Assembly (NCBI GenBank): GCA_030390025.1
Contig: JASTWF010000093.1
Span: forward strand, 930,001-994,000
Origin: Squalus acanthias
Taxonomy: Eukaryota
Length of the DNA: 64,000 nt
Direction of reading: 5' to 3'
In this document: positions 1 through 64,000 of the stretch, in pieces
Position numbering within the stretch: position 1 is the stretch's first letter
Layout: every line of letters begins with the position of its first letter
The notes under the pieces: model-generated
What the model saw: the letters and a program-made list of their open reading frames with translations, nothing else
Database searches by the model: none
Told to the model about the DNA's origin: nothing
Program-made: the position numbers and the translations under genes

Positions 1-230
1 TGCTCCTCCCCGATCCTTCCCCCCACCCCACACGATGCTCCTCCCCGATCCTTCCCCACACCCCACACGATGCTCCTCCCCGATCCTTCCCCACACCCCA
101 CACGATGCTCCTCCCCGATCCTTCCCCACCCCACACGATGCTCCTCCCCGATCCTTCCCCACCCCACACGATGCTCCGCCCCGATCCTTCCCCCCACCCC
201 ACACGATGCTCCTCCCTGATCCTTCCCCCC
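1..230. repeat. C-rich minisatellite, ~33-36 bp unit (tgctcctccccgatccttccccaccccacacga), runs off the window start
   Basis: About 6-7 tandem copies are directly visible. Confidence 0.95.
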
Positions 231-1044
231 AATGCTTTCTCCTCAGGTCGAGGTATCCTAACTTAGCCATTTCCTATGCACACCTCATAACAGGGAAGAC
301 ATTAGGATCTCTCTGAATGGGTGAATTAAGATGGGCTGATTGGCCTTCCTCATTCAAAATCATCATGTGATAAGCAATATAGGGGAAGGATTCCTTGGTG
401 TGCTGCATGCAAGAAAATTGTAATCGCATTCCCTTCCAACACCCTCCTCACGTTCTCGACAGGAAAAAAGCTAAAAGCTTGTTGTCTAATAGGTAATCCC
501 TCGCACCTATAGCTTCCAACCTCTCTTTCTACTGCAGTCTTTCTTGCTTCTATTTTATCAATACTGCTATGGTCAGTGCTTCCCTCAATTTACCTCTCTT
601 GTTCCTTATTAACTGCAAATTCACTGTCGTGAAAACTCTTCCCCCTCCCGGCATCTCCATTGTGTTGAAATCAAGATTGGTTTCACTGTTTTCCGACACT
701 AATTCTTTCCCCAGGCCTCAAAGCTGTAGAACTCCTCACGAACTTCAGCCTTCTCTTCTGCCCACAATCTAAAAGGGACACTTTTATTAGTATTTTACCT
801 CCAATTTTCTCCTCTCCTGAAGGTGGTAACTCAAGTGTTGTGTGGTGCACAGGTGCCAACAGCTGTCTAGTTCATCACTCAGCGTCCAATCTTCAGTTCT
901 GAGGCAGAGTGTAAACCCTTTATAGATGTTGATGGACCTGCCATGTGTTTTGTGAATTTGTTTAAGATTTCCAGCATTTGCAGCTTTCTCTTTTTACCCT
1001 TTCTTCGTGTCTGAGCCTAGACAGCGAGATGTTTGGACATTGAA

Positions 1045-1975
1045 GCATAGAAGATAGGAGCAGGAGTAGGCCATTCGGCCCCTCGAGCCTGCTCCGCCAT
1101 TTAATGAGATCATGGCTGATCATCCAAATTCAGTACCCTGTCCCTGCTTTCTCCCCATATCCCTTGAACCCTTTAGCCTTAAGAAATATATCTATCTCCT
1201 TCTTGAATATATTTAATGAATTGGCCTCAACTGCCTTCTGTGGTAGAGAATTCCACAGGTTCATAACACTCTGGGTGAAGAAATTCCTCCTCATCTCAGT
1301 CCTAAATGGCTTACCCCTTATCCTTAGACTGTGATCTCTGGTTCTGGACTCCCCCGCCATCGGGAACATCCTTCCTGCATCTAGTCTGTCTAGTCCTGTT
1401 AGAATTTTATAAGTTTCAATGAGATCCCCTCTCATTCTTCTAAACTCCAGCGAATATAAGCCTAATCGACCCAATCTCTCCTCTACCACCTTTTTTAAAT
1501 AGTGGGGTTACATTAGCTACCCTCCAATCCATGGGAACTGTTCCAGAGTCTATAGCATTTTGAAAGATGACCAGCAATGCATCTACTATTTCTAGGGCCA
1601 CTTCCTGAAGTACCCTAGGATGTAGATTATCAGGCCCTGGGGATTTATCGGTCTTCAATCCTGTCAATTTCCCTAACACCATTTCCCTACAAATACTGAT
1701 TTCATTCAATTCCTCCCTCTCATTAGACCCTATGTTCCCTGACATCTCTGGGAGTTTATTTGTGTCCTCCTTTGTGAAGACAGAACCAAAGTATGTATTT
1801 AATTCGTCAGCCATTTCTTTGTTCCCCATTATAAATTCCCCTGATTCTGACTGCAAGGGACCTACGCTTGACTTCACCAATCTTTTTCTCTTCACATATC
1901 TATAGAAGCTTTTACAGTCAGTTTTTATGTTCCCTGCAAGCTTACTCTCATATTCTATTTCCCCCCTCTTAATTG
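1045..1975 (-). mobile_element. CR1-type LINE fragment (ORF2 middle and 3' end, internally deleted)
   Basis: KSPGPDNLHPRVLQE...DWRVANVTPLFKKG and LGLYSLEFRRMRGDLIETYKI...RRNFFTQ motifs, plus the CR1-type 3' tail. Absent from the right arm. Confidence 0.9.
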
Positions 1976-2464
1976 AGGGTATCCACCTGACCTGGATCAC
2001 GATCCTCATTTAACATCCACACACACACACTCTTTCCAGCACGGGTGACGGGCAGTGATCAGGAATGGGAAACCTGACTGACGTCTTGCAGCCAGAGCCA
2101 AATGTAGAGCCCCACTATTGGCCTTGCTCAGATCAGCTAACTCAGCATAGACCTGGCATCATCCAAGTCAGGACTAAATTGTTCATTTTAAATCCGAGAT
2201 TGATAGATTTCTGTTAACCAGGGGTGTTACGGGATGTGGGGCAAAGGCGGGTATATGGAGTTAGGTCACAGATCAGCCATGATCTCATTGAATGGCGGTA
2301 CAGGCTCGAGGGGCCTGTTTGAATATTTAAACGGAACCTTGCTCTAACACTGTGATATTTTAAATGAAGTAGTATGATGATTCCTCCTAATGTTTTAAGC
2401 AGCTCTGGATGGCTAGTGTGAAGATCCAGCACCACTAATAATGTAAAGGAGGATGAAAATTTGG

Positions 2465-2925
2465 ATTACATAGGATATACAGCACGAAACAGGCCATTCG
2501 GCCCAACCAGTCCATGCCGGCGTTTATGCTCCACTCGAGCCTCCTCCTGTCTTTCCTCATCTAACTCTATCAGCATAACCCTCTATTCCCTTCTCCCTCA
2601 TATGCTTATCCAGCCTCCCCTTAAATGCATCTATACTATTCGCTTCAACCACTCCCTGTGGTAGCGAGTTCCACATTCTCACCACTCTCTGGGTAAAGAT
2701 GTTTCCTCTGAATTCCCCATTGGATTTCTTGGTGACTATCTTATATTGATGGCCGTGAGATTTGCTCTTCCCCACAAGTGGAAACATTCTCTCTGTGTCT
2801 ACTCTATCAAAACCTTTCATAATTTTAAAGACCTCTATTAGGTCACCCCTCAGCCTTCTCTTTTCAAAAGAGACCCAGCCTGTTCATCCTTTCCTGATAG
2901 GTATAACCTCGCATTTCTGGTATCA
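2465..2925 (-). mobile_element. CR1-type LINE 3' fragment
   Basis: FDRVDTERMFPLVG...FTQRVVRMWNSLP...AFKGRLDKHM. Confidence 0.85.
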
Positions 2926-5223
2926 AATTTAAATTTGCGACTGACTGACTTCTGTTTCTCCACAGATGTTGCCTGACCTGCTGAGTAAGTCCTGCTTTTT
3001 TTCTGTTTTTGTTTCATGAAGAATTTTTAAGCCATGAACGAACAGTTAACAGCTCCCCAGGCACAGATGGAAAGCAAGAGAGCAAGTCACCCTGGACTGG
3101 TCTCAACCGCCACCTGCTGGTCATTTACAAAACAGCACTGACAGGAAGTGTGAGCAGATTGCCTCTTTACTGTGTGGAACATAGGAACAGGAGGAGGCCA
3201 TTCAGCCCCTCGAGCCTGTTCCGCCATTCAATGAGATCATGGCTGATCTGTGACCGAAAATGTTGGCAGTGAGGATCCCAGTGTTTTTCTTTTCCATGAT
3301 TAGCTGCTGTGAGTTCTACACCATGTATTGTTAGAAATTGGGATTCACGGAGTTACATAGAGTCTACAGCACAGAAACAGGCCATTCGGCCCAACTGCTC
3401 TATGCCGGCTTTTATGCTCCATGCGAGACTCCTCCCACCCAGAGGATTTGAACAATTATATTCATCACTGCGTGAGGAAATGATTGTATGTTGGCCTCAG
3501 TCTGTGCTGCTTCAGGAGACAGATTTAACTGCAAAATGTATTCAGTTTCAAGGTTGAAATTCCATGAACCAAAGCTTGGAGTGGACAGTGCCAAAAACAG
3601 AGGGAAAAGCTAGAGTTTAAAAAAAAAATGGGAATATTCAACCACAACACACAAGAAAGTGGAACCATGACAGGAAAGTAGTAGAGTGGGCAGTGCAGGG
3701 CATTGGTTTCTTTCACACCATGACCAGTCCCCCCCTTGCTCCCATCACGTGGTTCTTTCTCTCCTTCCGTTCTTTCATAAACTTCTCCCATCGGCTCTCT
3801 CTGGTCTGCAACTTCAATTGCTTAGGATCCTTTTTGTGAGAATAGGCGCTCGTCTCGTGATTTATTTTGAGCCACATTGTTCTCGTGTCTCCTCCCAAGT
3901 TGTCAGCTTAAGAACATAACAAATAGGAGCAGGAGTCGGACACACAGCCCTTCCAGCCATTCACTATCACGGCCGATCTTCTACATCAACTCCACATTCC
4001 CACCCGATCCCCATATCCCTTGGTTCCTTTAGTGTCCAGAAATCTATTCAACGACTGAGCATCCACAGCCCTCTGGGGTAGAGAATTCCAAAGATTCACA
4101 AATTTCCAAATAAGTGCACCCTTTGTGTGGCTTGTATCGATGAGGACGAGACAAGCTTGACTTTAGGTTGAACTTTTTGCTGGTTCCAGTAGTGGTTCTG
4201 GGGAACCGGTATGGAGTAACCACTTTAGCCTGGGTAGGGTTAGTAGTGCTGTGGGGTTTGCATCTTATAGGTGCATCAGAGTGTCATTTCACCCTTAAAC
4301 TTATAAGGTTCTTAATTTAAAGTCAGTTTTGTGTAGTGTTACAATGCAATCTTTTTAAAACAGTACTCTGCACTAGTGCCATTCCGAGTCCACCCACTTT
4401 GACCCAAAAATAGGGTCTGGGAGTAGCAATGGGTTAGAGCATGGTTCTTTTGGAGGTCATCTGCTGCTACAGCTGACATAGCCAGTATATAACAGCCATA
4501 CTAAGAAGGCCCCAGGTTCAATTCCTAATTGGAGTAACGTGCTACAATTCCCTTAGTGCCCCAGATTGACGGGGAAGAATCAGACTCGGATGTGGTTTCT
4601 AGCTCCCAGTGTTTACTGTGTGTGGAACACTGATCCTCAAAATACCCTCAGTCAGTGTCTCAGCTCACAGACAATTGCCAGGAAATTCTTTGGGGTTTTT
4701 CACCACCCCCAACACACAGTGCCGCCTTAACTTCAGCAGCAGTCAGATTACGTAGGAAAATAGGGTTTCCAAAGTTATGGCGGTGGAGCGGAGAAGGCCC
4801 GAAGAAATTCACAGCACAACTGTTAAACTAAAGGAGGACAGGGTGCTAAAATAACTAAAGCAATTCTTGGAGACAATGACAAAAGAAGAAAATAGAATTA
4901 AATACAAAGCTTTATTGCATTAAGCTGTCCTGGTCCAGCAGAAGATGACCAATCCTGGTCCAGCAGAAGTTGAACAAAAAACACTATTGTATTAAATAAG
5001 AGTTTGGAAGTTACAAATGAGAAAAGGGACCAATCAGATGGCACTTGTTATTCTGTGTGTTGATATTTAGTAGTGAGGGTTAAGGAGACGTGTCCACATT
5101 TGCACAAGGCTGCGAATAGCAGTAACCCACGATGTTGCGGCAATAAATATCGGTTTTCATGGCTGAAGGGGCAGCGTCCAATCACATGCATTTTCTTGAA
5201 TGATCCATCACGTAATGCCGTGT

Positions 5224-5348
5224 TCATTTTGTTTCTCCATTTGCCAGTGAAGCACGTTTCTTGCACACGGCTATGACTAGAATTAAAATTATAAATTCAA
5301 TAGCAAGGACAGTGACTGCAAGCATCCAGCGATTTCTTGTTTTCATTT
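5224..5348 (-). pseudogene. Copy A exon 4 (TM and short cytoplasmic tail)
   Basis: ttccacag|AA ATG AAA ACA AGA AAT CGC TGG...; translates EMKTRNRWMLAVTVLAIEFIILILVIAVCKKRASLANGETK*. Has a 15-nt in-frame deletion relative to copy B. Confidence 0.85.
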
Positions 5349-5439
5349 CTGTGGAAAAAAAAGGGAAGAACACTATTGATCATTACGGCAGTGGTTTCAG
5401 TGCTGGTTTGGTCTTCTATGCTAAATCAGCCAAAAAAAG

Positions 5440-5868
5440 CCCACACATTTACACAGCGCCTTTCACAACCCCAAAGCGCTTTACAGCCAATGAAGTACTT
5501 TAAGTGGTCACTGTTGTAATGCAGGAAACGCAGCAGCCAATTTGCACACAGCAAGATCCCACAAACAGTAATTAGATAATGACCAGATAATTATTATTAT
5601 TATTTTTTTTTAAAAAGTGATGTTGAAGGATACTAATGGGGACACTGGAGAGAACTCCCCTGCTCTTCATAATAGTGCCATGGGATCTTTTTCGTCCACC
5701 TGAGAGCAGACAGGGCCTCGGTTTAACGTCTCATCTGAAAGGCGGCACATCCGACAGTGCAGCACTCCCTCAGTATTGTGCTGGAGCGTCAGCCTAGATT
5801 TTTGTGCTCAAGTCTCTCAAGTTGGGCTTTAACCCACGACCTTCTACCACTGATGCATGGCTGACACC
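5440..5868 (-). mobile_element. tRNA-derived SINE, DeuSINE/SacSINE1-like
   Basis: tRNA-like head plus a core shared by many copies in the window (29990-30453, 31175-31490, 37776-38090, 38508-38975, 46325-46745, 55436-55656, 60289-60495). Family name is from recall. Confidence 0.7.
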
Positions 5869-5869
5869 T

Positions 5870-6270
5870 AAAGAGAGATATTAGGCGGGGTGACTAAAAG
5901 CTTGGTCAAAGAGGTGGATTTTAAGGAAAGTTTTAAAAAAGGAGAGAGAGAGAGAGAGAGAGAGAGAGGTTTAGGGAGGGAATTCTGGAGCGCAAGCTAT
6001 AGATGGCTGCCAGTGGCAGGGCAATGGCAGTAGGGAATTCACAAGATGCCAGAGTTGGAGCAATGCAGAGGTCTCAGAGGGTTGTAGGGCTAGAGAAGGG
6101 TAGAGAGAGATTAGGAGGGACGAGGCCACAAAGGGACTTAACCACAAGGATAAGAATTTTAAATTCGAGGTGTTGGTAACCAGGAGCTAATGTAGGCCAG
6201 TGAGCACAGGGAGAGGGTTAGCAGATTGTAGTGCAGGATAGGAGAAGGGCAGCAGAGATTTGGATGAGCA
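5870..6270 (-). mobile_element. L2-like LINE 3' fragment
   Basis: aaagcttggtcaaagaggtg...ggtttagggagggaattc motif recurs at 29830-30750, 38390-38500 and 56300-56600. Confidence 0.6.
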
Positions 6271-6733
6271 GAAGTTTACATAGCGTGGAGGGTACAATAC
6301 AGCATAGAGAGAAAACTTCTTATATCCTCTCCAAGGAGCGAGGGAGACATTAAGGAGAGTCTTCGCAAATATGGGAGCAGTATCCAAGTCACAAAAGGAC
6401 TCGAGCTATAGAGAGTTAAAGGTATTTGGTGAGAAGTGTTTGGCACAAACGAGGAAACAGCTTTTGAGCAGCCGAGCAATGCAGCAGCTCCATTTGTGGT
6501 CTTGGGAGATAGTGAGGCCAAGAACATTGATAAGTCAAGAAGTGTAGGCCCATGAAAGTTAAAAAGGTGCAGTGGTTTATACTTGTGGAACCAGAGACTG
6601 GAACAGAAGTTTCTGAAGAACTGAAAGAAGATTTCCTTTACTTCAAATGGCATGGAGATCAAGATGTCGTGATTCAGCATTGTATCGCAAGACAACTGGA
6701 GGTTATGAGTACTGAGTGTAGGACACAACTTAC

Positions 6734-7008
6734 CTACAGAAAGACCAAATGTTCGAGAAACTGATTGGTGTAGAACATCATTTCTTAATCTGAATGTGTA
6801 GTTAGAACTCCTATTGGTGTCATTGATTTTCAGAATACTCTGCAGGGAGTATAGACCATCTCCACTTTGTTGGTACGAAGTCTCAGACAGTGTAGAAATA
6901 TCCTCATTTTCTTCATTGTACCAGGAAACAGTAGCCTCAGGGACTCAAATCTGAACACTGTCCCAGATGGTGTTAACTGAATAAAAAAGTCAGGTTCCTT
7001 GTAGTATG
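6734..7008 (-). pseudogene. Copy A exon 3 (IgC-like) with a 10-bp deletion
   Basis: ctacag|CA TAC TAC AAG GAA CCT...GTA G|gtaagt. Reads gagtcc^ctgagg where copy B has gagtcccaaggttaccctgagg. Confidence 0.9.
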
Positions 7009-7169
7009 CTGTAGATTAAAAAAAGGGTCATTAGAAACAAGAAATAAACTTGATAAAAATAATGCCAACTAGGAATTTTGTTCCAGTTAATAACTAATTG
7101 AAAATTGCAATAAAAGCTTTAAATGATCAAAAACAACAAATCCAAGTACAAACAGAATAGTAGATATTG

Positions 7170-7262
7170 TTCTGATGAAAGGTCATCGACCTGAAACGTT
7201 AACTCTCTTTCTCTCTCCACGGATGCTGCCTGGCCTGCTGAGTTTTTCCAGCGTTTTCTGTC
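7170..7262 (+). mobile_element. Short Penelope-type terminal-repeat insertion with an 11-bp TSD (agtagatattg)
   Basis: TSD at 7159-7169 and 7263-7273; empty site in the right arm (~43352); carries a CTGATGA...GAAA hammerhead core. Confidence 0.8.
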
Positions 7263-7700
7263 AGTAGATATTGCTGTTTGTGATCAATTTGGAGATATTC
7301 AAATCATTATACCAAGTGATCAAGTTGAAGGTGAAAATCCCACAATATCCTGCTGGCAGCTGTTCAGCCAAAATCATACGTAACCCTTGATGGTAAATAT
7401 CAGTGGGCTTTTCACCTGCGAGGCCATCACAGTTCAGCCCGATCCTGGAGCCGTCCACAGGCAGGGCTTGCTGAATAGCAAACGGGATTGCCAACCCTAA
7501 CCGAGGTTTGTCGATTGCACCAATAGCACTGCTCCAGCTGAGAGGAGCTAAACCAGCAGAGTCTGGGCATCAAACATGGTCTGTACGGCTCAGGCACTCA
7601 ATAGTGAGACTCACTGAGCCATCAGGGGAGGCCAAGAAGCATGACTTTAATTTTTCAGAACTGACTGAGAACAAAAATGAAAACTGAAAGAAGCATGTAC

Positions 7701-8051
7701 CTGCAAATATTAGAGACACAATGCCCTGGCCATTTCCTTTTCCGTTCCTGACAAAGCACACATACTGTCCAGCATCCTCTGGTCTCACTCTGTCCAGCTT
7801 CACTGAAACGTTCCCTTGTTTTAACTCCTCTGGGAATAAGCTTGCCCTCCCCGAATACCGAGGGCTTTGGCGACTCAGTTGCTCTTTTCCAGAATAATAA
7901 TAAACAACTTCCTCCGTCTCGACACGGTGCCAACTGATGAACAGCAGATCCAGTGACGATTCACCCCGAGCTGTAAAGCTGCAACTCAGCACCGTGTACT
8001 GGCCGTAGACAGCAGTCACTGGTGCTTCTGGGGTGTGGACTTGAAACTGAG
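7701..8051 (-). CDS. Copy A exon 2 (IgV domain, open)
   Basis: QFQVHTPEAPVTAVYGQYTVLSCSF...ISWH...RASLFPEELKQGNVSVKLDRVRPEDAGQYVC: a B7-type IgV with canonical C/W/C; 351 nt, phase 1-1. Confidence 0.9.
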
Positions 8052-8339
8052 CTGTGAATTCAAACAAATAGATTAGTAACAGCATTGTTCCAAGAGATTT
8101 AATCTTAACTCTTCAGAACATTTTATTTTAAATGGATGATTAATACGAGATTTATTCTTGAACACAGGAAAGCACTAAGAAGTAATTATCCCCACAGCTG
8201 TAATTTCTCTTCTCCTGAATGGTTGATATTTCCTGGGTTGATATTTTCTGTGATCTATTGAAATAGAAAAAGTTTTGTTCCCTCACCTCACAAAATGGAC
8301 ATCAAAAAAAGTAACTGCAGCAACATGATCAGTAAACAT

Positions 8340-9894
8340 CACAAAATAATGGGACTAAAAGACGACAGGTCCCCTGGACCAGATGGCCTGCATCCCAGGG
8401 TCTTAAAAGAAGTGGCTGCAGAGATAGTGGATGCATTGGTTGCAATCTACCAAAATTCCCTGGACTCTGGAGAGGTCCCAGCGGATTGGAAAACCACAAA
8501 TGTAACACCCCTATTTAAGAAAGGAGGGAGACAGAAAGCAGGAAACTATAGACCAGTTAGCCTAACATCTGTCGTTGGGAAAATGCTGGCGTCCTTCATT
8601 AAGGAAGCATTAGCAGGGCATTTGGAAAATCAATGCAGTCAAGCAGAGTCAGCATGGTTTTATGAAAGGGAAATCATGTTTAACAAATTTGCTGGAGTTC
8701 TTTGAGGATGTAACGAGCAGGGTGGATAAGCGTGAGCCAGTGGATGTGGTGTATTTGGATTTCCAGAAGGCATTCAATAAGGTGCCACATAAAAGGTTAC
8801 TGCATAAGATAAGAGCGCACAGAGTTGGGGGTAATATATTAGCATGGATAGAGAATTGGCTAACTAACAGAAAGCAGAGAGTCGGGATAAATGGGTCATT
8901 TTCCAGTTGGCAAACGCTAACTAGTGGGGTGCCACAGGGATCGGTGCTGGGGCCTCAACTATTTACAATCTACATTAATGACTTGGATGAAGGGACCGAG
9001 TGTACTGTAGCTAAGTTTGCAGAAGATACAAAGATGGGTGGGAAAGTAAGTTGTGCAAAGGGATATAGACAGGCTAAGTGAGTGGGCAAACATTTGGCAG
9101 ATGGAGTATAATGTGGGAAAGTGCAAGGTTATCCACTTTGGCAGGAAAAATAAAAAAGCTAGTTATTTTTTTAAATGGAGATTACAAAATGCTTCAGTTT
9201 AGAGGGACCTGGGGGTCCTTGTGCATGAAACACAAAAAGTTAGCATGCAGGTGCAGCAAGTAATCAAAAAGGCAAATGGAATGTTGGCCTTTATTGCAAG
9301 GGGGTTGGAGTATAAAAGCAGAGAAGTCCTGCTACAACTGTACAGGGTATTGATGAGACCACACCTTGAGTACTGCATACAGTTTTGGTCTCCTTATTTA
9401 AGGAAGGATATACTTGCATTGGAGGCAGTTCAGAGACGATTCACACAGTTGATTCCAGAGATGAGGGATTGACTTATGAATAAAGGTTGAGCCTATACTC
9501 ATTGGAATTTAGATGAATGAGAGGTGATCTTATTGAAACATACAAGATACTGAGGGGGCTCGACAAGGTAGATGCAGAGAGGATGTTTCCCCTCGTGGGG
9601 AAATCTAGAACTCCGGGGCACAGTTTCAGAATAAAGGGTCGCCCTTTTAGAACCGAGATGAGGAGGAATTTCTTCTCTGAGGGTCGTAAATCTGTGGAAT
9701 TCTCTGCCCCAGAGAGCCTCGGAGGCTGGGTCATTAAACACATTTAAGGTGGAGATAGACAGATTTTTTACAAGATAAGGGAGTGAAGGGTTATGGGGAG
9801 CGGGCGGGGAAGTGGCTTTGAGCCCAAGATCAGCCATGATCTTATTGAATGGCAGAGCAGGCTCGAATGGCCAAGTGGCCTATTCCTGCTCCTA
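8340..9894 (+). mobile_element. 5'-truncated, frameshifted CR1 LINE (RT and 3' end)
   Basis: SPGPDGLHPRVLKE, NYRPVSLTS, YLDFQKAF, GVPQGSVLGP, degenerate FAED. Mirrored at 40700-42290. Confidence 0.92.
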
Positions 9895-9992
9895 CAAAAA
9901 GAAAATACTGCAGATGCTGGAAATCTGAAATAAAAACAGAAAATGCTGGAGATACTCAGCAGGTCAGGCAGCATCTGTGAAGAGAGAAACAG

Positions 9993-10029
9993 AGTTAACG
10001 TTTCAGGTTGATGACCTTTCGTCAGAACT
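9993..10029 (-). ncRNA. Minimal type I hammerhead ribozyme motif
   Basis: agtt-CUGACGA-a-AGGUC auc AACCU-GAAA-cg-UU-aact; related copies at 7168-7204 and 20556-20592. Confidence 0.65.
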
Positions 10030-10807
10030 GGAAAAAAGCAGGAAATGGAACAGATTTTTAAGCAAGTGTAGGGGCTGGGAAAGGGGGGAGGGGATGAAAG
10101 AACAAAAGGGAAGGTCTGTGATAGGATAGAAGGCAGGAGAGGTTAAGAGACATTAAGAGATATTCAAGGCAAAAGGAGATGGTAATGGGACAGGTTAAGA
10201 AACAAAGGATGGCTCTAGATGAAGTGTAAATTGCACTGGCAGAATGAAAGACAGCTGCCATGTGGGGGAGAAGAAAAGACAAAAAGGTGTGGATAAAAAA
10301 TATATATAGGATAGGGGCTGAGGTTATGATCTGAAATTGTTGAACTCTATGTTGAGTCCAGAAGGCTGTAAAGTGCCTAATCGAAAGATGAGGTGCTGTT
10401 CCTCGAGCTTACGCTGAGCTTCAGTGGAACAATGCAAGAGGCCGAGGACGGTGAGGTCTGAGTGGGAGTGGAGCAGAGAATTAAACTGACAGGCGACCAA
10501 AAGCTCAGGGTCCCCCTTACGGACTGACCGGAGGTGTTCCGCAAAGCGGTCACCCAATCTGCGTTTGGTCTCCCCAATGTAGAGGAAACCACATCGTGAG
10601 CAGCAAATACAGTATACTAAATTGCAAGAAGTACAAGTAAATCGCTGTTTCACCTGGAAGGGGTGTTTCGGGCCCTGGACAGTGGGAAGGGGGGAGGTAT
10701 AAGGGCATGTGTTGCATCTCCTGCACTTGCACGGGAAGGTGCCGGGTGAAGGGGAAGGGGTGCTGGGGGGTGATAGAGGAGTGGACTAGGGTGTCTCGGA
10801 GGGAGCG

Positions 10808-12499
10808 TGTAGAATTCGCAATATATCGCGATTTTATTAATAAGGAGAAGAACACATAGTTTCGTTCAAACAGCTTTTATTTCAGCAGAATGCTGTCAGG
10901 TTTTCAAAGTGGACACAAGCAGCTTGTAAAATGGCCGCCACGCCTCGTGGCGGAACATTCCAGATTTTTCGATAGGCAGACAAGATGGCGTTCCAATAAA
11001 CATTTGTGCAAGATCGATCAAGACTCAGCACATTTAAGATAATACACGAGACATCATGGGTTTACAGTATACACATAAATACTGAAATCGGTCTCCCAGG
11101 TGCGAATAAGGGCTATTGTACCAAGTAATCAAGGACCCATCCAAAGACATTAATATGTAAAATCCCAACGACTCTACGATGAGAGAGCCGTTAGCGGGTA
11201 GTTACAGAAAACATTTGGAAGCCCCAAAACCCCTCCAGGGAGAACACCGACCGATTAAACAATGGGAGAAATATTAACAGGTACTCAGACAATTACGAGT
11301 ATCCCCGAAACCCATTAAAACGGAGATCACCCTATACAAGAAATTTGAGCGCCAAACCCTAACAAAAGAAAAGACATTAAGGTTGGGCGGGAAAAGGAAG
11401 ATTTTGCACTATAATTACAAGCTCCAAACCGTCCATCTTTCTCTTATTCGGTTGACTCTTATCCTGCTGGCGTTTATCCTCGTGGCTGCTCTTGACTCGC
11501 CGTCTTGTTCCTGTTTGCCTCGTGTCTCTTTTCAAAAGACTGTTGAACTTTACGATCCGCTCGGATCTACCTCGTGGCGTGTCGCGAAGACCTGTGTAGA
11601 ACTGGGCTCTGAAGCCTTGAAGCGGGCGCACCATCCCGATAAGTCGGTAAACGGTGTTGGAACCGAAGGCCCGAGATGAGATGAGATGAGATGAGAAGAG
11701 AAGAAGACCATACTTATCGCCACGGTCAGTAAGCTCCGACCGCGCCTGTAGGTCGAATAGACACTTTCCTTGCCCAGGAAGACTTCTTTTGAGTTCTACA
11801 GAACTGGCACAGGAAGACTATTTTTCAAATTTTATCAGTGCGAGGGCAAAGGAAGACTCTTCTTTGAGCAGTGTCGGAACTCCGAGGACAACACAGATCT
11901 TCATGACAGCAGACGTTCCAGCCTGCTAGCCGGAGCAGAAACGAGTAAACAAGTGGGGTACGGAGACCCCCTGATCGACACGTGGGTGCTGCGGTGAAAA
12001 ACATCCGATCAGAGTTTTCGGAATTCTCCGAGTTATCACGAGTGGTGAGCATGAGTCTCGAATCCTACGAATCTAGCTTAGGACAGATATTGATAGGGGA
12101 GGGTTTTAAGTATTAAGGATAATTGTAATGTGTGCCCCCATTTACGATGTGTCGTTCGTTCCTCGTTTCCCTGAAATTAGTCACATAACTGCGTGTAAGA
12201 TTGTACTGTCATTAATCTGTGCTTATGACATGTATTTCATAATCTTAAATAATATGCAATAAAGATTTTCCATTTCGTACCATTCAACCGAGTCTACCTG
12301 AGTTTTATCTCCATTACTGCTCTCGCATCTAAGTCCAGTGTCAGAACCGTAAGGGCGAGTGGGTCGAACCACTCACAGGTGTCTAGTGCTCCCAGGCTGG
12401 CTGGAGACCAGAACAGGCAACAAGGCCTAAACTCGCACTAGCATCCAGGCTGCACAGAGCCACACGAATCTCACAGGTTGAGAGACAAAAACCCTTACA
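10808..12499 (+). repeat. 5' LTR (1692 bp)
   Basis: Starts tgtaga, ends ttaca; AATAAA at ~12258; direct repeat of 18523-20219. Confidence 0.95.
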
Positions 12500-12503
12500 G
12501 AAA

Positions 12504-14309
12504 ATAGCGACCGCGGCACGAGGCTGGCAGCGAGAGGGTAATGTGTTAGACTTTGGTATGAATGTACGAAATGTCATGCAAGAGAAAATAGCAGATTATG
12601 TGTTCGGAAAAGTAAATTTGACTAAGAAATGGATAAGTGACCTGCTAGTGGATAAGTGTCCACTAGAGGCAGCCGAGAGGTGGACAGATAGCAAGGAACA
12701 TAAAAAGACAGTCGAGAAAGTGGTCTGGTTAATGTGTTATAAGAGACAAGTCCAAATTTCAAACCAGGTCATTACAGCGCAAACAGCTCGGATCAGGCAT
12801 TTAGAGGAGGAAATGGATGAGAAGGTCTCTGGAGGGGAGTTGCTCATTAGGAATTTAAGTGCGCTGCACCGAGAACGCCAGGAAATCACCAGTCACCATA
12901 AAGCAAAAATAGATTACCTCGAGTGCCAGGTCACTGAGGCAAAGTTAAGTGAGGGCAGACTAAAGGAACGATGTGCCCGCCAAGCTGCCCAAATAAAAGC
13001 CCAGGAAGAGAGCTTAACGGGGGTTAGGGCGGCATATAAGATGGCCTTTGAGGATAAGTTTCAGGGGGCCGATCACAGCGTCTGCCAAAAAGAGATAGAG
13101 CACCTTAAAAGGGCCGTGAACAAAGCGCACGGCATGGTGTGTCTTATCAGTCCGTCAGCACACCAGCCACTAGTAGAAGAGGAGTTTCAGAAATTCCCAC
13201 CAAGTAAAGCAAAGGAAGTATTAGCCACTACGCCCTCCGCGCCACCCAGCTATTCGGAAACCTGGGTAAGGGAGGAAGTAGTAGAAGAAACGAAAGAGCC
13301 CACTGAGGGAGAAGTGGAAAAGGGACCGTTGTGTCCGGTTACGGGTACCAAAAGGGGCCCGAACGGAAACGGTGGGGAACAAGGGGATCTCCTCAACCAG
13401 CTTGTGTTGCCTCACAGCTCACACCAGCTGAGGGTTATGATAAGTCACGTACGGAAGCTGACCGAGGCAGACGACCCTTCCGTACATTTCAGGGAAGTTG
13501 AGCAAACCGCAGCCATTAACGGCTGCGACGATGGGGAAACAGCAAAGATGCTGTTATTTTCGTTAGGCAGTTCAATCCTTCAGTGTCTCTCGGACGAGAG
13601 CAAGAGGGGAACCAAGAACTATGAGGCATTAAAAAATGAGGTCCTAGAAGTATTGGGGACGGACGATGAAGGTCCGTTTGTTAGAGTGGGACAGACAGTG
13701 CAGATGGAGGGAGAACCCCCGAAGGTTTTCGCCGACAGGCTGTGGCCAGTATATCAGCGCAGCTGCCCAGGTGCGCCAGAGCGCGACGCTGTGGACGGCA
13801 TCGGTTTAACTCATTGGCTTAGGTGTATAGTAGCCAACAGTTTGCCAGCCGTCAGAGAGCAGGCAAAAGCGTGGTTTGATCCCACTGACCCCAACATTAC
13901 GGAAGAGTCGGTCTTAAATCGACTCACGGTAGGATACCGTAATATCAGGGGTATGGGAACACGTCCCCTTGAGGGAAAAGTACATGAGGTACGACCCGCA
14001 GCCCCGGCTCAAAAGGAGTGGCATCAGGAGGGTAACCGCGCCCCGCAGGCCAGTAATGCTTGTTACGGGTGTGGGAGGACAGGGCACTGGCGCAAGAACT
14101 GCAGGAACCCTTGGAAGGATTCCAGGGATAAAAATCCCGCAGCCCGAGCCCAGATGCCTGTCTCTGTTAGGGAAGCTAGTGCACCCACCCCTCCCGACGA
14201 CCTCGAAACAGTGTTGGGAGCCATGCGCAACTTCATGAGTGCGCATGGAAAAGTGGCGGTTGCTACCGGCCCCGTAGGTGCCACAGGCCCGTCTAATAGT
14301 ACCCAATGA
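12504..14309 (+). CDS. gag: Gag-like protein (N-terminal coiled coil, capsid-like region, one CCHC knuckle); probable original start at 12504 is now ATA, next ATG at 12558
   Basis: Open frame; CYGCGRTGHWRKNC at 14061-14102; PSAPPSY late motif; position directly after the 5' LTR. Confidence 0.88.
   Translation: MATAARGWQREGNVLDFGMNVRNVMQEKIADYVFGKVNLTKKWISDLLVDKCPLEAAERWTDSKEHKKTVEKVVWLMCYKRQVQISNQVITAQTARIRHLEEEMDEKVSGGELLIRNLSALHRERQEITSHHKAKIDYLECQVTEAKLSEGRLKERCARQAAQIKAQEESLTGVRAAYKMAFEDKFQGADHSVCQKEIEHLKRAVNKAHGMVCLISPSAHQPLVEEEFQKFPPSKAKEVLATTPSAPPSYSETWVREEVVEETKEPTEGEVEKGPLCPVTGTKRGPNGNGGEQGDLLNQLVLPHSSHQLRVMISHVRKLTEADDPSVHFREVEQTAAINGCDDGETAKMLLFSLGSSILQCLSDESKRGTKNYEALKNEVLEVLGTDDEGPFVRVGQTVQMEGEPPKVFADRLWPVYQRSCPGAPERDAVDGIGLTHWLRCIVANSLPAVREQAKAWFDPTDPNITEESVLNRLTVGYRNIRGMGTRPLEGKVHEVRPAAPAQKEWHQEGNRAPQASNACYGCGRTGHWRKNCRNPWKDSRDKNPAARAQMPVSVREASAPTPPDDLETVLGAMRNFMSAHGKVAVATGPVGATGPSNSTQ
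12505..12521 (+). promoter_or_regulatory. Primer binding site, tRNA-Arg(UCG)-like, with a TGG>TAG mismatch
   Basis: tagcgaccgcggcacga versus TGGCGACCGCGGCAGGA (complement of a vertebrate tRNA-Arg-TCG 3' end, from recall): 15/17 match, 5 nt after the LTR. Confidence 0.7.
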
Positions 14310-15416
14310 CTAGAGCCCACGCAGCCTGCCTACCTGTGTCCTTTTAAAAGACACGCACAGGAGGGGGTCTCCTGTGAGGAGACCAGGTTAAAAGAGCAGG
14401 CCTTGCGGGAGGAGAACGCCCGTTTAATAGGGAAAATAGATGGGCTAGAAGGGCAGCTTAGAGAGCAGGCCCTGCGGGAGGAGAACGCCCGCTTAATGGG
14501 AAAGTTAGACGTGCTCAGGCTAGAAGAGCAGCTTAGAGAGATAAAAGCAGCCTACAAGGTAGCCAGAAGCAGGGATTTAAACCAGTGCAAACTGTACAAG
14601 CCAGGTGCACAAGGGAAAACCACAGGGGCAAAACATGCGAGTGGGGACTCGCAGCCCCAGGTAGGACCACAAGGCACACAGGCAGGCAGAGCAGCTTGCA
14701 TCAGGGAAGGAGGCATCCTGGAAAATTGTGAAACATTTTTGTGGGGTTGGGAGTCAGATGAGGGAGAGTTCCAGGAACTCGACGAAGATGAGGATAGTGA
14801 TGAGGACGAATGGGAATCGGAGGACGCAAGGGTCGCCCCCGATTCAGGTATAGGGAGGACAGGGGCTGCAGATAGAGATCCACACAGGGTGGACACCGAG
14901 GCTGCAGGTCCCGAACACAGGAGGGAGGAGCTAGGGGAGGTGGAGCCAGCCACTGTGGGACCACAGGGCGTGACGGTGGAAACCTCAGAGCCCGAGCCGC
15001 CCGCCTTGAACGTCCTGCCCTCGGGGGAGGTAGGGATTGCGAGTGAAGGGCCGCCTGCTGGGCCGAGCAGGGCGGTGCCACAAGCTGCAAGTCCCGAGGT
15101 CAGGGAGGCGGAGTCAGGGGAGGCGGAGCCAGCGACTGTGGTGGGACCACAGGTCGTCCCGGTGGAAGTCTCGGAACCCGGTCCGTCGGTCCTGGGATTC
15201 CTGCCCCCGACAACTCCTCGTAGGTCAAATCGGGCACCCCAGCCCAGGAAAATGTGGTCATGTCCCCAGACTGCCCCAAGGCGCAGGCTCAAGGTTAAGG
15301 CAGCCCAGGAAGGGCCCAGTCCCATCGCAGCAGCAACAGGCTGCGGCAGATCAAAGGAAGGGGTCAGTGCCCTCCCACCGTCGGAAAGAGCTCACAGCAG
15401 CCTTCTCAGAATTTAA
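14310..15416 (+). CDS. ORF X: coiled-coil, acidic and Pro-rich protein of unknown function, in-frame with gag behind a leaky stop
   Basis: 368 open codons directly after TGA-CTAG, in the gag frame; no catalytic Pol motifs. Confidence 0.7.
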   Translation, partial: LEPTQPAYLCPFKRHAQEGVSCEETRLKEQALREENARLIGKIDGLEGQLREQALREENARLMGKLDVLRLEEQLREIKAAYKVARSRDLNQCKLYKPGAQGKTTGAKHASGDSQPQVGPQGTQAGRAACIREGGILENCETFLWGWESDEGEFQELDEDEDSDEDEWESEDARVAPDSGIGRTGAADRDPHRVDTEAAGPEHRREELGEVEPATVGPQGVTVETSEPEPPALNVLPSGEVGIASEGPPAGPSRAVPQAASPEVREAESGEAEPATVVGPQVVPVEVSEPGPSVLGFLPPTTPRRSNRAPQPRKMWSCPQTAPRRRLKVKAAQEGPSPIAAATGCGRSKEGVSALPPSERAHSSLLRI

Positions 15417-15721
15417 AGGGGCCGCCCTGGGAACGGGCGGCGCTGTACAGTAATAAGTTTAGGATAAGTTTTTAAGTTCATAGTTTAAGGTTAAGTTTTA
15501 GATAAGTTTATAGTTTTAAATCAGGTTAAGTTTGTAGTTTAATTTTAACAGAAAATGGTAAAATGATGGGAGTTTTAGAGATAGGTTTAGTTAAAGTTTA
15601 TCCAGCGAACATTGAAGTTTACGTGAGGCGAGGTCAGGGGACCCGCTCACCCTTCACAAAAGCCAGAGACTCTTGCGAGGCTGGCTACCTCATTCTATCT
15701 GATCACAGGAACCAAGGAAGG

Positions 15722-18073
15722 ATGGAACGAATTCTAGTATTGCTCGCGGCAATCGGATGTGGATTGGCCTATCGAGGCCGCACCAAAGATGTCGTGGTGT
15801 TTGGATGCTCCGGAGACACGGCCCCCATCGCGGTGGATGGGACCGGAAGACGGGAGGCTGAGGAGACCACCACCTATTTCCACAAGGGAAGGTGGCCAGG
15901 ATGGCTGGGAACGAACTCAACGGAGTATTCCAGCACATCGGGGTTTGCCTACCAAGAGACTTCTTTAATGTGCCCCAAAGTAAGGATCATCGCACCCAGG
16001 ATCAGCGTCACCGTCGGCAAACGGATTTGTTTGACTTGTAGTAGGAATGTCCCATTGAGCCGATGGTGGTGGCTGCGAAAGCTGAGCAGAAACATGAGGA
16101 ACTCTTCGGTCGAGTGGGAACGACTGGGTAATAATACCCATCGGACAATTACGGGGACAAACGGACAAGTGAGGGTCTGTTGGGACAAATGGTGGGAACC
16201 GGATGAGGGAATTTATGTATGCATGTGGGGTTCAAAGTACGCTTGCCCCAAAGGCATCTCCATATTTTTCATTAATCAATGGCAGGATAATGGACAGGGG
16301 ATGAGGTGGGATGCGAGCACCAGAGGGTGCGGAGCCCCATACTCTTCGATCCCGGTAAATGCCACTGAACTCATTACGCGCCCACGCAAAGCCCCGCCCA
16401 CGATTCCGGTGGTTCTAGCTAAAGAGGAAGGGTGCCCTAAAACCAGTAAGGGACCCGGGAATGGTTTGGTACTGGTCCCCACAGACCAGATACTATTTCA
16501 GGGGGTACATTACGCGGTGGCCTCGGTGATTTTAAATCTCACCGAGGTACGGTTACCAGAGTGGTGCCCCAAAAAGACGGAACAGTTATATCAGGTCCTG
16601 TTGACCAAGATGTTCAGACAATTTTACGAATTCGATTTCGCGGAAATTGATAAAACAAGTTTGTACACTGCACCACATGAAGTTTTTGATCAAGTGGGGA
16701 GGCAAAGAAGTGGTGTAGTGAACGACGCGTTCACTGCTTTTAACACGGGTACATCTGTGGTCAACGCTCTAGACAGTGTGGAGCTGCAGACCCAGATTAA
16801 TGGTTTAAAGACGCAATTAAAAGACATTCTAACAGATGAAAATAAAGTGGTTGGGTCGGGTTTACACGAGGACCAAACCATGACTCTCCATTTAAAGGAA
16901 ATTATAGCAGAGCTAGAGAAACATGCAAAGACGGTAAATGCCCTGATTAGGGAAGATCGGAATGCATCCGATCAAGCTGCGCAGAAGGAGGTGTGCGTGC
17001 TTTACGGGGCGTGGTTACTGGGCGAGGGCCGCAGTAATTTGGAGGATTTAAAACAAGGTTTGGTCCCGTCCTGGATAAGTAACAAACACCTGCGGGCGCT
17101 CCACCCTTTTCAGAACGCATTAAGCCCGTGCCAGCTCAGGCTAGCTTCAGAAGCATACCCAGTCCCCGTGGACTGCGGACGATCAAACCATACCATTATG
17201 GGTATAGTACTACGTATGCCGGTTTTGGGCGACACAGCAAAGCCCGCCCCGGTGTATCGGGTAGAGAACATTGGTGTCATTCAGGGGGGAGCCCACATTC
17301 GCTATGCAGCGGTTCCACCCTACGTCATCCGCTGGGAGCAAACGATGACAGGTACAGATCTCTCTGGTTGTCGTGGCAGGGGAGCACACATAATACTGTG
17401 TCCCCAGCACTTGAATGCCTTTTTAACACCACAGTGCGGGTTCAGAACGGCTGGCGCCAAGTCCATGAATTGCACCATGGAGGCAATGGCACAAGATCAT
17501 GTGCCTCCGCAGGTAGCATACATCGGGGGTGGAACATATTGTGTTACCACTGCAGCGCAACACTACCAGCATGGAAACCGTAGCCGGTGTCCGGTGAGTG
17601 ACAGCAGTTTCTGTTTCAAACCCAGGGCGGAAGTTCAAGTAGCACAACAGCGAATTGTCCCAATCCCTGAACCATCCACTGTTCATCTAACAGTAAAAGA
17701 GAATTTCACCGACTTGCAGCGATTCGTCGCGCATTTCGGATACCTCATTCCCCCTCTCCCTGAACACCTCACCAAGCTTTTAAAAGCCGTCGCGGTGTCA
17801 CAAAAACATTTTTACACACTAGAGCAGAAAACTGTCGAAATAGGGACAGACATTCTGGATATAGTAATTCCACCGTGGTGGAATCTGTTCACCAATATTG
17901 AAGTACCGTCCTGGATCAGAATAGCCTCCCACATTTTAGTTGTATGCCAAGTTTTTATTGTAGTGTACCTGTTGGTCGTACATTGTAAGAGAGGCAAACG
18001 CCTCACCAAGCACGAAAACACGGGAGAGTGGCGAGAACGTTACGTGCGCGTGCACGATGAAAGCACCGTGTAA
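15722..18073 (+). CDS. env: Env-like type I membrane glycoprotein (783 aa), F-type class I fusion protein-like, with an N-terminal Ig-like domain
   Basis: Signal peptide MERILVLLAAIGCGLA; RQRS/G then a fusion-peptide-like stretch and heptad repeat; Cys-rich region; several N-X-S/T sites; C-terminal TM ILVVCQVFIVVYLLVV. Confidence 0.85.
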   Translation: MERILVLLAAIGCGLAYRGRTKDVVVFGCSGDTAPIAVDGTGRREAEETTTYFHKGRWPGWLGTNSTEYSSTSGFAYQETSLMCPKVRIIAPRISVTVGKRICLTCSRNVPLSRWWWLRKLSRNMRNSSVEWERLGNNTHRTITGTNGQVRVCWDKWWEPDEGIYVCMWGSKYACPKGISIFFINQWQDNGQGMRWDASTRGCGAPYSSIPVNATELITRPRKAPPTIPVVLAKEEGCPKTSKGPGNGLVLVPTDQILFQGVHYAVASVILNLTEVRLPEWCPKKTEQLYQVLLTKMFRQFYEFDFAEIDKTSLYTAPHEVFDQVGRQRSGVVNDAFTAFNTGTSVVNALDSVELQTQINGLKTQLKDILTDENKVVGSGLHEDQTMTLHLKEIIAELEKHAKTVNALIREDRNASDQAAQKEVCVLYGAWLLGEGRSNLEDLKQGLVPSWISNKHLRALHPFQNALSPCQLRLASEAYPVPVDCGRSNHTIMGIVLRMPVLGDTAKPAPVYRVENIGVIQGGAHIRYAAVPPYVIRWEQTMTGTDLSGCRGRGAHIILCPQHLNAFLTPQCGFRTAGAKSMNCTMEAMAQDHVPPQVAYIGGGTYCVTTAAQHYQHGNRSRCPVSDSSFCFKPRAEVQVAQQRIVPIPEPSTVHLTVKENFTDLQRFVAHFGYLIPPLPEHLTKLLKAVAVSQKHFYTLEQKTVEIGTDILDIVIPPWWNLFTNIEVPSWIRIASHILVVCQVFIVVYLLVVHCKRGKRLTKHENTGEWRERYVRVHDESTV

Positions 18074-18510
18074 TCGGAAAATGGCGTCACTCCCGCTTGC
18101 CACGTGCGCCTCGGAAGTGTTGTACTCGATCGTGATTTTTTCGGAAACTGTAAATACGTTTGGAACTCGACATGTTTTAAGAGTTGGTGTTGATTATTTT
18201 GGTGATGGTGTTGTAGTTAAAAATGATTGTTTGGTTTTGTTTTGTTTTTCCTTTTCCCTAAATAAAAAGATGAATATACAGGTGATACGAGAGGCATCGG
18301 CCTGGTTACGCCTGGAAGGAAAACAAGTGGTGTAAGTTTGAAGGCAAATAATGCCTACGGTGCTATAAAATGTAATTTTCTTGGGAAATAAGGACGACGC
18401 AAGGACCCTAGATAGTTTAAGTTATGGGATTAATTTTCTGGATCTGGAGAAATCGAGATAATATTGCTCACCACTATATTTTTGATACGATAAGCGGAGT
18501 TATTCGCATC

Positions 18511-18522
18511 AACAGGAGGGAC
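18511..18522 (+). promoter_or_regulatory. Polypurine tract
   Basis: aacaggagggac immediately before the 3' LTR. Confidence 0.7.
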
Positions 18523-20219
18523 TGTAGAATTCGCAATATATCGCGATTTTATTAATAAGGAGAAGAACACATAGTTTCGTTCAAACAGCTTTTATTTCAG
18601 CAGAATGCTGTCAGGTTTTCAAAGTGGACACAAGCAGCTTGTAAAATGGCCGCCACGCCTCGTGGCGGAACATTCCAGATTTTTCGACAGGCAGACAAGA
18701 TGGCGTTCCAATAAACATTTGTGCAAGATCGATCAAGACTCAGCACATTTAAGATAATACACGAGACATCATGGGTTTACAGTATACACATAAATACTGA
18801 AATCGGTCTCCCAGGTGCGAATAAGGGCTATTGTACCAAGTAATCAAGGACCCATCCAAAGACATTAATATGTAAAATCCCAACGACTCTACGATGAGAG
18901 AGCCGTTAGCGGGTAGTTACAGAAAACATTTGGAAGCCCCAAAACCCCTCCAGGGAGAACACCGACCGATTAAACAATGGGAGAAATATTAACAGGTACT
19001 CAGACAATTACGAGTATCCCCGAAACCCATTAAAACGGAGATCACCCTATACAAGAAATTTGAGCGCCAAACCCTAACAAAAGAAAAGACATTAAGGTTG
19101 GGCGGGAAAAGGAAGATTTTGCACTATAATTACAAGCTCCAAACCGTCCATCTTTCTCTTATTCGGTTGACTCTTAACCTGCTGGCGTTTATCCTCGTGG
19201 CTGCTCCTGACTCGCCGTCTTGTTCCTGTTTGCCTCGTGTCTCTTTTCAAAAGACTGTTGAACTTTACGATCCGCTCGGATCTACCTCGTGGCGTGTCGC
19301 GAAGACCTGTGTAGAACTGGGCTCTGAAGCCTTGAAGCGGGCGCACCATCCCGATAAGTCGGTAAACGGTGTTGGAACCGAAGGCCCGAGATGAGATGAG
19401 ATGAGATGAGATGAGAAGAGAAGAAGACCATACTTATCGCCACGGTCAGTAAGCTCCGACCGCGCCTGTAGGTCGAATAGACACTTTCCTTGCCCAGGAA
19501 GACTTCTTTTGAGTTCTACAGAACTGGCACAGGAAGACTATTTTTCGAATTTTATCAGTGCGAGGGCAAAGGAAGACTCTTCTTTGAGCAGTGTCGGAAC
19601 TCCGAGGACAACACAGATCTTCATGACAGCAGACGTTCCAGCCTGCTAGCCGGAGCAGAAACGAGTAAACAAGTGGGGTACGGAGACCCCCTGATCGACA
19701 CGTGGGTGCTGCGGTGAAAAACATCCGATCAGAGTTTTCGGAATTCTCCGAGTTATCACGAGTGGTGAGCATGAGTCTCGAATCCTACGAATCTAGCTTA
19801 GGACAGATATTGATAGGGGAGGGTTTTAAGTATTAAGGATAATTGTAATGTGTGCCCCCATTTACGATGTGTCGTTCGTTCCTCGTTTCCCTGAAATTAG
19901 TCACATAACTGCGTGTAAGATTGTACTGTCATTAATCTGTGCTTATGACATGTATTTCGTAATCTTAAATAATATGCAATAAAGATTTTCCATTTCGTAC
20001 CATTCAACCGAGTCTACCTGAGTTTTATCTCCATTACTGCTCTCGCATCTAAGTCCAGTGTCAGAACCGTAAGGGCGAGTGGGTCGAACCACTCACAGGT
20101 GTCAAGTGCTCCCAGACTGGCTGGAGACCAGAACAGACAACAAGGCCTAAACTCGCACTAGCATCCAGGCTGCACAGAGCCACACGAATCTCACAGGTTG
20201 AGAGACAAAAACCCTTACA
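18523..20219 (+). repeat. 3' LTR (1697 bp)
   Basis: Differs from the 5' LTR by about 8 substitutions and one extra ATGAG unit (counted by eye). Confidence 0.95.
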
Positions 20220-21032
20220 AGCGGTCCCTACGGAATGCTGAAAGGGGAGGTGAGGGGAAGATGCGTTTGGTGGTGGGATCACGCTGGAGGTGGCGGAAAT
20301 GGCAGAGGATGATCCGTTGAATGTGGAGGCTGGTGGGGTGAAAGGTGAGGACAAGGGGAACTCTATCGTGGTTCCGGGAGGGAGGGGCAGGGGTGAGGGC
20401 AAAAGTGCGGGAGATAGAACGGACACAGTCGAGGGCTGTGTCAACTACGGTAGAGGGGAATCCTCGGTTGAGGAAAAAGGAAGACATGTCGGAAGCACTG
20501 GTATTCCCAACCCCTACACTTGCTTAAAAATCTGTTCCATATCCTGCTTTTTTCCAGTTCTGACGAAAGGTCATCGACCTGATACGTTAACTCTGTTTCT
20601 CTCTTCACAGATGCTGCCTGACCTGCTGAGTATCTCCAGCATTTTCTATTCCTGCTCCTATTTCTTATGTTCTTATGTAAATAGACAGGGGCTGTTTCTT
20701 TGAAATATTCTTTTCAGCTCCATGAACAATATTTACTTGGGAATTATCCACCTTGCCCATTAAAATTACCCAACATCACAAGTGAAACCCTTCGGTCCCA
20801 GACCTGAAACGTTAACTCTATTTCTCTCTCCACGGATGCTGCCTGACCTGCTGAGTATTTCCAGCATTTTCTGTTGTTATTTCAGATTTGCAGCATCTGC
20901 AGTATTTTGCTATTACAAGTGAAACTACTGTTATTGCTTTGGGCCATTGCTCAGTGGTGAAAAGACCACCTGAAACTGTGTAGATCGTTCATTCTAATGT
21001 GTGCAAGGAAACAGTTACATTTAAAGACTTAC

Positions 21033-21087
21033 CTTGAGCCAAACCGAATTCAACAGCCACCAAAACAGCGAGCAGACTTCTCACCAT
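21033..21087 (-). CDS. Copy A exon 1 (signal peptide MVRSLLAVLVAVEFGLAQ)
   Basis: ATG at 21087; hydrophobic 18 aa; G|gtaagt donor in phase 1. Confidence 0.85.
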
Positions 21088-21333
21088 ACTTTGCTCTCCT
21101 CGACAGCTGTCAAAACAAGACAAGACGACCACCAGTGAAAATAATTTCTTTATCGGTTTCCACAGCTGCAAAAGACCCGCATCTTATGGAGGATTCCGCC
21201 GGCACTCGGGGCAGAGCTCGCTGATCGAAATCTAAACCCTCGGGGCTCCGCTCAAGTGGGCGTCGCCCGCAGCCCGCTCTCTTTCATAGTCCCTGCTGTT
21301 ACATCATTTACGGATTAGACAGTAAGAAAGCCC

Positions 21334-22204
21334 CAGACACTGCCCCGCGAGCCAGCGAATCAGAGACTGGTTAGAGCTTTTCCTCGGCAGTCCCGCCTCC
21401 CCAGGGCTGCCAGACCATGCCACAGACACCGCAGCAGCAGCAACAACCTAGTGGTTGCTGTTTTTAAGAGTTTATTTTTTACTGTGATGGAATGAGAAAC
21501 AGCCTTACAGTAATTTGTTAATCTATTTGTAAAATGTTATTATTGCATTTATATTGTTAATTATAAGGCTTTATTGTTATTGTGATCAATGAATGTAATG
21601 GTTTATTATGTAATTGATGAGTTGTATAAGTACTATTCTTGAATAAAAAGATTAACAAGAAAAAAAAACAACCTAGTGGTTAAAAGAAAAAAAACCTTTT
21701 CTTTTGAGAATTTCCCTCATCTGGAAGTGGAAATATTTCATTTTAACACAGCACATTTAAGTTGCACAACCCATAAAGACATTTGACTGTGCAACTAAAA
21801 TCATGTAAATTATCTTGGCAATTGGCTGCACTGAAATCAGTCAGGCATTACTAGTTAGTGTACAGTTATTGAAGTGCCATTGACTAAAGGCAAACTAATT
21901 GAAGATTCTTTTGCTTGTGGTTAAAATGTCATAGTGTACTGATCCTGTCAGCAAAAGTAACTGGTGTTTTGCTGCAGTGTAACTTAAATAGCCATAAAAA
22001 GTGTCTTTATGGAGGATATTCGTGGGAAACTACAAGGATATGAAGATGTTTACAGCTTTTTGTATTACCTGAAATAGTTATGGTTCCTCACTGCAACAGT
22101 TTGATAACCAGGATATATGTAATAAAATAACTGAATACACATCCACAAGACTTGCACCAAAATGTCAGACTTTCTGTGAAAGTGCTCTTTATACAAAACA
22201 TCAG
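21334..22204 (+). repeat. 871-bp direct duplication, copy 1 (flanks Tx1)
   Basis: Near-identical to 28953-29823 with a constant offset of 7619. Confidence 0.95.
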
Positions 22205-22811
22205 AAGAAGAAAAGAAGAGGGCCGGAAGATCCGAGGGGTGTGTGTGTGTGTGGCTTTTGAAAGAACTAGGCCGCACACACCACTAATTAAACACCCCTT
22301 CCCATTGCCTGACCTGGGCCAGCTGGAGCTGCCTAGGTGAAGTCCCCCAACTCAATTAACCTGATTGGGGCATCGTTAAGACCTGGTGCAGGACTGAGCC
22401 TGGGCATCTCCAGCTTTCCCAGGTGAAGACATCTTCTCCCCCCACCAGAAGACCACCGGAAAGGACTCTAATTTACATCGGAGAGTGCACCCCCTGCCAA
22501 CACCCACCCAACCACCATCCTGAGTGGCGACCCTGCCCTTGCGGCTTCCCTCCTTCCCACCCCCTCTCTCTCTCGCTTTGTCTCTTGTCTCTCTCTGCCT
22601 CTCTCTCTAAGAGGCACCTCATTAAACTTTTAATTAAGTACCCATTGAGCAGAGGGGAGAAGGCCCCTCTCCTAATTAATTCATATAAAGGGAGAGGTGT
22701 GCTTCAATTTAAGAGCTCCCTCTGCTCAGGGAAAAAAAAACAATACCAAGGCCATTAACACCTTCAGGCCTGTGACTTGGGGTGAGTGTAGCCCTTAAGG
22801 ACCAACCCATC

Positions 22812-24962
22812 ATGGCGACCACATCTTCGCCGGTGGCGGGGGCAGCGAGGACGTACGCAAGCGTGGCAGCCGCGGCCACGGCCGCAGCCACGGGTCCTCC
22901 TGTTACCCCGTCACCTTTTACCCTCCTCACGAGGAAGAATGGGGTCAAGAGCTACACTCACCCCAACATGACGATAGAGGCGTGCGTTAAAGCCATGGCT
23001 GGGGTTGTCGGCCCTTCAGCCATCGTCGCCGCCTCTAAAATGTACGGCAAGGCTGTGTTCTTTCTGGGGTCGGAGCGGGCGGTGTCCCTGGCCATCGAGA
23101 AGGGGCTCACCGTGGGCGGGACCTTCCTGCCGGTGGACCCCCTTGAGGCCACCGCGCAAAGGATCGTCATCTCTAACGTCCCGCCCTTTGTTCCGGGTGA
23201 GCTCCTCCTCCCCCAACTACGTCAACTGGGGGAGGTGAGGTCGGGGATCACACCCATCCCGCTCGGCTTCCGGAAAGCCAGCCTCCGGCACGTCTTCTCC
23301 TTCCGGCGCCAGCTTTTCGTCCGGCTGGCGCGGGAGGAGGACGCGGACGGCGCGTTCACGGTGCTCCACGGGGGGACCGCCCACCGCGTCTTCTGGACCT
23401 CGGACGGCGTGCGGTGCTACGCCTGTAAGGAGGTGGGGCACGTCCGGAAAAACTGCCCCGCCTCCAAGGCCGCCACGACACCTGGCGCGGCCAGGGCTGG
23501 CGCCGCCGCCCCCCCTCCCCCTGATACTGTCCGTGCGTCGAGGACAACGGATGCGCGGTCGACGTCGGGGGCCAACACCATCACGGCCTCCGGCGGGGGG
23601 GAGGGAGAGCGTCCGGGGGGAAGGAAGGCGCTGAGAAAAACTAAACACCTCAGGGCGGGTCCCCTCGTGGAGGAAACTACCGATTTGCCCGAACTCACGC
23701 CCGCGCTCATCGCGGAGTTGACGGGGACGCGTGAGACTGGGGGGGTCCTCGTGCCCGGGCCCGTGACCGAAACTGCCGAGGCAGAGCAATCAAGACCTGC
23801 GGCCGGGCTCGGGCCCGAGGGGCCCAAGGAACCCAGTCATCGGGAGGGGGCAGAGAGGGAGGCCCCGGCAGACATGGAGGCCTCTCCCTCCCTGGGCCCC
23901 AATATTTTAAAAAGGAGGCGCAACACCCAGGAGGAGGACTGCGAGGAGGAAGGTCCCTCCGCAGAAGGGGAGTCGTCACCCGCCGCGGGTGCTGCGCCCC
24001 ACCCCACCACCGTCATCGTCGCGCGTGATCGGCAGGGGTCGCCTGTCCCTCGGGAGGGTGAGGCAGCCGAGTCTGTCCGACCTGTGCCTCCCGGGGATGG
24101 GGAAGAGACCCTGCCCGTGGGTGGGGCCGCGGAACAACCCGCGGAAGAAAATAATATGGTGCCAGAACCGTTGCTCCTCGCCGGGTCGGGCGTCCTGGGG
24201 ACTGGGGCGGGCGAGGCCAAAGAGGCTGAAGCCGAGCCCGCCATTTACAACCCAGATATATCCCAGGGACTGCTCGACCTGGTGGAGGAGTACAACAATC
24301 CCCAGCCCGCTGGGTCGGAGGCTGGTGGCGGGGAGACAGAAAGCCCCCTGACTCCGTCTCTGATGTTGGCGCCGGACGTACTGGAGGACCTTGGAATTGT
24401 TTTTTCCCCGGTTTCTCCGGTCGCTCCGGCGCCTGAGGCGGAGGGGGGCCCCGAACCGCCGCCGCCTCCCGGCCCGGCGCCCCTGAAGGAGCCCAGGGTG
24501 GCCTCCTCTGCCACCGATCCTGGGGGTGGGATCGTGACGGAGGCGGGGCCGGCCGGTGCGGCCGAGCCGTTCGCTGCACCCCGTGCGACGGACGGGTTGG
24601 CCGCTGGTGACGACCTCCCGGAGGAGGACGGGGACTCGGTGTTGGGCACCGAGGATGATTTGGAGTCCATCGGCAGTGAGACGATGGACGCCCTCGTGCC
24701 CTTCACCGACTCTCCCCTCATCCCCGTAGGGGAACTCCGGGATTTTATGGCCATGCACCAGGGTCGTCACAAGAAGATCCGGCTGGCCCTCGACAAGTGG
24801 TCGGAGCTGGCGCTGCTCGTCCGGTCTGTCCGCGCCGCCGTTAAAATCATGGGCGCGGACAAGGACGTAAACCGGGCCGAGCTGCGTCGGCTCAAGGCGT
24901 TCCACGCTGGGCTGCTGAGGGAGTGGCGGTCGTCAGTGACCGCGCTCCCTCCCCCCCGTTAG
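22812..24962 (+). CDS. Tx1 ORF1 (RNA-binding/CCHC protein with a long acidic, Pro-rich tail)
   Basis: VVGPSAIVAASKMYGKAVFFL...ISNVPPF...RHVFSFRRQ...CYACKEVGHVRKNC, typical of Tx1 ORF1. Confidence 0.88.
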   Translation: MATTSSPVAGAARTYASVAAAATAAATGPPVTPSPFTLLTRKNGVKSYTHPNMTIEACVKAMAGVVGPSAIVAASKMYGKAVFFLGSERAVSLAIEKGLTVGGTFLPVDPLEATAQRIVISNVPPFVPGELLLPQLRQLGEVRSGITPIPLGFRKASLRHVFSFRRQLFVRLAREEDADGAFTVLHGGTAHRVFWTSDGVRCYACKEVGHVRKNCPASKAATTPGAARAGAAAPPPPDTVRASRTTDARSTSGANTITASGGGEGERPGGRKALRKTKHLRAGPLVEETTDLPELTPALIAELTGTRETGGVLVPGPVTETAEAEQSRPAAGLGPEGPKEPSHREGAEREAPADMEASPSLGPNILKRRRNTQEEDCEEEGPSAEGESSPAAGAAPHPTTVIVARDRQGSPVPREGEAAESVRPVPPGDGEETLPVGGAAEQPAEENNMVPEPLLLAGSGVLGTGAGEAKEAEAEPAIYNPDISQGLLDLVEEYNNPQPAGSEAGGGETESPLTPSLMLAPDVLEDLGIVFSPVSPVAPAPEAEGGPEPPPPPGPAPLKEPRVASSATDPGGGIVTEAGPAGAAEPFAAPRATDGLAAGDDLPEEDGDSVLGTEDDLESIGSETMDALVPFTDSPLIPVGELRDFMAMHQGRHKKIRLALDKWSELALLVRSVRAAVKIMGADKDVNRAELRRLKAFHAGLLREWRSSVTALPPPR

Positions 24963-24987
24963 GTAGAGGTTGCACTATGCTTCTGAG

Positions 24988-27900
24988 ATGAAGATAACCA
25001 TAGCCAGCCTCAACATCAACGGCAGCAGGGAGGCGCGCCGTAGATTCAATAACTTCTCGGTCCTTCGGGACGGGAAATATGCGGTGTGCTTCCTGCAAGA
25101 AACCCACACCGTTCCGGGAGACGAGGCCACGTGGCTCCTGGAGTGGCAAGGAGGGGTCAGCATGAGTCACCTCTCCAACAATTCCTGCGGGGTGGCCGTC
25201 TTGCTGGCCCCGCATTTTCAGCCGGAGATCTTGAGGGTCAAGGAGCACGTGCCGGGCCGCTTGCTCCAGGTCACTGTTTGCCTGGGAGGCGTGCCGCTCC
25301 ATTTGGTGAACGTGTACGTCCCCCAGACCGGTGCGCAGCAAGTGCGCTTCTTCGGAGAAGTGTCCGCTCTTCTGGGCTCCATCGACGTGGGCGAGTGCGT
25401 CATCCTCGGGGGGATTTCAATTGTACCCTCGAGGCGCGGGACCGGTCGGGTCCCCCGCGAAGCCCGGCGGCGATGGAGAAGTTGCGGGACCTGGTCGGGT
25501 CCTTCGACTTGGTGGACGTCTGGCGAAATCTCCATCCCGACTCCAGCGCCTTCACTTGGGTGGGGTCTGGAGGAGGAAGGTCCAGAATCGACCGCCTTTA
25601 CATTTCCCGGGCGTACGTCTCCTGCGTTCCGGCGGCTTCCATGCGGTCGGTGCCGTGCACAGACCACCACCTGGTGTGGGCGGAGCTCGCTCCGCTGCGC
25701 GCGCTGGGGGGGCTCCGCGTACTGGCATTTTAACAACCTGCTGCTGGAGGACGCGCGGTTCTGGGATTCGTTTCGCCGGTTCTGGGCCGACTGGAGAAGG
25801 AAGCGGGGAGGCTTCCCCTCCTTGAGGCTATGGTGGGACGTGGGCAAGGCTCACGTCCGCGTCTTCTGTCAGGAGTACGCGAAGGGGTCGACCAAGAGGC
25901 GGGAGGCCCGGGTCGGGCGATTGGAGAAAGAAGTGCTCGACCTGGAGTCCCGTCTCGGTCAAGTCGTCGAAGACCCGGCTCTGCGGAAGGTGTACAAAGA
26001 GAAGAAGGGCGCGCTGAAGGACCTGCAGTTGGTCGGGTCCCGAGGCGCGTACGTGAGGTCGCGGATCCAGTTCCTGCGGGACCTGGACCGCGGCTCCCCC
26101 TTCTTCTACTCGCTGGAAAAAAGACGGGGGGTCCGTAAGCAGCTCTTGGGGCTGCTGGCCGACGACGGATCTCTGGTCTCGGATCCGGAGGGCATCAGCG
26201 CGGAGGCCCGGGCCTATTACGGGGCTCTGTTCTCTTCGGATCCGTCCAGCGAGGATGCGCGCAGAGTTTTGTGGGAGGACCTGCCGAAGGTCGGCCCGGA
26301 GGGCGCCAAGAATTTAGAAGCTCCGCTAAGCCTGGCGGAGCTGACCGGCGCCCTGCGCCAGCTCTCGAGGGGCAAGTCCCCGGGGCTGGACGGGCTGACC
26401 GTGGAGTTCCACAGGGCGTTCTGGGACGTCTTGGGGGACGACTACGCGCGGGTCCTGGGGGAAAGTCTGGTGACCGGGGAGATGCCCCTCTCTTGGCGCA
26501 GGGCGGTCATTGTCCTGCTGCCCAAGAAGGGCGATATCTGCCGCCTTAAGAACTGGCGCCCGGTCTCCCTCCTCAGCACGGACTACAACATTTTCGCCAG
26601 GGCTATGTCTGCTCGCCTTGGCACCGTGCTGGCCCACATGATCCACCCCGACCAGTCCTACACGGTCCCGGGCCGGTCCATCCACGACAACATCCACCTG
26701 GTCCGGGACCTGGTCCACCATTCCCAGAGGGCTGGTCTGTCGGTCGCCTTCCTTTCCCTGGATCAGGAGAAGGCGTTCGACAGGGTGGATCACGAGTATC
26801 TTTTCGGGACTCTGCGCGCATTCGGGTTCGGGAAGCATTTCGTCGCCCGGATCCGACTTCTGTACGCCGCCGCGGAGTGTCTGATTAAAGTTAACGGGTC
26901 TTTGACGGCGCCCCTTCGCTTCGGGAGGGGGGTGCGTCAGGGATGCCCCATGTCCGGTCAGTTATACGCCGTTTGCGTGGAGCCTTTCCTGCGCCTCTTG
27001 CGGAAGAGGTTGACGGGACTGGCTCTGCAAGGGCCGGGCGTGGAGGTGGTCCTCTCGGCTTACGCCGATGACGTGCTCCTCGCGGTCACAGATCCCGTCG
27101 ACTTGCAGAGGATGCGGGATTGCCAGCAGATTTACTCGGACGCATCCTCCGCCAAGATCAACTGGGAGAAATGTTCTGGACTCCTGGTGGGCCCATGGCA
27201 GGTGGACTCCCTGCCGGAGGAGTTCAGGCCCTTCGCCTGGAGCACAACGCACCTCCTCTACCTGGGAGTCTACCTTAGCCCGGCCGAGGTCGCCTGGCCG
27301 GCGAACTGGCAAGAGCTGGAGGCCAAAGTCACCGCTCGCCTAGGGCGCTGGACGGGACTGCTCCGAGTGTTGTCCTACAGGGGTCGAGCGCTGGTCATAA
27401 ACCAGCTGGTGGCCGCCATGTTGTGGTACCGGTTGGTCACTTTGATCCCTCCCCCTGCGTTTGTCGCCAAGATGCAGAAGAAGCTCGTCGGCTTCTTCTG
27501 GGACAAAAGGAATCACTGGGTCTCTGCCGCGGTTCTGAGTCTCCCGCTTAGGGAGGGCGGTCAGGCGCTGGTGTGCCTTCGCACCCAGGCGGCGACATTC
27601 CGTCTTCAGACGCTGCAGAGATACCTGTACGTGGAGAATCCTCCTAGGTGGCGTGCACTGGCGACGTATTTCTTCCGCCAGCTGTACGGCCTCAATTACG
27701 ACACGCAGCTCCTGTTTGTGAGAGTGGGCGGCACGCGTGCCAGCCTGCGGGAGCTGCCTGTCTTCTACCAGGAACTGCTATGGGTTTGGAACAGAGTCGC
27801 CTCCAGGCGCAGTTCTCCCCCGTCAGGAGCGGCGGCCGTCCTTCCGGAGCCGCTGCTCAGGAATCCGCACCTCCTCGACCGCGGGTTCGGTAGGCTGGCG

Positions 27901-28887
27901 GAGGGCAGGGCTGTACCCGATAAGGTGACTAGAGTCGGGGACCTGCTCGATGGCGGAGGAGCGGGCTGGATGGCGCCGGAGGAGTTGGCGAGGCGCATGT
28001 CCTGGGTCAACGTCCGGCTCGCGGTCAATGCCATCGAGTCGCTAAAAGTGGCATTGGGCCCCGACTCCACTAGGTGTGTCGAGGAGGCTCAGGCACGTGG
28101 GGCGATCCCGTCCGAGCTGACCCCCATTCGGACGGAATTCCTTATCGGCGCCCGGCCCCGAATCCTCCCTCGGGAGCCGCCGCCTCACCACTTGAGCCTT
28201 CTCGGAGAAATGCCCTCCGTGCCCTTTCAACCCGCACGGAGGCGTTTCCTGTACGGGCTGCTCCTGCACACTTTCCACTTTGCCATCTTCGTCTGCCGTC
28301 CGGACACGCCTTGACGTACCATCTTGCCGTCCGGCAGAGGCGAAGGTCCCCAATGGAGGGCTCTCTACGCGGGAGTCTTCCCTTGTTCTATTGGGGACTT
28401 GGCCTGGAGGGTGTTGCACGGAGCAGTCCCGTGCAATAGGTTATTAAGTAGGTTTACGGACTCCCAGGCCGCTTGCCATTTCTGCGGCCTGGAGGAGTCC
28501 GTATTTCACGTATATATAGAGTGTGAGAGGTTGCAGCCCCTCTTTCATTACCTGAAGGGGCTGCTCCTCAATTTCTGGTTGCACTTCAGCCCCACGCTCC
28601 TGATCTACGGTCACCCGTTGCGGAGGGGAGCGGGCAGGTCGGAGGACCTCCTCGTGGGACTGCTCCTGGGCCTGGCTAAGAAAGCCATTAATTGGTCCAG
28701 GCAGCGGGCGGTCGAGGAGGTCGTTCGGCCCGATTGCCTGCCTCTCATCCGCGGCCATGTTTGCGCCCGGGTGGCCCTGGAGATGGAGCACGCGGTGTCC
28801 GCCGGCACGCTTGAGTTTTTCCGCGACCGGTGGGCGCCACGGGGGCTGGAGTGCATCGTCACCCCGGACTACCAAATTTTAATTTGA
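24988..28887 (+). pseudogene. Tx1 ORF2 (APE-RT-ZnF) with two compensating frameshifts and one nonsense codon
   Basis: SLNING, FLQETH, GDFN...SRID...DH (in the shifted frame ~25410-25710), KSPGLDG, NWRPVSLL, LDQEKAFDRV, GVRQGCPMS, YADD. TGA at 28312; CHFC...H...C after it. Confidence 0.9.
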
Positions 28888-28952
28888 TTTGTTAAGTTTC
28901 CTTTAAAGTTTTATTTTAGTTACAGTTACGTTATTGGTTTGATCAAAATAGT

Positions 28953-29823
28953 CAGACACCGCCCCGCGAGCCAGCGAATCAGAGACTGATTAGAGCTTTT
29001 CCTCGGCAGTCCCGCCTCCCCAGGGCTGCCAGACCATGCCACAGACACCGCAGCAGCAGCAACAACCTAGTGGTTGCTGTTTTTAAGAGTTTATTTTTTA
29101 CTGTGATGGAATGAGAAACAGCCTTACAGTAATTTGTTAATCTATTTGTAAAATGTTATTATTGCATTTATATTGTTAATTATAAGGCTTTATTGTTATT
29201 GTGATCAATGAATGTAATGGTTTATTATGTAATTGATGAGTTGTATAAGTACTATTCTTGAATAAAAAGATTAACAAGAAAAAAAAACAACCTAGTGGTT
29301 AAAAGAAAAAAAACCTTTTCTTTTGAGAATTTCCCTCATCTGGAAGTGGAAATATTTCATTTTAACACAGCACATTTAAGTTGCACAACCCATAAAGACA
29401 TTTGACTGTGCAACTAAAATCATGTAAATTATCTTGGCAATTGGCTGCACTGAAATCAGTCAGGCATTACTAGTTAGTGTACAGTTATTGAAGTGCCATT
29501 GACTAAAGGCAAACTAATTGAAGATTCTTTTGCTTGTGGTTAAAATGTCATAGTGTACTGATCCTGTCAGCAAAAGTAACTGGTGTTTTGCTGCAGTGTA
29601 ACTTAAATAGCCATAAAAAGTGTCTTTATGGAGGATATTTGTGGGAAACTACAAGGATATGAAGATGTTTACAGCTTTTTGTATTACCTGAAATAGTTAT
29701 GGTTCCTCACTGCAACAGTTTGATAACCAGGATATATGTAATAAAATAACTGAATGCACATCCACAAGACTTGCACCAAAATGTCAGACTTTCTCTGAAA
29801 GTGCTCTTTATACAAAACATCAG
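28953..29823 (+). repeat. 871-bp direct duplication, copy 2
   Basis: Near-identical to 21334-22204. Confidence 0.95.
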
Positions 29824-32800
29824 CAGCATCAACTTGCATTTATACACCGCCTTAAATGTCGTAAAACGTCCCAAGGTGCTTCACAGGAGCGTTATGAGAC
29901 AAAAAATTGACACCGAGCCACATGAGGAGAAATTAGGGCAGGTGACCAAAAGCTTGGTCAAAGAGGTAGGTTTTAAAGAAAGAAAAACTTGCATTTATAT
30001 CGCACCTTTCACAACCACCAGACATCCCAAAGCGCTTTACAGCCAATGAAGTACTTTTTGAAGTGGAGTCACTGTGGCAATGTGGGAAAAGCGGCAGCCA
30101 ATTTGCACACAGCAAGCTCCCACAAACAGCAATGTGAAAATGAACAGATAATCTGTTTTTTTTTTAAAGTGATGCCGGTCGAGGGATATATATTTGCCCA
30201 GGACACCAGGGAGAACTCCACAACCTTCTTCGAAATATTGCCATGGGATCTTTTACATCCACAGGAGAAAGCAGACGGGACCTCAGTTTAACGTCTCACG
30301 CAAAAGACAGCACCTCCAACAGTGCAGCACTCCCTCAGCACTGCACTGGAGCGTCAGCCTAGATTTATGTGCTCAAGTCCCTGGAATGGGACTATGAACC
30401 CACAACCTTCTGACTCAGAGGTGAGTGTGCTGCCCACTGAGCCACAGCTGACACTCTCTTTAACAAGTGTCTTAAAGGAGGAAAGAGAGGTGGAGAGGCA
30501 GGGAGGTTTTTGGGAGGGAATTCCAGAGCTTAGGACCTCGGGAACAGAAGGCACGGCCACCAATGGTGGAGCGATTATAATCAGGGATGCTCAAGAGAGC
30601 AGAATTAGAAGAGCGCAGATATCTTGAGTGATTGTGGGGCTGAAGGAGATTACAGAGATAGGGAGGGGCGAAGCCATGGAGGGATTTGAAATCAAGGATG
30701 AGAATTTTGAAATTGAAACGTTGCTTAACCGGGAGCCAATGTAGGTCAGCGATGTAGGAAGAGGGCGAAGAGGCAACACTTTGGGATGGAGAAATGTGAA
30801 GGACGAAGCAATCAGGCGAGACGGAAGTTGGAGTCGGAGAGAGAGGGAGGAGTTGACGGTTAGTGTTGGGAGGAGGTGCCAGGAAGCAGCATTAGGGACC
30901 AGGTGGATTTTGGGGTTGGGGGAGAGGTGGTAGGAGGTGCCAGTCAGGCAGCAGAAAAACAATTTAAAAAATACAACTTCCTGGGAGGGAGAGAGCAACT
31001 TCCGAACGGACCTGAGTGACTCAGTTCAGAGGACGACTTTGGGAGTGAGACACATGGCAAGAATCAGCCAGCCTGTCGGCGGGAAAGAGAAAAATATGAT
31101 TTAAAAAAAGCAAGTTTAACTGTGACAGAAAGTCATTACAGACAGGACAGAAATGGAAAAAATAGAAAAAGAAAGACTCGCATTTCTACAGCGCCATTCA
31201 TGACCACCTAACGTCCCAAAGCACTTTACAGCCAATGAAGTACTTTTTGAAGTGTAGTCACTGTTGTAGTGTGGGAAACGCGGCAGCCAATTTGCACACA
31301 GCAAGCTCCCACAAACAGCAATGTGATAATGACAAGATAATCTGTTTTTTAGTGATGTTGATTGAGGGATAAACATTTGCCAAGACACCGGGGATAACTC
31401 CCTTGCTCTTCTTCGAAATAGTGCCGTTGGATCTTTTACATCCACCTGAGAGAGCAGACGGGGTCTCGGTTTAACGTCTCATCCGAAAGTGACAGGAAAA
31501 TGTCCTGCGAAGTCAATGTTACATTTACAAGAAACATGTCACATGACTTTTAGTAAGCTCAGGATCAAAAAGAGTGAGACCACTTGTAAACCCAATTAAA
31601 CTTGTGGGGCTGTCTCTATTCTTAAGAATGAGATGAAGTAGAGTCTGTATTTGAAAGCGGTGAAACATGAGATAGAAATGGAATGCATTCCAGGGAGCAG
31701 CAGATTGCACAACATAAGACATTTGTATCACGATCATCGTAAACCCCGCCTTTGGTGTTTGTTGGTTTTCTTTGATTTTGTATAACCCACTGGCCTTTGA
31801 AATGTAATATAGACGTATACCGATTGTTGATTCTCACTCAGTACTTGCAGTGTTTAATCCTTCAGGGAAGAAACTCTCAGCAATGCAGTGTGGAGGGTAC
31901 ATCAGTGTTTTCATCTGTTGGCAAAGAAGTGGACGCTCAAAGAAATAAAAGCACCCCCTTGAAGTCTGCAGTTCAAATATCACAAAACATACTGGTACAT
32001 AGGAACGATTTGAAGGCTGCAATGTCATCTCAGAGTTATACACCACTCAAGCTTCACTCTGGTAGTTTATGACATCATCTGAACCCCTCTATGAGTTTAC
32101 TGCCATGTAATTACTTCCAGCTCTCCACTACCTAACATGTGCTGGACACAGGACCTCCCCAGTGCCTCAGTCTCCAAGCACTTTTTGTAGCGCTGAGCTG
32201 TGCAAATTAAAGAAGCCCCCAGGGTTGATAGTTTTGAGGTTCTTGCTGAAACAGTCAACAGGAATGGATGCAACTGACCTCAGCTTCCTGGGCAATCGGA
32301 GCAAAAGAGAAACATCCGAGATTCCCATTCCTGATCCCTCCTGCAGTGCAGATGCCCGATAAGGGTAGCGTTGGGCTTACCCCACAGTCGAATAGTTTAC
32401 CGGCAGTCGCTGCACAAAAAGAATAGGCACTTGGACAACAACAACCTGCATTTCTGTAGTGCCCCTCACATACAGGGTCGGCCGTGGCTCAGTGGGTAGC
32501 ACTCTTGTGTCTGGGTCAGAAGGTTGTGGGTTCCAAGTCCCTCTCCGAGACTTGAGCACAAAAAATTCGGCTGATGCTTTGATGCTGCACTGACACTGCC
32601 TTCATTTGGAAACCTTTTTAGCTGATTGCTTGTGCGCGCTCCCTCCCTCTTTCCCTCTCGCTCTCTCACGCGCTCGCTCTCTTTCCTCGGCTCATTTCCT
32701 TGTAGCACGTTCTGCTGCTGGGTCGGCCTGCTGGCCAAATTGGGGCCACGCGGGCGGCTTTTATCAATGTGCAGAAAGGCCCACATCTTGTTCTGGTCTG

Positions 32801-33324
32801 AATTGGGCAAAGGCGGCTTGAATTGGGTTGTGGGCTTGAGCCTGTTTTAAGCAGCCGGGCCTGGGAGAGGAGAAAAAGCTGCTCCCTAATTGTGTGTATT
32901 TTGAGGCAGGAAGGAGCAGCGTTTTTACAGCAGTGAGTGAGTGGGTGAGCGAGGTAAGGAAGGGTGGAGCTAATGGAGTTTTGAAGGTTGAGGCAAGGGG
33001 AAGGCAATGAAGGGTAGGGCTTGTAGTTTGTGTGTGTGGGGAAGCCTGAGGATCAAGAGAGCAAGGTGGGGAAGGTGGGAAAGAAATATAAAAGGAAACA
33101 CAAGCTAGACAACAGGAATGCAAGCCTTTCGGTAAAGGGAAAGCCAATCAGCAGATGCCTACCCTACTACTCTGAAAACGCCCGATCGTGCCATGAAGGA
33201 ATGCTCTGTTTTATAAGGGTAGAAGAATAAATCTGAAAGAGTATTTTAAATATAGACTAAAAGAGCATTATGAGGCTTTGTGGTTCCATTATTCTGAAAG
33301 GAATTTAAGGATGGTATTTCTTAA

Positions 33325-33960
33325 TCAGTATTTGCAGTGCATCTTGTAGATGGTACACACTGCAGCCATGGTACGCCGGTGGTGGAGGGAGTGAATGTTT
33401 AAGGTGGGAGATGAGGTGCCAATCAAGCGGGCTGCTTTGTCTTGGATGGTGTCGAGCTTCTTGAGTGTTGTTGGAGCTGCACTCATCCAGGCAAGTGGAG
33501 AGTATTCCATCACACTCCTTACTTGTGCCTTGTAGATGGTAGAAAGGCTTTGGGGAGTCAGGAGGTGAGACACTCGCTGCAGAATACCTAGCCTCTGACC
33601 TGCTCTTGTTGCCACAGTATTTATGTGGCTGGACCAGTTATGTTTCTGGTCAATGGTGACCCCCAGGTTGTTGATGGTGGGGGATTTGGCGATGGTAATG
33701 CCATTGAATGTCAAGGGGCGGTGGTTAGACTCTCGCTTCTTGGAGATAGTCATTGCCTGGCACTTCCGTGGCGCGAATGTTACCTGCCACTTATCAGCCC
33801 AAGCCTCAACGTCGTCTAGGTCATGTTGCATGCAGGCATGGATTGCTTCATTATCTGAGGAGTTGTGAATGGCACTGAACACTGTGCAGTCATCAGCGAA
33901 CATCCCCACTTCTGACCTTATGTTGGAGGGAAGGTCATTGATGAAGCAGCTGAAGATGGC
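33325..33960 (-). mobile_element. CR1/L2-group LINE RT fragment
   Basis: FSCFINDLPS...MFADDCT...WADKWQVTF...QVRSVMEYSPLAW. Confidence 0.85.
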
Positions 33961-33989
33961 AGTTAGGCACGGGCAATAAATGCTGTCCT

Positions 33990-35934
33990 TGCCAGACTGA
34001 GTAAAAGAGCTAGGAAGGTAGTGCAGGAGTCCCCTGGCTCCATCTCCCTCTCCAACAGATTTTCCGTTTTGGATACTGCTGGGGGACATGGTTTCTCAGG
34101 GGAATGCAGCAAGAGCCAAGTCCGTGGCACTACGAGTGGCTCAGCTGCACAGGAGGGGAGGAAAAGAGTGGGAGGGCAATAGTGATAGGGGATTCTATCG
34201 TAAGGGGAACAGATAGACGTTTCTGTGGCCGCAGATGTGACTCCAGGATGGTATGTTGCCTCCCTGGTGCCAGGGTCAAGGATGTCACTGAGCGGCTGCA
34301 GGACATTCTGAAGGGGGATGGTGAACAGACAGAGGTCGTGGTCCATATCGGTACCAACGACATAGGTAGAAACAGGGACGAGGTCCTGCAAGCAGAATAT
34401 AGGGAGCTAGGAAATAAATTAAAAAGCAGGACCTCAAAGGTAGTAATCTCAGGATTACTCCCAGGGCCACGTGCTAGCGAGAGCAGAAATAGGAGAATAG
34501 ACCAGATGAATGCATGGCTGGAGAGATAGTGTGGGAGGGAGTGATTTAAATTCCTGAGGCATTGGGACCGATTCTGGGGAAGGCGGGACCTGTACAAGCT
34601 GGACGAATTACACCTCGGCAGAACCGGGACCAATATCCTCGCAGGGGGGTTTGCTAGAGCTGTTGGGAATGATTTAAACTAGTTTGTCAGGGGGCTGGGA
34701 ACCTAAGTGTGGGCCCAGAATGGAGAGAAACAAAGCTGGAAGTGCAAGTTAGAAAAGTAGTCAGCAAAACTAGTAGGGAGCAGAAACAAAGGCCAATAGT
34801 AAAGAGGGTCAAAGTGCAGAAAAATATTAAACAGGCAAAGTTGAAGGCACTTTATCTAAATGCACGTAGCATTCGCAACAAGGTGGATGAAATTAATGAC
34901 ACTAATAGAAGTAAATGGATATGATGTCATTGCCATTACAGAGACATGGCTGCAGGGTAACCAAAGCTGGGAACTGAATGTTCCAGGGTGCTCAACATTT
35001 AGGAAGGACAGACAAAAAGGAAAAGGAGGTGGCGTAGCGCTGTTAATAAGGGATGAGATCGGTACGGTAGAGATAAAAGATCTTGGCTTGGCAGATCGTG
35101 ATGTAGAACTGGATTCAGTTTGGGTGGAGCTAAGAAACAGCAAAGGGCGGAAAACATTGGTGGGAGTTGTGTATAGGCCACCAAACAGTAATGGTAATGT
35201 AGGGCACAGTGTCAATCCAGAAATTAGAAGTGCATGTAACAAGGGCAATACGGTAATCATGGGGGACTTTAATCTACATATGGACTGGGCAAATCAAATT
35301 ACCACTAATGGTGTGGGGGGACGAATTCTTGGAATGCATGCGAGATGGTTTCCTGGATCAGTATGTAGAGGAACCAACCAGGGAACAGGCTATTCTGGAT
35401 CTGGTACTGTGTAATGAGAAAGGGCTAATCAATAATCTTGTGGTAAAGGGGCCTTTAGGGACAAGTGACCATAATATGATTGAATTTTACATTAATTTTG
35501 AGAGTGATGTAGTCCAATCTGAAACTAAGGGCGTCAATCTAAACAGAGGAAACTACAAGGGTATGAGGGACAAGTTGGCCATGGTAGATTGGGAGACTAC
35601 ACTAAAAGGTATGAAGGTGGACATACAATGGCTAACATTCAAGGAAATAATGCATAATTTGCAACAAACATATATTCCTCTCAGGCATAAAAACCCAAAA
35701 GGAAAAGTGATCCAACCATGGCTAACAAAAGAAATTAAAGCTAGTATTAAGTCAAAGGAGGAAGCTTATAAAGTTGCCAGAAAAAGCAGTCAGTCTGAGG
35801 ATTGGGATCTTTTTAGAAATCAGCAAAGGGGGACCAAGAAATTGATAAAGAAAGGGAAAATGGATTATGAGCACAAACTAGCGAAAAAACAGGTTGTGAA
35901 AGCTTCTATAGGTATGTGAAAAGGAAAAGACTGG
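33990..35934 (+). mobile_element. 5' part of a CR1 LINE (ORF1 SGNH esterase, ORF2 APE endonuclease), truncated at the palindrome junction
   Basis: VIGDSIVRG...CLPGARV...HIGTND...LHL (GDSL/SGNH); YLNARS, ITETWL, VYRPP, MGDFN, SDH (APE). Confidence 0.88.
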
Positions 35935-38900
35935 CAGAATAATGGAACCACAAAGCCTCATAATGCTCTTTTAGTCTATATTTAAAATACTCTTTCAGAT
36001 TTATTCTTCTACCCTTATAAAACAGAGCATTCCTTCATGGCACGATCGGGTGTTTTCAGAGTAGTAGGGTAGGCATCTGCTGATTGGCTTTCCCTTTACC
36101 CAAAGGCTTGCAGTCCTGTTGTCTAGTTTATGTTTCCTTTTATATTTCTTTCCCCCCTTCCCCACCTTGCTCTCTTGATCCTCAGGCTTCCCCACACACA
36201 CAAACTACAAGCCCTACCCTTCATTGCCTTCCCCTTGCCTCAACCTTCAAAACTCCATCAGCTCCACCCTTCCTTACCTCGCTCACCCACTCACTCACTG
36301 CTGTAAAAACGCTGCTCCTTCCTGCCTCAAAATACACACAATTAGGGAGCAGCTTTTTCTCCTCTCCCAGGCCCGGCTGCTTAAAACAGGCTCAAGCCCA
36401 CAACCCAATTCAAGCCGCCTTTGCCCAATTCAGACCAGAACAAGACGTGGGCCTTTCTGCACATTGATAAAAGCCGCCCGCGTGGCCCCAATTTGGCCAG
36501 CAGGCCGACCCAGCAGCAGAACGTGCTACAAGGAAATGAGCCGAGGAAAGAGAGCGAGCGCGTGAGAGAGCGAGGGAAAGAGGGAGGGAGCGCGCACAAG
36601 CAATCAGCTAAAAAGGTTTCCAAATGAAGGCAGTGTCAGTGCAGCATCAAAGCATCAGCCTAAGTTTTTGTGCTCAAGTCTCGAGACGGACTTGGAACCC
36701 ACAACCTTCTGACCCAGACACAAGAGTGCTACCCACTGAGCCACGGCCGACCCTGTATGTGAGGGGCACTACAGAAATGCAGGTTGTTGTTGTCCAAGTG
36801 CCTATTCTTTTTGTGCAGCGACTGCCGGTAAACTATTCGACTGCGGGGTAAGCCCAACGCTACCCTTATCGGGCATCTGCACGCACTGCAGGAGGGATCA
36901 GGAATGGGAATCTCGGATGTTTCTCTTTTGCTCCGATTGCCCAGGAAGCTGAGGTCAGTTGCATCCATTCCTGTTGACTGTTTCAGCAAGAACCTCAAAA
37001 CCATCAACCCTGGGGGCTTCTTTAATTTGCACAGCTCAGCGCTACAAAAAGTGCTTGGAGACTGAGGCACTGGGGAGGTCCTGTGTCCAGCACATGTTAG
37101 GTAGTGGAGAGCTGGAAGTGGTTACATGGCAGTAAACTCATAGAGGGGTTCAGATGATGCCATAAACTCCCAGAGTGAAGCTTGAGTGGTGTATAACTCT
37201 GAGATGACATTGCAGCCTTCAAATCGTTCCTATGTACCAGTATGTTTTGTGATATTCGAACTGCAGACTTCAAGGGGGTGCTTTTATTTCTGTGAGCATC
37301 CACTTCTTTGCCAACAGATGAAAACACTGATGTACCCTCCACACTGCATTGCTGAGAGTTTCTTCCCCGAAGGATTAACCACTGCAAGTACTGAATGAGA
37401 ATCAACAATCGGTATACGTCTATATTACATTTCAAAGGCCAGTGGGTTATACAAAATCAAAGAAAACCAACAAACACCAAAGGCACGGTTTACGATGATC
37501 GTGATACAAATGTCTTGTGTTGTGCAATCTGCTGCTCCCTGGAATGCATTCCATTTCTATCTCATGTTTCACCCCTTTCAAATAATTTTGCTTAGTTTTT
37601 TTTGCGATTCTCATACAGACTCTACTTCATCTCATTCTTAAGAATAAAGACAGCCTCACAAGTTTCATTGGGTTTACAAGTGGTCTCACTCTTTTTGATC
37701 CTGAGCTTACTAAAAGTCATGTGACATGTTTCTTGTAAATGTAACATTGACTTCTCAGGACATTTTCCTGTCACTTTCGGATGAGACGTTAAACTGAGGC
37801 CCCGTCTGCTCTCTCAGGTGGATGTAAAAGATCCCACGGCACTATTTCGAAGAAGAGCAGGGGAGTTATCCCCGTTGTCCTGGCCAATGTTTATCCCTCA
37901 ACCAACATCACGAAAACAGATTATCTGGTCATTATCACATTGCTGTTTGTGGGAGCTTGCTGTGCACCAATTGGCTGCTGTGTTTCCTACATTACAACAG
38001 TGACTACACTCCAAAAAGTACTTCATTGGCTGTAAAGTGCTTTGGGACGTCCGGTGGTCATGAATGGCGCTGTAGAAATGCGAGTCTTTCTTTTTCTATC
38101 TTTTCCATTTCTGTCCTGTCTGTAATGATTTTCTGTCACAGTTAAACTTGCTTTTTTAAAATCATATTTTTCTCTTTCCCGCCGACAGGCTGGCTGATTC
38201 TTGCCATGTGTCTCACTCCCAAAGTCGTCCTCTGAACTGAGTCACTCAGGTCCGTTCGGAAGTTGCTCTCTCCCTCCCAGGAAGTTGTATTTTTTTAATT
38301 GTTTTTCTGCTGCCTGACTGGCACCTCCTACCACCTCTCCCCCAACCCCAAAATCCACCTGGTCCCTGATGCTGCTTCCTGGCGCCATTGGTCAATCATA
38401 GGTGGCCGTGCCTTCTGTTGCCTAGGTCCTAAGCTCTGGAATTCCCTCCCGAAACCTCCCTGCCCCTCTACCTCTCTTTCCTCCTTTAAGACGCTTCTTA
38501 AAGAGAGTGTCAGCTGTGGCTCAGTTGGCAGCACACTTGCCTTTGAATCAGAAGGTTGTGGGTTTAATTCCCACTCCAGGGACTTGAGCACATAAATCTA
38601 GGCTGACGTTCCAGTGCAGTGCTGAGGGAGTGCTGCACTGTTGGAGGTGCTGTCTTTTGCGTGAGACGTTAAACTGAGGTCCCGTCTGCTTTCTCCTGTG
38701 GATGTAAAAGATCCCATGGCACTATTTTGAAGAAGGTTGCGGAGTTCTCCCTGATGTCCTGGGCAAATATCTATCGCTCGACCAGCATCCCTTAAAAAAA
38801 CCCAGATTATCTGGTCATTTTCACATTGCTGTTTGTGGGAGCTTGCTGTGCGCAAACTGGCGACCGTTTTCCCCACATTGCCACAGTGACTCCACTTCAA

Positions 38901-40063
38901 AAAGTACTTCATTGGCTGTAACGTGCTTTGGGACGTCTGGTGGTTGTGAAAGGCGCTGTAGAAATGCAAGTCTTTCTTTAAAACCTACCTCTTTGATCAA
39001 GCTTTTGGTCACCTGCCCTAATTTCTCCTCATGTGGCTCCGTGTCAAATTTTTTGACTCATAACGCTCCTGTGAATCGCCTTAGGACGTTTTACGACGTT
39101 TAAGGCGGTGTATAAATGCAAGTTGGGAGCGTCCCAGCGTCATCCCGACACCGATTGGGGTGAATCTTTTATTCAAACCAATAATACCAATTACATAGTA
39201 AAACCATTACATTCATCCATCACAGTAAATACAGTACAAATACCCCCAAACAATACCACACAATATTTTTTTTTTTTTTAAGATTTAAAATAATACATCT
39301 CACTTAACTCCACATAAAACAACCCATTTCAACACCACAGTGTACAAACACATAGCACCATCACAATCCAACTAAATGCCACAGATAACATCCACTCCAA
39401 TAACCCAAGAAACCTGTTCCACGCCAGTCCCACTGGCACCGCCCACCCGACCATCCACTCAAATTGTTCGTCCGATCATTCAAGCGTTCGTTCGTTCACA
39501 CCTCTGCCGACCAGCCGCCCCGCCCTGGGCCCCCCGCCTGGGGTTCTCCGTGCTGGGCCTCTCGCCCAGGCCACTCTCCTCCGGGTCTTCCACCTTGGGC
39601 CTTCTGCACCGGACCCTCCGCACCGGCATTCCCCGCGTGCAGCCGGGGTGAATCAACCGCATCTCCTGACTCCACCTCTGCCGACCAGCCGCCCCGCCCT
39701 GGGCCCCCCGCCTGGGGTTCTCCGTGCTGGGCCTCCCGCCCAGGCCACTCCGATTGGGGTGAATCTTTTATTCAAACCAATAATACCAATTACATAGTAA
39801 AACCATTACATTCATCCATCACAGTAAATACAGTACAAATACCCCCAAACAATATCACACAATTTTTTTATTTTTTTATTTTTTTTAAGATTTAAAATAA
39901 TACATCTCACTTAACTCCACATAAAACAACCCATTTCAACACCACAGTGTACAAACACATAGCACCATCCGATTGGGGTGAGTGTAGCCCTTAAAGACCC
40001 ATCCCGACACCGACTGGAGTTGCAAATTGTCCGGGGCGTTCCCAGCGGTCAGCCTAATGATAA

Positions 40064-40090
40064 TGACGTAGCAGGCAGGGACTATAAAAG
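40064..40090 (+). promoter_or_regulatory. Candidate core promoter of copy B: CRE-like TGACGTA (40064-40070) and TATAAAAG (40083-40090)
   Basis: About 200 nt upstream of the ATG in CpG-rich sequence; copy A has TGATGTA and TATGAAAG at the homologous sites. Confidence 0.55.
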
Positions 40091-40292
40091 AGTGCGGGCT
40101 GCGTGCGCCGTCCCACAGAGAGAGCGGAGCCCCGAGGGTTCAGGTATCGGTCGTCGAGCTCTGTCCCGGGTGCCGCCGGAACCCTCCATAAGATGCGGGT
40201 CTTTAGCAGCTGTGGAAACCGATAAAGAAACGATTTTCACTGATCGTCGTCTTGTCTTGTCTTGTTTTGACAGCTGTCGAGGAGAGCAAAGT

Positions 40293-40347
40293 ATGGTGAG
40301 AAGTCTGCTCGCTGTTTTGGTGGCTGTTCAATTCAGTTTGGCTCGAG
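40293..40347 (+). CDS. Copy B exon 1 (signal peptide)
   Basis: MVRSLLAVLVAVQFSLAR then G|gtaagt. Confidence 0.85.
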
Positions 40348-43300
40348 GTAAGTCTTTAAATGTAACTGTTTCCTTACACACATTAGAATGAACGATCCAC
40401 ACAGTTTGAGGTGGTCTTTTCACCACTGAGCAATGGCCCAAAGCAATAACAGTACTTTCACTTGTAATAGCAAAATACTGCGGATGCTGCAAATCTGAAA
40501 TAACAGAAAATGCTGGAAATACTCAGCAAGTCAGGCAGCATCTGTGGAGAGAAAAACAAGAGTTAACGTTTCAGGTCTGGGACCGAAGGGTTTCACTTGT
40601 AATGTTGGGTCAGTTTAATGGGCAAGATGGATAATTCCCAAGTAAACATTGTTCATGGAGCTGAAAATAATATTTCAAAGAAATAGCCCCTGTCTATTTA
40701 CATAAGAACAGAAGAAATGGGAGCAGGAATAGGCCACTTGGCCCCTCGAGCCTGCTCCGCCATTCAATAAGATCATGGCTGATCTTGGGCTCAAAGCCAC
40801 TTCCCTGCCCGCTCCCCATATCCCTTCACTCCCTTATCTTGTAAAAATCTGTATCTCCACCTTAAATGTATTTAATGACCCAGCCTCCACGGCTCTCTGG
40901 GGCAGAGAATTCCACAGATTTACGACCCTCTGAGAAGAAATTCCTCCTCATCTCACTTCTAAAATGGCGACCATTTATTCTGAAACTATGCCCCTGAGTT
41001 CTAGATTTCCCCACGAGGGGAAACATCCTCTCTGCATCTACCCTGTCGAGCCCACTCAGTATCTTGTATGTTTCAATAAGATCACCTCTCATTCATCTAA
41101 ATTCCAATGAGTATAGGCCCAACCTGCTCAACCTTTCTTCATAAGTCAACCCCCTCATCTCTGGAATCAACTGTGTGAATCGTCTCTGAACTGCCTCCAA
41201 TGCAAGTATATCCTTCCTTAAATAAGGAGACCAAAACTGTATGCAGTACTCAAGGTGTGGTCTCACCAATACCCTGTACAGTTGTAGCAGGACTTCTCTG
41301 CTTTTATACTCCAACCCCCTTGCAATAAAGGCCAACATTCCATTTGCCTTTTTGATTACTTGCTGCACCTGCATGCTAACTTTTTGTGTTTCATGCACAA
41401 GGACACCCAGGTCCCTCTGAACTGTAGCATTTTGTAATCTGTCTCCATTTAAAAAATAATTTGCTTTTTTATTTTTCCTGGCAAAGTGGATAACCTTGCA
41501 CTTTCCCACATTATACTCCATCTGCCAAATGTTTGCCCACTCACTTAGCCTGTCTATATCCCTTTGCAGATTCTTTGAGTCCTCTGTACAACTTGCTTTC
41601 CCACCCATCTTTGTATCATCCGCAAACTTAGCTACAGTACACTCGGTCCCTTCATCCAAGTCATTAATGTAGATTGTAAATAGTTGATTCCTGTGGCACC
41701 CCACTAGTTACCGTTTGCCAACCGGAAAATGACCCATTTATCCCGACTCTCTGTTTTCTGTTAATTAACCAATTCTCTATCCATGCTAATATATTACCCC
41801 CAGCTCCGTGAGCTCTTACCTTATGCAGTAACCTTTTACGTGGCACCTTATCGAATGCCTTCAGGAAATCCAAATACACCACATCCACTGGCTCGCCCTT
41901 AACCACCCTGCTCGTTACATCCTCAAAGAACTCCAGCAAATTTGTTAAACATGATTTCCCTTTCATAAAACCATGCTGACTCTGCTTGACTGCATTGATT
42001 TTCCAAATGCCCTGCTAATGCTTCCTTCATGAAGGACTCCAGCATTTTCCCAACGACAGATGTTAGGCTAACTGGTCTATAGTTTCCTGCTTTCTGTCTC
42101 CCTCCTTTCTTGAATAGGGGTTTTACATTTGCGGTTTTCCAATCCGCTGGGACCTCTCCAGAGTCCAGGGAATTTTGGTAGATTACAACCAATGTATCCA
42201 CTATCTCTGCAGCCACTTCTTTTAAGACCCTGGGATGTAGGCCATCTGGTCCAGGGGACCTGTTGTCTTTTAGTCCCATTATTTTGTGGTGTTTACTGAT
42301 CATGTTGCTGCAGTTACTTTTTTTGATGTCCATTTTGTGAGGTGAGGGAACAAAACTTTTTCTATTTCAATAGATCACAGAAAATATCAACCCAGGAAAT
42401 ATCAACCCTTCTGGAGAAGAGAAAATACAGCTGTGGGGATAATTACTACTTAGTGCTTTCCTGTGTTCAAGATTAAATCTCGTATTAATCATCCTTTTAA
42501 AATAAAATATTCTGAAGAGTCAAGATTAAATCTCTTGGAACAATGCTGTTACTAATCTATTTGTTTGAATTCACAGCTCAGTTTCAAGTCCACACCCCAG
42601 AAGCACCAGTGACTGCTGTCTACGGCCAGTACACGGTGCTGAGTTGCAGCTTTACAGCTCGGGGTGAATCGTCACTGGATCTGCTGTTCATCAGTTGGCA
42701 CCGTGTCGAGACGGAGGAAGTTGTTTATAGTTATTATGGAAAAGAGCAACTGAGTCGCCAAAGCCCTCGGTATTCGGGGAGGGCAAGCTTATTCCCAGAG
42801 GAGTTAAAACAAGGGAACGTTTCAGTGAAGCTGGACAGAGTGAGACCAGAGGATGCTGGACAGTACCTGTGCTTAGTCAGGAACACAAAAGGAAATGGCC
42901 AGGGCATTGTGTCTCTAATATTTGCAGGTACATGCTTCTTTCAGTTTTCATTTTTGTTCTGTCAGTGCTGCAAATTAAAGTCATGCTTCTTGGCCTCCCC
43001 TGATGGCTCAGTGAGTCTCGCCATTGAGTGCCTGAGCCGTACAGACCATGTTTGATGTCCAGAATGTGCTGGTTTAACTCCTCTCCGCTGGAGCAGTGCT
43101 ATTGGTGCAATCGACACACCTCGGTTAGGGTTGGCACTCCCATTTGCTATTCAGCAAGTCCTGCCTGTGGACGGCTCCAGGATCGGGCTGAACTGTGATG
43201 GCCTCGCAGGTGAAAAGCCCACTGATATTTACCATCAAGGGTTACGTATGATTTTGGCTGAACAGCTGCCAGCAGGATATTGTGGGATTTTCACCTTCAA

Positions 43301-46300
43301 CTTGATCACTTGGTACAATGATTTGAATATCTCCAAATTGATCACAAACAGCAATATCTACTATTCTGTTTGTACTTGGATTTGTTGTTCTTGAGCATTT
43401 AAAGCTTTTATTGCATTATTCAATTAGTTATTAACTGGAAAAAGATTCCTAGTTGGCATTATTTTTATCAAGTTTATTTCTTGTTTCTAATGACCCTTTT
43501 TTTAATCTACAGCATACATGGTGGCATAGTGGTTAGCACTGGTGCCTCACAGCGCCAGGGACCCGGGTTCGAATCTGGCCTCGGGTGACTGTCTGTGTGG
43601 AGTTTGCACATTCTCCCCATGTCTGCGTGGGTTTCCTCCGGGTGCTCCGGTTTCCTCCCACAGTCCAAAAATGTGTGGGTTAGGTTGATTTGGCTATGAT
43701 AAATTGACCCTTAGTGTTAGGGGGGGATTAAATATGTGGGGTTATGGGGATAGGATGGGATATGTTAGGGGGAATTAAATACGTGGGGTTACGGGGATAG
43801 GGTGGGATATGTGTCGGTGCAGGCTCAATGGGGATTCTGTGTGAGAAAGCAGGGACAGGGTACTGGATTTGGATGATCAGCCATGATCGTATTGAATGGT
43901 GGAGCAGGCTCGACGGGCCGAATGGCCTACTTCTGCTCCTAGTTTCTATGTTTCTATACTACAAGGAACCTGACTTTTTTATCCAATTAACACCATCCGG
44001 GGCGGGCGGGTCCGCGGTGCCATGCCACGGGGCGCGGGCGCGTCCGCGGTGCCATGCCCCGGGGCGCGGGGGCGGGCGCGGCCACAGTGCCATGCCCTGG
44101 GGCGCGGGGGCGGGCGCGGCCGCAGTGCCATGCCCCGGGGCGCGGTGGCAGGCGCGGCCGCAGTGCCATGCCCCGTGGCGCGGGGGCGGTGCCATGCCCC
44201 GGGGCGCGGGGGCGGGCGCGTCTGCGGTGCCATGCCCCGGGGCGCGGGGGCGGGCGCGGTGCCATGCCCCGGGGCACGGGGCGGGTGCGTCCGCGGCTGC
44301 TGTGCCATGCTCCGGGGCGCGGGAGCGGGCGTGGTGCCATGCCCCGGGGCGCGGGAGCGGGCGCGGCCGCGGTGCCATGCCGAGGGGGCGGGCGCGGCCG
44401 CAGTGCCATGCCCCGGGGCGCGCACGTCCGCGGTGCCATGCCCCGGGGCGCGGGGGCGGGCGCGTCTGCGGTGCCATGCCCCGGGGCGCGGGGGCGGGCG
44501 CGGTGCCATGCCCCGGGGCACGGGGCGGATGCGTCCGCGGTGCCATGCCCCGGGGCGCGGGGGCGGCTGCTGTGCCATGCTCCGGGGCGCAGGAGCGGAC
44601 GCGGCCGCGGTGCCATGCCGAGGGGGCGGGCGCGGCCGCAGTGCCATGCCGCGGGGCGCGGGGGCGGCCGCGGTGCCATGCCCCGGGGCGCGGGGGCGGG
44701 CGCGGCCACAGTGCCATGCCCCGGGGCGCGGGGGCGGGCGCGGCCGCAGTGCCATGCCCCGGGGCGCGGTGGCAGGCGCGGCCGCAGTGCCATGCCCCGT
44801 GGCGCGGGGGCGGTGCCATGCCCCGGGGCGCGGGGGCGGGCGCGTCTGCGGTGCCATGCCCCGGGGCGCGGGGGCGGGCGCGGTGCCATGCCCCGGGGCA
44901 CGGAGCGGGTGCGTCCGCGGCTGCTGTGCCATGCTCCGGGGCGCGGGAGCGGGCGTGGTGCCATGCCCCGGGGCACGGGAGCGGGCGCGGCCGCGGTGCC
45001 ATGCCGAGGGGGCGGGCGCGGCCGCAGTGCCATGCCGCGGGGCGCGGGGGCGGCCGCGGTGCCATGCCCCGGGGCGCGGGGGCGGGGGCGGGCGCGGCCA
45101 CAGTGCCATGCCCCTAGTTGGCATTATTTTTATCAAGTTTATTTCTTGTTTCTAATGATCCTTTTTTTAATCTACAGCATACTACAAGGAACCTGACTTT
45201 TTTATTCAGTTAACACCATCCGGGACAGTGTTCAGATTCGAGTCCCAAGGTTACCCTGAGGCTACTGTTTCCTGGTACAATGAAGAAAATGAAGATATTT
45301 CCACACTGTCTGAGACTTCGTACCAACAAAGTGGAGATGGTCTATACTCCCTGCAGAGTATTCTGCAAATCAATGACACCAATAGGAGTTCTAGCTACAC
45401 ATTCAGATTAAGAAATGATGTTCTACACCAATCAGTTTCTCGAACATTTGGTCTTTCTGTAGGTAAGTTGTGTCCTACACTCAGTACTCATAACCTCCAG
45501 TTGTCTTGCGATACAATTCTGAATCACGACATCTTGATCTCCATGCCATTTGAAGTAAAGGAAATCTTCCTTCAGTTCTTCAGAAACTTCTGTTCCAGTT
45601 TCTTTCTGGTTCCACAAGTATAAACCGCTGCACCTTTTTAACTTTCATGGCCCTACACTTCTTGACTTATCAATGTTCTTGGCCTCACTATCTCCCAAGA
45701 CCACAAATGGAGCTGCTGCATTGCGCGGCTGCTCTCAAAAGCTGTTTCCTCGTTTGTGCCAAACACTTCTTACCAAATACCTTTAACTCTCTATAGCTCG
45801 AGTCCTTTTGTGACTTGGATTCTGCTCCCATATTTGGGAAGACTCTCCTTAATGTCTCCCTCGCTCCTTGGAGAGGATATAAGAAGTTCTCTCTATGCTG
45901 TATTGTACCCTCCACGCTATGTAAACTTCTGCTCATCCAAAACACTGCTGCCCTTCTCCTATCCTGCACTACGATCTGCTAACCCTCTCCCTGTGCTCGC
46001 TGGCCTACATTAGCTCCTGGTTACCAACGCCTCAAATTAAAAATTCTTATCCTTGTGGTTAAGACCCTTCATGGCCTCGTCCCTCCTAATCTCTCTGTAC
46101 CCTTCTCTAGCCCTACAACCCTCTGAGAACTCTGCATTGCTCCAACTCTGGCATCTTGTGAATTCCCTACTGCCATCGCCCTGCCACTGGCAGCCATCTA
46201 TAGCTTGCGCTCCAGAATTCCCTCCCTAAACCTCTCTCTTTTCTCCTCCCTTTTTTAAAACTTTCCTTAAAATCCACCTCTTTGACCAAGCTTTTAGTCA

Positions 46301-47132
46301 CCCCTTCTAATATCTCTCTTTTTAGGTGTCAGCCTTGCATCAGGTAGGAGAATGTTGTGGGTTCAAGCCCAACTCCAGAGACTTGAGCACAAAAATCTAG
46401 GCTGACACTCCAGCACTGTGCTGAGGGAGTGCTGCACTGTCGGAGGTGCCGCCTTTCAGATGAGACGTTAAACCGAGGCACCGTCTGCTCTCTCAGGTGG
46501 ACGTAAAAGATCCCATGGCACTATTGCGAAGAGCAGGGGAATTCTCCCCAGTGTCCTGATCATTATTATCCTTCAACCAACATCACTTTTAAAAAAAAAA
46601 CACCAGATTATCTGGTCATTATCTAATTACTGTTTGTGGGAGCTTGCTGTTCACAAATTGACTGCCACGTTTCCTGCATTACAACAGTGTAGTACCTCAT
46701 TGGCTGTAAAGCGCTTTGGGGTTGTGAAAGGTGCTGTATAAATACGTGTTTTTTTTGGCTGATTACGCTACTGTGAAGCACCTTGGGATGTTTTTCTACA
46801 TTAAAGGCGCTATATCAATGCACTTTGTTTCTGGTTTAGGCTACTACTGTGTTATCCAACGTTTAAAAATACTTTCACCATACAATTACATTGTTAAATG
46901 TGGTTGTATTTTAAACTGTATTAGCATAGAAGACCAAACCAGCACTGAAACCACTGCCGTAATGATCAATAGTTTTCTTCCTTTCTTCACAGAAATGAAA
47001 ACTGATCACGTTCTTACAAGAAATCGCTGGATGCTTGCAGTCAATGTCCTTGCTATTGCATTTATAATTGTAATTCTAGTCATAGCCGTGTGCAAGAAAC
47101 GTGTTTCACTGGCAAATGGAGAAACAAAATGA
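40293..47132 (+). CDS. B7-family CD276/B7-H3-like protein, copy B, intact, 276 aa (exons 40293-40347, 42577-42927, 45178-45462, 46993-47132)
   Basis: Exon lengths 55+351+285+140 = 831 nt; all GT-AG, phase 1; signal-IgV-IgC-TM. QGYPEA.V.W and RN.VL motifs resemble the CD276 IgC. AATAAA at ~47422. Confidence 0.88.
40700..42290 (-). mobile_element. CR1 LINE fragment (paralogue of 8340-9894)
   Basis: KFADDTK, RPHLEYC, RGDLIETYKI. Confidence 0.92.
42577..42927 (+). CDS. Copy B exon 2 (IgV)
   Basis: cacag|CT CAG TTT...GCA G|gtac; LSC...W...EDAGQYLC. Confidence 0.92.
43518..43955 (+). mobile_element. tRNA-derived V-SINE (HE1-like) with a CR1-type tail
   Basis: A/B-box-like gtggcatagtggttagcact...gggttcgaatc; V-domain-like gtggagtttgcacattctcccc...gggtgctccggtttcctcccacagtccaaa; (tttctatg) tail; atac on both sides. 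Confidence 0.8.
44002..45112. repeat. GC/CpG-rich minisatellite (core gtgccatgccccggggcgcgg), ~30-37 bp units with a 624-bp higher-order period
   Basis: Tandem units are visible; the variant gccacagtgc and its following unit order recur at 44081 and 44705. Confidence 0.95.
45178..45462 (+). CDS. Copy B exon 3 (IgC-like, no cysteines)
   Basis: AYYKEPDFFIQLTPSGTVFRFESQGYPEATVSWY...GLYSLQSILQI...YTFRLRNDVLHQSVSRTFGLSV. Confidence 0.9.
46993..47132 (+). CDS. Copy B exon 4 (TM and tail)
   Basis: ttcacag|AA ATG...; WMLAVNVLAIAFIIVILVIAVC KKR...ETK*. Confidence 0.85.
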
Positions 47133-50100
47133 ACACGGCATTTCGTGATGGATCTTTCAAGAAAATACATGTGATTGGACGCTGCCCCTTCAGCCATGAA
47201 AACCGATATTTACTGTCGCAACCCACTTTTTACTAATGTGGACATTTCCTCTTAACCCTCACTACTAAATTTCAACATGCAGAATAACAAGTGCCATCTG
47301 ATTGATCCCTTTTCTAATTTGTAACTTCCAAACTCTATTTATATAATACAATCGTGTTTTTTGTCCATCTTCTGCTGGACCAGGAGTGGTCATCTTCTGC
47401 TGGACCAGGACAGCTTAATGCAATAAAGCTTTGTATTTAATTCTATTTTCTTCTTTTGTCATTGTCTCCGAAAATTGCTTTAGTTATTTTAGCACCCTGT
47501 CCTCCTTTAGTTTAACACTTGCGCTGTGAATTTCTTCAGGCCTTCTCCCGCTCCCCCGTCATCACTTTGGAAACCCTGTTTTCCTACGTAAACTGACTGC
47601 TGCTGAAGTTAAGGCGGCACTGTGTGTGGGGGGGTGAAAAACCCCAAAGAATTTCCTGGCAATTGTCTGTGAGCTGAGACACTGACTGAGGGTGTTTTGA
47701 GGATCAGTGTTCCACACACAGTAAACACTGGGAGCCAGAAACCACATCCGAGTCTGATTCTTCCCCGTCAGTCTGGGGCACTAAGGGAATTGTAGCACGT
47801 TACTCCAATTAGGAATTGAACCTGGGGCCTTCTTATGTATGGCTGTTATATACTGGCTATGTCAGCTGTACCATCAGATGACCTCAAAGAACCATGCTCG
47901 AACCCATTGCTACTCCCAGATCCTATTTTTGGGTAAAAGTGGGTGGGCTAGGAATGGCATTAGTGCAGAGTACTATTTTAAAAAGATTGCATTGTAACAC
48001 TACACAGAACTGACTTTAAATTAAGAACCTTATAAGTTTAAGGGTGAAATGGCACTCTGATGCACCTATAAGATGCAAACCCCACAGCACTACTAACCCT
48101 ACCCAGACTAAAGTGGTTACTCCATACCGGTTCCCCAGAACCACTACTGGAACCAGCAAAAAGTTCAACTTAAAGTCAAGCTTGTCTCGTCCTCTTCGAT
48201 ACAAGCCACACAAAGGGTGCACTTATTTGGAAATTTGTGAATCTTTGGAATTCTCTACCCCAGAGGGCTGTGGATGCTCAGTCGTTGAGTATAGATTTCT
48301 GGACACTAAAGGAACCAAGGGATATGGGGATCGGGTGGGAATGTGGAGTTGATGTAGAAGATCGGCCGTGATAGTGAATGGCTCGAAGGGCCATGTGGCC
48401 GACTCCTGCTCCTATTTCTTATGTTCTTAAGCTGACAACTTGGGAGGAGACACGAGAACAACGTGGCTCAAAATAAATCACGAGACGAGCGCCTATTCTC
48501 ACAAAAAGGATCCTAAGCAATTGAAGTTACAAACCAGGGAGAGCCGATGGGAGAAGTTTATGAAAGAACAGAAGGAGAGAAAAAACCATGTGATGGGAGC
48601 AAGGGGGGGACTGGTCATGGTGTGAAAGAAACCAATGCCCTGCACTGCCCACTCTACTACTTTCCTGTCATGGTTCCACTTTCTTGTGTGTTGTGGTTGA
48701 ATATTCCCATTTTTTTTAAACTCTAGCTTTTCCCTCTGTTTTTGGCACTGTCCACTCCAAGCTTTGGTTCATGGAATTTCAACCTTGAAACTGAATACAT
48801 TTTGCAGTTAAATCTGTCTCCTGAAGCAGCACAGACTGAGGCCAACATACAATCATATCCTCACGCAGCGATGAATATAATTCTTCAAATCCTCTGGGTG
48901 GGAGGAGTCTCGCATGGAGCATAAAAGCCGGCATAGAGCAGTTGGGCCGAATGGCCTGTTTCTGTGCTGTAGACTCGATGTAACTCCATGAATCCCAATT
49001 TCTAACAATACATGGTGTAGAACTCACAGCAGCTAATCATGGAAAAGAAAAACACTGGGATCCCCACTGCCAACATTTTCAGTCACAGATCAGCCATGAT
49101 CTCATTGAATGGCGGAACAGGCTCGAGGGGCTGAATGGCCTCCTCCTGTTCCTATGTTCCACACAGTAAAGAGGCAATCTGCTCACACTTCCTGTCCGTG
49201 CTGTTTTGTAAATGACCAGCAGGTGGCGGTTGAGACCAGTCCAGGGTGACTTGCCCTCTTGCTTTCCATCTGTGCCTGGGGAGCTGTTAAGTGTTCGTTC
49301 ATGGCTTAAAAATTCGTCATGAAAGAAAAGCAGGACTTACTCAGCAGGTCAGGCAACATCTGTGGAGAAACAGAAGTCAGTCAGTCGCAAATTTAAGGTT
49401 GACAGCAGGTTATACCTATCAGGAAAGGATGAACAGGCTGGGTCTCTTTTCTCTTGAAAAGAGAAGGCTGAGGGGTGACCTAATAGAGGTCTTTAAAATT
49501 ATGAAAGATTTTGATAGAGTAGACACACAAAGAGTGTTTCCACTTGTGGGGAAGAGTAAAAAGAGAAAGAGCTGCAAATGCTGGAAATCTGAAACAAATT
49601 CAGAAAAACACATGGCAGGTCCATCAACATCTGTAAAGGGTTTACACTCTGCCTCAGAACTGAAGATTGGACTCTGAGTGATGAACTAGACAGCTGTTGG
49701 CACCTGTGCACCACACAACACTTGAGTTACAAACTTCAGGAGAGGAGAAAATTGGAGGTAAAATACCAATAAAAGTGTCCCTTTTAGATTGTGGGCAGAA
49801 GAGAAGGCTGAAGTGCGTGAGGAGTTCGACAGGTTTGAGGCCTGGGGAAAGAATTAGTGTCGGAAAACAGTGAAACCAATCTTGATTTCAACACAATGGA
49901 GGTGCCGGGAGGAGTAGGAGTTTGCACGACAGTGAATTTGCAGTTAATAAGGAACAAGAGAGGTAAATTCGGGGAAGCACTGACCATAGCAGTATTGATA
50001 AAATAGAAGCAAGAAAGACTGCAGTAGAAAGAGAGGTTGGACACTATAGGTGAGGGGGATTTTTTTTTAATTCATTCACAGGATGTGGGCATCACCTGCA

Positions 50101-51696
50101 AGGCCAGCATTTATTGCCCATCTCTAACTGCCCTAGAGAAGTTGGTGGGCCATCATTTCAGAGGGCAGTTAAGAGTCAATGACAGTGCTGTGGGTCACAT
50201 TATCGGCCAAACCAGCAGATTTCCTTCCCTAAAGGACATTAGTGAGCCAGATGGGTTTTTATGACAATCTAGTAGTTTCACAGTCACCATTACTGACACT
50301 AGCTTTTTATTCCAGATTTGTTTTATTAACTGAATTTAAATTCCGCAGCTGCCATGGTGGGATTTGAATATAGTTTGACGCTGAATCATTAGTCCAAGCC
50401 TACTGGATTACTAGTCCAGTAACATAACCACTATGCCACGATACCCTATTAGACAACAAGCTTTTAGCTTTTTCCTGTCTGGAACGTGAGGAGGGTGTCG
50501 GAAGGGAATGCGATTACAATTTTCTTGCATGCAGCACACCAAGGAATCCTTCCCCTATATTGCTTATCACATGATGATTATGAATGAGGAAGGCCAATCA
50601 GCCCATCTTAATTCACCCATTCAGAGAGATCCTAATGTCTTCCCTGTTATGAGGTGTGCATAGGAAATGGCTAAGTTAGGATACCTCGACCTGAGGAGAA
50701 AGCATTGAGTGAATGCCTTGAGAATTGCTCGGGTTACTGTGGGTCAACCTAGTTTAGGGATAATGGAAAAGTACAACAATGAGCTCATGACGGCCATGTA
50801 AGAAAACAAGCAAAAGACGCCTCGGGAACAGTGAACTGGGACCGTCTGCTACAGATAAGGTTAGAACAAGGGAGGAAAAGACTGCAGTTGAAAGGGAAAT
50901 ACAAAGATGGAACTAACAGAACTCAGTTCAGCTATCCTTGTTTGCTAATCTGTATAAATGTGTGATTTGTAACACAAGTTGAGTCACAGCGCTGCAAACG
51001 ACATGAGGGGTATTGTTTATATGTCCTCAATGGGCCTCCTACTTGTGAGCATATAGATATATATCACTTACTTGTAGTCTCAGTGCCCGGCAAATGTCAA
51101 TAAACATCTGTCATTGTGTCACTGACTCATGGGTCCTTGAATCTGTTAAATACGGTTCATACAACACTCCCATTGTAACATCCAATTGTTTAGTGATTCT
51201 AGGTTTTTTGCCTCCACTTTCTCTGGAAGTTTATTCCACATGTTGATCACTGTGTGAAGATGAATTTCCTGATACCTGTCCTAAAACTACCTTTTACTAG
51301 CCTGAACCTGTGTCCTCTAGATCTACTTCGGCAACTTAATTTAAAGTCACATTCTGGGTTAACTTTTTCTATACCTGTAGCAATCTATATGCCTCTATAA
51401 GATCATCTTTCAGCTGCCTCTTTCTCGGTGGGGAAAAAACCCAGTCTTTCCCCTCAGTTCAGAGCCCTGACACCTGAGAATCAGTCTTGTGGCTCTTCTC
51501 TGCACCACCTTCAGCATTTGGCTGTCTCTTGCTTCTGGGTGACCAGAATGGGATGCAGTATTCAAGGTTTGGGTGAACAAAGGCACTATAAATTTTTATT
51601 ATATTCTACCATTTTTGGGCTGTATAATTCAACATTGTGTCGGCTTTGCTGCTAACCGCTCTGCCTTGGTTGGCCATACTTATCGTAGAGTCTAGC

Positions 51697-54108
51697 CACC
51701 ACGGGATACACTCACTGGAAGGAGACACCGCGGGACACTCTCACTGGGAGGAGACACCGCGGGACACATTCACTGGGAGGAGACACCGCGGGACACACTC
51801 ACTTGAAGGAGACACCGCGGGACACACTCACTGGAAGGAAACACCGCGGGACACACTCACTGGAAGGAGACACCGCAGGACACACTCACTAGAGGGAGAC
51901 ACCGCGGGACACACTCACTGGAAGGAGACACCGCGGGACACACTCACTGGAAGGAGACACCGCGGGACACACTCACTGGAAGGAGACACCGCGGGACACA
52001 CTCACTGGAAGGAACCACCACGGGACACACTCACTGGAAGGAGACACCGCGGGACACACTCACTGGAAGGAGACACAGCGGGACACACTCACTGGAAGGA
52101 GACACCGCGGGACACACTCACTGGAAGGAGACACCGCGGGACACACTCACTGGAAGGAGACACCGCGGGACACACTCACTGGAAGGAGACACCGCGGGAC
52201 ACACTCACTGGAAGGAGACACACCGCGGGACACACTCACTGGAAGGAGACACCGCGGGACACACTCACTGGAAGGAGACACCGCGGAACACACTCACTGG
52301 AAGGAGACACCGCGGGACACAGTCACCGGAAGGAAACACCGCGGGACACACTCACTGGAAGGAGACACCGCGGGACACACTCACTGGAAGGAGACACCGC
52401 AGGACACACTCACTGGAAGGAGACACCGCGGGACACACTCACTGGAAGGAAACACCGCGGGACACACTCACTGGAAGGAGACACCGAGGGACACACTCAC
52501 TGGAAGGAAACACCGCGGGACACACTCACTGGAGACACCGCGGGACACACTCACTGGAAGGAGACACCGCGGGACACACTCACTGGAAGGAGACACCGCG
52601 GGACACACTCACTGGAAGGAGACACCGCGGGACACACTCACTGGAAGGAGACACCGCGGGACACACTCACTAGAGGGAGACACCGCGGGACACACTCACT
52701 GGAAGGAGACACCGCGGGACACACTCACTGGAAGGAGACACCGCGGGACACACTCACTGGAAGGAGACACCGCGGGACACACTCACTGGAAGGAACCACC
52801 ACGGGACACACTCACTGGAAGGAGACACCGCGGGACACACTCACTGGAAGGAGACACAGCGGGACACACTCACTGGAAAGAGACACCGCGGGACACACTC
52901 ACTGGAAGGAAACACCGCGGGACACACTCACTGGAAGGAGACACCGCGGGACACACTCACTGGAAGGAAACACCACGGGACACACTCACTGGAGACACCG
53001 CGGGACACACTCACTGGAAGGAGACACCGCGGGACACACTCACTGGAAGGAGACACCGCGGGACACACTCACTGGAAGGAGACACCGCGGGACACACTCA
53101 CTGGAAGGAGACACCGCGGGACACACTCACTGGAAGGAAACACCGCGGGACACACTCACTGGAAGGAGACACCGCGGGACACACTCACTGGAAGGAGACA
53201 CCGCGGAACACACTCACTGGAAGGAAACACCGCGGGACACACTCACTGGAGACACCACGGGACACACTCACTGGAAGGAGACACCGCGGGACACACTCAC
53301 TGGAAGGAGACACCGCGGGACACACTCACTGGAAGGAGACACCGCGGGACACACTCACTGGAAGGAGACACCGCGGGACACACTCACTGGAAGGAGACAC
53401 CGCGGGACACACTCACTGGAAGGAAACACCGCGGGACACACTCACTGGAGACACCACGGGACACACTCACTGGAAGGAGACACCGCGGGACACACTCACT
53501 GGAAGGAGACACCGCGGGACACACTCACTGGAAGGAGACACCGCGGGACACACTCACTGGAGACACCGCGGGACACACTCACTGGAAGGAGACACCGCGG
53601 GACACACTCACTGGAAGGAGACACCGCGGGACACACTCACTGGAAGGAGACACCGCGGGACACACTCACTGGAAGGAGACACCGCGGGACACACTCACTG
53701 GAAGGAGACACCGCGGGACACACTCACTGGAAGGAACACCGCGGGACACACTCACTGGAAGGAGACACCGCGGGACACACTCACTGGAAGGAGACACCGC
53801 GGGACACACTCACTGGAGAGACACCGCGGGACACACTCACTGGAAGGAGACACCGCGGGACACACTCACTGGAGACACCGCGGGACACACTCACTGGAAG
53901 GAGACACCGCGGGACACACTCACTGGAAGGAGACACCGCGGGACACACTCACTGGAGACACCGCGGGACCCACTCACTGGAAGGAGACACCGCGGGACAC
54001 ACTCACCGGAAGGAGACACCGCGGGACACACTCACTGGAAGGAGACACTCCGCGGGACACACTCACTGGAAGGAGACACTCCGCGGGACACACTCACTGG
54101 AAGGAGAC
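51697..54108. repeat. 29-bp minisatellite (acaccgcgggacacactcactggaaggag), roughly 80 copies
   Basis: Direct tandem repeats; the 29-aa period in translation equals 3 units. Confidence 0.97.
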
Positions 54109-54119
54109 ATGCTATAATG

Positions 54120-54598
54120 AGGTCGGGACCCAAGAGCGAGGTCGAGGCCCAGGTGTGAGGACGGGGCCCAGGAGCGAGGACAAGGCCCAGAGGCGAGGTC
54201 GAGGCCCAGGAGTGGTGCAGCGTGGACCAGAAGCGGGGTCGGGAGAACCACACTGCAGCCTATGAAACCCAGGCAGGGAGGACCTGTGGGAAGGAGGGAG
54301 GTGGACAGTAGGAGTATGTTTGTGTGTGTGCTAGGCCGATGTAGCAGAGCCTGGTCTCCAATCGTCTTGGATCCCCTTGCCATTGGACCAAGACCTTGCT
54401 CTGTCAAGCCCGTGTGTTGGTGGTGTGCAATGACCACCCCACGTTAAAACAATTCATGCACAGGCATCTTCCACCCTTTAAAATGAAGTTCGGGACCTGG
54501 AACGTCAGGACCCTCGTGGACAACCCCAACAGCGACAGACCAGAACGCCGTACTGCTATCGTTATCTGGGAGCTCAGATGTTTCGACATAGACATCAC
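54120..54598 (+). mobile_element. RTE element 5' fragment (UTR and start of the endonuclease)
   Basis: Homologous to 56606-57020; MKFGTWNVRTL. Confidence 0.85.
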
Positions 54599-56605
54599 AA
54601 CCTGCTGTCAATCATTTCGATTTTGACAGCGGACCCGCCTCCGAACCTGCACTCTGAGTGCCGGCAAAATCGCGGCCATTAATTCAGTTCCAACTTAGTT
54701 ACTATAAATCACCCAATAGTGAAGCCCCATAATATTACAGAAGGGTGTGGCTTGTGCAATTCTCAAACTTTAAAAATGCTTTTTGTAAACATTAATTTGA
54801 TCAGATAGCCTCTATTTATGAGTTTCCTTTTAAAGGAAGGGATATTTTCCAATATTCTGGGAAGAAAAATATTCTTCTAAGTGACACTGATGGCGCTGGG
54901 TACAAGTGTGTATATCGAGCTGAATCATTAAACCAGTACTGAAACAATGTGATCCTTCCCAGCCTCAACTTTAACTTCTAATTTATTACCAGCTTATTCA
55001 AGGTCACTTTTTTTAAAGTCAAATTGTTAATTTAAAATGTGTTGGCAAAGAAACTCAAACTAGCACTGAAAGCATTGCCATAACTAATTTTCATTTTTTT
55101 TAACAGGAATTGAAACTGACTTTACAAAAAACCAACGGATGCTTAGAATTTTTCTTCCGATATCTGAATTTATAATCATATTAATTCTAGCTGTAGCAAT
55201 GTACAAGGAACAGTTCTTACCATATATTTCAATGCAATTTACGTCATAGCATTGTGCAATCACCTATAATCTCTTCTCCTCAGGGCAACTGCCTATTTAT
55301 GTCCTGCACACGCCCATCTGTCCCTTTCTACGGATGGAGCGTTCTCAAGACAAGACACATCCCACTGGGCTTTGGCATTGGGAGAGTTTATCATCACTCC
55401 AGAGGCCATACATAATTGAAAGAAGAAAGAAAGAAAGACTTGCATTTCTATGGCGCCTTTCACGACCACCGGACGTCTCAAAGCACTTTACAGCCAATGC
55501 AGTACTTTTTGAAGTGGAGTCACTGTTGTAATGTGAGAAAATGCGGCAGCCATTTTGCGCACAGCAAGCTCCCACGAAGAGCAATGTGATTATGACCAGA
55601 TAATCTGTTTTTGTTATGTGGCTTGAGGGATAAATATTGGCCTGGACACCGGGGAGATCAATGTTCGCTCTAAGTTGCGCGGCTGTGCAGCGCTTCAGGG
55701 GTGAGCCGGCTTTTTAATTGAAAGAAAATGCGCATGCGCAGACTTTTGAATGGGCCGCGTGGCCCATACCTTGTAAACGTTGCGATTCCATGTAGCCAAC
55801 AGCTGGTGTGCGAGAAGTTCCAGGAGGCCACCTCAAGCAGGAAGAGATAAAACCTAGGGCGGGCAAGAGCGGAAATAGTAACTCACTGAAATTGTAGTTA
55901 ATTCCACAACAACTTCCATTTTTGTAGCACCTGCCTAATTTTCTGTGTCCTCCCTCCCAAGTACTGCTGCAAAAACAGCGAAGGAACTCCTGTGCGTGGT
56001 GTTCTGCGCTCTTTGCTGGATCATTCACTCTGCTGGCTAAATGTGAAATCCTGGGAACAGACTGACTCGTCTTTCTGTAGTGGGGGTGGGGGAGTTCCTG
56101 CATATCCTTAAAATGTAAAAATGAAACAGTCGCTGAGTAAAACTTTAAAAGATGGAAATGGGTAATTTGAGGGAAATTCACTGAAAACACTCCATGAGCA
56201 GCTGGACTTCAAGTTAACACAGTGATTAAAAGAAAAGTAACTGTACCTTTTGTGCAAGTGTATTTGTTTTTCCATTTTAACATGCTTACATAAACAACAA
56301 CTTATTATACAGCGCCTTTAACATAGTAAAACGTCAAAAGGCGCTTCGGAGGAGCATTAGCAAAGTAAATTTGACACCGAGCCACATGAGATATTACGAC
56401 AGGAGCTTGGTCACAGAGGTAGGTTTTAAGGAGCATCCTCAAGGAGGAAAGAGTGGTAGAGAGGTGGAGGGGTTTAGGGAGGGAATTCCAGAGCTTAGGT
56501 CCTTGGCAGCTGAAGGCACGGCCGCCAATGGTGGAGCGATTAAAATCAGGGATGCGCAAGAGGCCAGACTTGGAGGAGCGCAGAGATCTCGCGGGTGGTT
56601 GTAGG

Positions 56606-59600
56606 GCGAGGACGAGGCCCAGGGCGAGGTCGAGGCCCAGGAGTGGCACAGCATGGACCAGCAGCGGGGTCGGGAGGACCACACTGCAGCCTATGAAACA
56701 CAGGCAGAGAGGACCTGAGGGAGGAGGACAGTAGGAGTATGTTTGTGTCTGTGTGCTAGGCCGATGTAGCAGAGCCTGGTCTCCAGTCGTCTTGGATCCC
56801 CTTGCCATTGGACCAAGACCTTGCTCTGTCAAGCCCGTGTGGTAGCTGGTGTGCAACAGCCACCCCATGTTAAAAGAATTCACGCACAGGCATCTTCCAC
56901 CCTTTAAAATGAAGTTCGGGACCTGGAACGTCAGGACCCTCATGGACAACCGCAAAAGCGACAGACCGGAACGCCGTACTGCTATCGTTGCCCGGGAGCT
57001 CAGACGTTTCGACATTGACATCGCTGCCCTGAGCGAGACCTGGTGAGCAGGGGAAGGCCAGCTCAAGGAGCAAGGCGGTGGTTACACCTTCTTCTGGAAA
57101 GGCAAACCTGAAGAAGAACACTGCCTCCATGGGGTAGGCTTTGCTATAAAAAATGAGCTAGTTGAACGTCTCAGAGACTCCCCTTGTGGAATAAACGAAC
57201 GCCTCATGACTCTACGGCTCACCATAGCTCAGAACCAGTGCGCTACGGTCATCAGTGCGTATGCCCCAATGCTGGAAGCCACAGACGAGACCAAAGAGGA
57301 ATTCTACTCCAGCCTCGAACAATCCCTGTCCCAAGTCCGAATGGGCGACAAGCTGATCCTCCTTGGCGACTTCAACGCCAGAGTTGGAAAGGACACAGAC
57401 CTCTGGGGAGGTGTGATCGGCAGAGAGGGGGTAGGGAAAGCCAACTCCAATGGTACCCTCCTGTCGAAATGCTTAGAATATGGCCTTGTCATAACCAACA
57501 CCTTATTCCGTCAGAGAGACAGGTACAAGGCTTCATGGCAACACCCTCGCTCCAAGCACTGGCATCTGCTGGACTACGTCATCGTCCGAGCGAGGGACCG
57601 CAAGGACGTCCGCATCACCCGCGCCATGACAGGAGCTGACGACTGCTGGACAGACCACCGCCTAATCCACTCTGTCATCTCCATCAACGTAGCCCCAAAA
57701 CAGCGGCGGCAACAGAAGCAATGCCGCAGGAAATTCAACGCTGGAGCACTCAAAGACCCCGATAAGAAAGTCCTATTCAGCCTGCGCCTCACAACCAACC
57801 TGACGACTCCCAGTGATTCAGAGACACAGAGTGTCCACAGCACCTGGTCTGCACTCAAGGCCTCCATAATCAGCACCTGTGAAGAGACGCTCGGTCACTC
57901 GACCAGGAAACACCAAGACTGGTTCGACGAGAACAACCAGGAGCTAAAAAGTCGCAAGCGCAAGGCATTCCTGATCTGGAAACAGCAACAGAACTCGAGA
58001 GAAAGAAAGCAGCTCTACAGACGCATGAAGGCTGAGGTCCAACAAAAAACTCGCGACCTAAAGAACAGATGGTGGGTGGAGAAAGCGCAGGAGAACCAGC
58101 AGCTAGCTGACAACCACGACATGCGTGGATTCTTTAGCGCAGTCAAGACCACCTATGGCCCAAGCACCCAAGGTCCTACCCCACTCCGGGCAAAGAACGG
58201 AGAGGAACTCATCAAGGACAGAGAGCCAGTCAGTGCCCGCTGGAAGGAGCACTTCGAAGATCTCCTTAACCAAGACTCTGTCTTCGACGTGAGTGTCCTC
58301 AACTCCATCCCGCAGCATGCTACCCGCCACCATCTCAGCACAACCCCAGCCCGGCATGAGGTTGAAAAGGCCATCCGACAACTGAAGAACAACAAGGCCT
58401 CAGGAGCAGATGGAATCCCCGCCGAGGCGCTAAAACATGGCGGAGAAGCACTATTGGTGTGAATACATGAACTCATTTCTCTTATTTGGAAGGAGGAGAG
58501 CATGCCAGGGGATCTCAGAGATGCCGTAATCGTGACCATCTTCAAGAAAGGTGACAAGTCCGATTGCGGTAATTACAGAGGCGTCTCCCTGCTGTCTGCC
58601 ACAGGGAAAGTTATCGCAAGAATCCTCCTGAATCGCCTTCTCCCAGTAGCTTAAGAGCTCCTGCCAGAGTCGCAATGCGGATTCCGCCCACTTAGGGGCA
58701 CAATGGACATGATTGTCACCGCGCGTCAACTGCAAGAGAAATGCAGGGAACAGCACCAACCGCTGTACATGGCCTTCTTTGACCTCACAAAGGCCTTCGA
58801 CACCGTCAACCGTGAGGGATTATGGAGTGTCCTCCTCAAATTCGGCTGCCCTCAAAAGTTTGTTACCATCCTCCGCCTGCTTCACGGCGACATGCAAGTC
58901 GTGATCCTGACCAACGGATCCACCACAGACCCAATTCATGTACGGACCGGGGTCAAGCAAGGCTGTGTCATCGCACCAACGCTCTTCTCGATCTTCCTGG
59001 CTGCAATGCTCCATCTCACCCTCAGTAAGCACCCCGCTGGAGTGGAGCTAATCAACAGAACAAACGGGAAACTGTTCAACCTCCGTCGCCTCCAGTCCAG
59101 ATCCAAGGTCGTCCCATCCTCTGTCATCGAATTACAGTATGCAGACGACACCTGCGTCTGCGCACACTCTCAGGCCAAACTCCAATCCATCGGCAACACC
59201 TTCACCAAAGCATACGACAGCATGGGCCTTACACTAAACATCCGTAAGGCAAAGGTCCTCTACCAACCTGCCCCCGCCACACAGTACTGCTCCCCGATTA
59301 TCAAAATCCATGATGAGGCCTTGGACAAGGTGGACCACTTTCCATACCTCGGGAGCCTACTATCAACAAGGGCAGACGTCGACGACGAAGTCCAACACTG
59401 CCTTCAGTGTGCCAGTGCAGCCTTCGGTCGCCTGAGGAAGAGAGTGTTTGAAGACCAGGACCTCAAACCCAGCACCAAGCTCATGGTGTACAGAGCAGTA
59501 GTGATACCCGCCCTCCTGCATGTTTCAGAGACATGGACTATGTACAGCAGGCACCTCAAAGCATTGGAGAGGTACCACCAACGATGCCTCCGCAAGATCC

Positions 59601-60120
59601 TGCAAATCCATTGGCAGGATAGGCGCAACAACGTCAGTGTTCTCGCTCAGGCCAACATCCCCAGCATCGAAGCTTTGACCACGCTCGATCAGCTCCGATG
59701 GACGGGCCACATCATCTGCATGCCCGATACGAGACTCCCAAAACAAGCGCTCTACTCGGAGCTCCGACACGGCAAGAGAGCCCCAGGTGGGCAGCGGAAA
59801 CGCTTCAAGGACACCCTCAAAGCCTCCTTGAAAAAGTACAACATCCCCACCGACACCTGGGAATCCCTGGCCCAAGACCGCACAAAGTGGAGGAGAAGCA
59901 TCCGGGAAGGCGCCGAACACCTTGAGTCTCTTCGCCGGGAGCAAGCGGAAGCCAAGCGCAAACAGCGGAAGGAGCGAACCTCAACCCAAGCACCCCACCC
60001 ACCCGCCCCTTCAACCACCGTCTGCCCCACCTGTGGCAGAGACTGTAGGTCCCGCATTGAACTCATTTTTAGTGTGGAAGCAAGTCATCCTCGGTTCCGA
60101 GGGACTGCCTAAGAAGAAGA
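56606..60120 (+). mobile_element. Near full-length RTE-clade (BovB-like) LINE with disabling mutations
   Basis: GTWNVRTL, ALSET, SAYAP, LGDFNAR, TDH; FDLTKAFD, GVKQGCVIAP, YADD; stops at 57044, 58460 and 58652; (aag)n tail. Confidence 0.92.
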
Positions 60121-63004
60121 CTTCTCTTTTCTAGAGAAAAGATATCCAGCCTGGTCAATCATTCCTGATAGATATAACCTTTCCGTTCTTATATCTATGG
60201 GAAGTTTTGATAGAGTAGACACACAGAGAGAGTGTATCCACTTGTGGGGATGAGTAAAACTAGAGAGCATCCATATAAGATACCTTTACCGGTGTCCTGG
60301 CCAATATTTATCCCTCAATCAACATCACTAATACAGATGATCTGGTCATTATCACATTGCTGTTTGTGGGAGCTTGCTGTGCACAAGTTGGCTGCCACGT
60401 TTCCTACATTCCAACAGTGACTCCACTTCAAAAAGTGCTTCATTGGCTGTAAAGCGCTTCAGGACGACCGGTGGTCGTGAAAGGTGCTATAGAAATTCCA
60501 AATTCTTTCTTTTTCTTTTAAGATAGTCACCAAGAAATCAAATCGGGAATTCAGAGGAAACCTCTTTACCCAGAGAGTGGTGAGAATGTGGAGCTCGCTA
60601 CCACAGGGAGTGGTCATAGAATCATAGAAATTTATGACACAAAAGGAAGCCATTCGGCCCATCGTGTCTGTGCCGGCTGAAAAAGAGCTATCCAGCCTCT
60701 GGGTGAAAAAAGTTCTCCCTCATTCCCCTCTAATCCTTCTCCAATTACGTTAAATCTATGCCCCCTGGTTATTGACCTCTCTGCTAAGGGAAATAGGTTC
60801 TGCCTATCCAGTCTATCTAGGCCCCTCATAATTTTATACACCTCAATCAAGTCTCCCATCAGCCTCCTCTGTTCCAAAGGTTGAGGCGAATAGTATAGAT
60901 GCATTTAAGGGGAAGCTAGATAAGCATTTGAGGGAGAAGGGAGTAGAGGAAATGCTGATAGAGTTAGATGATAGTTAGGTCAGGGAGGACTAGTGGTCAC
61001 AAATTGAAGTTGTATAAGGCCAGATCTAGGTTAGATACCAGGAGATGGTTCTTTTCCCAGAGAGTAGTGGACCTCTGGAACAGGCTATCGTCTCGTGCGG
61101 TGGACTCTGATTCGCTGAATTCCTTCAAGTGAGAGCTGGACCTGTTTCTGGCTGGGGCGGAGATCACCTCTTACAGAAGGTAGGCACTGCAGGGAATTCA
61201 GGGCCAGAGTGATCTCCTGGACTAGTTTCCATCACCTAGACGGGTAATCGTGGAGAGGAATTTCCCAGATTTTTTTCCCAAATTGGCCTGGGTTTTTATG
61301 TTATTTTGCCTCTCCCAGGAGATCACATGGTTTCGGGTGGGGTGGAGGGTGTATATATCGTGATACACAAGATATCGCAATTGTGTGAGACAGGCTGGAT
61401 GGACCTGAGGGTCTTTACCTGTCCGTCATTGTACGTATGTCGTATGTTTGTATGCGGAAGGATGGAGAAGAGTCGAGTGGAACATGAACCCCAGCATGGA
61501 CTGGTGGGGTCAAATGGCCTGCTTCCGTGCTGTATATTCTATTTAATGGTTGTTTCTCGGACTGGAGGGAGGTGTACAGTGGAGTTCCCCCGGGTTCAGT
61601 ACTAGGACCACTGCTGTTTTTCATAGACATTAATGACTTGGACTTGAGGGTATAGGGCACAATTTCGAAATTTGCAGACGATACAAAACTTGGAAGTGTA
61701 GTAAACAATCAGGAGGATAGTAATAGACTTAAAAAGGACACAGACAGGCTGGTGGAATGGGTGGACTCACGGCAGATGAAATTCAACACATAACAGATAC
61801 ATTTTGGTAGGAAGAATGAGGAGAGACAATAGCTGGGGGACCAGCAAGGCCCAGACAATGCGAATTGGCTGCAAGCCACGACAGCCAGGATACTGCGGGT
61901 GCGCGAACCGCGCATACACGGACCCTTTCTCCCGAGTCGCCAGCAGCAACGTTTCAGAGACCAATCGCCCATTCCGATAGATAGCGGGAGGGCTGGGAAC
62001 CCTACACCACCCTTTGTGTAAAGAAATTCCTCCTAAATTCTTTTTTTGATCAGTTAGTGGCTATCTTATATTGATATTCCATTGTTCTTGACTCACCCAC
62101 AAGTGGAAGCAATTTTTCCACATCTACCCTATCATAGGAACAGGAGGAGGCCATTCAGCCCATCGAGCCTATTCCGCCATTCAATTCGATCTTGGCTGAT
62201 CTGCACCTCAAATCCATTTGCTCCATAATCCTTTAGATGTTTACCGAATAAAAATCTATCAATTTCAGTGTTGAAAATTTCAGTTGACCCAGCATTCACA
62301 GTCTTTTGGGAGAACAAGTTCCAGATCCACCACCCTTTGTGTGGAAAAAGTGCTTCCTGATTTCACTCCTAAATGGCCTGGCTCTAAATTTAAGATTGTG
62401 CCTCTTGTTCTGGATTCCCCCATCCTCGTGAATCTTTTTTGGCACTTTCTTCAGTGCTTTTTGTAGTGTGGAGACCAGAACTGCACAGAATTCTCCAAGT
62501 GTGGTCTAACCAAGGTTCTATCTACATTTAACATTACCCCCCGCCCCTTCTGTATTCTATTCCTCTAGTCCCAGTACTTTGTTCTCTTTATGGCCTCTCC
62601 CTGAATTTCTGTCAATGTTGCTCTGCTCCTCTCTAATTCTCTCTGAATTTCTGTAATCCATTCTGCTCTGCTTCCACTGGCTAATTCTTTCTGTCTCTCT
62701 CTGAATTTCTGTCTGCTTTTCTCTTTCTTCATGTGTAAGGCATGTACCCAGGAATTCAGGAAGATTTGTGCACAAAACTATTATCAGTTATACAAGAACA
62801 AACAGCGGCTTTGTTTACTCTGTTGGAAAAGATGGGGCTGATAACACGATGGTGCGTCCTTCCTGGGAAAATGATGTGTGGCGCCTTCCAAATACCTGAG
62901 GTGCTTGGCTTGTGTAAATAAGGTGGTGAGTCAGAGCGGGCTGGGCACCAATACACAAGTTGTGCCCGAGGCTCAATAGCCTCCTGATTTCTTTTTTTAA
63001 TTAT

Positions 63005-64000
63005 AGTGGTCATGATGCGGAGATGCCGGTGTTGGACTGGGGTGGACAAAAATGAGAAGTCGCACAACACCAGGTTATAGTCCAACAGTTTTATTTGAAA
63101 CCACAAGCTTTCGGAGCTATCGATCGCCCCTTCCTCAGGTGAAGTAAAGAGATACAGAATCGCCAAAGCATATATAGATAGAGAACAATGCATGTGTTAC
63201 TTACAAAAGCAGACGACTACATTTAAATCACCCTGACTGTTTATCTGCCGAGGTGTGACAAAAGGCAATCAGGTCACATCAAAGACATAGCAAGATACAA
63301 CTGAGACAATGAGGTGGAGCCACAGGGGGTCCAATGTGTCAAAAGCCGCAGTATGGGAAACGATAAACTTTAAAATTTTTACTTTTTTACTGGGAATCAC
63401 ATCTGTTAACAAGCCAACGACGACTCGAGTCTGGATCACGTCATGTATCGTGACATAAACCCAAGATCCCGGTTGAGGCCGTCCTCATGAGTGCGGAACT
63501 TGGCTATCAGTTTCTGCTCGATGATTTTGCGTTGTCGTGTGTTTCTAAGTCCGCCTTGGAGAACGCTTACCCGCAGATCCGAGGCTGAATGTCCTTGACT
63601 GCTGAAGTGTTCCCCGACTGGGAGGGAACACTCCTGCCTGGTGATTGTTGCGCGGTGTCCGTTCATACGTTGTCTCTCAGTGTCTGCATGGTCTCGCCGA
63701 TGTACCATGCCGCGGTGCATTCTTTCCTGCAACATATGAGGTAGACAACGTTGGCCGAGTCACATGAGTATGTACCATGTACCTGGCGGGTAGTGTCCTC
63801 ACGTGTGATGATGGTATCTGTGTTGATGATCTGGCATGTCTTGCAGAGGTTGCCGTGGCAGGGTTGTGTGGTGTCGTGGTCGCTGTTATCCTGAAAGCTG
63901 GGTAATTTGCTGCGAACGATGGTACTTCTGAGGTTAGGCGGCTGTTTGAAGGCAAGTAGTGGAGGCGTGGGGATGGCCTTAGCAAGGTGTTCGTCGTCAT
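63005..64000 (-). mobile_element. Second Penelope-like element family, 3' end (GIY-YIG), runs off the window
   Basis: ...WYIGETMQTLRQRMNGHR...PVGEHFS..GH...EQKLIAKF...GLNRD; hammerhead core at 63102-63141. Confidence 0.88.
63102..63141 (-). ncRNA. Minimal type I hammerhead ribozyme motif
   Basis: cac-CUGAGGA-a-GGGGC gaucgaua GCUCC-GAAA-gc-UU-gug. Confidence 0.65.

Follow-up and report, generated by a model that had tools for sequence, protein, structure and literature searches.

A pol-less, env-bearing endogenous retrovirus family in Squalus acanthias and its probable pol-bearing helper

We examined a 64,000-nucleotide stretch of the Squalus acanthias genome (contig JASTWF010000093.1, positions 930,001 to 994,000, here called the window), which holds a retrovirus-like insertion with gag, env, and a third frame, X, between them (Table 1). 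The two LTRs have TG...CA ends and are 99.5% identical, with 8 substitutions and a 5-nt microsatellite indel between them; a TATA-like site at 11410 and an AATAAA near 12258 in the 5' LTR are motif matches only. The original prediction of ~1.7-kb, ~99.5% identical LTRs, a 4-bp TSD, a polypurine tract, and three uninterrupted ORFs was borne out, with gag, X (14310 to 15416, 368 codons), and env all stop-free. The predicted PBS is also present, for tRNA-Arg(UCG), but it is imperfect in the window copy (15/18 positions match); the PBS begins canonically in all eight other insertions (L004 to L011). The PBS-mismatch position also destroys the gag start codon of the window copy, where the first remaining ATG, at 12558, gives 583 amino acids; pol-bearing copies and a skate relative keep the start codon at that PBS-overlapping position. 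A six-frame scan turned up neither D[TS]G[AS] nor [YF]xDD, and the sole HHCC-like pattern lay on the minus strand, crossed by stop codons, which agrees with the predicted absence of protease, RT, and integrase motifs. A Pfam search of X found no Pol domain, and Rfam gave zero matches in the window. With LTRs, PBS, polypurine tract, and TSD but no enzymes, the window copy has the make-up of a non-autonomous LTR element. The insertion interrupts a minus-strand Penelope-type GIY-YIG frame.

Table 1. Features of the insertion, in window positions
Feature	Position	Strand	Description
TSD, left copy	10804..10807	.	4 bases identical to 20220-20223
5' LTR, 1692 nt	10808..12499	+	LTR comparison
gag	12504..14309	+	N-terminal coiled coil, helical middle, CCHC knuckle (one, in gag)
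PBS for tRNA-Arg(UCG)	12505..12522	+	Overlaps the family's gag start codon
UGA-CUAG gag stop	14307..14313	+	Context as at the helper gag-pol border; putative readthrough site
X part 1, pol codons 1-11	14310..14341	+	Aligned with the beginning of pol in L051 and L052
X part 2, 236-nt coiled-coil cassette with 69-nt internal repeat	14342..14577	+	Substitutes for ~3.6 kb of pol
X part 3, integrase C-terminal tail, 278 codons	14578..15416	+	Acidic, low-complexity; alignment to pol-bearing loci
env, 783 aa	15722..18073	+	Possible Ig-like head; class I fusion body resembling paramyxovirus F; a single TM helix
Polypurine tract, short	18511..18521	+	Purines at 10/11 positions
3' LTR, 1697 nt	18523..20219	+	LTR comparison
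TSD, right copy	20220..20223	.	Repeats the left TSD

The CCHC knuckle and the position of the first frame favor its identification as Gag, which is 54% identical to the skate protein; a single-sequence model (pLDDT 41, no Foldseek match) was unusable for the capsid fold. Env is F-type, as had been predicted: its model matches F of hPIV3 (E, 4e-11) and RSV (E, 3e-10), although at only 9 to 15% identity, and its profile matches foamy virus Env (E, 2e-4). The N-terminal 200 residues are unrelated to either F or foamy Env. Modeling makes an Ig-like head possible (Atlas score 0.89, below 0.9, with pLDDT under 50), and BLAST found no match between this head and an Ig-labeled shark relative. An AG acceptor-like site lies immediately 5' of env, and the basic cleavage motif, non-canonical in the window insertion, is canonical in 14 of the 15 readable loci outside it. 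The gag dN/dS (0.25 to 0.45) and the shared-variant pN/pS of gag (0.35) and of the 5' part of env (0.11) indicate that both genes of the pol-less form remained under purifying selection.

In total, the pol-less junction was found at 1107 places, compared with 2191 for the pol-type junction and 2187 for an RT motif (0 for reversed-pattern controls), and these junction counts contain duplicates: L001 to L003, for instance, are a single insertion present three times. Eight other pol-less insertions, in different flanks, have TSDs of 4 bp (five), 3 bp (two), or 5 bp (one), and the TSD is 4 bp in 2/2 pol-bearing insertions. The expected gag-X-env copies at distinct sites are thus present, and the window does not hold a one-off rearranged copy; by these junctions and TSDs, the pol-less form amplified to ~1,100 places by new integrations. 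A separate pol-containing family with common LTR ends and PBS, also anticipated, was found at the partner loci L051/L016 and L052/L019, each with one break in pol. Its Pol comprises protease, RT, tether, RNase H, integrase, and SH3; in L051, PF17917/PF17919 and then PF00075 represent the tether and a second RNase H, and the best PDB match of the integrase is foamy virus. LTR ends, the tRNA-Arg PBS, gag, env, and 4-bp TSDs are common to this sister family and the pol-less form, so the predicted dependence on a helper is well supported. Judging from these shared parts, the pol-less family is most likely a non-autonomous derivative of a pol-bearing ERV in the same genome, and the two would form a natural virus-satellite pair.

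The alignment of X to the pol-bearing family runs to 14341, breaks off, and resumes at 14578. Its tail stands in frame after the integrase core and SH3 domain in L014 to L020 (95.5 to 97.8% identical) and is open in six of seven pol-bearing loci, while the 79-codon cassette is missing from nine pol-bearing loci. On these alignments, 3.6 kb of pol has been swapped in frame for the 236-nt coiled-coil cassette. X is therefore not the ORF unrelated to pol that had been proposed, because ~290 of its 368 codons (~79%) are pol remnants, namely, the 11 start codons and the 278-codon integrase tail. The original prediction had named a recognizable Pol fragment in X as evidence against itself; this applies to ~79% of X but not to the cassette, which has no helper counterpart. 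That cassette, which also lacks a database relative, would speak for a satellite lineage of independent origin whose pol slot holds a gene unrelated to pol, but the pol content of X makes such a lineage very improbable, as do gag, env, tail, and LTRs that are 93 to 98% identical to those of the pol-bearing family and interleaved with them in trees.

The cassette weakly resembles Gag's own coil, with 20 of 49 columns identical (3 of 1000 shuffles were as good, and 991 of 1000 heptad-preserving shuffles were outdone; BLASTP E, 0.013), a likeness that was spotted first and tested afterwards. For the second repeat unit against skate Gag, 1 of 1000 shuffles was as good, and a Rab11-FIP3 coil profile also matches the cassette, under the cut-off. 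Searches for a donor found none: at the DNA level, the 30 loci examined of the 40 best matches were without exception copies of the family. A negative-context pattern brought in more subfamilies, one family copy with a frameshift, and a single chance match in a LINE, and a degenerate motif yielded only an older subfamily's gag, without DNA similarity to the cassette. A protein search with residues 10 to 95 gave nothing at E<=1, and no Atlas match scored above 0.85.

All 47 of the cassette-bearing loci examined have the UGA-CUAG context at the gag stop, as do both pol-bearing 5' regions (L051 and L052). The helper pol is in the same frame as gag; in foamy viruses, pol is not in the gag frame. 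One contig of set X2, whose RNA nature is a guess, spans the junction of gag and cassette and shows 9 differences over 252 nt. In the 4 of 10 runs examined, no splice joint appeared, and a weak search found no fused Gag-Pol relatives among longer proteins. We rejected a stem predicted in the RNA that follows the stop: with z from -1.1 to -2.8 it did no better than neighboring windows, and 31 distinct copies held 0 two-sided changes and 29 broken cells.

Comparison of the two forms further indicates that pol-less and pol-bearing genomes exchange segments. In the tail tree, the AU test rejected a pol-bearing clade (p=0.008); against this, the 5 label changes lie only a little below the shuffle mean of 6.5 (31 of 500 shuffles as low), and few branches are well supported. 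The two LTR types are each found in pol-less and pol-bearing copies alike. L007 and L051 share 96.9% identity over their full length, and L011 and L048 are 9% apart from the window copy in gag and 3% in the tail. A divergent tail type follows the cassette at 202 places and integrase at 2. The mosaics are indirect signs of mobilization in trans. Alternatively, the mosaics could have come from gene conversion among proviruses.

In all 10 of the evenly spaced copies, the frame of X is open as far as the family stop (372 to 410 aa, 77 to 90% identical to the window X), a sample biased to young copies because an exact junction match was required; among the top-scoring set, X ends early in 5 of 23. 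The frame stays open across subfamilies 10 to 23% apart, and 11 of 13 gap runs in X are multiples of three, compared with 5 of 16 in the spacer between X and env (Fisher p=0.008). The tail has a pN/pS of about 0.9 (shared-variant value, 0.95), and selection appears to maintain the open frame of X and not its residues. The open tail and the selection signal in gag and env may also be inherited from the helper via recombination. The original prediction that X is an ORF rather than a deletion scar holds in part: X is not a plain scar, being open across subfamilies and in frame after a conserved stop context, but its residues are near-neutral and mostly pol remnant.

A passive scar would require that the first junction was in frame by chance, that the copies are young with tails resupplied by the helper, and that the cassette hitchhikes or acts as a cis-acting RNA signal. 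The near-neutral tail, its openness in pol-bearing loci, and the low synonymous change of the cassette (pS, 0.041 versus 0.15 to 0.23 in most of the tail) agree with this. However, at least four distinct cassette-tail junctions are every one in frame, in-frame indels are in excess, the divergent tail type lies mostly in a pol-less background, and the stem tally given above argues against an RNA signal; we consider a passive scar unlikely. The cassette also reaches 93% amino acid identity over 13 copies, versus 67 to 76% for the tail, and had no stops or indels in the pairs and columns examined. Together with the likeness to Gag, this would suit a working Gag-X protein, in which the cassette would be a second Gag coil in the Gag-Pol lattice slot or would bind helper Gag or Gag-Pol and so favor the satellite. 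We consider this unlikely as well, though somewhat better placed than a passive scar. There is no clear protein-level constraint on the cassette because its pN/pS of 0.65 to 0.76 (shared-variant value, 0.68) comes from few changes; further, the Gag match preceded its test, the Rab11-FIP3 profile matches too, and the DNA, protein, and Atlas searches found no donor. A more speculative proposal, which we also think improbable, is that the cassette is a selfish module borne by recombination, a duplicated Gag coil that, as readthrough Gag-X, converts complete viruses to satellites by taking the place of pol and aids their capture of helper Gag-Pol. Such travel would explain a cassette near-constant across subfamilies whose gag and tail are 10 to 20% apart, and helper and satellite would then form a long-lived endogenous system equipped with a hijacking protein of its own.

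The original prediction favored lokiretroviruses or env-bearing Gypsy lineages over orthoretroviruses. The tether and second RNase H of the helper exclude ordinary Gypsy, and a lokiretrovirus is doubtful because the helper RT motifs better match snakehead retrovirus (SnRV). Over five motif blocks (75 residues, a motif count by eye and not a tree), the helper agrees with the SnRV row at 61 positions, a Loki consensus-section row at 43, and MuLV at 40, and it has LPQGF versus CPFGY in those Loki rows; the RT thus looks SnRV-like rather than lokiretroviral. SnRV itself reportedly uses a tRNA-Arg primer and has an in-frame stop at its gag-pol border. A viral-contig scan found no relative. Lokiretroviruses share with our family an Env like Mononegavirales F with a basic cleavage site, a fusion peptide, and a TM segment, dual RNase H, and a coiled-coil Gag, and differ in their RT motifs (PMC7947760). 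The tether region also resembles Loki rows by eye, the Loki supplement contains the heptamer of the stop context 17 times, and one passage there resembles a putative gag-pol border. Yet the F-like fold is not diagnostic, because walleye epsilonretrovirus and foamy Env match too, and SnRV-like ERVs are already known in this host group (clade Huo, PMC6001957; elephant-shark CmiERV lineage I, PMC4422223). Given also the RT motifs, it seems unlikely that the family is a strict lokiretrovirus, which would be the first from cartilaginous fish; a screen of 3 Chondrichthyes genomes found Loki in none (PMC7947760). For the elephant shark, 100 to 700 ERV insertions are quoted (PMC4977317), versus ~3,300 junction sites here, and literature searches found no pol-less, env-keeping satellite family in the SnRV-like clade.

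Taken together, we think it probable that a pol-less derivative spread with helper enzymes and that selection has kept the frame of X open. In helper-expressing cells, helper Gag-Pol would package pol-less RNA, which would be primed by tRNA-Arg; helper enzymes would then reverse-transcribe and integrate it, and template switching among RNAs packaged together would produce the mosaics. Ribosomal readthrough of the gag UGA would yield Gag-X where the helper gives Gag-Pol, and readthrough into a long open frame may shield the unspliced RNA from nonsense-mediated decay (NMD), as has been described for MoMLV (PMC7566565). NMD protection is the likeliest of the options for the open frame, although we propose it tentatively, and a structural role for the extra coil ranks second. 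NMD alone is insufficient for the cassette because its synonymous sites are also conserved.

Pol-less ERVs are already known, the cases we found being gag-only (BHIKHARI and ENS-1) or low-copy (EAV-HP, a member of another retroviral group). ENS-1, a non-autonomous form of ENS-3, likewise has a coiled-coil Gag and spread without pol. Zebrafish BHIKHARI is non-autonomous and recently active with an intact Gag, but its Bik-2 is without pol and env, whereas the shark family keeps env and a candidate readthrough frame (bioRxiv 2024.03.25.586437). Chicken EAV-HP also spread without pol, at ~75 sites per bird, and the accessible part of its description contains no kept readthrough frame or coil cassette (PMC10164170). 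No paper on such a pol-less family in cartilaginous fish appeared in the literature covered, with subscription journals and Repbase outside that coverage. Here, about one-third of a ~3,300-site family is pol-less yet has env, gag, and an open candidate readthrough frame and recombines with its helper. This provides a large natural data set on how defective retroviruses and their helpers coexist in the germ line, and on whether gag-stop readthrough is kept for RNA stability without a downstream enzyme. It also adds a young, high-copy retrovirus of cartilaginous fish with an F-type Env for placing the SnRV-like and Loki lineages.

The window element belongs to a real, high-copy, helper-dependent ERV family. 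A genome search with its internal region as the query returned 30 scored matches: 11 full-length and 2 partial copies of the same layout, and 17 that matched only from window position 14575-14578 on. Three full-length copies (L001-L003) had a common left flank and represent one insertion present three times, while the remaining 8 had differing flanks and TSDs of 4 bp (five copies), 3 bp (two), or 5 bp (one). We counted junctions genome-wide with a 26-nt pattern over the pol-less junction (≤2 mismatches, reversed patterns as controls). The pol-less junction occurred at 1107 places, the pol-type junction at 2191, and the RT motif at 2187 (reversed controls, 0); these are counts of sites, not of intact elements. 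For the subfamily to which the window copy belongs, the exact 3' junction matched 43 places. The 1107 places and the 8 separate insertions bear out the original prediction of many copies sharing the gag-X-env layout. No description of the pol-less family was found in the literature searched.

The 368-codon ORF in the pol slot, X, had been read as unrelated to pol, but its start and tail are pol. Two 5' regions from the helper, a pol-bearing sister family in the same genome, contain gag, then the identical UGA-CUAG stop, then pol (protease, RT, tether, RNase H, integrase, and SH3), with one break in pol in each. Both align with the window as far as 14341 and resume at 14578; 236 nt thus stand in place of 3.6 kb of pol. 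Given these shared pol ends, X comprises 11 codons from the start of pol, a cassette of 79 codons, and 278 codons of integrase tail. In all 7 loci fetched from the 17 tail-only matches, the integrase continued in frame into X sequence from about residue 90 (tail DNA identity to the window, 95.5-97.8%), and none of 9 pol-bearing loci had the cassette. The original refuting case, in which X proves to be a recognisable Pol fragment, thus applies to the 11 and 278 codons but not to the cassette. With X mostly derived from pol, the family is less exotic than the original reading had it; the presence of a helper and of recombination puts it on firmer ground. Pol replacement, amplification via integration, and a pol-containing partner family are established; the partner shares termini and primer site, as had been anticipated, and also TSD length. 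Behind the SH3 domain, the helper integrase (L014-L020) has an acidic tail of low complexity, 280 residues long, which is open in 6 of 7 loci yet evolves near neutrality.

The cassette, whose sequence includes a 69-nt repeat, encodes a coiled coil and, judged by sequence similarity, is likely of Gag origin. It was identical to the window Gag's own coil at 20 of 49 columns, a score equalled by 3 in 1000 shuffles and by 9 in 1000 when heptads were preserved; it is important to note that this match was noticed first and the statistics were run afterwards. Against the skate Gag, the score of the whole cassette was equalled by 25 and 18 of 1000 shuffles, respectively, and that of its second unit by 0 and 1. 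A Rab11-FIP3 profile also matched, below the cut-off, and genome motif and pattern searches, a protein search, and Atlas yielded no donor. Cassette matches lay ∼7.6-8.1 kb apart at G000:C3295:86898-118557 and C1:143657923-143673389, a spacing that suggests tandem arrays of pol-less proviruses with common LTRs. At one locus (L013), an LTR end abuts the cassette start directly, with gag absent between them.

Pol-bearing copies were dispersed among pol-less ones in both gag and tail trees. For the tail, an AU test rejected a single pol-bearing clade (p=0.008; 7 versus 29 rows, leaving out 8 distant rows and 1 duplicate), in a tree with low support and a label count close to that of shuffles. Long and short LTR types were each carried by both forms, and gag and tail distances correlated at 0.66, versus 0.8-0.9 within one region (35 copies). 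A divergent tail type stood behind the cassette at 202 places and behind integrase at 2. Template switching within shared particles would be the simplest cause of these mosaics; gene conversion may instead be their source.

Pairwise comparison with the window gave dN/dS values of 0.25-0.45 in the 3' part of gag and 0-0.51 over the initial 290 nt of env. Values in the tail were 0.52-1.44 and those in the cassette, where changes were very few, 0.27-0.58. Shared-variant ratios were 0.35 (gag), 0.11 (env 5' part), 0.95 (tail), and 0.68 (cassette). Of the 18 loci in L001-L020 that were readable, 15 have a full-length Env. Selection on gag and env, like the mosaics, counts among the established points. 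In an even sample (one in ten of the exact junction matches, taken from the first 100 listed), X was open to the family stop in 10 of 10 copies (372-410 aa; 77-90% identity to the window), with several cassette-tail junctions, in frame. No early stop occurred in the 11 full-length loci, 9 of which end at the family motif. This motif was reached by 17 of another 23 copies (1 continued past, 5 ended early) and by 3 of a further 3. Gap runs were multiples of three in 11 of 13 cases in X (14 copies) versus 5 of 16 in non-coding spacer (9 copies; p=0.008). The frame of X looks selected, its residues much less so.

The retrovirus-like anatomy originally described was confirmed: LTRs of 1692 and 1697 nt, with 8 substitutions and a single 5-nt microsatellite indel between them, a 4-bp TSD, and a short PPT, all inside a Penelope-type GIY-YIG frame. 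The absence of pol motifs also held, as a motif scan between the LTRs found no protease or RT motif; the sole HHCC-like match was on the minus strand and interrupted by stop codons. LTR divergence of 0.47% corresponds to ∼1-2.4 million years at substitution rates of 1-2.5e-9 per site per year, as given for bony fish in PMC10699275, and a slower shark rate would make the insertion older. The window insertion itself is worn: 15 of 18 PBS positions pair with tRNA-Arg(UCG), the Env cleavage motif departs from the canonical form, and the gag start codon found overlapping the PBS in relatives has been lost. Elsewhere, the PBS was canonical in 8 of 8 and the cleavage motif in 14 of 15 other readable loci. 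The family gag start overlaps the first PBS bases, 4 bases past the LTR (window 12504-12522; also L051, L052, and L074), the position at which the skate protein P0001 begins. There is therefore almost no leader; any packaging signal must be in the LTR or within gag. L074 (G000:C7:128055100-128055800) represents an older gag subfamily with 75% DNA identity to the window gag that looks closer to the skate protein; one motif recovered 4 such sites.

The single Gag relative was this skate protein (54% identity), and 5 of 10 Env relatives looked up were from sharks or skate and 3 from frogs; these relatives point to a cartilaginous fish as the host. The Env model had a pLDDT of 59, with a well-predicted body but a poorly predicted stretch over the first 230 residues. 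It matched F of paramyxo- and pneumoviruses (best E, 4e-11) and also walleye epsilonretrovirus and foamy Env, so an F-like fold does not define lokiretroviruses. An Ig-like head on this F-type Env is possible from predicted matches (Table), and one homologue had a weak V-set match. Three database proteins (P0008, P0011, and P0039) combine pieces of related Env with C2H2 zinc-finger, cadherin, or F-box domains and are either gene-model artefacts or exonised env. Of the proposed lokiretrovirus or env-bearing Gypsy affinity, the F-like Env stood, while the dual RNase H of the helper ruled out ordinary Gypsy membership. Across five RT motif blocks compared by eye with rows of the PMC7947760 supplement, the helper agreed with the snakehead retrovirus (SnRV) row at 61 of 75 residues, with a row of the lokiretrovirus consensus section at 43, and with MuLV at 40. 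From these counts, we provisionally call the family SnRV-like. SnRV-like ERVs are known from elephant shark (PMC4422223), and lokiretroviruses were found in 0 of 3 Chondrichthyes genomes screened (PMC7947760); the family may still be of lokiretrovirus lineage.

Table. Features of the window
Feature	Position	Strand	Remarks
ERV element	10808-20219	+	LTRs, TSD, PPT
X, part 1	to 14341	+	11 pol codons, matched in helper
X, part 2	14342-14577	+	79-codon (236-nt) coiled-coil cassette, without counterpart in helper
X, part 3	from 14578	+	278-codon integrase tail
Env residues 85-200	15970-16330		Atlas matches to Ig families, 0.87-0.89
Non-LTR retrotransposon	22776-28311	+	GC-rich; ORF1 (CCHC) and ORF2 (with RT) both long and open; Tx1-like in appearance
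Open frame	6279-6944	-	Probable host exon with butyrophilin-like Ig-C domain
Minisatellite	43999-45097		GC-rich; spurious long open frames
Tandem repeat	51697-54109		29-nt unit, 84 copies; spurious long open frames

In the mechanism we propose, helper Gag-Pol would supply the enzymes, tRNA-Arg(UCG) would prime, readthrough of the gag stop would yield Gag-X, and env RNA would be spliced at an acceptor-like site upstream of 15722. T-loop sites that match the PBS complement number 431 in the genome; the one checked was tRNA-Arg. Long arrays of a tandem 1.62-kb repeat at G000:C26:38.99-42.2 Mb match the tRNA-Arg(UCG) 3' end. According to PMC7566565, MoMLV readthrough gives protection from nonsense-mediated decay, and an open X frame with neutral residues would be consistent with such shielding. 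The main rival is that the extra coil has a role of its own. Across 13 copies, the cassette had 93% amino-acid identity versus 67-76% in the tail, but its synonymous divergence was low as well (pN/pS, 0.76).

Follow-up and report, generated by a model that had tools for sequence, protein, structure and literature searches.

A gag frame in the genome of Squalus acanthias ends in a TGA that is followed by CTAG and then by a further long open frame, which raises the question of whether the stop is read through, what the frame behind it (ORF X) is made of and why it has stayed open. The DNA analysed, referred to here as the window, is a stretch of 64,000 nucleotides from contig JASTWF010000093.1 (assembly GCA_030390025.1, positions 930,001 to 994,000). 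An initial annotation read the stop as the recoding switch that normally sets the Gag:Gag-Pol ratio, kept in this element to make a minor Gag-X fusion that would be packaged into particles. Its reading of the letters is borne out: gag ends CAA TGA (14307-14309) followed by CTAG (14310-14313), the gag frame after the TGA is free of stops for 368 codons up to the TAA at 15414-15416, and the first ATG of this post-stop frame lies at 14496, codon 63. An open run of 368 codons would arise by chance with a probability of ~2e-6 at the local base composition, and of the 991 TGA triplets that the window's + strand contains, three have CTAG directly behind them. The fusion is shorter here than the ~970 residues proposed, at 952, with Gag contributing 583 from the first in-frame ATG at 12558. 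A product of ~970 residues requires a start just behind the 5' LTR, which is absent from this copy; a start directly behind the LTR and in frame with the stop is present in 46 of the 57 copies examined.

We interpret the element as a recent, non-autonomous copy of an endogenous retrovirus that resembles lokiretroviruses and has a cartilaginous fish as its host (Table 1). We call it lokiretrovirus-like because the layout, the dual RNase H and the junction motif agree. The layout of gag, pol (PR-RT-RH-IN) and env between LTRs is found in the pol-bearing relatives, not in the window copy. These relatives also encode a dual RNase H (RT_RNaseH or RT_RNaseH_2, then RNase_H), the window copy being without enzymes, and the best PDB matches of their RT-RH are the gammaretroviral and foamy RT-RH. 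As far as the available parts of the two reports describe them, lokiretroviruses (Wang and Han, PMC7947760) and zebrafish BHIKHARI (10.1101/2024.03.25.586437) resemble the helper form seen here in their LTR-gag-pol-env order and dual RNase H, and share with this family a Gag with an N-terminal coiled-coil-like half and the occurrence of pol-less non-autonomous copies. In contrast to both, as described there, pol in this family ends in a tail of ~280 residues; the Bik-1 form of BHIKHARI is given as gag only, whereas the defective form here keeps env and an open remnant frame. The available text of PMC7947760 lists no cartilaginous fish host ('Chondrichthyes' gives 0 matches), unlike the family described here.

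Gag is 53% identical to a skate protein, and the nearest named proteins to the products of the element come from skates and sharks. The CCHC knuckle of Gag matches the Pfam family zf-CCHC with an E-value of 0.0024, short of the curated cut-off. Env had no match in Pfam and no significant match among the PDB sequences, where a likeness to the paramyxovirus or pneumovirus F protein was looked for; two structure models of Env, with pLDDT of 33 and 30, were too poor for a fold search, and the only match in the Atlas was an unnamed chordate cluster (0.77).

Table 1. Positions in the window of the element and its parts.
Feature	Position	Strand	Evidence and remarks
Whole LTR element	10808-20219	+	gag, X and env inside; enzymes absent
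Target-site duplication, 4 bp	10804-10807 and 20220-20223		Both flanks of the element
5' LTR, TG...CA, ~1.7 kb	10808..12499	+	99.06% identity to 3' LTR over 1707 aligned bases
gag frame	12387..14309	+	Coiled-coil-like N-terminal half, capsid-like region, one CCHC knuckle
UGA-CUAG, predicted inherited gag-pol readthrough site	14307..14313	+	Same in-frame motif in relatives
ORF X part 1: first 11 codons of pol, start of protease region	14310..14341	+	BLASTN match to pol-bearing copies ends at 14341
ORF X part 2: coiled-coil fragment of another gag, 69-nt unit present twice	14342..14577	+	Missing from pol-bearing copies
ORF X part 3: last integrase residues and acidic Pro/Gly/Ala-rich C-terminal tail of Pol	14578..15416	+	96-98% DNA identity to the pol 3' end of closest relatives
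env frame, 847 codons stop to stop	15530..18073	+	Strong purifying signal among copies
3' LTR	18523..20219	+	LTR-LTR alignment

The composition of ORF X was resolved by comparison with the relatives that carry pol. A search with the Gag protein alone found 69 copies, 20 of which were fetched, and most of these 20 have ~3.6 kb of extra DNA between the stop and the position of X residue 90. The extra DNA encodes a protease, reverse transcriptase, tether RNase H, RNase H, integrase and an SH3-like end, with pol domains in six of the seven frames scanned, and pol in these relatives opens in frame at the same TGA-CTA. Alignment of the DNA with the pol copies divides X into the three parts of Table 1, the pol tail accounting for 279 of its 368 residues. 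The central insert has a different source. Older copies carry a longer form, about half of which has been deleted in the young group, and this longer form is 34% identical to the coiled-coil region of Gag (E 5e-13). The best matches to other Gags are 44-46% over ~70 residues, with 55% over a shorter stretch of 42; the donor gag was not found among the Gags sampled and, since the best matches reach just 44-46%, the source would be a gag outside this sample. ORF X is thus not a distinct gene, its DNA being a pol remnant joined to a gag fragment and mostly neutral at the amino acid level; the idea of a novel non-enzymatic gene is ruled out by the DNA identity to the ends of pol and the similarity to Gag. 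A search for relatives of X in other species gave 94 candidates of 188-601 residues, none with E <= 1, which does not imply that such relatives are absent.

Both forms are abundant. Genome-wide, X-type junctions number 1413 with at most one mismatch (1158 exact) and pol-type junctions 2160 (1151 exact), with 0 matches to the reversed-pattern controls in either case, giving ~1,300-1,400 cassette copies, the cassette being the pol stub with the coiled coil, and ~2,000 enzyme-bearing relatives. The X cassette occurs on three Gag backgrounds, 95-97%, ~70% and ~46% identical to the Gag of this copy, and on the ~46% background it is followed by a different tail. The two kinds of tail are intermixed in a tree built from 58 X copies and 27 pol copies, which points to repeated recombination with the helpers.

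The proposal that the stop is a retained Gag:Gag-Pol switch agrees with the enzyme-bearing relatives, in which the identical context stands in frame with PR-RT-RNaseH-IN. Its conservation in context and frame, on which the annotation had made the claim depend, was found as well, a sense codon taking the place of the stop in just one of 100 position-ordered copies (the first exact pattern matches on one contig, a sample biased to young copies). Genome-wide, 2014 of the 2062 pol-type stubs, a pattern that also picks up a few X copies, have TGA-CTA(A/G), while the 1303 X-type stubs divide into 990 with TGA-CTAG, 284 (22%) with TGA-CTGG and 29 others; the 50 position-ordered X copies contain 38 TGA-CTAG, 10 TGA-CTGG, one TAA and one TGG. 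Most CTGG copies belong to a single older lineage and therefore amount to roughly one event, but the spread of that lineage shows that an optimal stop context is not required for X copies to spread.

The pol codons directly behind the stop carry a signature of translation. Across the 23 codons between the stop and the first Met, 59 pol copies share 16 synonymous and four non-synonymous variants, which indicates that this region is translated. These codons presumably form part of the protease fold, by homology to HIV protease, and an internal start would therefore not serve. The sequences after the stop (CTAGAG, CTAAAG and CTAGAA) have no AG position in common, which argues against a splice acceptor here. 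No canonical splice joint into X was seen among the 15 of 22 joints listed from four RNA runs, which covered the element in fragments and are uninformative on this point. RNA folding downstream of the stop gives a z-score of -3.15 in this copy and inconsistent values from +0.4 to -2.6 in relatives, with medians of -0.06 for pol-type and -1.5 for X-type copies. No two-sided compensatory pairs were seen near the stop among the pair types listed, and a conserved stimulatory structure 3' of the stop was not established from the fold z-scores and pair covariation across relatives.

The same junction is present in teleost lokiretroviruses. In the supplement of PMC7947760, as far as it was available, TGACTAG stands at the end of gag and in frame with the annotated Pol in Loki-Ofa, -Cne, -Pyo and -Sau, with frames read by hand; these are four of the 17 matches to the motif, the other 13 lying elsewhere, and four is a minimum because motifs split between lines are missed. 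At least one lokiretrovirus sequence in the same supplement is annotated as a single Smc-Gag-Pol protein. Neither 'readthrough' nor 'stop codon' occurs in the available text of that paper or of the Odin paper, the literature searched (outside subscription journals and Repbase) yielded no report of UGA-CUAG for the lokiretrovirus clade, and the aquatic-retrovirus contexts given in the parts seen of a 2026 review are UGAAGA, UGACGA, UGAAGU and UAGGGC only, without UGA-CUA (PMC13517186). In gamma- and epsilonretroviruses such as MoMLV and WDSV an in-frame stop between the zinc knuckle and the DTG motif of the protease likewise sets the Gag:Gag-Pol ratio, as that review describes it; there the stop is UAG, with a pseudoknot in addition in MoMLV, while here it is UGA-CUAG. 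This seven-nucleotide core is that of type II readthrough in alphaviruses and vertebrate genes, and UGA-CUAG is reported, in the parts of the two sources seen, to give efficient readthrough in human cells (PMC4132726, 10.64898/2026.07.14.738498). Nearly all changes to CUAG described there reduce readthrough, CUAA being tolerated in one gene and CU being essential, and the variants found here, CUAG, CUAA and CUGG, all retain the +1/+2 CU that is essential in the mutational scan (10.64898/2026.07.14.738498). As in type II sites, UGA-CUA(G) lies in frame between two coding regions and its context is conserved in relatives. In contrast to the type II sites described in those sources, the motif here gates a retroviral pol or its remnant, and the motif alone is no guarantee of efficient readthrough.

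Taken from comparative sequence, the stop of the helper form is very probably a readthrough site, and TGA-CTAG appears to be the ordinary gag-pol readthrough site of the family, ancestral to the X form, predicted to work like gag-pol readthrough in gamma- and epsilonretroviruses with an alphavirus-type signal. A minor Gag-X product is probably made, since the stop signal is the same as that of the helper. We infer that the fusion is both made and packaged, packaging following only if the fusion is made.

The X frame is conserved and its amino acids are hardly so. Shared indels in X are all in frame in the young copies (11 of 11; 35 of the 36 copies used) and nearly so in the older ones (5 of 6; 10 of the 14 copies used), as against five multiples of three among 35 in three non-coding stretches (Fisher p 3e-7 for the young group). 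Most of the shared tail indels are also present in pol-type copies and may have been inherited from helpers; together with the intermixed tails, this indicates that part of the frame signal comes from the helpers by recombination. Homologous exchange with pol cannot supply the five shared indels and three junctions that involve the X-only insert, all of which are in frame; the corresponding (1/3)^8 = 1.5e-4 is an overstatement in view of repeat periodicity and microhomology. One premature stop in X is shared, by two neighbouring old copies, among 50 unfiltered copies. In the tail, where ~450 shared substitutions were counted in open frames only, 3.3% would be expected as stops without selection.

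At the amino acid level, codon models give a dN/dS of 1.02 for the X tail (56 sequences) and 1.04 for the pol-type tail (14 sequences), which is thus neutral too. The insert gives 0.68 (44 sequences, p 0.04) and 0.63 (58 sequences, p 0.01) and the distal insert 0.83 (13 sequences, p 0.70), compared with 0.48 for the 3' part of gag, 0.31 for the Gag coiled coil, 0.29 for PR/RT and 0.16 for integrase as controls. The alignments hold open frames only, broken copies having been dropped (57 X copies; 80 of 86 for the insert), and these tree-based estimates are biased by recombination and lean towards young copies. A comparison of singleton with shared variants was usable for gag, pol and env and was distorted by misalignment in X, for which codon alignments were used instead. 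By shared variants alone the insert, with 33 non-synonymous and 19 synonymous changes, is indistinguishable from neutral (p 0.36). X residues 21-60 have changed least, with 0.4 substitutions per codon where the tail has 1-3, and a short basic motif in the tail comprises six residues, R305, S306, P310, Q311, P312 and W316, that are invariant in the 56 open copies; a similar motif is present in the divergent tail. After insertion X decays like gag: among 36 young copies, 32 have an open X and 31 an open gag over its last 368 codons, and among 14 older copies X is open in 3 and broken in 11, gag being open in 6. There is therefore no sign of selection at the level of the host.

We favour, at roughly even confidence, the explanation that minor Gag-X is made and that the act of translating the frame is of greater importance than the protein it yields, through shielding from nonsense-mediated decay (NMD) or another effect in cis. 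In autonomous copies, ribosomes would pass the UGA-CUAG from gag into pol a few percent of the time. In the X form, where a gag-derived coiled-coil piece stands in frame in place of the enzymes, the same leak would yield the minor Gag-X. Selection would then keep mainly the open frame behind the leaky stop, not the sequence of X, and the benefit would fall in cis to the RNA of the element itself. Translation through X would sweep 1.1 kb at the start of a very long 3' UTR and so lessen NMD; by an alternative route, Gag-X would, while still being synthesised, give preference to the RNA that encodes it when RNA is packaged together with the enzymes of a helper. A conserved open frame with drifting amino acids is what selection on the act of translation would be expected to leave. 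Available parts of earlier work report that readthrough of MoMLV stabilises reporter RNAs with long 3' UTRs against NMD (PMC4917968) and that the level of readthrough needed depends on the distance to the end of the RNA (PMC5360307). As ~4.8 kb of RNA remains after the X stop, such protection would be only partial. Against the translation reading count the 284 X stubs with the weaker TGA-CTGG, the equal neutrality of the pol-type tail, the breakage of X in most older copies and the premature stop common to two neighbours; the weak purifying signal in the insert fits a protein function too.

Such a function is the strongest competitor, in our view possible but distinctly less probable: Gag-X would be a functional minor protein whose coiled coil docks on that of helper Gag or Gag-Pol, so that particles are shared and take up the defective RNA or the enzymes of the helper; the tail would be a linker with one short basic motif. 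The persistence of the cassette on three Gag backgrounds and with different tails speaks for it, as do the dN/dS of the insert as a whole, a coiled-coil unit that has been duplicated and not lost, the low substitution rate at residues 21-60 and the invariant tail motif with its counterpart in the divergent tail. However, the insert is neutral on shared variants and in its distal part, the genuine Gag coiled coil is held much more tightly, about half of the longer insert has gone in the young group and most of X is simply pol tail. A bolder version, to which we give a rather low probability, makes the cassette a self-serving module that has moved between retroviral subfamilies down to 46% Gag identity and uses the helper's readthrough switch to make a decoy Gag-X at the stoichiometry of Gag-Pol, capturing helper Gag or Gag-Pol by means of a second Gag coiled coil.

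Less probable still is that X is a neutral relic, with signal and frame hitchhiking on a short genome that copies well, recombination with helpers renewing the end of gag and the tail in frame, and the copies too young for decay. The 99% identity of the LTRs, the similar openness of X and the end of gag in young copies, tails refreshed from helpers, the spread of the weaker CTGG and a tail dN/dS of 1 would all be expected of a relic, but the in-frame indels and junctions of the X-only insert would not, an argument that the periodicity of the coiled-coil repeat weakens without removing. It seems very improbable that expression of X, or of pol, bypasses readthrough by way of splicing or an internal promoter, with translation beginning at ATG 14496. 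In 49 of 50 copies the last repeat unit or its vicinity contains a Met, and a cryptic promoter at the junction confounded the reporters of the UGA-separated Candida Tca2, according to the part of that report available (PMC2194720). Yet the shared indels of X upstream of ATG 14496 all preserve the gag frame, and both the purifying selection on the pol codons before the first Met and the want of an acceptor AG common to all variants stand against it.

The translation reading has a partial precedent in the mouse IAP 1Δ1 elements, described in the parts of PMC6466679 seen as non-autonomous, internally deleted and very successful, with an in-frame gag-pol remnant that is translated and a fusion reported to help in cis. 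Here too the enzymes are deleted, helpers are present and the frame is kept. The IAP fusion is, in that account, constitutive, without part of gag and without env, whereas in this element Gag is whole, the fusion is predicted to be gated by a leaky stop and includes a foreign gag fragment, and env is under purifying selection.

These comparisons make UGA-CUAG a probable gag-pol switch of a deep retrovirus-like lineage that takes in this family and four teleost lokiretroviruses. The family also offers a natural experiment of more than 1,000 copies, in which the frame downstream of a putatively leaky stop has remained open despite drift in its amino acids. This makes it testable whether retroviruses retain readthrough for the stability of their RNA or for cis preference as well as for the production of enzymes. 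Should X prove to work as a decoy, defective retroviruses would have a new means of exploiting their helpers, and if the cassette were self-serving, the element would count as a satellite retrovirus that possesses a protein dedicated to hijacking, under the control of the ancestral UGA-CUAG.

Much of the window is palindromic because of large nested inverted duplications, the arms of which are 94-99% identical. One arm alone holds both the provirus and a non-LTR element, the latter of which we take to be Tx1/L1-like. The 874-bp repeats around the non-LTR element are 99.3% identical to each other. The 38-nt and 29-nt tandem arrays give rise to spurious long ORFs.

Duplicated, tandemly repeated and non-LTR features of the window
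Feature	Window position	Remark
Nested inverted duplication	230-9766 vs 40843-50707	Large
Nested inverted duplication	29974-33296 vs 35935-39125	Large
Tandem array, 38-nt unit	43961-45196	GC-rich
Tandem array, 29-nt unit	51576-54265	Long
Non-LTR element	21334-29826	Between two 874-bp direct repeats
Non-LTR element ORF1	22776-24962	CCHC
Non-LTR element endonuclease-RT frame	24967-28314	

A further copy of the provirus (L002) lies ~670 kb away on the same contig. It shows 100% identity across the 1601 bases that were compared, and is either a segmental duplication or an assembly duplicate. Elsewhere in the host genome (G000), junctions at which the gag stop is followed by a pol stub and a gag-derived insert recur at regular intervals, of 7.7 kb on contig C1 (143.66-143.67 Mb) and of 6.4 kb on C3 (64.29-64.32 Mb), suggesting tandem proviral arrays at both loci.

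The gag frame of most copies starts no more than 12 bases from the end of the 5' LTR, so that its start codon overlaps the expected primer-binding site; an ATG is present there in 52 of the 57 copies examined, and absent from the window copy (12500-12520).

The C-terminus of the family's Pol, after the integrase, is an acidic, low-complexity tail of ~280 residues, seen in the window (14578-15416) and in the pol-bearing relatives (L141-L160). Its dN/dS is ~1, yet the indels are mostly in-frame, and it contains a short RRS-x-R-x-PQP motif, which recurs in the most divergent tail.

What the first reader, a model, noticed from the sequence alone, without database searches (positions are those of the whole stretch)
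15722..17700. Env combines an immunoglobulin-like domain with an F-type fusion module
Seen: after the signal peptide, ISVTVGKRICLTC...WWW...DEGIYVC (~15990-16225) matches the Ig V-set pattern G-x-x-h-x-L-x-C...W...D-x-G-x-Y-x-C. A basic site, a small-residue fusion-peptide-like stretch, a heptad repeat and a Cys-rich block (DLSGC...ILC...C...C) follow. That layout resembles paramyxo/pneumovirus or baculovirus F proteins more than a retroviral SU/TM (no CKS-17 or CX6CC). Inference: a captured Ig domain may serve as the receptor-binding or immune-decoy module.
Basis: partly seen in the sequence, partly recalled or inferred. Interest (0 to 1): 0.75.

Follow-up and report, generated by a model that had tools for sequence, protein, structure and literature searches.

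The report
Ig-headed F-type shark retrovirus envelope
A young, many-copy endogenous retrovirus of a shark- or ray-type genome has an envelope protein whose fusion machine is built like paramyxovirus F and carries an antibody-like domain in front, probably to grip the host cell; its relatives, apparently including the infectious snakehead fish retrovirus, carry other modules or none at the same place.

Summary
Largely confirmed. The 783-aa Env (15722-18073) of a 9.4-kb provirus (LTRs 99% alike; 57 near-identical env matches in this genome) has a class Ib, F-type core: all 40 listed PDB Foldseek hits are paramyxo/pneumovirus F (best E 1e-11; VIA Z up to 12.3). Residues ~85-184 are probably an Ig domain: motif in 0 of 20,000 shuffles, weak Ig_3 hits in 11 of 12 family members, Ig folds at Z 6.5-7.4, purifying selection. 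V-set type, a host donor and any function are not shown. It is not a lokiretrovirus: RT groups with canonical retroviruses and an AU test rejects grouping with one loki-like element (p=0.0008). It is at the snakehead-retrovirus (SnRV) grade. SnRV Env is homologous (hhalign 95%) and also seems to start with an Ig domain. Across sharks, frogs, eel and coelacanth the same core carries mutually non-alignable N-terminal modules, or none. The window copy lacks pol and misses the furin motif. Ig-type binding domains are known on gamma/alpha-type Env; I found none reported on an F scaffold. The scan noted this Env before on other pieces of this genome, filed near lokiretroviruses.

The parts
10808..12499 (+). 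5' LTR (TG...CA), preceded by a 4-nt target-site duplication at 10804-10807
   Evidence: 8 mismatches and 5 gap positions against the 3' LTR in 1697 columns
12558..14309 (+). gag (open frame from 12387; first ATG 12558): coiled coil, capsid-like region, one CCHC knuckle; ends in TGA in frame with pol
   Evidence: N-terminal part similar to SnRV-type Gag, E 4e-6
14310..15416 (+). pol remnant: first ~10 codons, a 236-nt unrelated insert (14342-14577), then only the C-terminal tail; protease, RT, RNase H and integrase are missing
   Evidence: comparison with pol-bearing copies L041, L042, L048, L049
15722..18073 (+). env ORF, 783 aa, type I membrane glycoprotein with 10 N-glycosylation sequons
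15722..15772 (+). signal peptide, residues ~1-17 (inferred from the sequence; no predictor run)
15773..15973 (+). conserved beta-rich N-terminal extension, residues 18-84, fold unassigned
   Evidence: low confidence in both models; dN/dS 0.22-0.38
15974..16273 (+). probable Ig-fold domain, residues ~85-184: B-strand C106, C-strand W117-119, F-strand D-x-G-x-Y-x-C167; likely G strand ~178-184 not modelled with confidence
16274..16432 (+). Pro/Thr-rich linker, residues ~185-237
   Evidence: pLDDT under 50
16433..16711 (+). F2-like subunit, residues 238-330, ending at the cleavage position (16700-16711), which in this copy does not fit the furin motif
16712..16954 (+). fusion-peptide-like stretch (331-350) and heptad repeat A (351-411)
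   Evidence: same position as in relatives with a furin motif
17150..17677 (+). beta-rich, Cys-rich region corresponding to domains I and II of F (residues 477-652)
17762..17986 (+). heptad repeat B (681-713) and transmembrane helix (~733-755)
18523..20219 (+). 3' LTR, preceded by a purine-rich tract and followed by the target-site duplication (20220-20223)

Best explanation
This is the env gene of a young endogenous retrovirus of the SnRV grade (basal canonical retroviruses, clade Huo in PMC6001957). Env is a class Ib fusion protein: a paramyxovirus-F-like core with an Ig-fold module joined to the N-terminus of the F2-like subunit by a flexible linker. Likely working, by analogy with F and foamy Env: Env trimerises and is cut by furin before residue 331. 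The Ig head, which stays with the F2-like subunit, binds a cell-surface molecule, so that one protein does the jobs of the separate attachment and fusion proteins of paramyxoviruses. Binding or endosomal uptake then triggers refolding: the fusion peptide inserts, and HRA and HRB zip into a six-helix bundle. The N-terminal slot is exchangeable within the family. Shown here: ORF, provirus anatomy, predicted folds, selection, homology to SnRV Env, the varied N-termini. Inferred: trimer, cleavage, binding by the Ig head, the trigger, host origin of the head. The window copy itself is non-autonomous (no pol) and probably poorly cleaved.
For: F core: Foldseek PDB, 40 of 40 listed rows paramyxo/pneumovirus F, best E 1.3e-11; VIA Z up to 12.3 over residues 245-662 and foamy Env at Z 7.8-8.0. 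Ig head: pLDDT 70-84 over residues 91-170; 35 of rows 12-50 in the wide search align to residues 31-175 at Z 6.5-7.4, rmsd 1.8-2.7 A, nearly all Ig-superfamily chains; Ig_3 in 11 of 12 family members, best E 3.2e-4; Ig clusters in the Atlas at 0.82-0.83; motif 0 of 20,000 shuffles. Selection: dN/dS in the Ig part 0.08-0.40 in the 5 of 7 comparisons that gave a value; all 20 ectodomain cysteines kept in 30 of 30 copies. Kinship: RT+tether tree puts the family with SnRV-type L070 and gamma/epsilon-like elements (100/99), loki-like L071 outside; AU rejects family+loki (p 0.0008), not family+SnRV (p 0.17). Env profile against L070 Env: probability 95.4, E 1.8e-8, 358 columns; the L070 Env N-terminus hits perlecan and contactin Ig domains weakly (E 0.06-0.08). 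Modularity. PMC11468914 states that the F scaffold accepts binding modules at its N-terminus; PMC12193657 shows that an SnRV env frameshift stops spread.
Against: No binding or fusion data. Ig Z-scores are under the tool's own mark of 8 for more than a common arrangement. The N-terminal region folded alone from close relatives is poor (pLDDT 39.8; Z 4.7-5.4; no BFVD hit at E 0.001), so the better full-length result may lean on distant rows in the alignment. The G strand is not modelled. A profile of the domain finds no Ig in the PDB. Relatives with no N-terminal module exist (P0035, P0046, P0048; 22 of 23 published loki Envs), so the core can work without it. SnRV sisterhood is not supported, only not rejected; the family's integrase (42% vs 35%), tether (38% vs 26%) and F core (profile E 1e-22 vs 6e-9) are closer to the loki-like element than to SnRV. 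Only one loki-like and one SnRV-type sequence were in the trees.
Confidence: 0.6

Rival explanations
1. The Ig module is an immune decoy or modulator: it mimics a host Ig-superfamily ligand or shields the fusion core, and attachment is done by the core or by glycans.
For: Envs without the module exist. The Ig part has a higher dN/dS (0.24-0.40) than the F1 ectodomain (0.05-0.08) in two close comparisons. Env stays under purifying selection in pol-less copies (129 synonymous vs 34 non-synonymous segregating changes among 12 copies).
Against: No likeness to a particular host immune receptor. Position and linker match where coronavirus spike and gamma-type Env carry binding domains (PMC11468914; bioRxiv 10.1101/2024.03.17.585361). 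Retroviruses have no second attachment protein (established knowledge). Faster change is also expected of a binding domain.
Confidence: 0.15
2. The Ig-like head is one ancient viral module, present since the SnRV-grade ancestor, diverged past recognition and lost in some lines. It is structural (stabilises the pre-fusion trimer) and was not captured from hosts repeatedly.
For: Ig-like traces at the same position in shark, frog and SnRV Envs; weak cross-class scores of Z about 4 for P0012-P0047 and P0018-P0033; the family profile touches the L070 N-terminus at E 0.004; no donor found.
Against: Most classes do not align with each other (Z under 2) although their F cores align well. P0033 looks like a disulfide-less V domain of CEACAM/SLAM type (E 0.2), unlike the window's. 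P0011 and P0023 carry a Cys-rich module with no Ig hit. This rival concerns origin and can coexist with a binding role.
Confidence: 0.2
3. The N-terminal region is a beta-rich viral domain that only mimics Ig motifs; the fold call is an artefact of prediction.
For: Sub-threshold Pfam scores, poor stand-alone model, Z under 8, Atlas scores under 0.9.
Against: Sequence motifs, two models from different alignments and language-model features all point to Ig and to no other fold; the strand order fits B-C-C'-D-E-F.
Confidence: 0.1

Closest known systems
Snakehead retrovirus (SnRV) and its endogenous clade (Huo, PMC6001957 passages; CmiERV lineage I of elephant shark, PMC4422223 part 1 of 2; PMC12193657 passages)
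   Same: RT 52% identical over 132 residues and 43-44% over ~264 to L070, a 10,688-nt record whose RT reads as the SnRV row of the PMC7947760 supplement; coiled-coil Gag with one CCHC knuckle; gag stop in frame with pol; homologous F-type Env core; Ig-like N-terminus (weak).
   Different: The SnRV Env frame is 1134 aa, with about 400 further residues before the core and a 136-residue tail; it has accessory ORFs. The two Ig heads do not align (Z 2.2). Sister relationship is unresolved; frog and coelacanth 'NYNRIN-like' Pols are closer (51-54% in RT). None of the passages read describes SnRV Env as F-type or Ig-bearing.
Lokiretrovirus Env (PMC7947760: parts 1-3 of 4 of the text, supplement searches, supplement part 59)
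   Same: F-like Env, dual RNase H, homologous core (profile E 1e-22 to loki-like L071), similar integrase and tether.
   Different: RT grouping rejected. 22 of the 23 published Env sequences show their N-terminus and start the F2 motif right after the signal peptide (by eye). They have a more hydrophobic fusion peptide, a long insert before RT, and L071 Gag has no CCHC. 0 of 3 chondrichthyan genomes were positive in that study (table read from a PDF).
Class Ib fusion proteins: paramyxo/pneumovirus F, foamy Env, coronavirus spike (PMC11468914: section 9 and passages)
   Same: Domain I/II/III core, F2-cleavage-fusion peptide-HRA-HRB-TM order.
   Different: F has no binding domain; foamy Env inserts its binding domain inside the surface subunit; spike adds non-Ig modules at the N-terminus. 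Here an extra Ig-type module sits at the N-terminus. It is separate from domain II of F, which itself has an Ig-superfamily fold.
Ig-type receptor-binding domains of gamma- and alpha-type Env: RBD-C of MLV/FeLV/Env-Pb1 and the SIRP-like captured IgV (bioRxiv 10.1101/2024.03.17.585361: abstract and passages); nectin3 capture in crocodilian ERV4 (PMC4299795: passages)
   Same: An N-terminal Ig domain on Env behind a Pro-rich linker; exchange of binding domains between Envs; precedent for host capture.
   Different: Those sit on a class Ia scaffold with CX6CC, absent here. The SIRP-like case has a recognisable donor; here none was found. Nectin3 replaces env and is not fused to it.
F-type Env of errantiviruses and baculovirus F (PMC13524379: abstract and section 6, part 1)
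   Same: F-type ectodomain, furin site, fusion peptide.
   Different: Ty3/gypsy backbone in invertebrates; the section read describes no N-terminal Ig module.

Membership tests
Class Ib (F-type) fusion protein | Domain I/II/III core fold shared with paramyxo/pneumovirus F | tested here: met
   predicted model
Class Ib (F-type) fusion protein | Signal peptide, fusion peptide followed by HRA, HRB, C-terminal TM | tested here: met
Class Ib (F-type) fusion protein | Basic cleavage motif before the fusion peptide | tested here: met
   met for the family (25 of 30 copies), not for the window copy
Class Ib (F-type) fusion protein | Homotrimer | not tested
   three ectodomains exceed the 1000-residue limit of the complex tool; no job sent
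Class Ib (F-type) fusion protein | Membrane fusion activity | not testable with these tools
   needs an assay
Immunoglobulin superfamily | B-strand Cys, C-strand Trp, F-strand D-x-G-x-Y-x-C | tested here: met
Immunoglobulin superfamily | Greek-key beta-sandwich fold | tested here: inconclusive
   Ig chains are the only recurring match, but Z 6.5-7.4 and 4.7-5.4; G strand not modelled
Ig V-set | Pfam V-set match and V-type spacing with C' and C'' strands | tested here: inconclusive
   no V-set hit, weak Ig_3 only; spacing 61; structural neighbours mix V-set and I-set
Host-captured domain | Identifiable host donor gene | tested here: inconclusive
   JAM-A E 0.43; neighbouring host V exon Z 3.3 and 9 of 22 identities; no host Ig among 51 phmmer hits
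Lokiretrovirus | RT falls in the loki clade, sister to canonical retroviruses | tested here: not met
   (AU p 0.0008; one loki-like representative, L071)
Lokiretrovirus | Dual RNase H (tether plus RH) and F-like Env | tested here: met
   neither feature is exclusive to loki
SnRV clade (Huo) | RT groups with SnRV | tested here: inconclusive
   same 100/99 clade, unresolved within it; AU p 0.17
SnRV clade (Huo) | Homologous Gag (coiled coil, one CCHC), in-frame gag stop, homologous Env | tested here: met
Gamma-type Env | CX6CC in TM paired with CXXC in SU; class Ia fold | tested here: not met
   no CX6CC; the single CXXC (103-106) lies in the Ig B strand; fold is F-type
Crocodilian ERV4 | 5-bp TSD, no Gag zinc knuckle (Table 1 of PMC4299795) | tested here: not met
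   4-bp TSD and one CCHC

The most novel reading that the evidence does not exclude
Basal, SnRV-grade retroviruses of sharks, amphibians and fish share an F-type (class Ib) Env whose N-terminus is a plug-in slot, repeatedly and independently loaded with host-derived Ig domains (or another module) as receptor binders. SnRV, the one infectious member in culture, is itself Ig-headed. This would be a third way, beside spike and foamy Env, of adding a binding domain to the F scaffold, and would suggest that F-type Env is the ancestral retroviral envelope.
Probability: 0.35. Interest if true: 0.8.

Novelty: new variant of a known kind. Interest (0 to 1): 0.56.

Why it matters
Fernandez et al. 2024 (PMC11468914) proposed that F is a minimal scaffold that takes on binding modules. 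This family is a natural series with that scaffold bare, Ig-headed in several forms, or Cys-rich-headed. It extends F-type Env from foamy viruses and lokiretroviruses to the SnRV grade, which bears on the open question of where retroviral env came from. It gives SnRV, an unclassified cultured fish retrovirus, a predicted entry architecture and a candidate binding domain. It also shows a recent, large expansion of an env-bearing retrovirus in a cartilaginous fish. Each ingredient has a precedent; the combination was not found in my ten paper searches, which miss most subscription journals.

Tried and rejected
Pfam on the whole Env: no Ig or F family. Profile of 36 homologues against the PDB: only weak, mostly coiled-coil hits. 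Profile of the Ig domain against the PDB: no Ig hit. Fold of the N-terminus alone: low confidence; BFVD search with it uninformative. Donor search: the host V-set exon 8 kb upstream is not the donor. Pfam PF00523 over the own genome: nothing, and nothing in the controls, so uninformative. A loki RT motif pattern found no match in the own genome or viral contigs, which does not show absence. Related-locus searches in viral contigs gave nothing. Expression: no RNA holder listed; contigs of 4 of the 14 listed runs, RNA only by guess, cover all 30 bins of 11300-18500 and show no clear env splice joint; no evidence either way. Rfam and tRNA scans of the window: nothing; the primer tRNA was not assigned. 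My first reading, lokiretrovirus, was dropped. Published loki sequences were compared by eye only and were not in the trees. bioRxiv supplements are closed, so those of 10.1101/2024.03.17.585361 and 10.1101/2021.11.23.469661 were not seen and could hold related Env models; the supplements of PMC12067270 were listed but not read. No complex prediction was run.

Full report
Observation. The frame 15530-18073 holds an ATG at 15722 and gives 783 residues. The combined Ig pattern, written after seeing the sequence, matched 0 of 20,000 shuffles; the short F-strand motif occurs only here and in two host V-set exons of the window. There is no CX6CC.

Context. The ORF is env of a provirus at 10808-20219 with TG...CA LTRs, a 4-nt target-site duplication and 8 mismatches plus 5 gap positions between the LTRs. 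With the two rates quoted in PMC4422223 (2.2e-9 and 2.2e-10 per site per year) that is roughly 1 to 11 million years (my arithmetic). The genome is 3.7 Gb, and the closest named proteins are from a skate and a sawshark. The search scored 57 of 12,911 candidates, all 98-100% identical, 3 with an internal stop (best hits only, so biased to intact copies). The window copy has lost nearly all of pol. Of the 30 fetched copies, 14 share this deletion and a 236-nt insert and 16 have integrase sequence upstream of env. L001 and L003 are duplicates of the window's own insertion. Pol-bearing copies encode protease, RT, tether, RNase H and integrase in a frame of about 1500 codons that follows the gag stop in frame. 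25 of 30 copies fit the furin motif before the fusion peptide; the window copy does not.

Fusion core. AlphaFold2 on a 53-row alignment gave mean pLDDT 67.8 and pTM 0.46, with high confidence over 241-310 and most of 431-650 and low confidence around the cleavage site and fusion peptide. All 40 listed PDB Foldseek rows are paramyxo- or pneumovirus F (best E 1.3e-11). VIA-align gives Z up to 12.3, and foamy Env follows at Z 7.8-8.0. In BFVD the top hits are lispivirus-type glycoproteins, walleye epsilonretrovirus Env, baculovirus F and paramyxovirus F. The F-type claim is about 95% likely.

Ig head. In the full model residues 91-170 have pLDDT 70-84 and six strands in Ig order. 35 of rows 12-50 of the wide structural search align to residues 31-175, at Z 6.5-7.4 and rmsd 1.8-2.7 A, nearly all antibody, TCR, titin, basigin or similar chains. 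Ig_3 hits 11 of 12 family members weakly, the PDB sequence search gives JAM-A at E 0.43, and the Atlas returns mostly Ig clusters at 0.82-0.84. Against this: the scores are below the usual marks, the stand-alone model is poor (pLDDT 39.8) although its best matches are again Ig-type sandwiches (Z 4.7-5.4), a domain profile finds no Ig in the PDB, and the probable G strand is not modelled. I put the Ig fold at about 85%. The C106-C167 spacing of 61 does not favour V-set over I-set. Extra cysteines C103 and C153 would face each other on strands B and E (inference). The head is under purifying selection (dN/dS 0.08-0.40 in 5 of 7 pairs; 2 were saturated), and 20 of 20 ectodomain cysteines are kept in 30 of 30 copies.

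Kinship. I first took it for a lokiretrovirus. The published loki Pol differs by eye (long insert before RT, other RT motifs), while the SnRV row looked close. A motif scan fetched L070, a 10,688-nt record matching SnRV in length (PMC12193657) and RT, and another fetched L071, a loki-like element. In a 21-row RT+tether tree the family falls with L070, frog and coelacanth 'NYNRIN-like' Pols and gamma/epsilon-like elements (100/99), with L071 outside. The AU test rejects family+L071 (p 0.0008) and does not reject family+L070 (p 0.17). Gag, protease and RT are closer to L070; tether, integrase and the Env core are closer to L071. So it is a basal canonical retrovirus of the SnRV grade with a mosaic signal, not shown to be SnRV's sister. 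SnRV-like ERVs are known from elephant shark (PMC4422223).

The slot. 51 representatives matched Env; one of them, a 5014-residue repeat protein, is a chance hit. Distant ones align only from about residue 228 on and come from sharks, frogs, eel and coelacanth. Their N-termini fall into classes that do not align with the window's (Z under 2): P0012/L044 (antibody VH hits, E 0.004), P0018/P0047 (VH hits, E 0.003), P0033 (CEACAM/SLAM-like, E 0.2; V-set E 0.045), P0011/P0023 (Cys-rich, no Ig hit), and none at all in P0035, P0046, P0048. Two cross-class pairs reach Z about 4. The classes track separate branches of a quick F-core tree. The family profile matches L070 Env over 358 columns (probability 95.4, E 1.8e-8), and the first 107 residues tested there hit perlecan and contactin Ig domains at E 0.06-0.08. 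That last point is a lead, not proof. 22 of 23 published loki Envs show their N-terminus and have no module (by eye).

Mechanism. By analogy with F and foamy Env (PMC11468914), furin cleavage frees the fusion peptide at residue 331 and HRA and HRB refold into a six-helix bundle. C282 and C425 are the likely link between the subunits (inference). A retrovirus has no separate attachment protein, and an N-terminal Ig domain on a Pro-rich linker is how gamma-type Envs bind receptors (bioRxiv 10.1101/2024.03.17.585361). I therefore favour a binding head (0.6 for the whole explanation) over an ancient structural module (0.2), a decoy (0.15) or a false Ig call (0.1); the origin rival can overlap with the first. 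Env stays under purifying selection in pol-less copies (129 synonymous vs 34 non-synonymous changes among 12; 135 vs 35 among 15 pol-bearing), which fits spread by infection with pol supplied in trans, though these copies were picked as best hits.

Novelty. F-like retroviral Env (loki, foamy), Ig-type binding domains on Env, and host Ig capture are each published. Their combination, the variable slot and an F-type, possibly Ig-headed SnRV Env were not found in ten searches. Papers seen: PMC7947760 (text parts 1-3, supplement searches), PMC4422223 (part 1), PMC12440569 (part 1), PMC11468914 (section 9, passages), PMC13524379 (abstract, section 6 part 1), and passages of PMC12067270, PMC12583693, PMC9040795, PMC4299795, PMC12193657, PMC13709493, PMC6001957, PMC8672886 and two bioRxiv preprints. 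The scan itself noted this Env 16 times, 8 shown, all 8 on other pieces of this genome and naming lokiretrovirus Env among the closest; those notes are not independent support. Verdict: real, a new variant of a known kind, interest 0.56.

Noticed in passing
window 6276-8112 (-) and inverted paralogue about 42516-45623 (+): Host gene with V-set and C-type Ig exons (butyrophilin/B7-like by Pfam), inside a long inverted duplication. The paralogue lacks 9893-20645, so it preserves the state without the provirus. It is not the donor of the Env head.
   Followed up: partly
window 10324-10785 and 20215-20523 (-): The provirus splits a fragment that looks like a Penelope element with a GIY-YIG-type motif (family recalled, not tested).
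   Followed up: partly
window 21334-29823: GC-rich non-LTR element (zinc-knuckle ORF1, endonuclease-RT ORF2, zf-RVT; Tx1/L1-like by recall) flanked by 871-nt direct repeats 99.4% alike. Such long flanking repeats are unexplained.
   Followed up: no
L043/L044 (G000:C4:121882621-121884972): A second, distant Env family in the same genome: open 784-codon frame with a different Ig-like head, behind a broken dual-RNase-H pol; many degraded relatives.
   Followed up: partly
window 14342-14577: 236-nt insert that replaces pol, keeps the frame open and encodes a repeated coiled-coil-like peptide; shared by 14 of 30 near copies; source not found among the fetched loci.
   Followed up: partly
BFVD hits of the Env model: Walleye epsilonretrovirus Envs (WEHV1 E 3.5e-12, WDSV E 2.2e-7) and a protein labelled as a fish filovirus glycoprotein score as F-type relatives, which suggests F-type cores in further fish viruses.
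   Followed up: no
P0002, P0003, P0004, P0038: Shark gene models (Niban1-like, ZFP2-like, CDHR5-like, fbxo15) contain pieces of this Env family; probably prediction chimeras or exonisation.
   Followed up: no
window 51576-54109, 43961-45114, 57047-60112: 29-nt tandem array, a very GC-rich repeat block, and another endonuclease-RT non-LTR element.
   Followed up: no
L073:4080-4705: In the duplicate insertion on C4 the 3' LTR is interrupted by a related LTR 86% alike.
   Followed up: no
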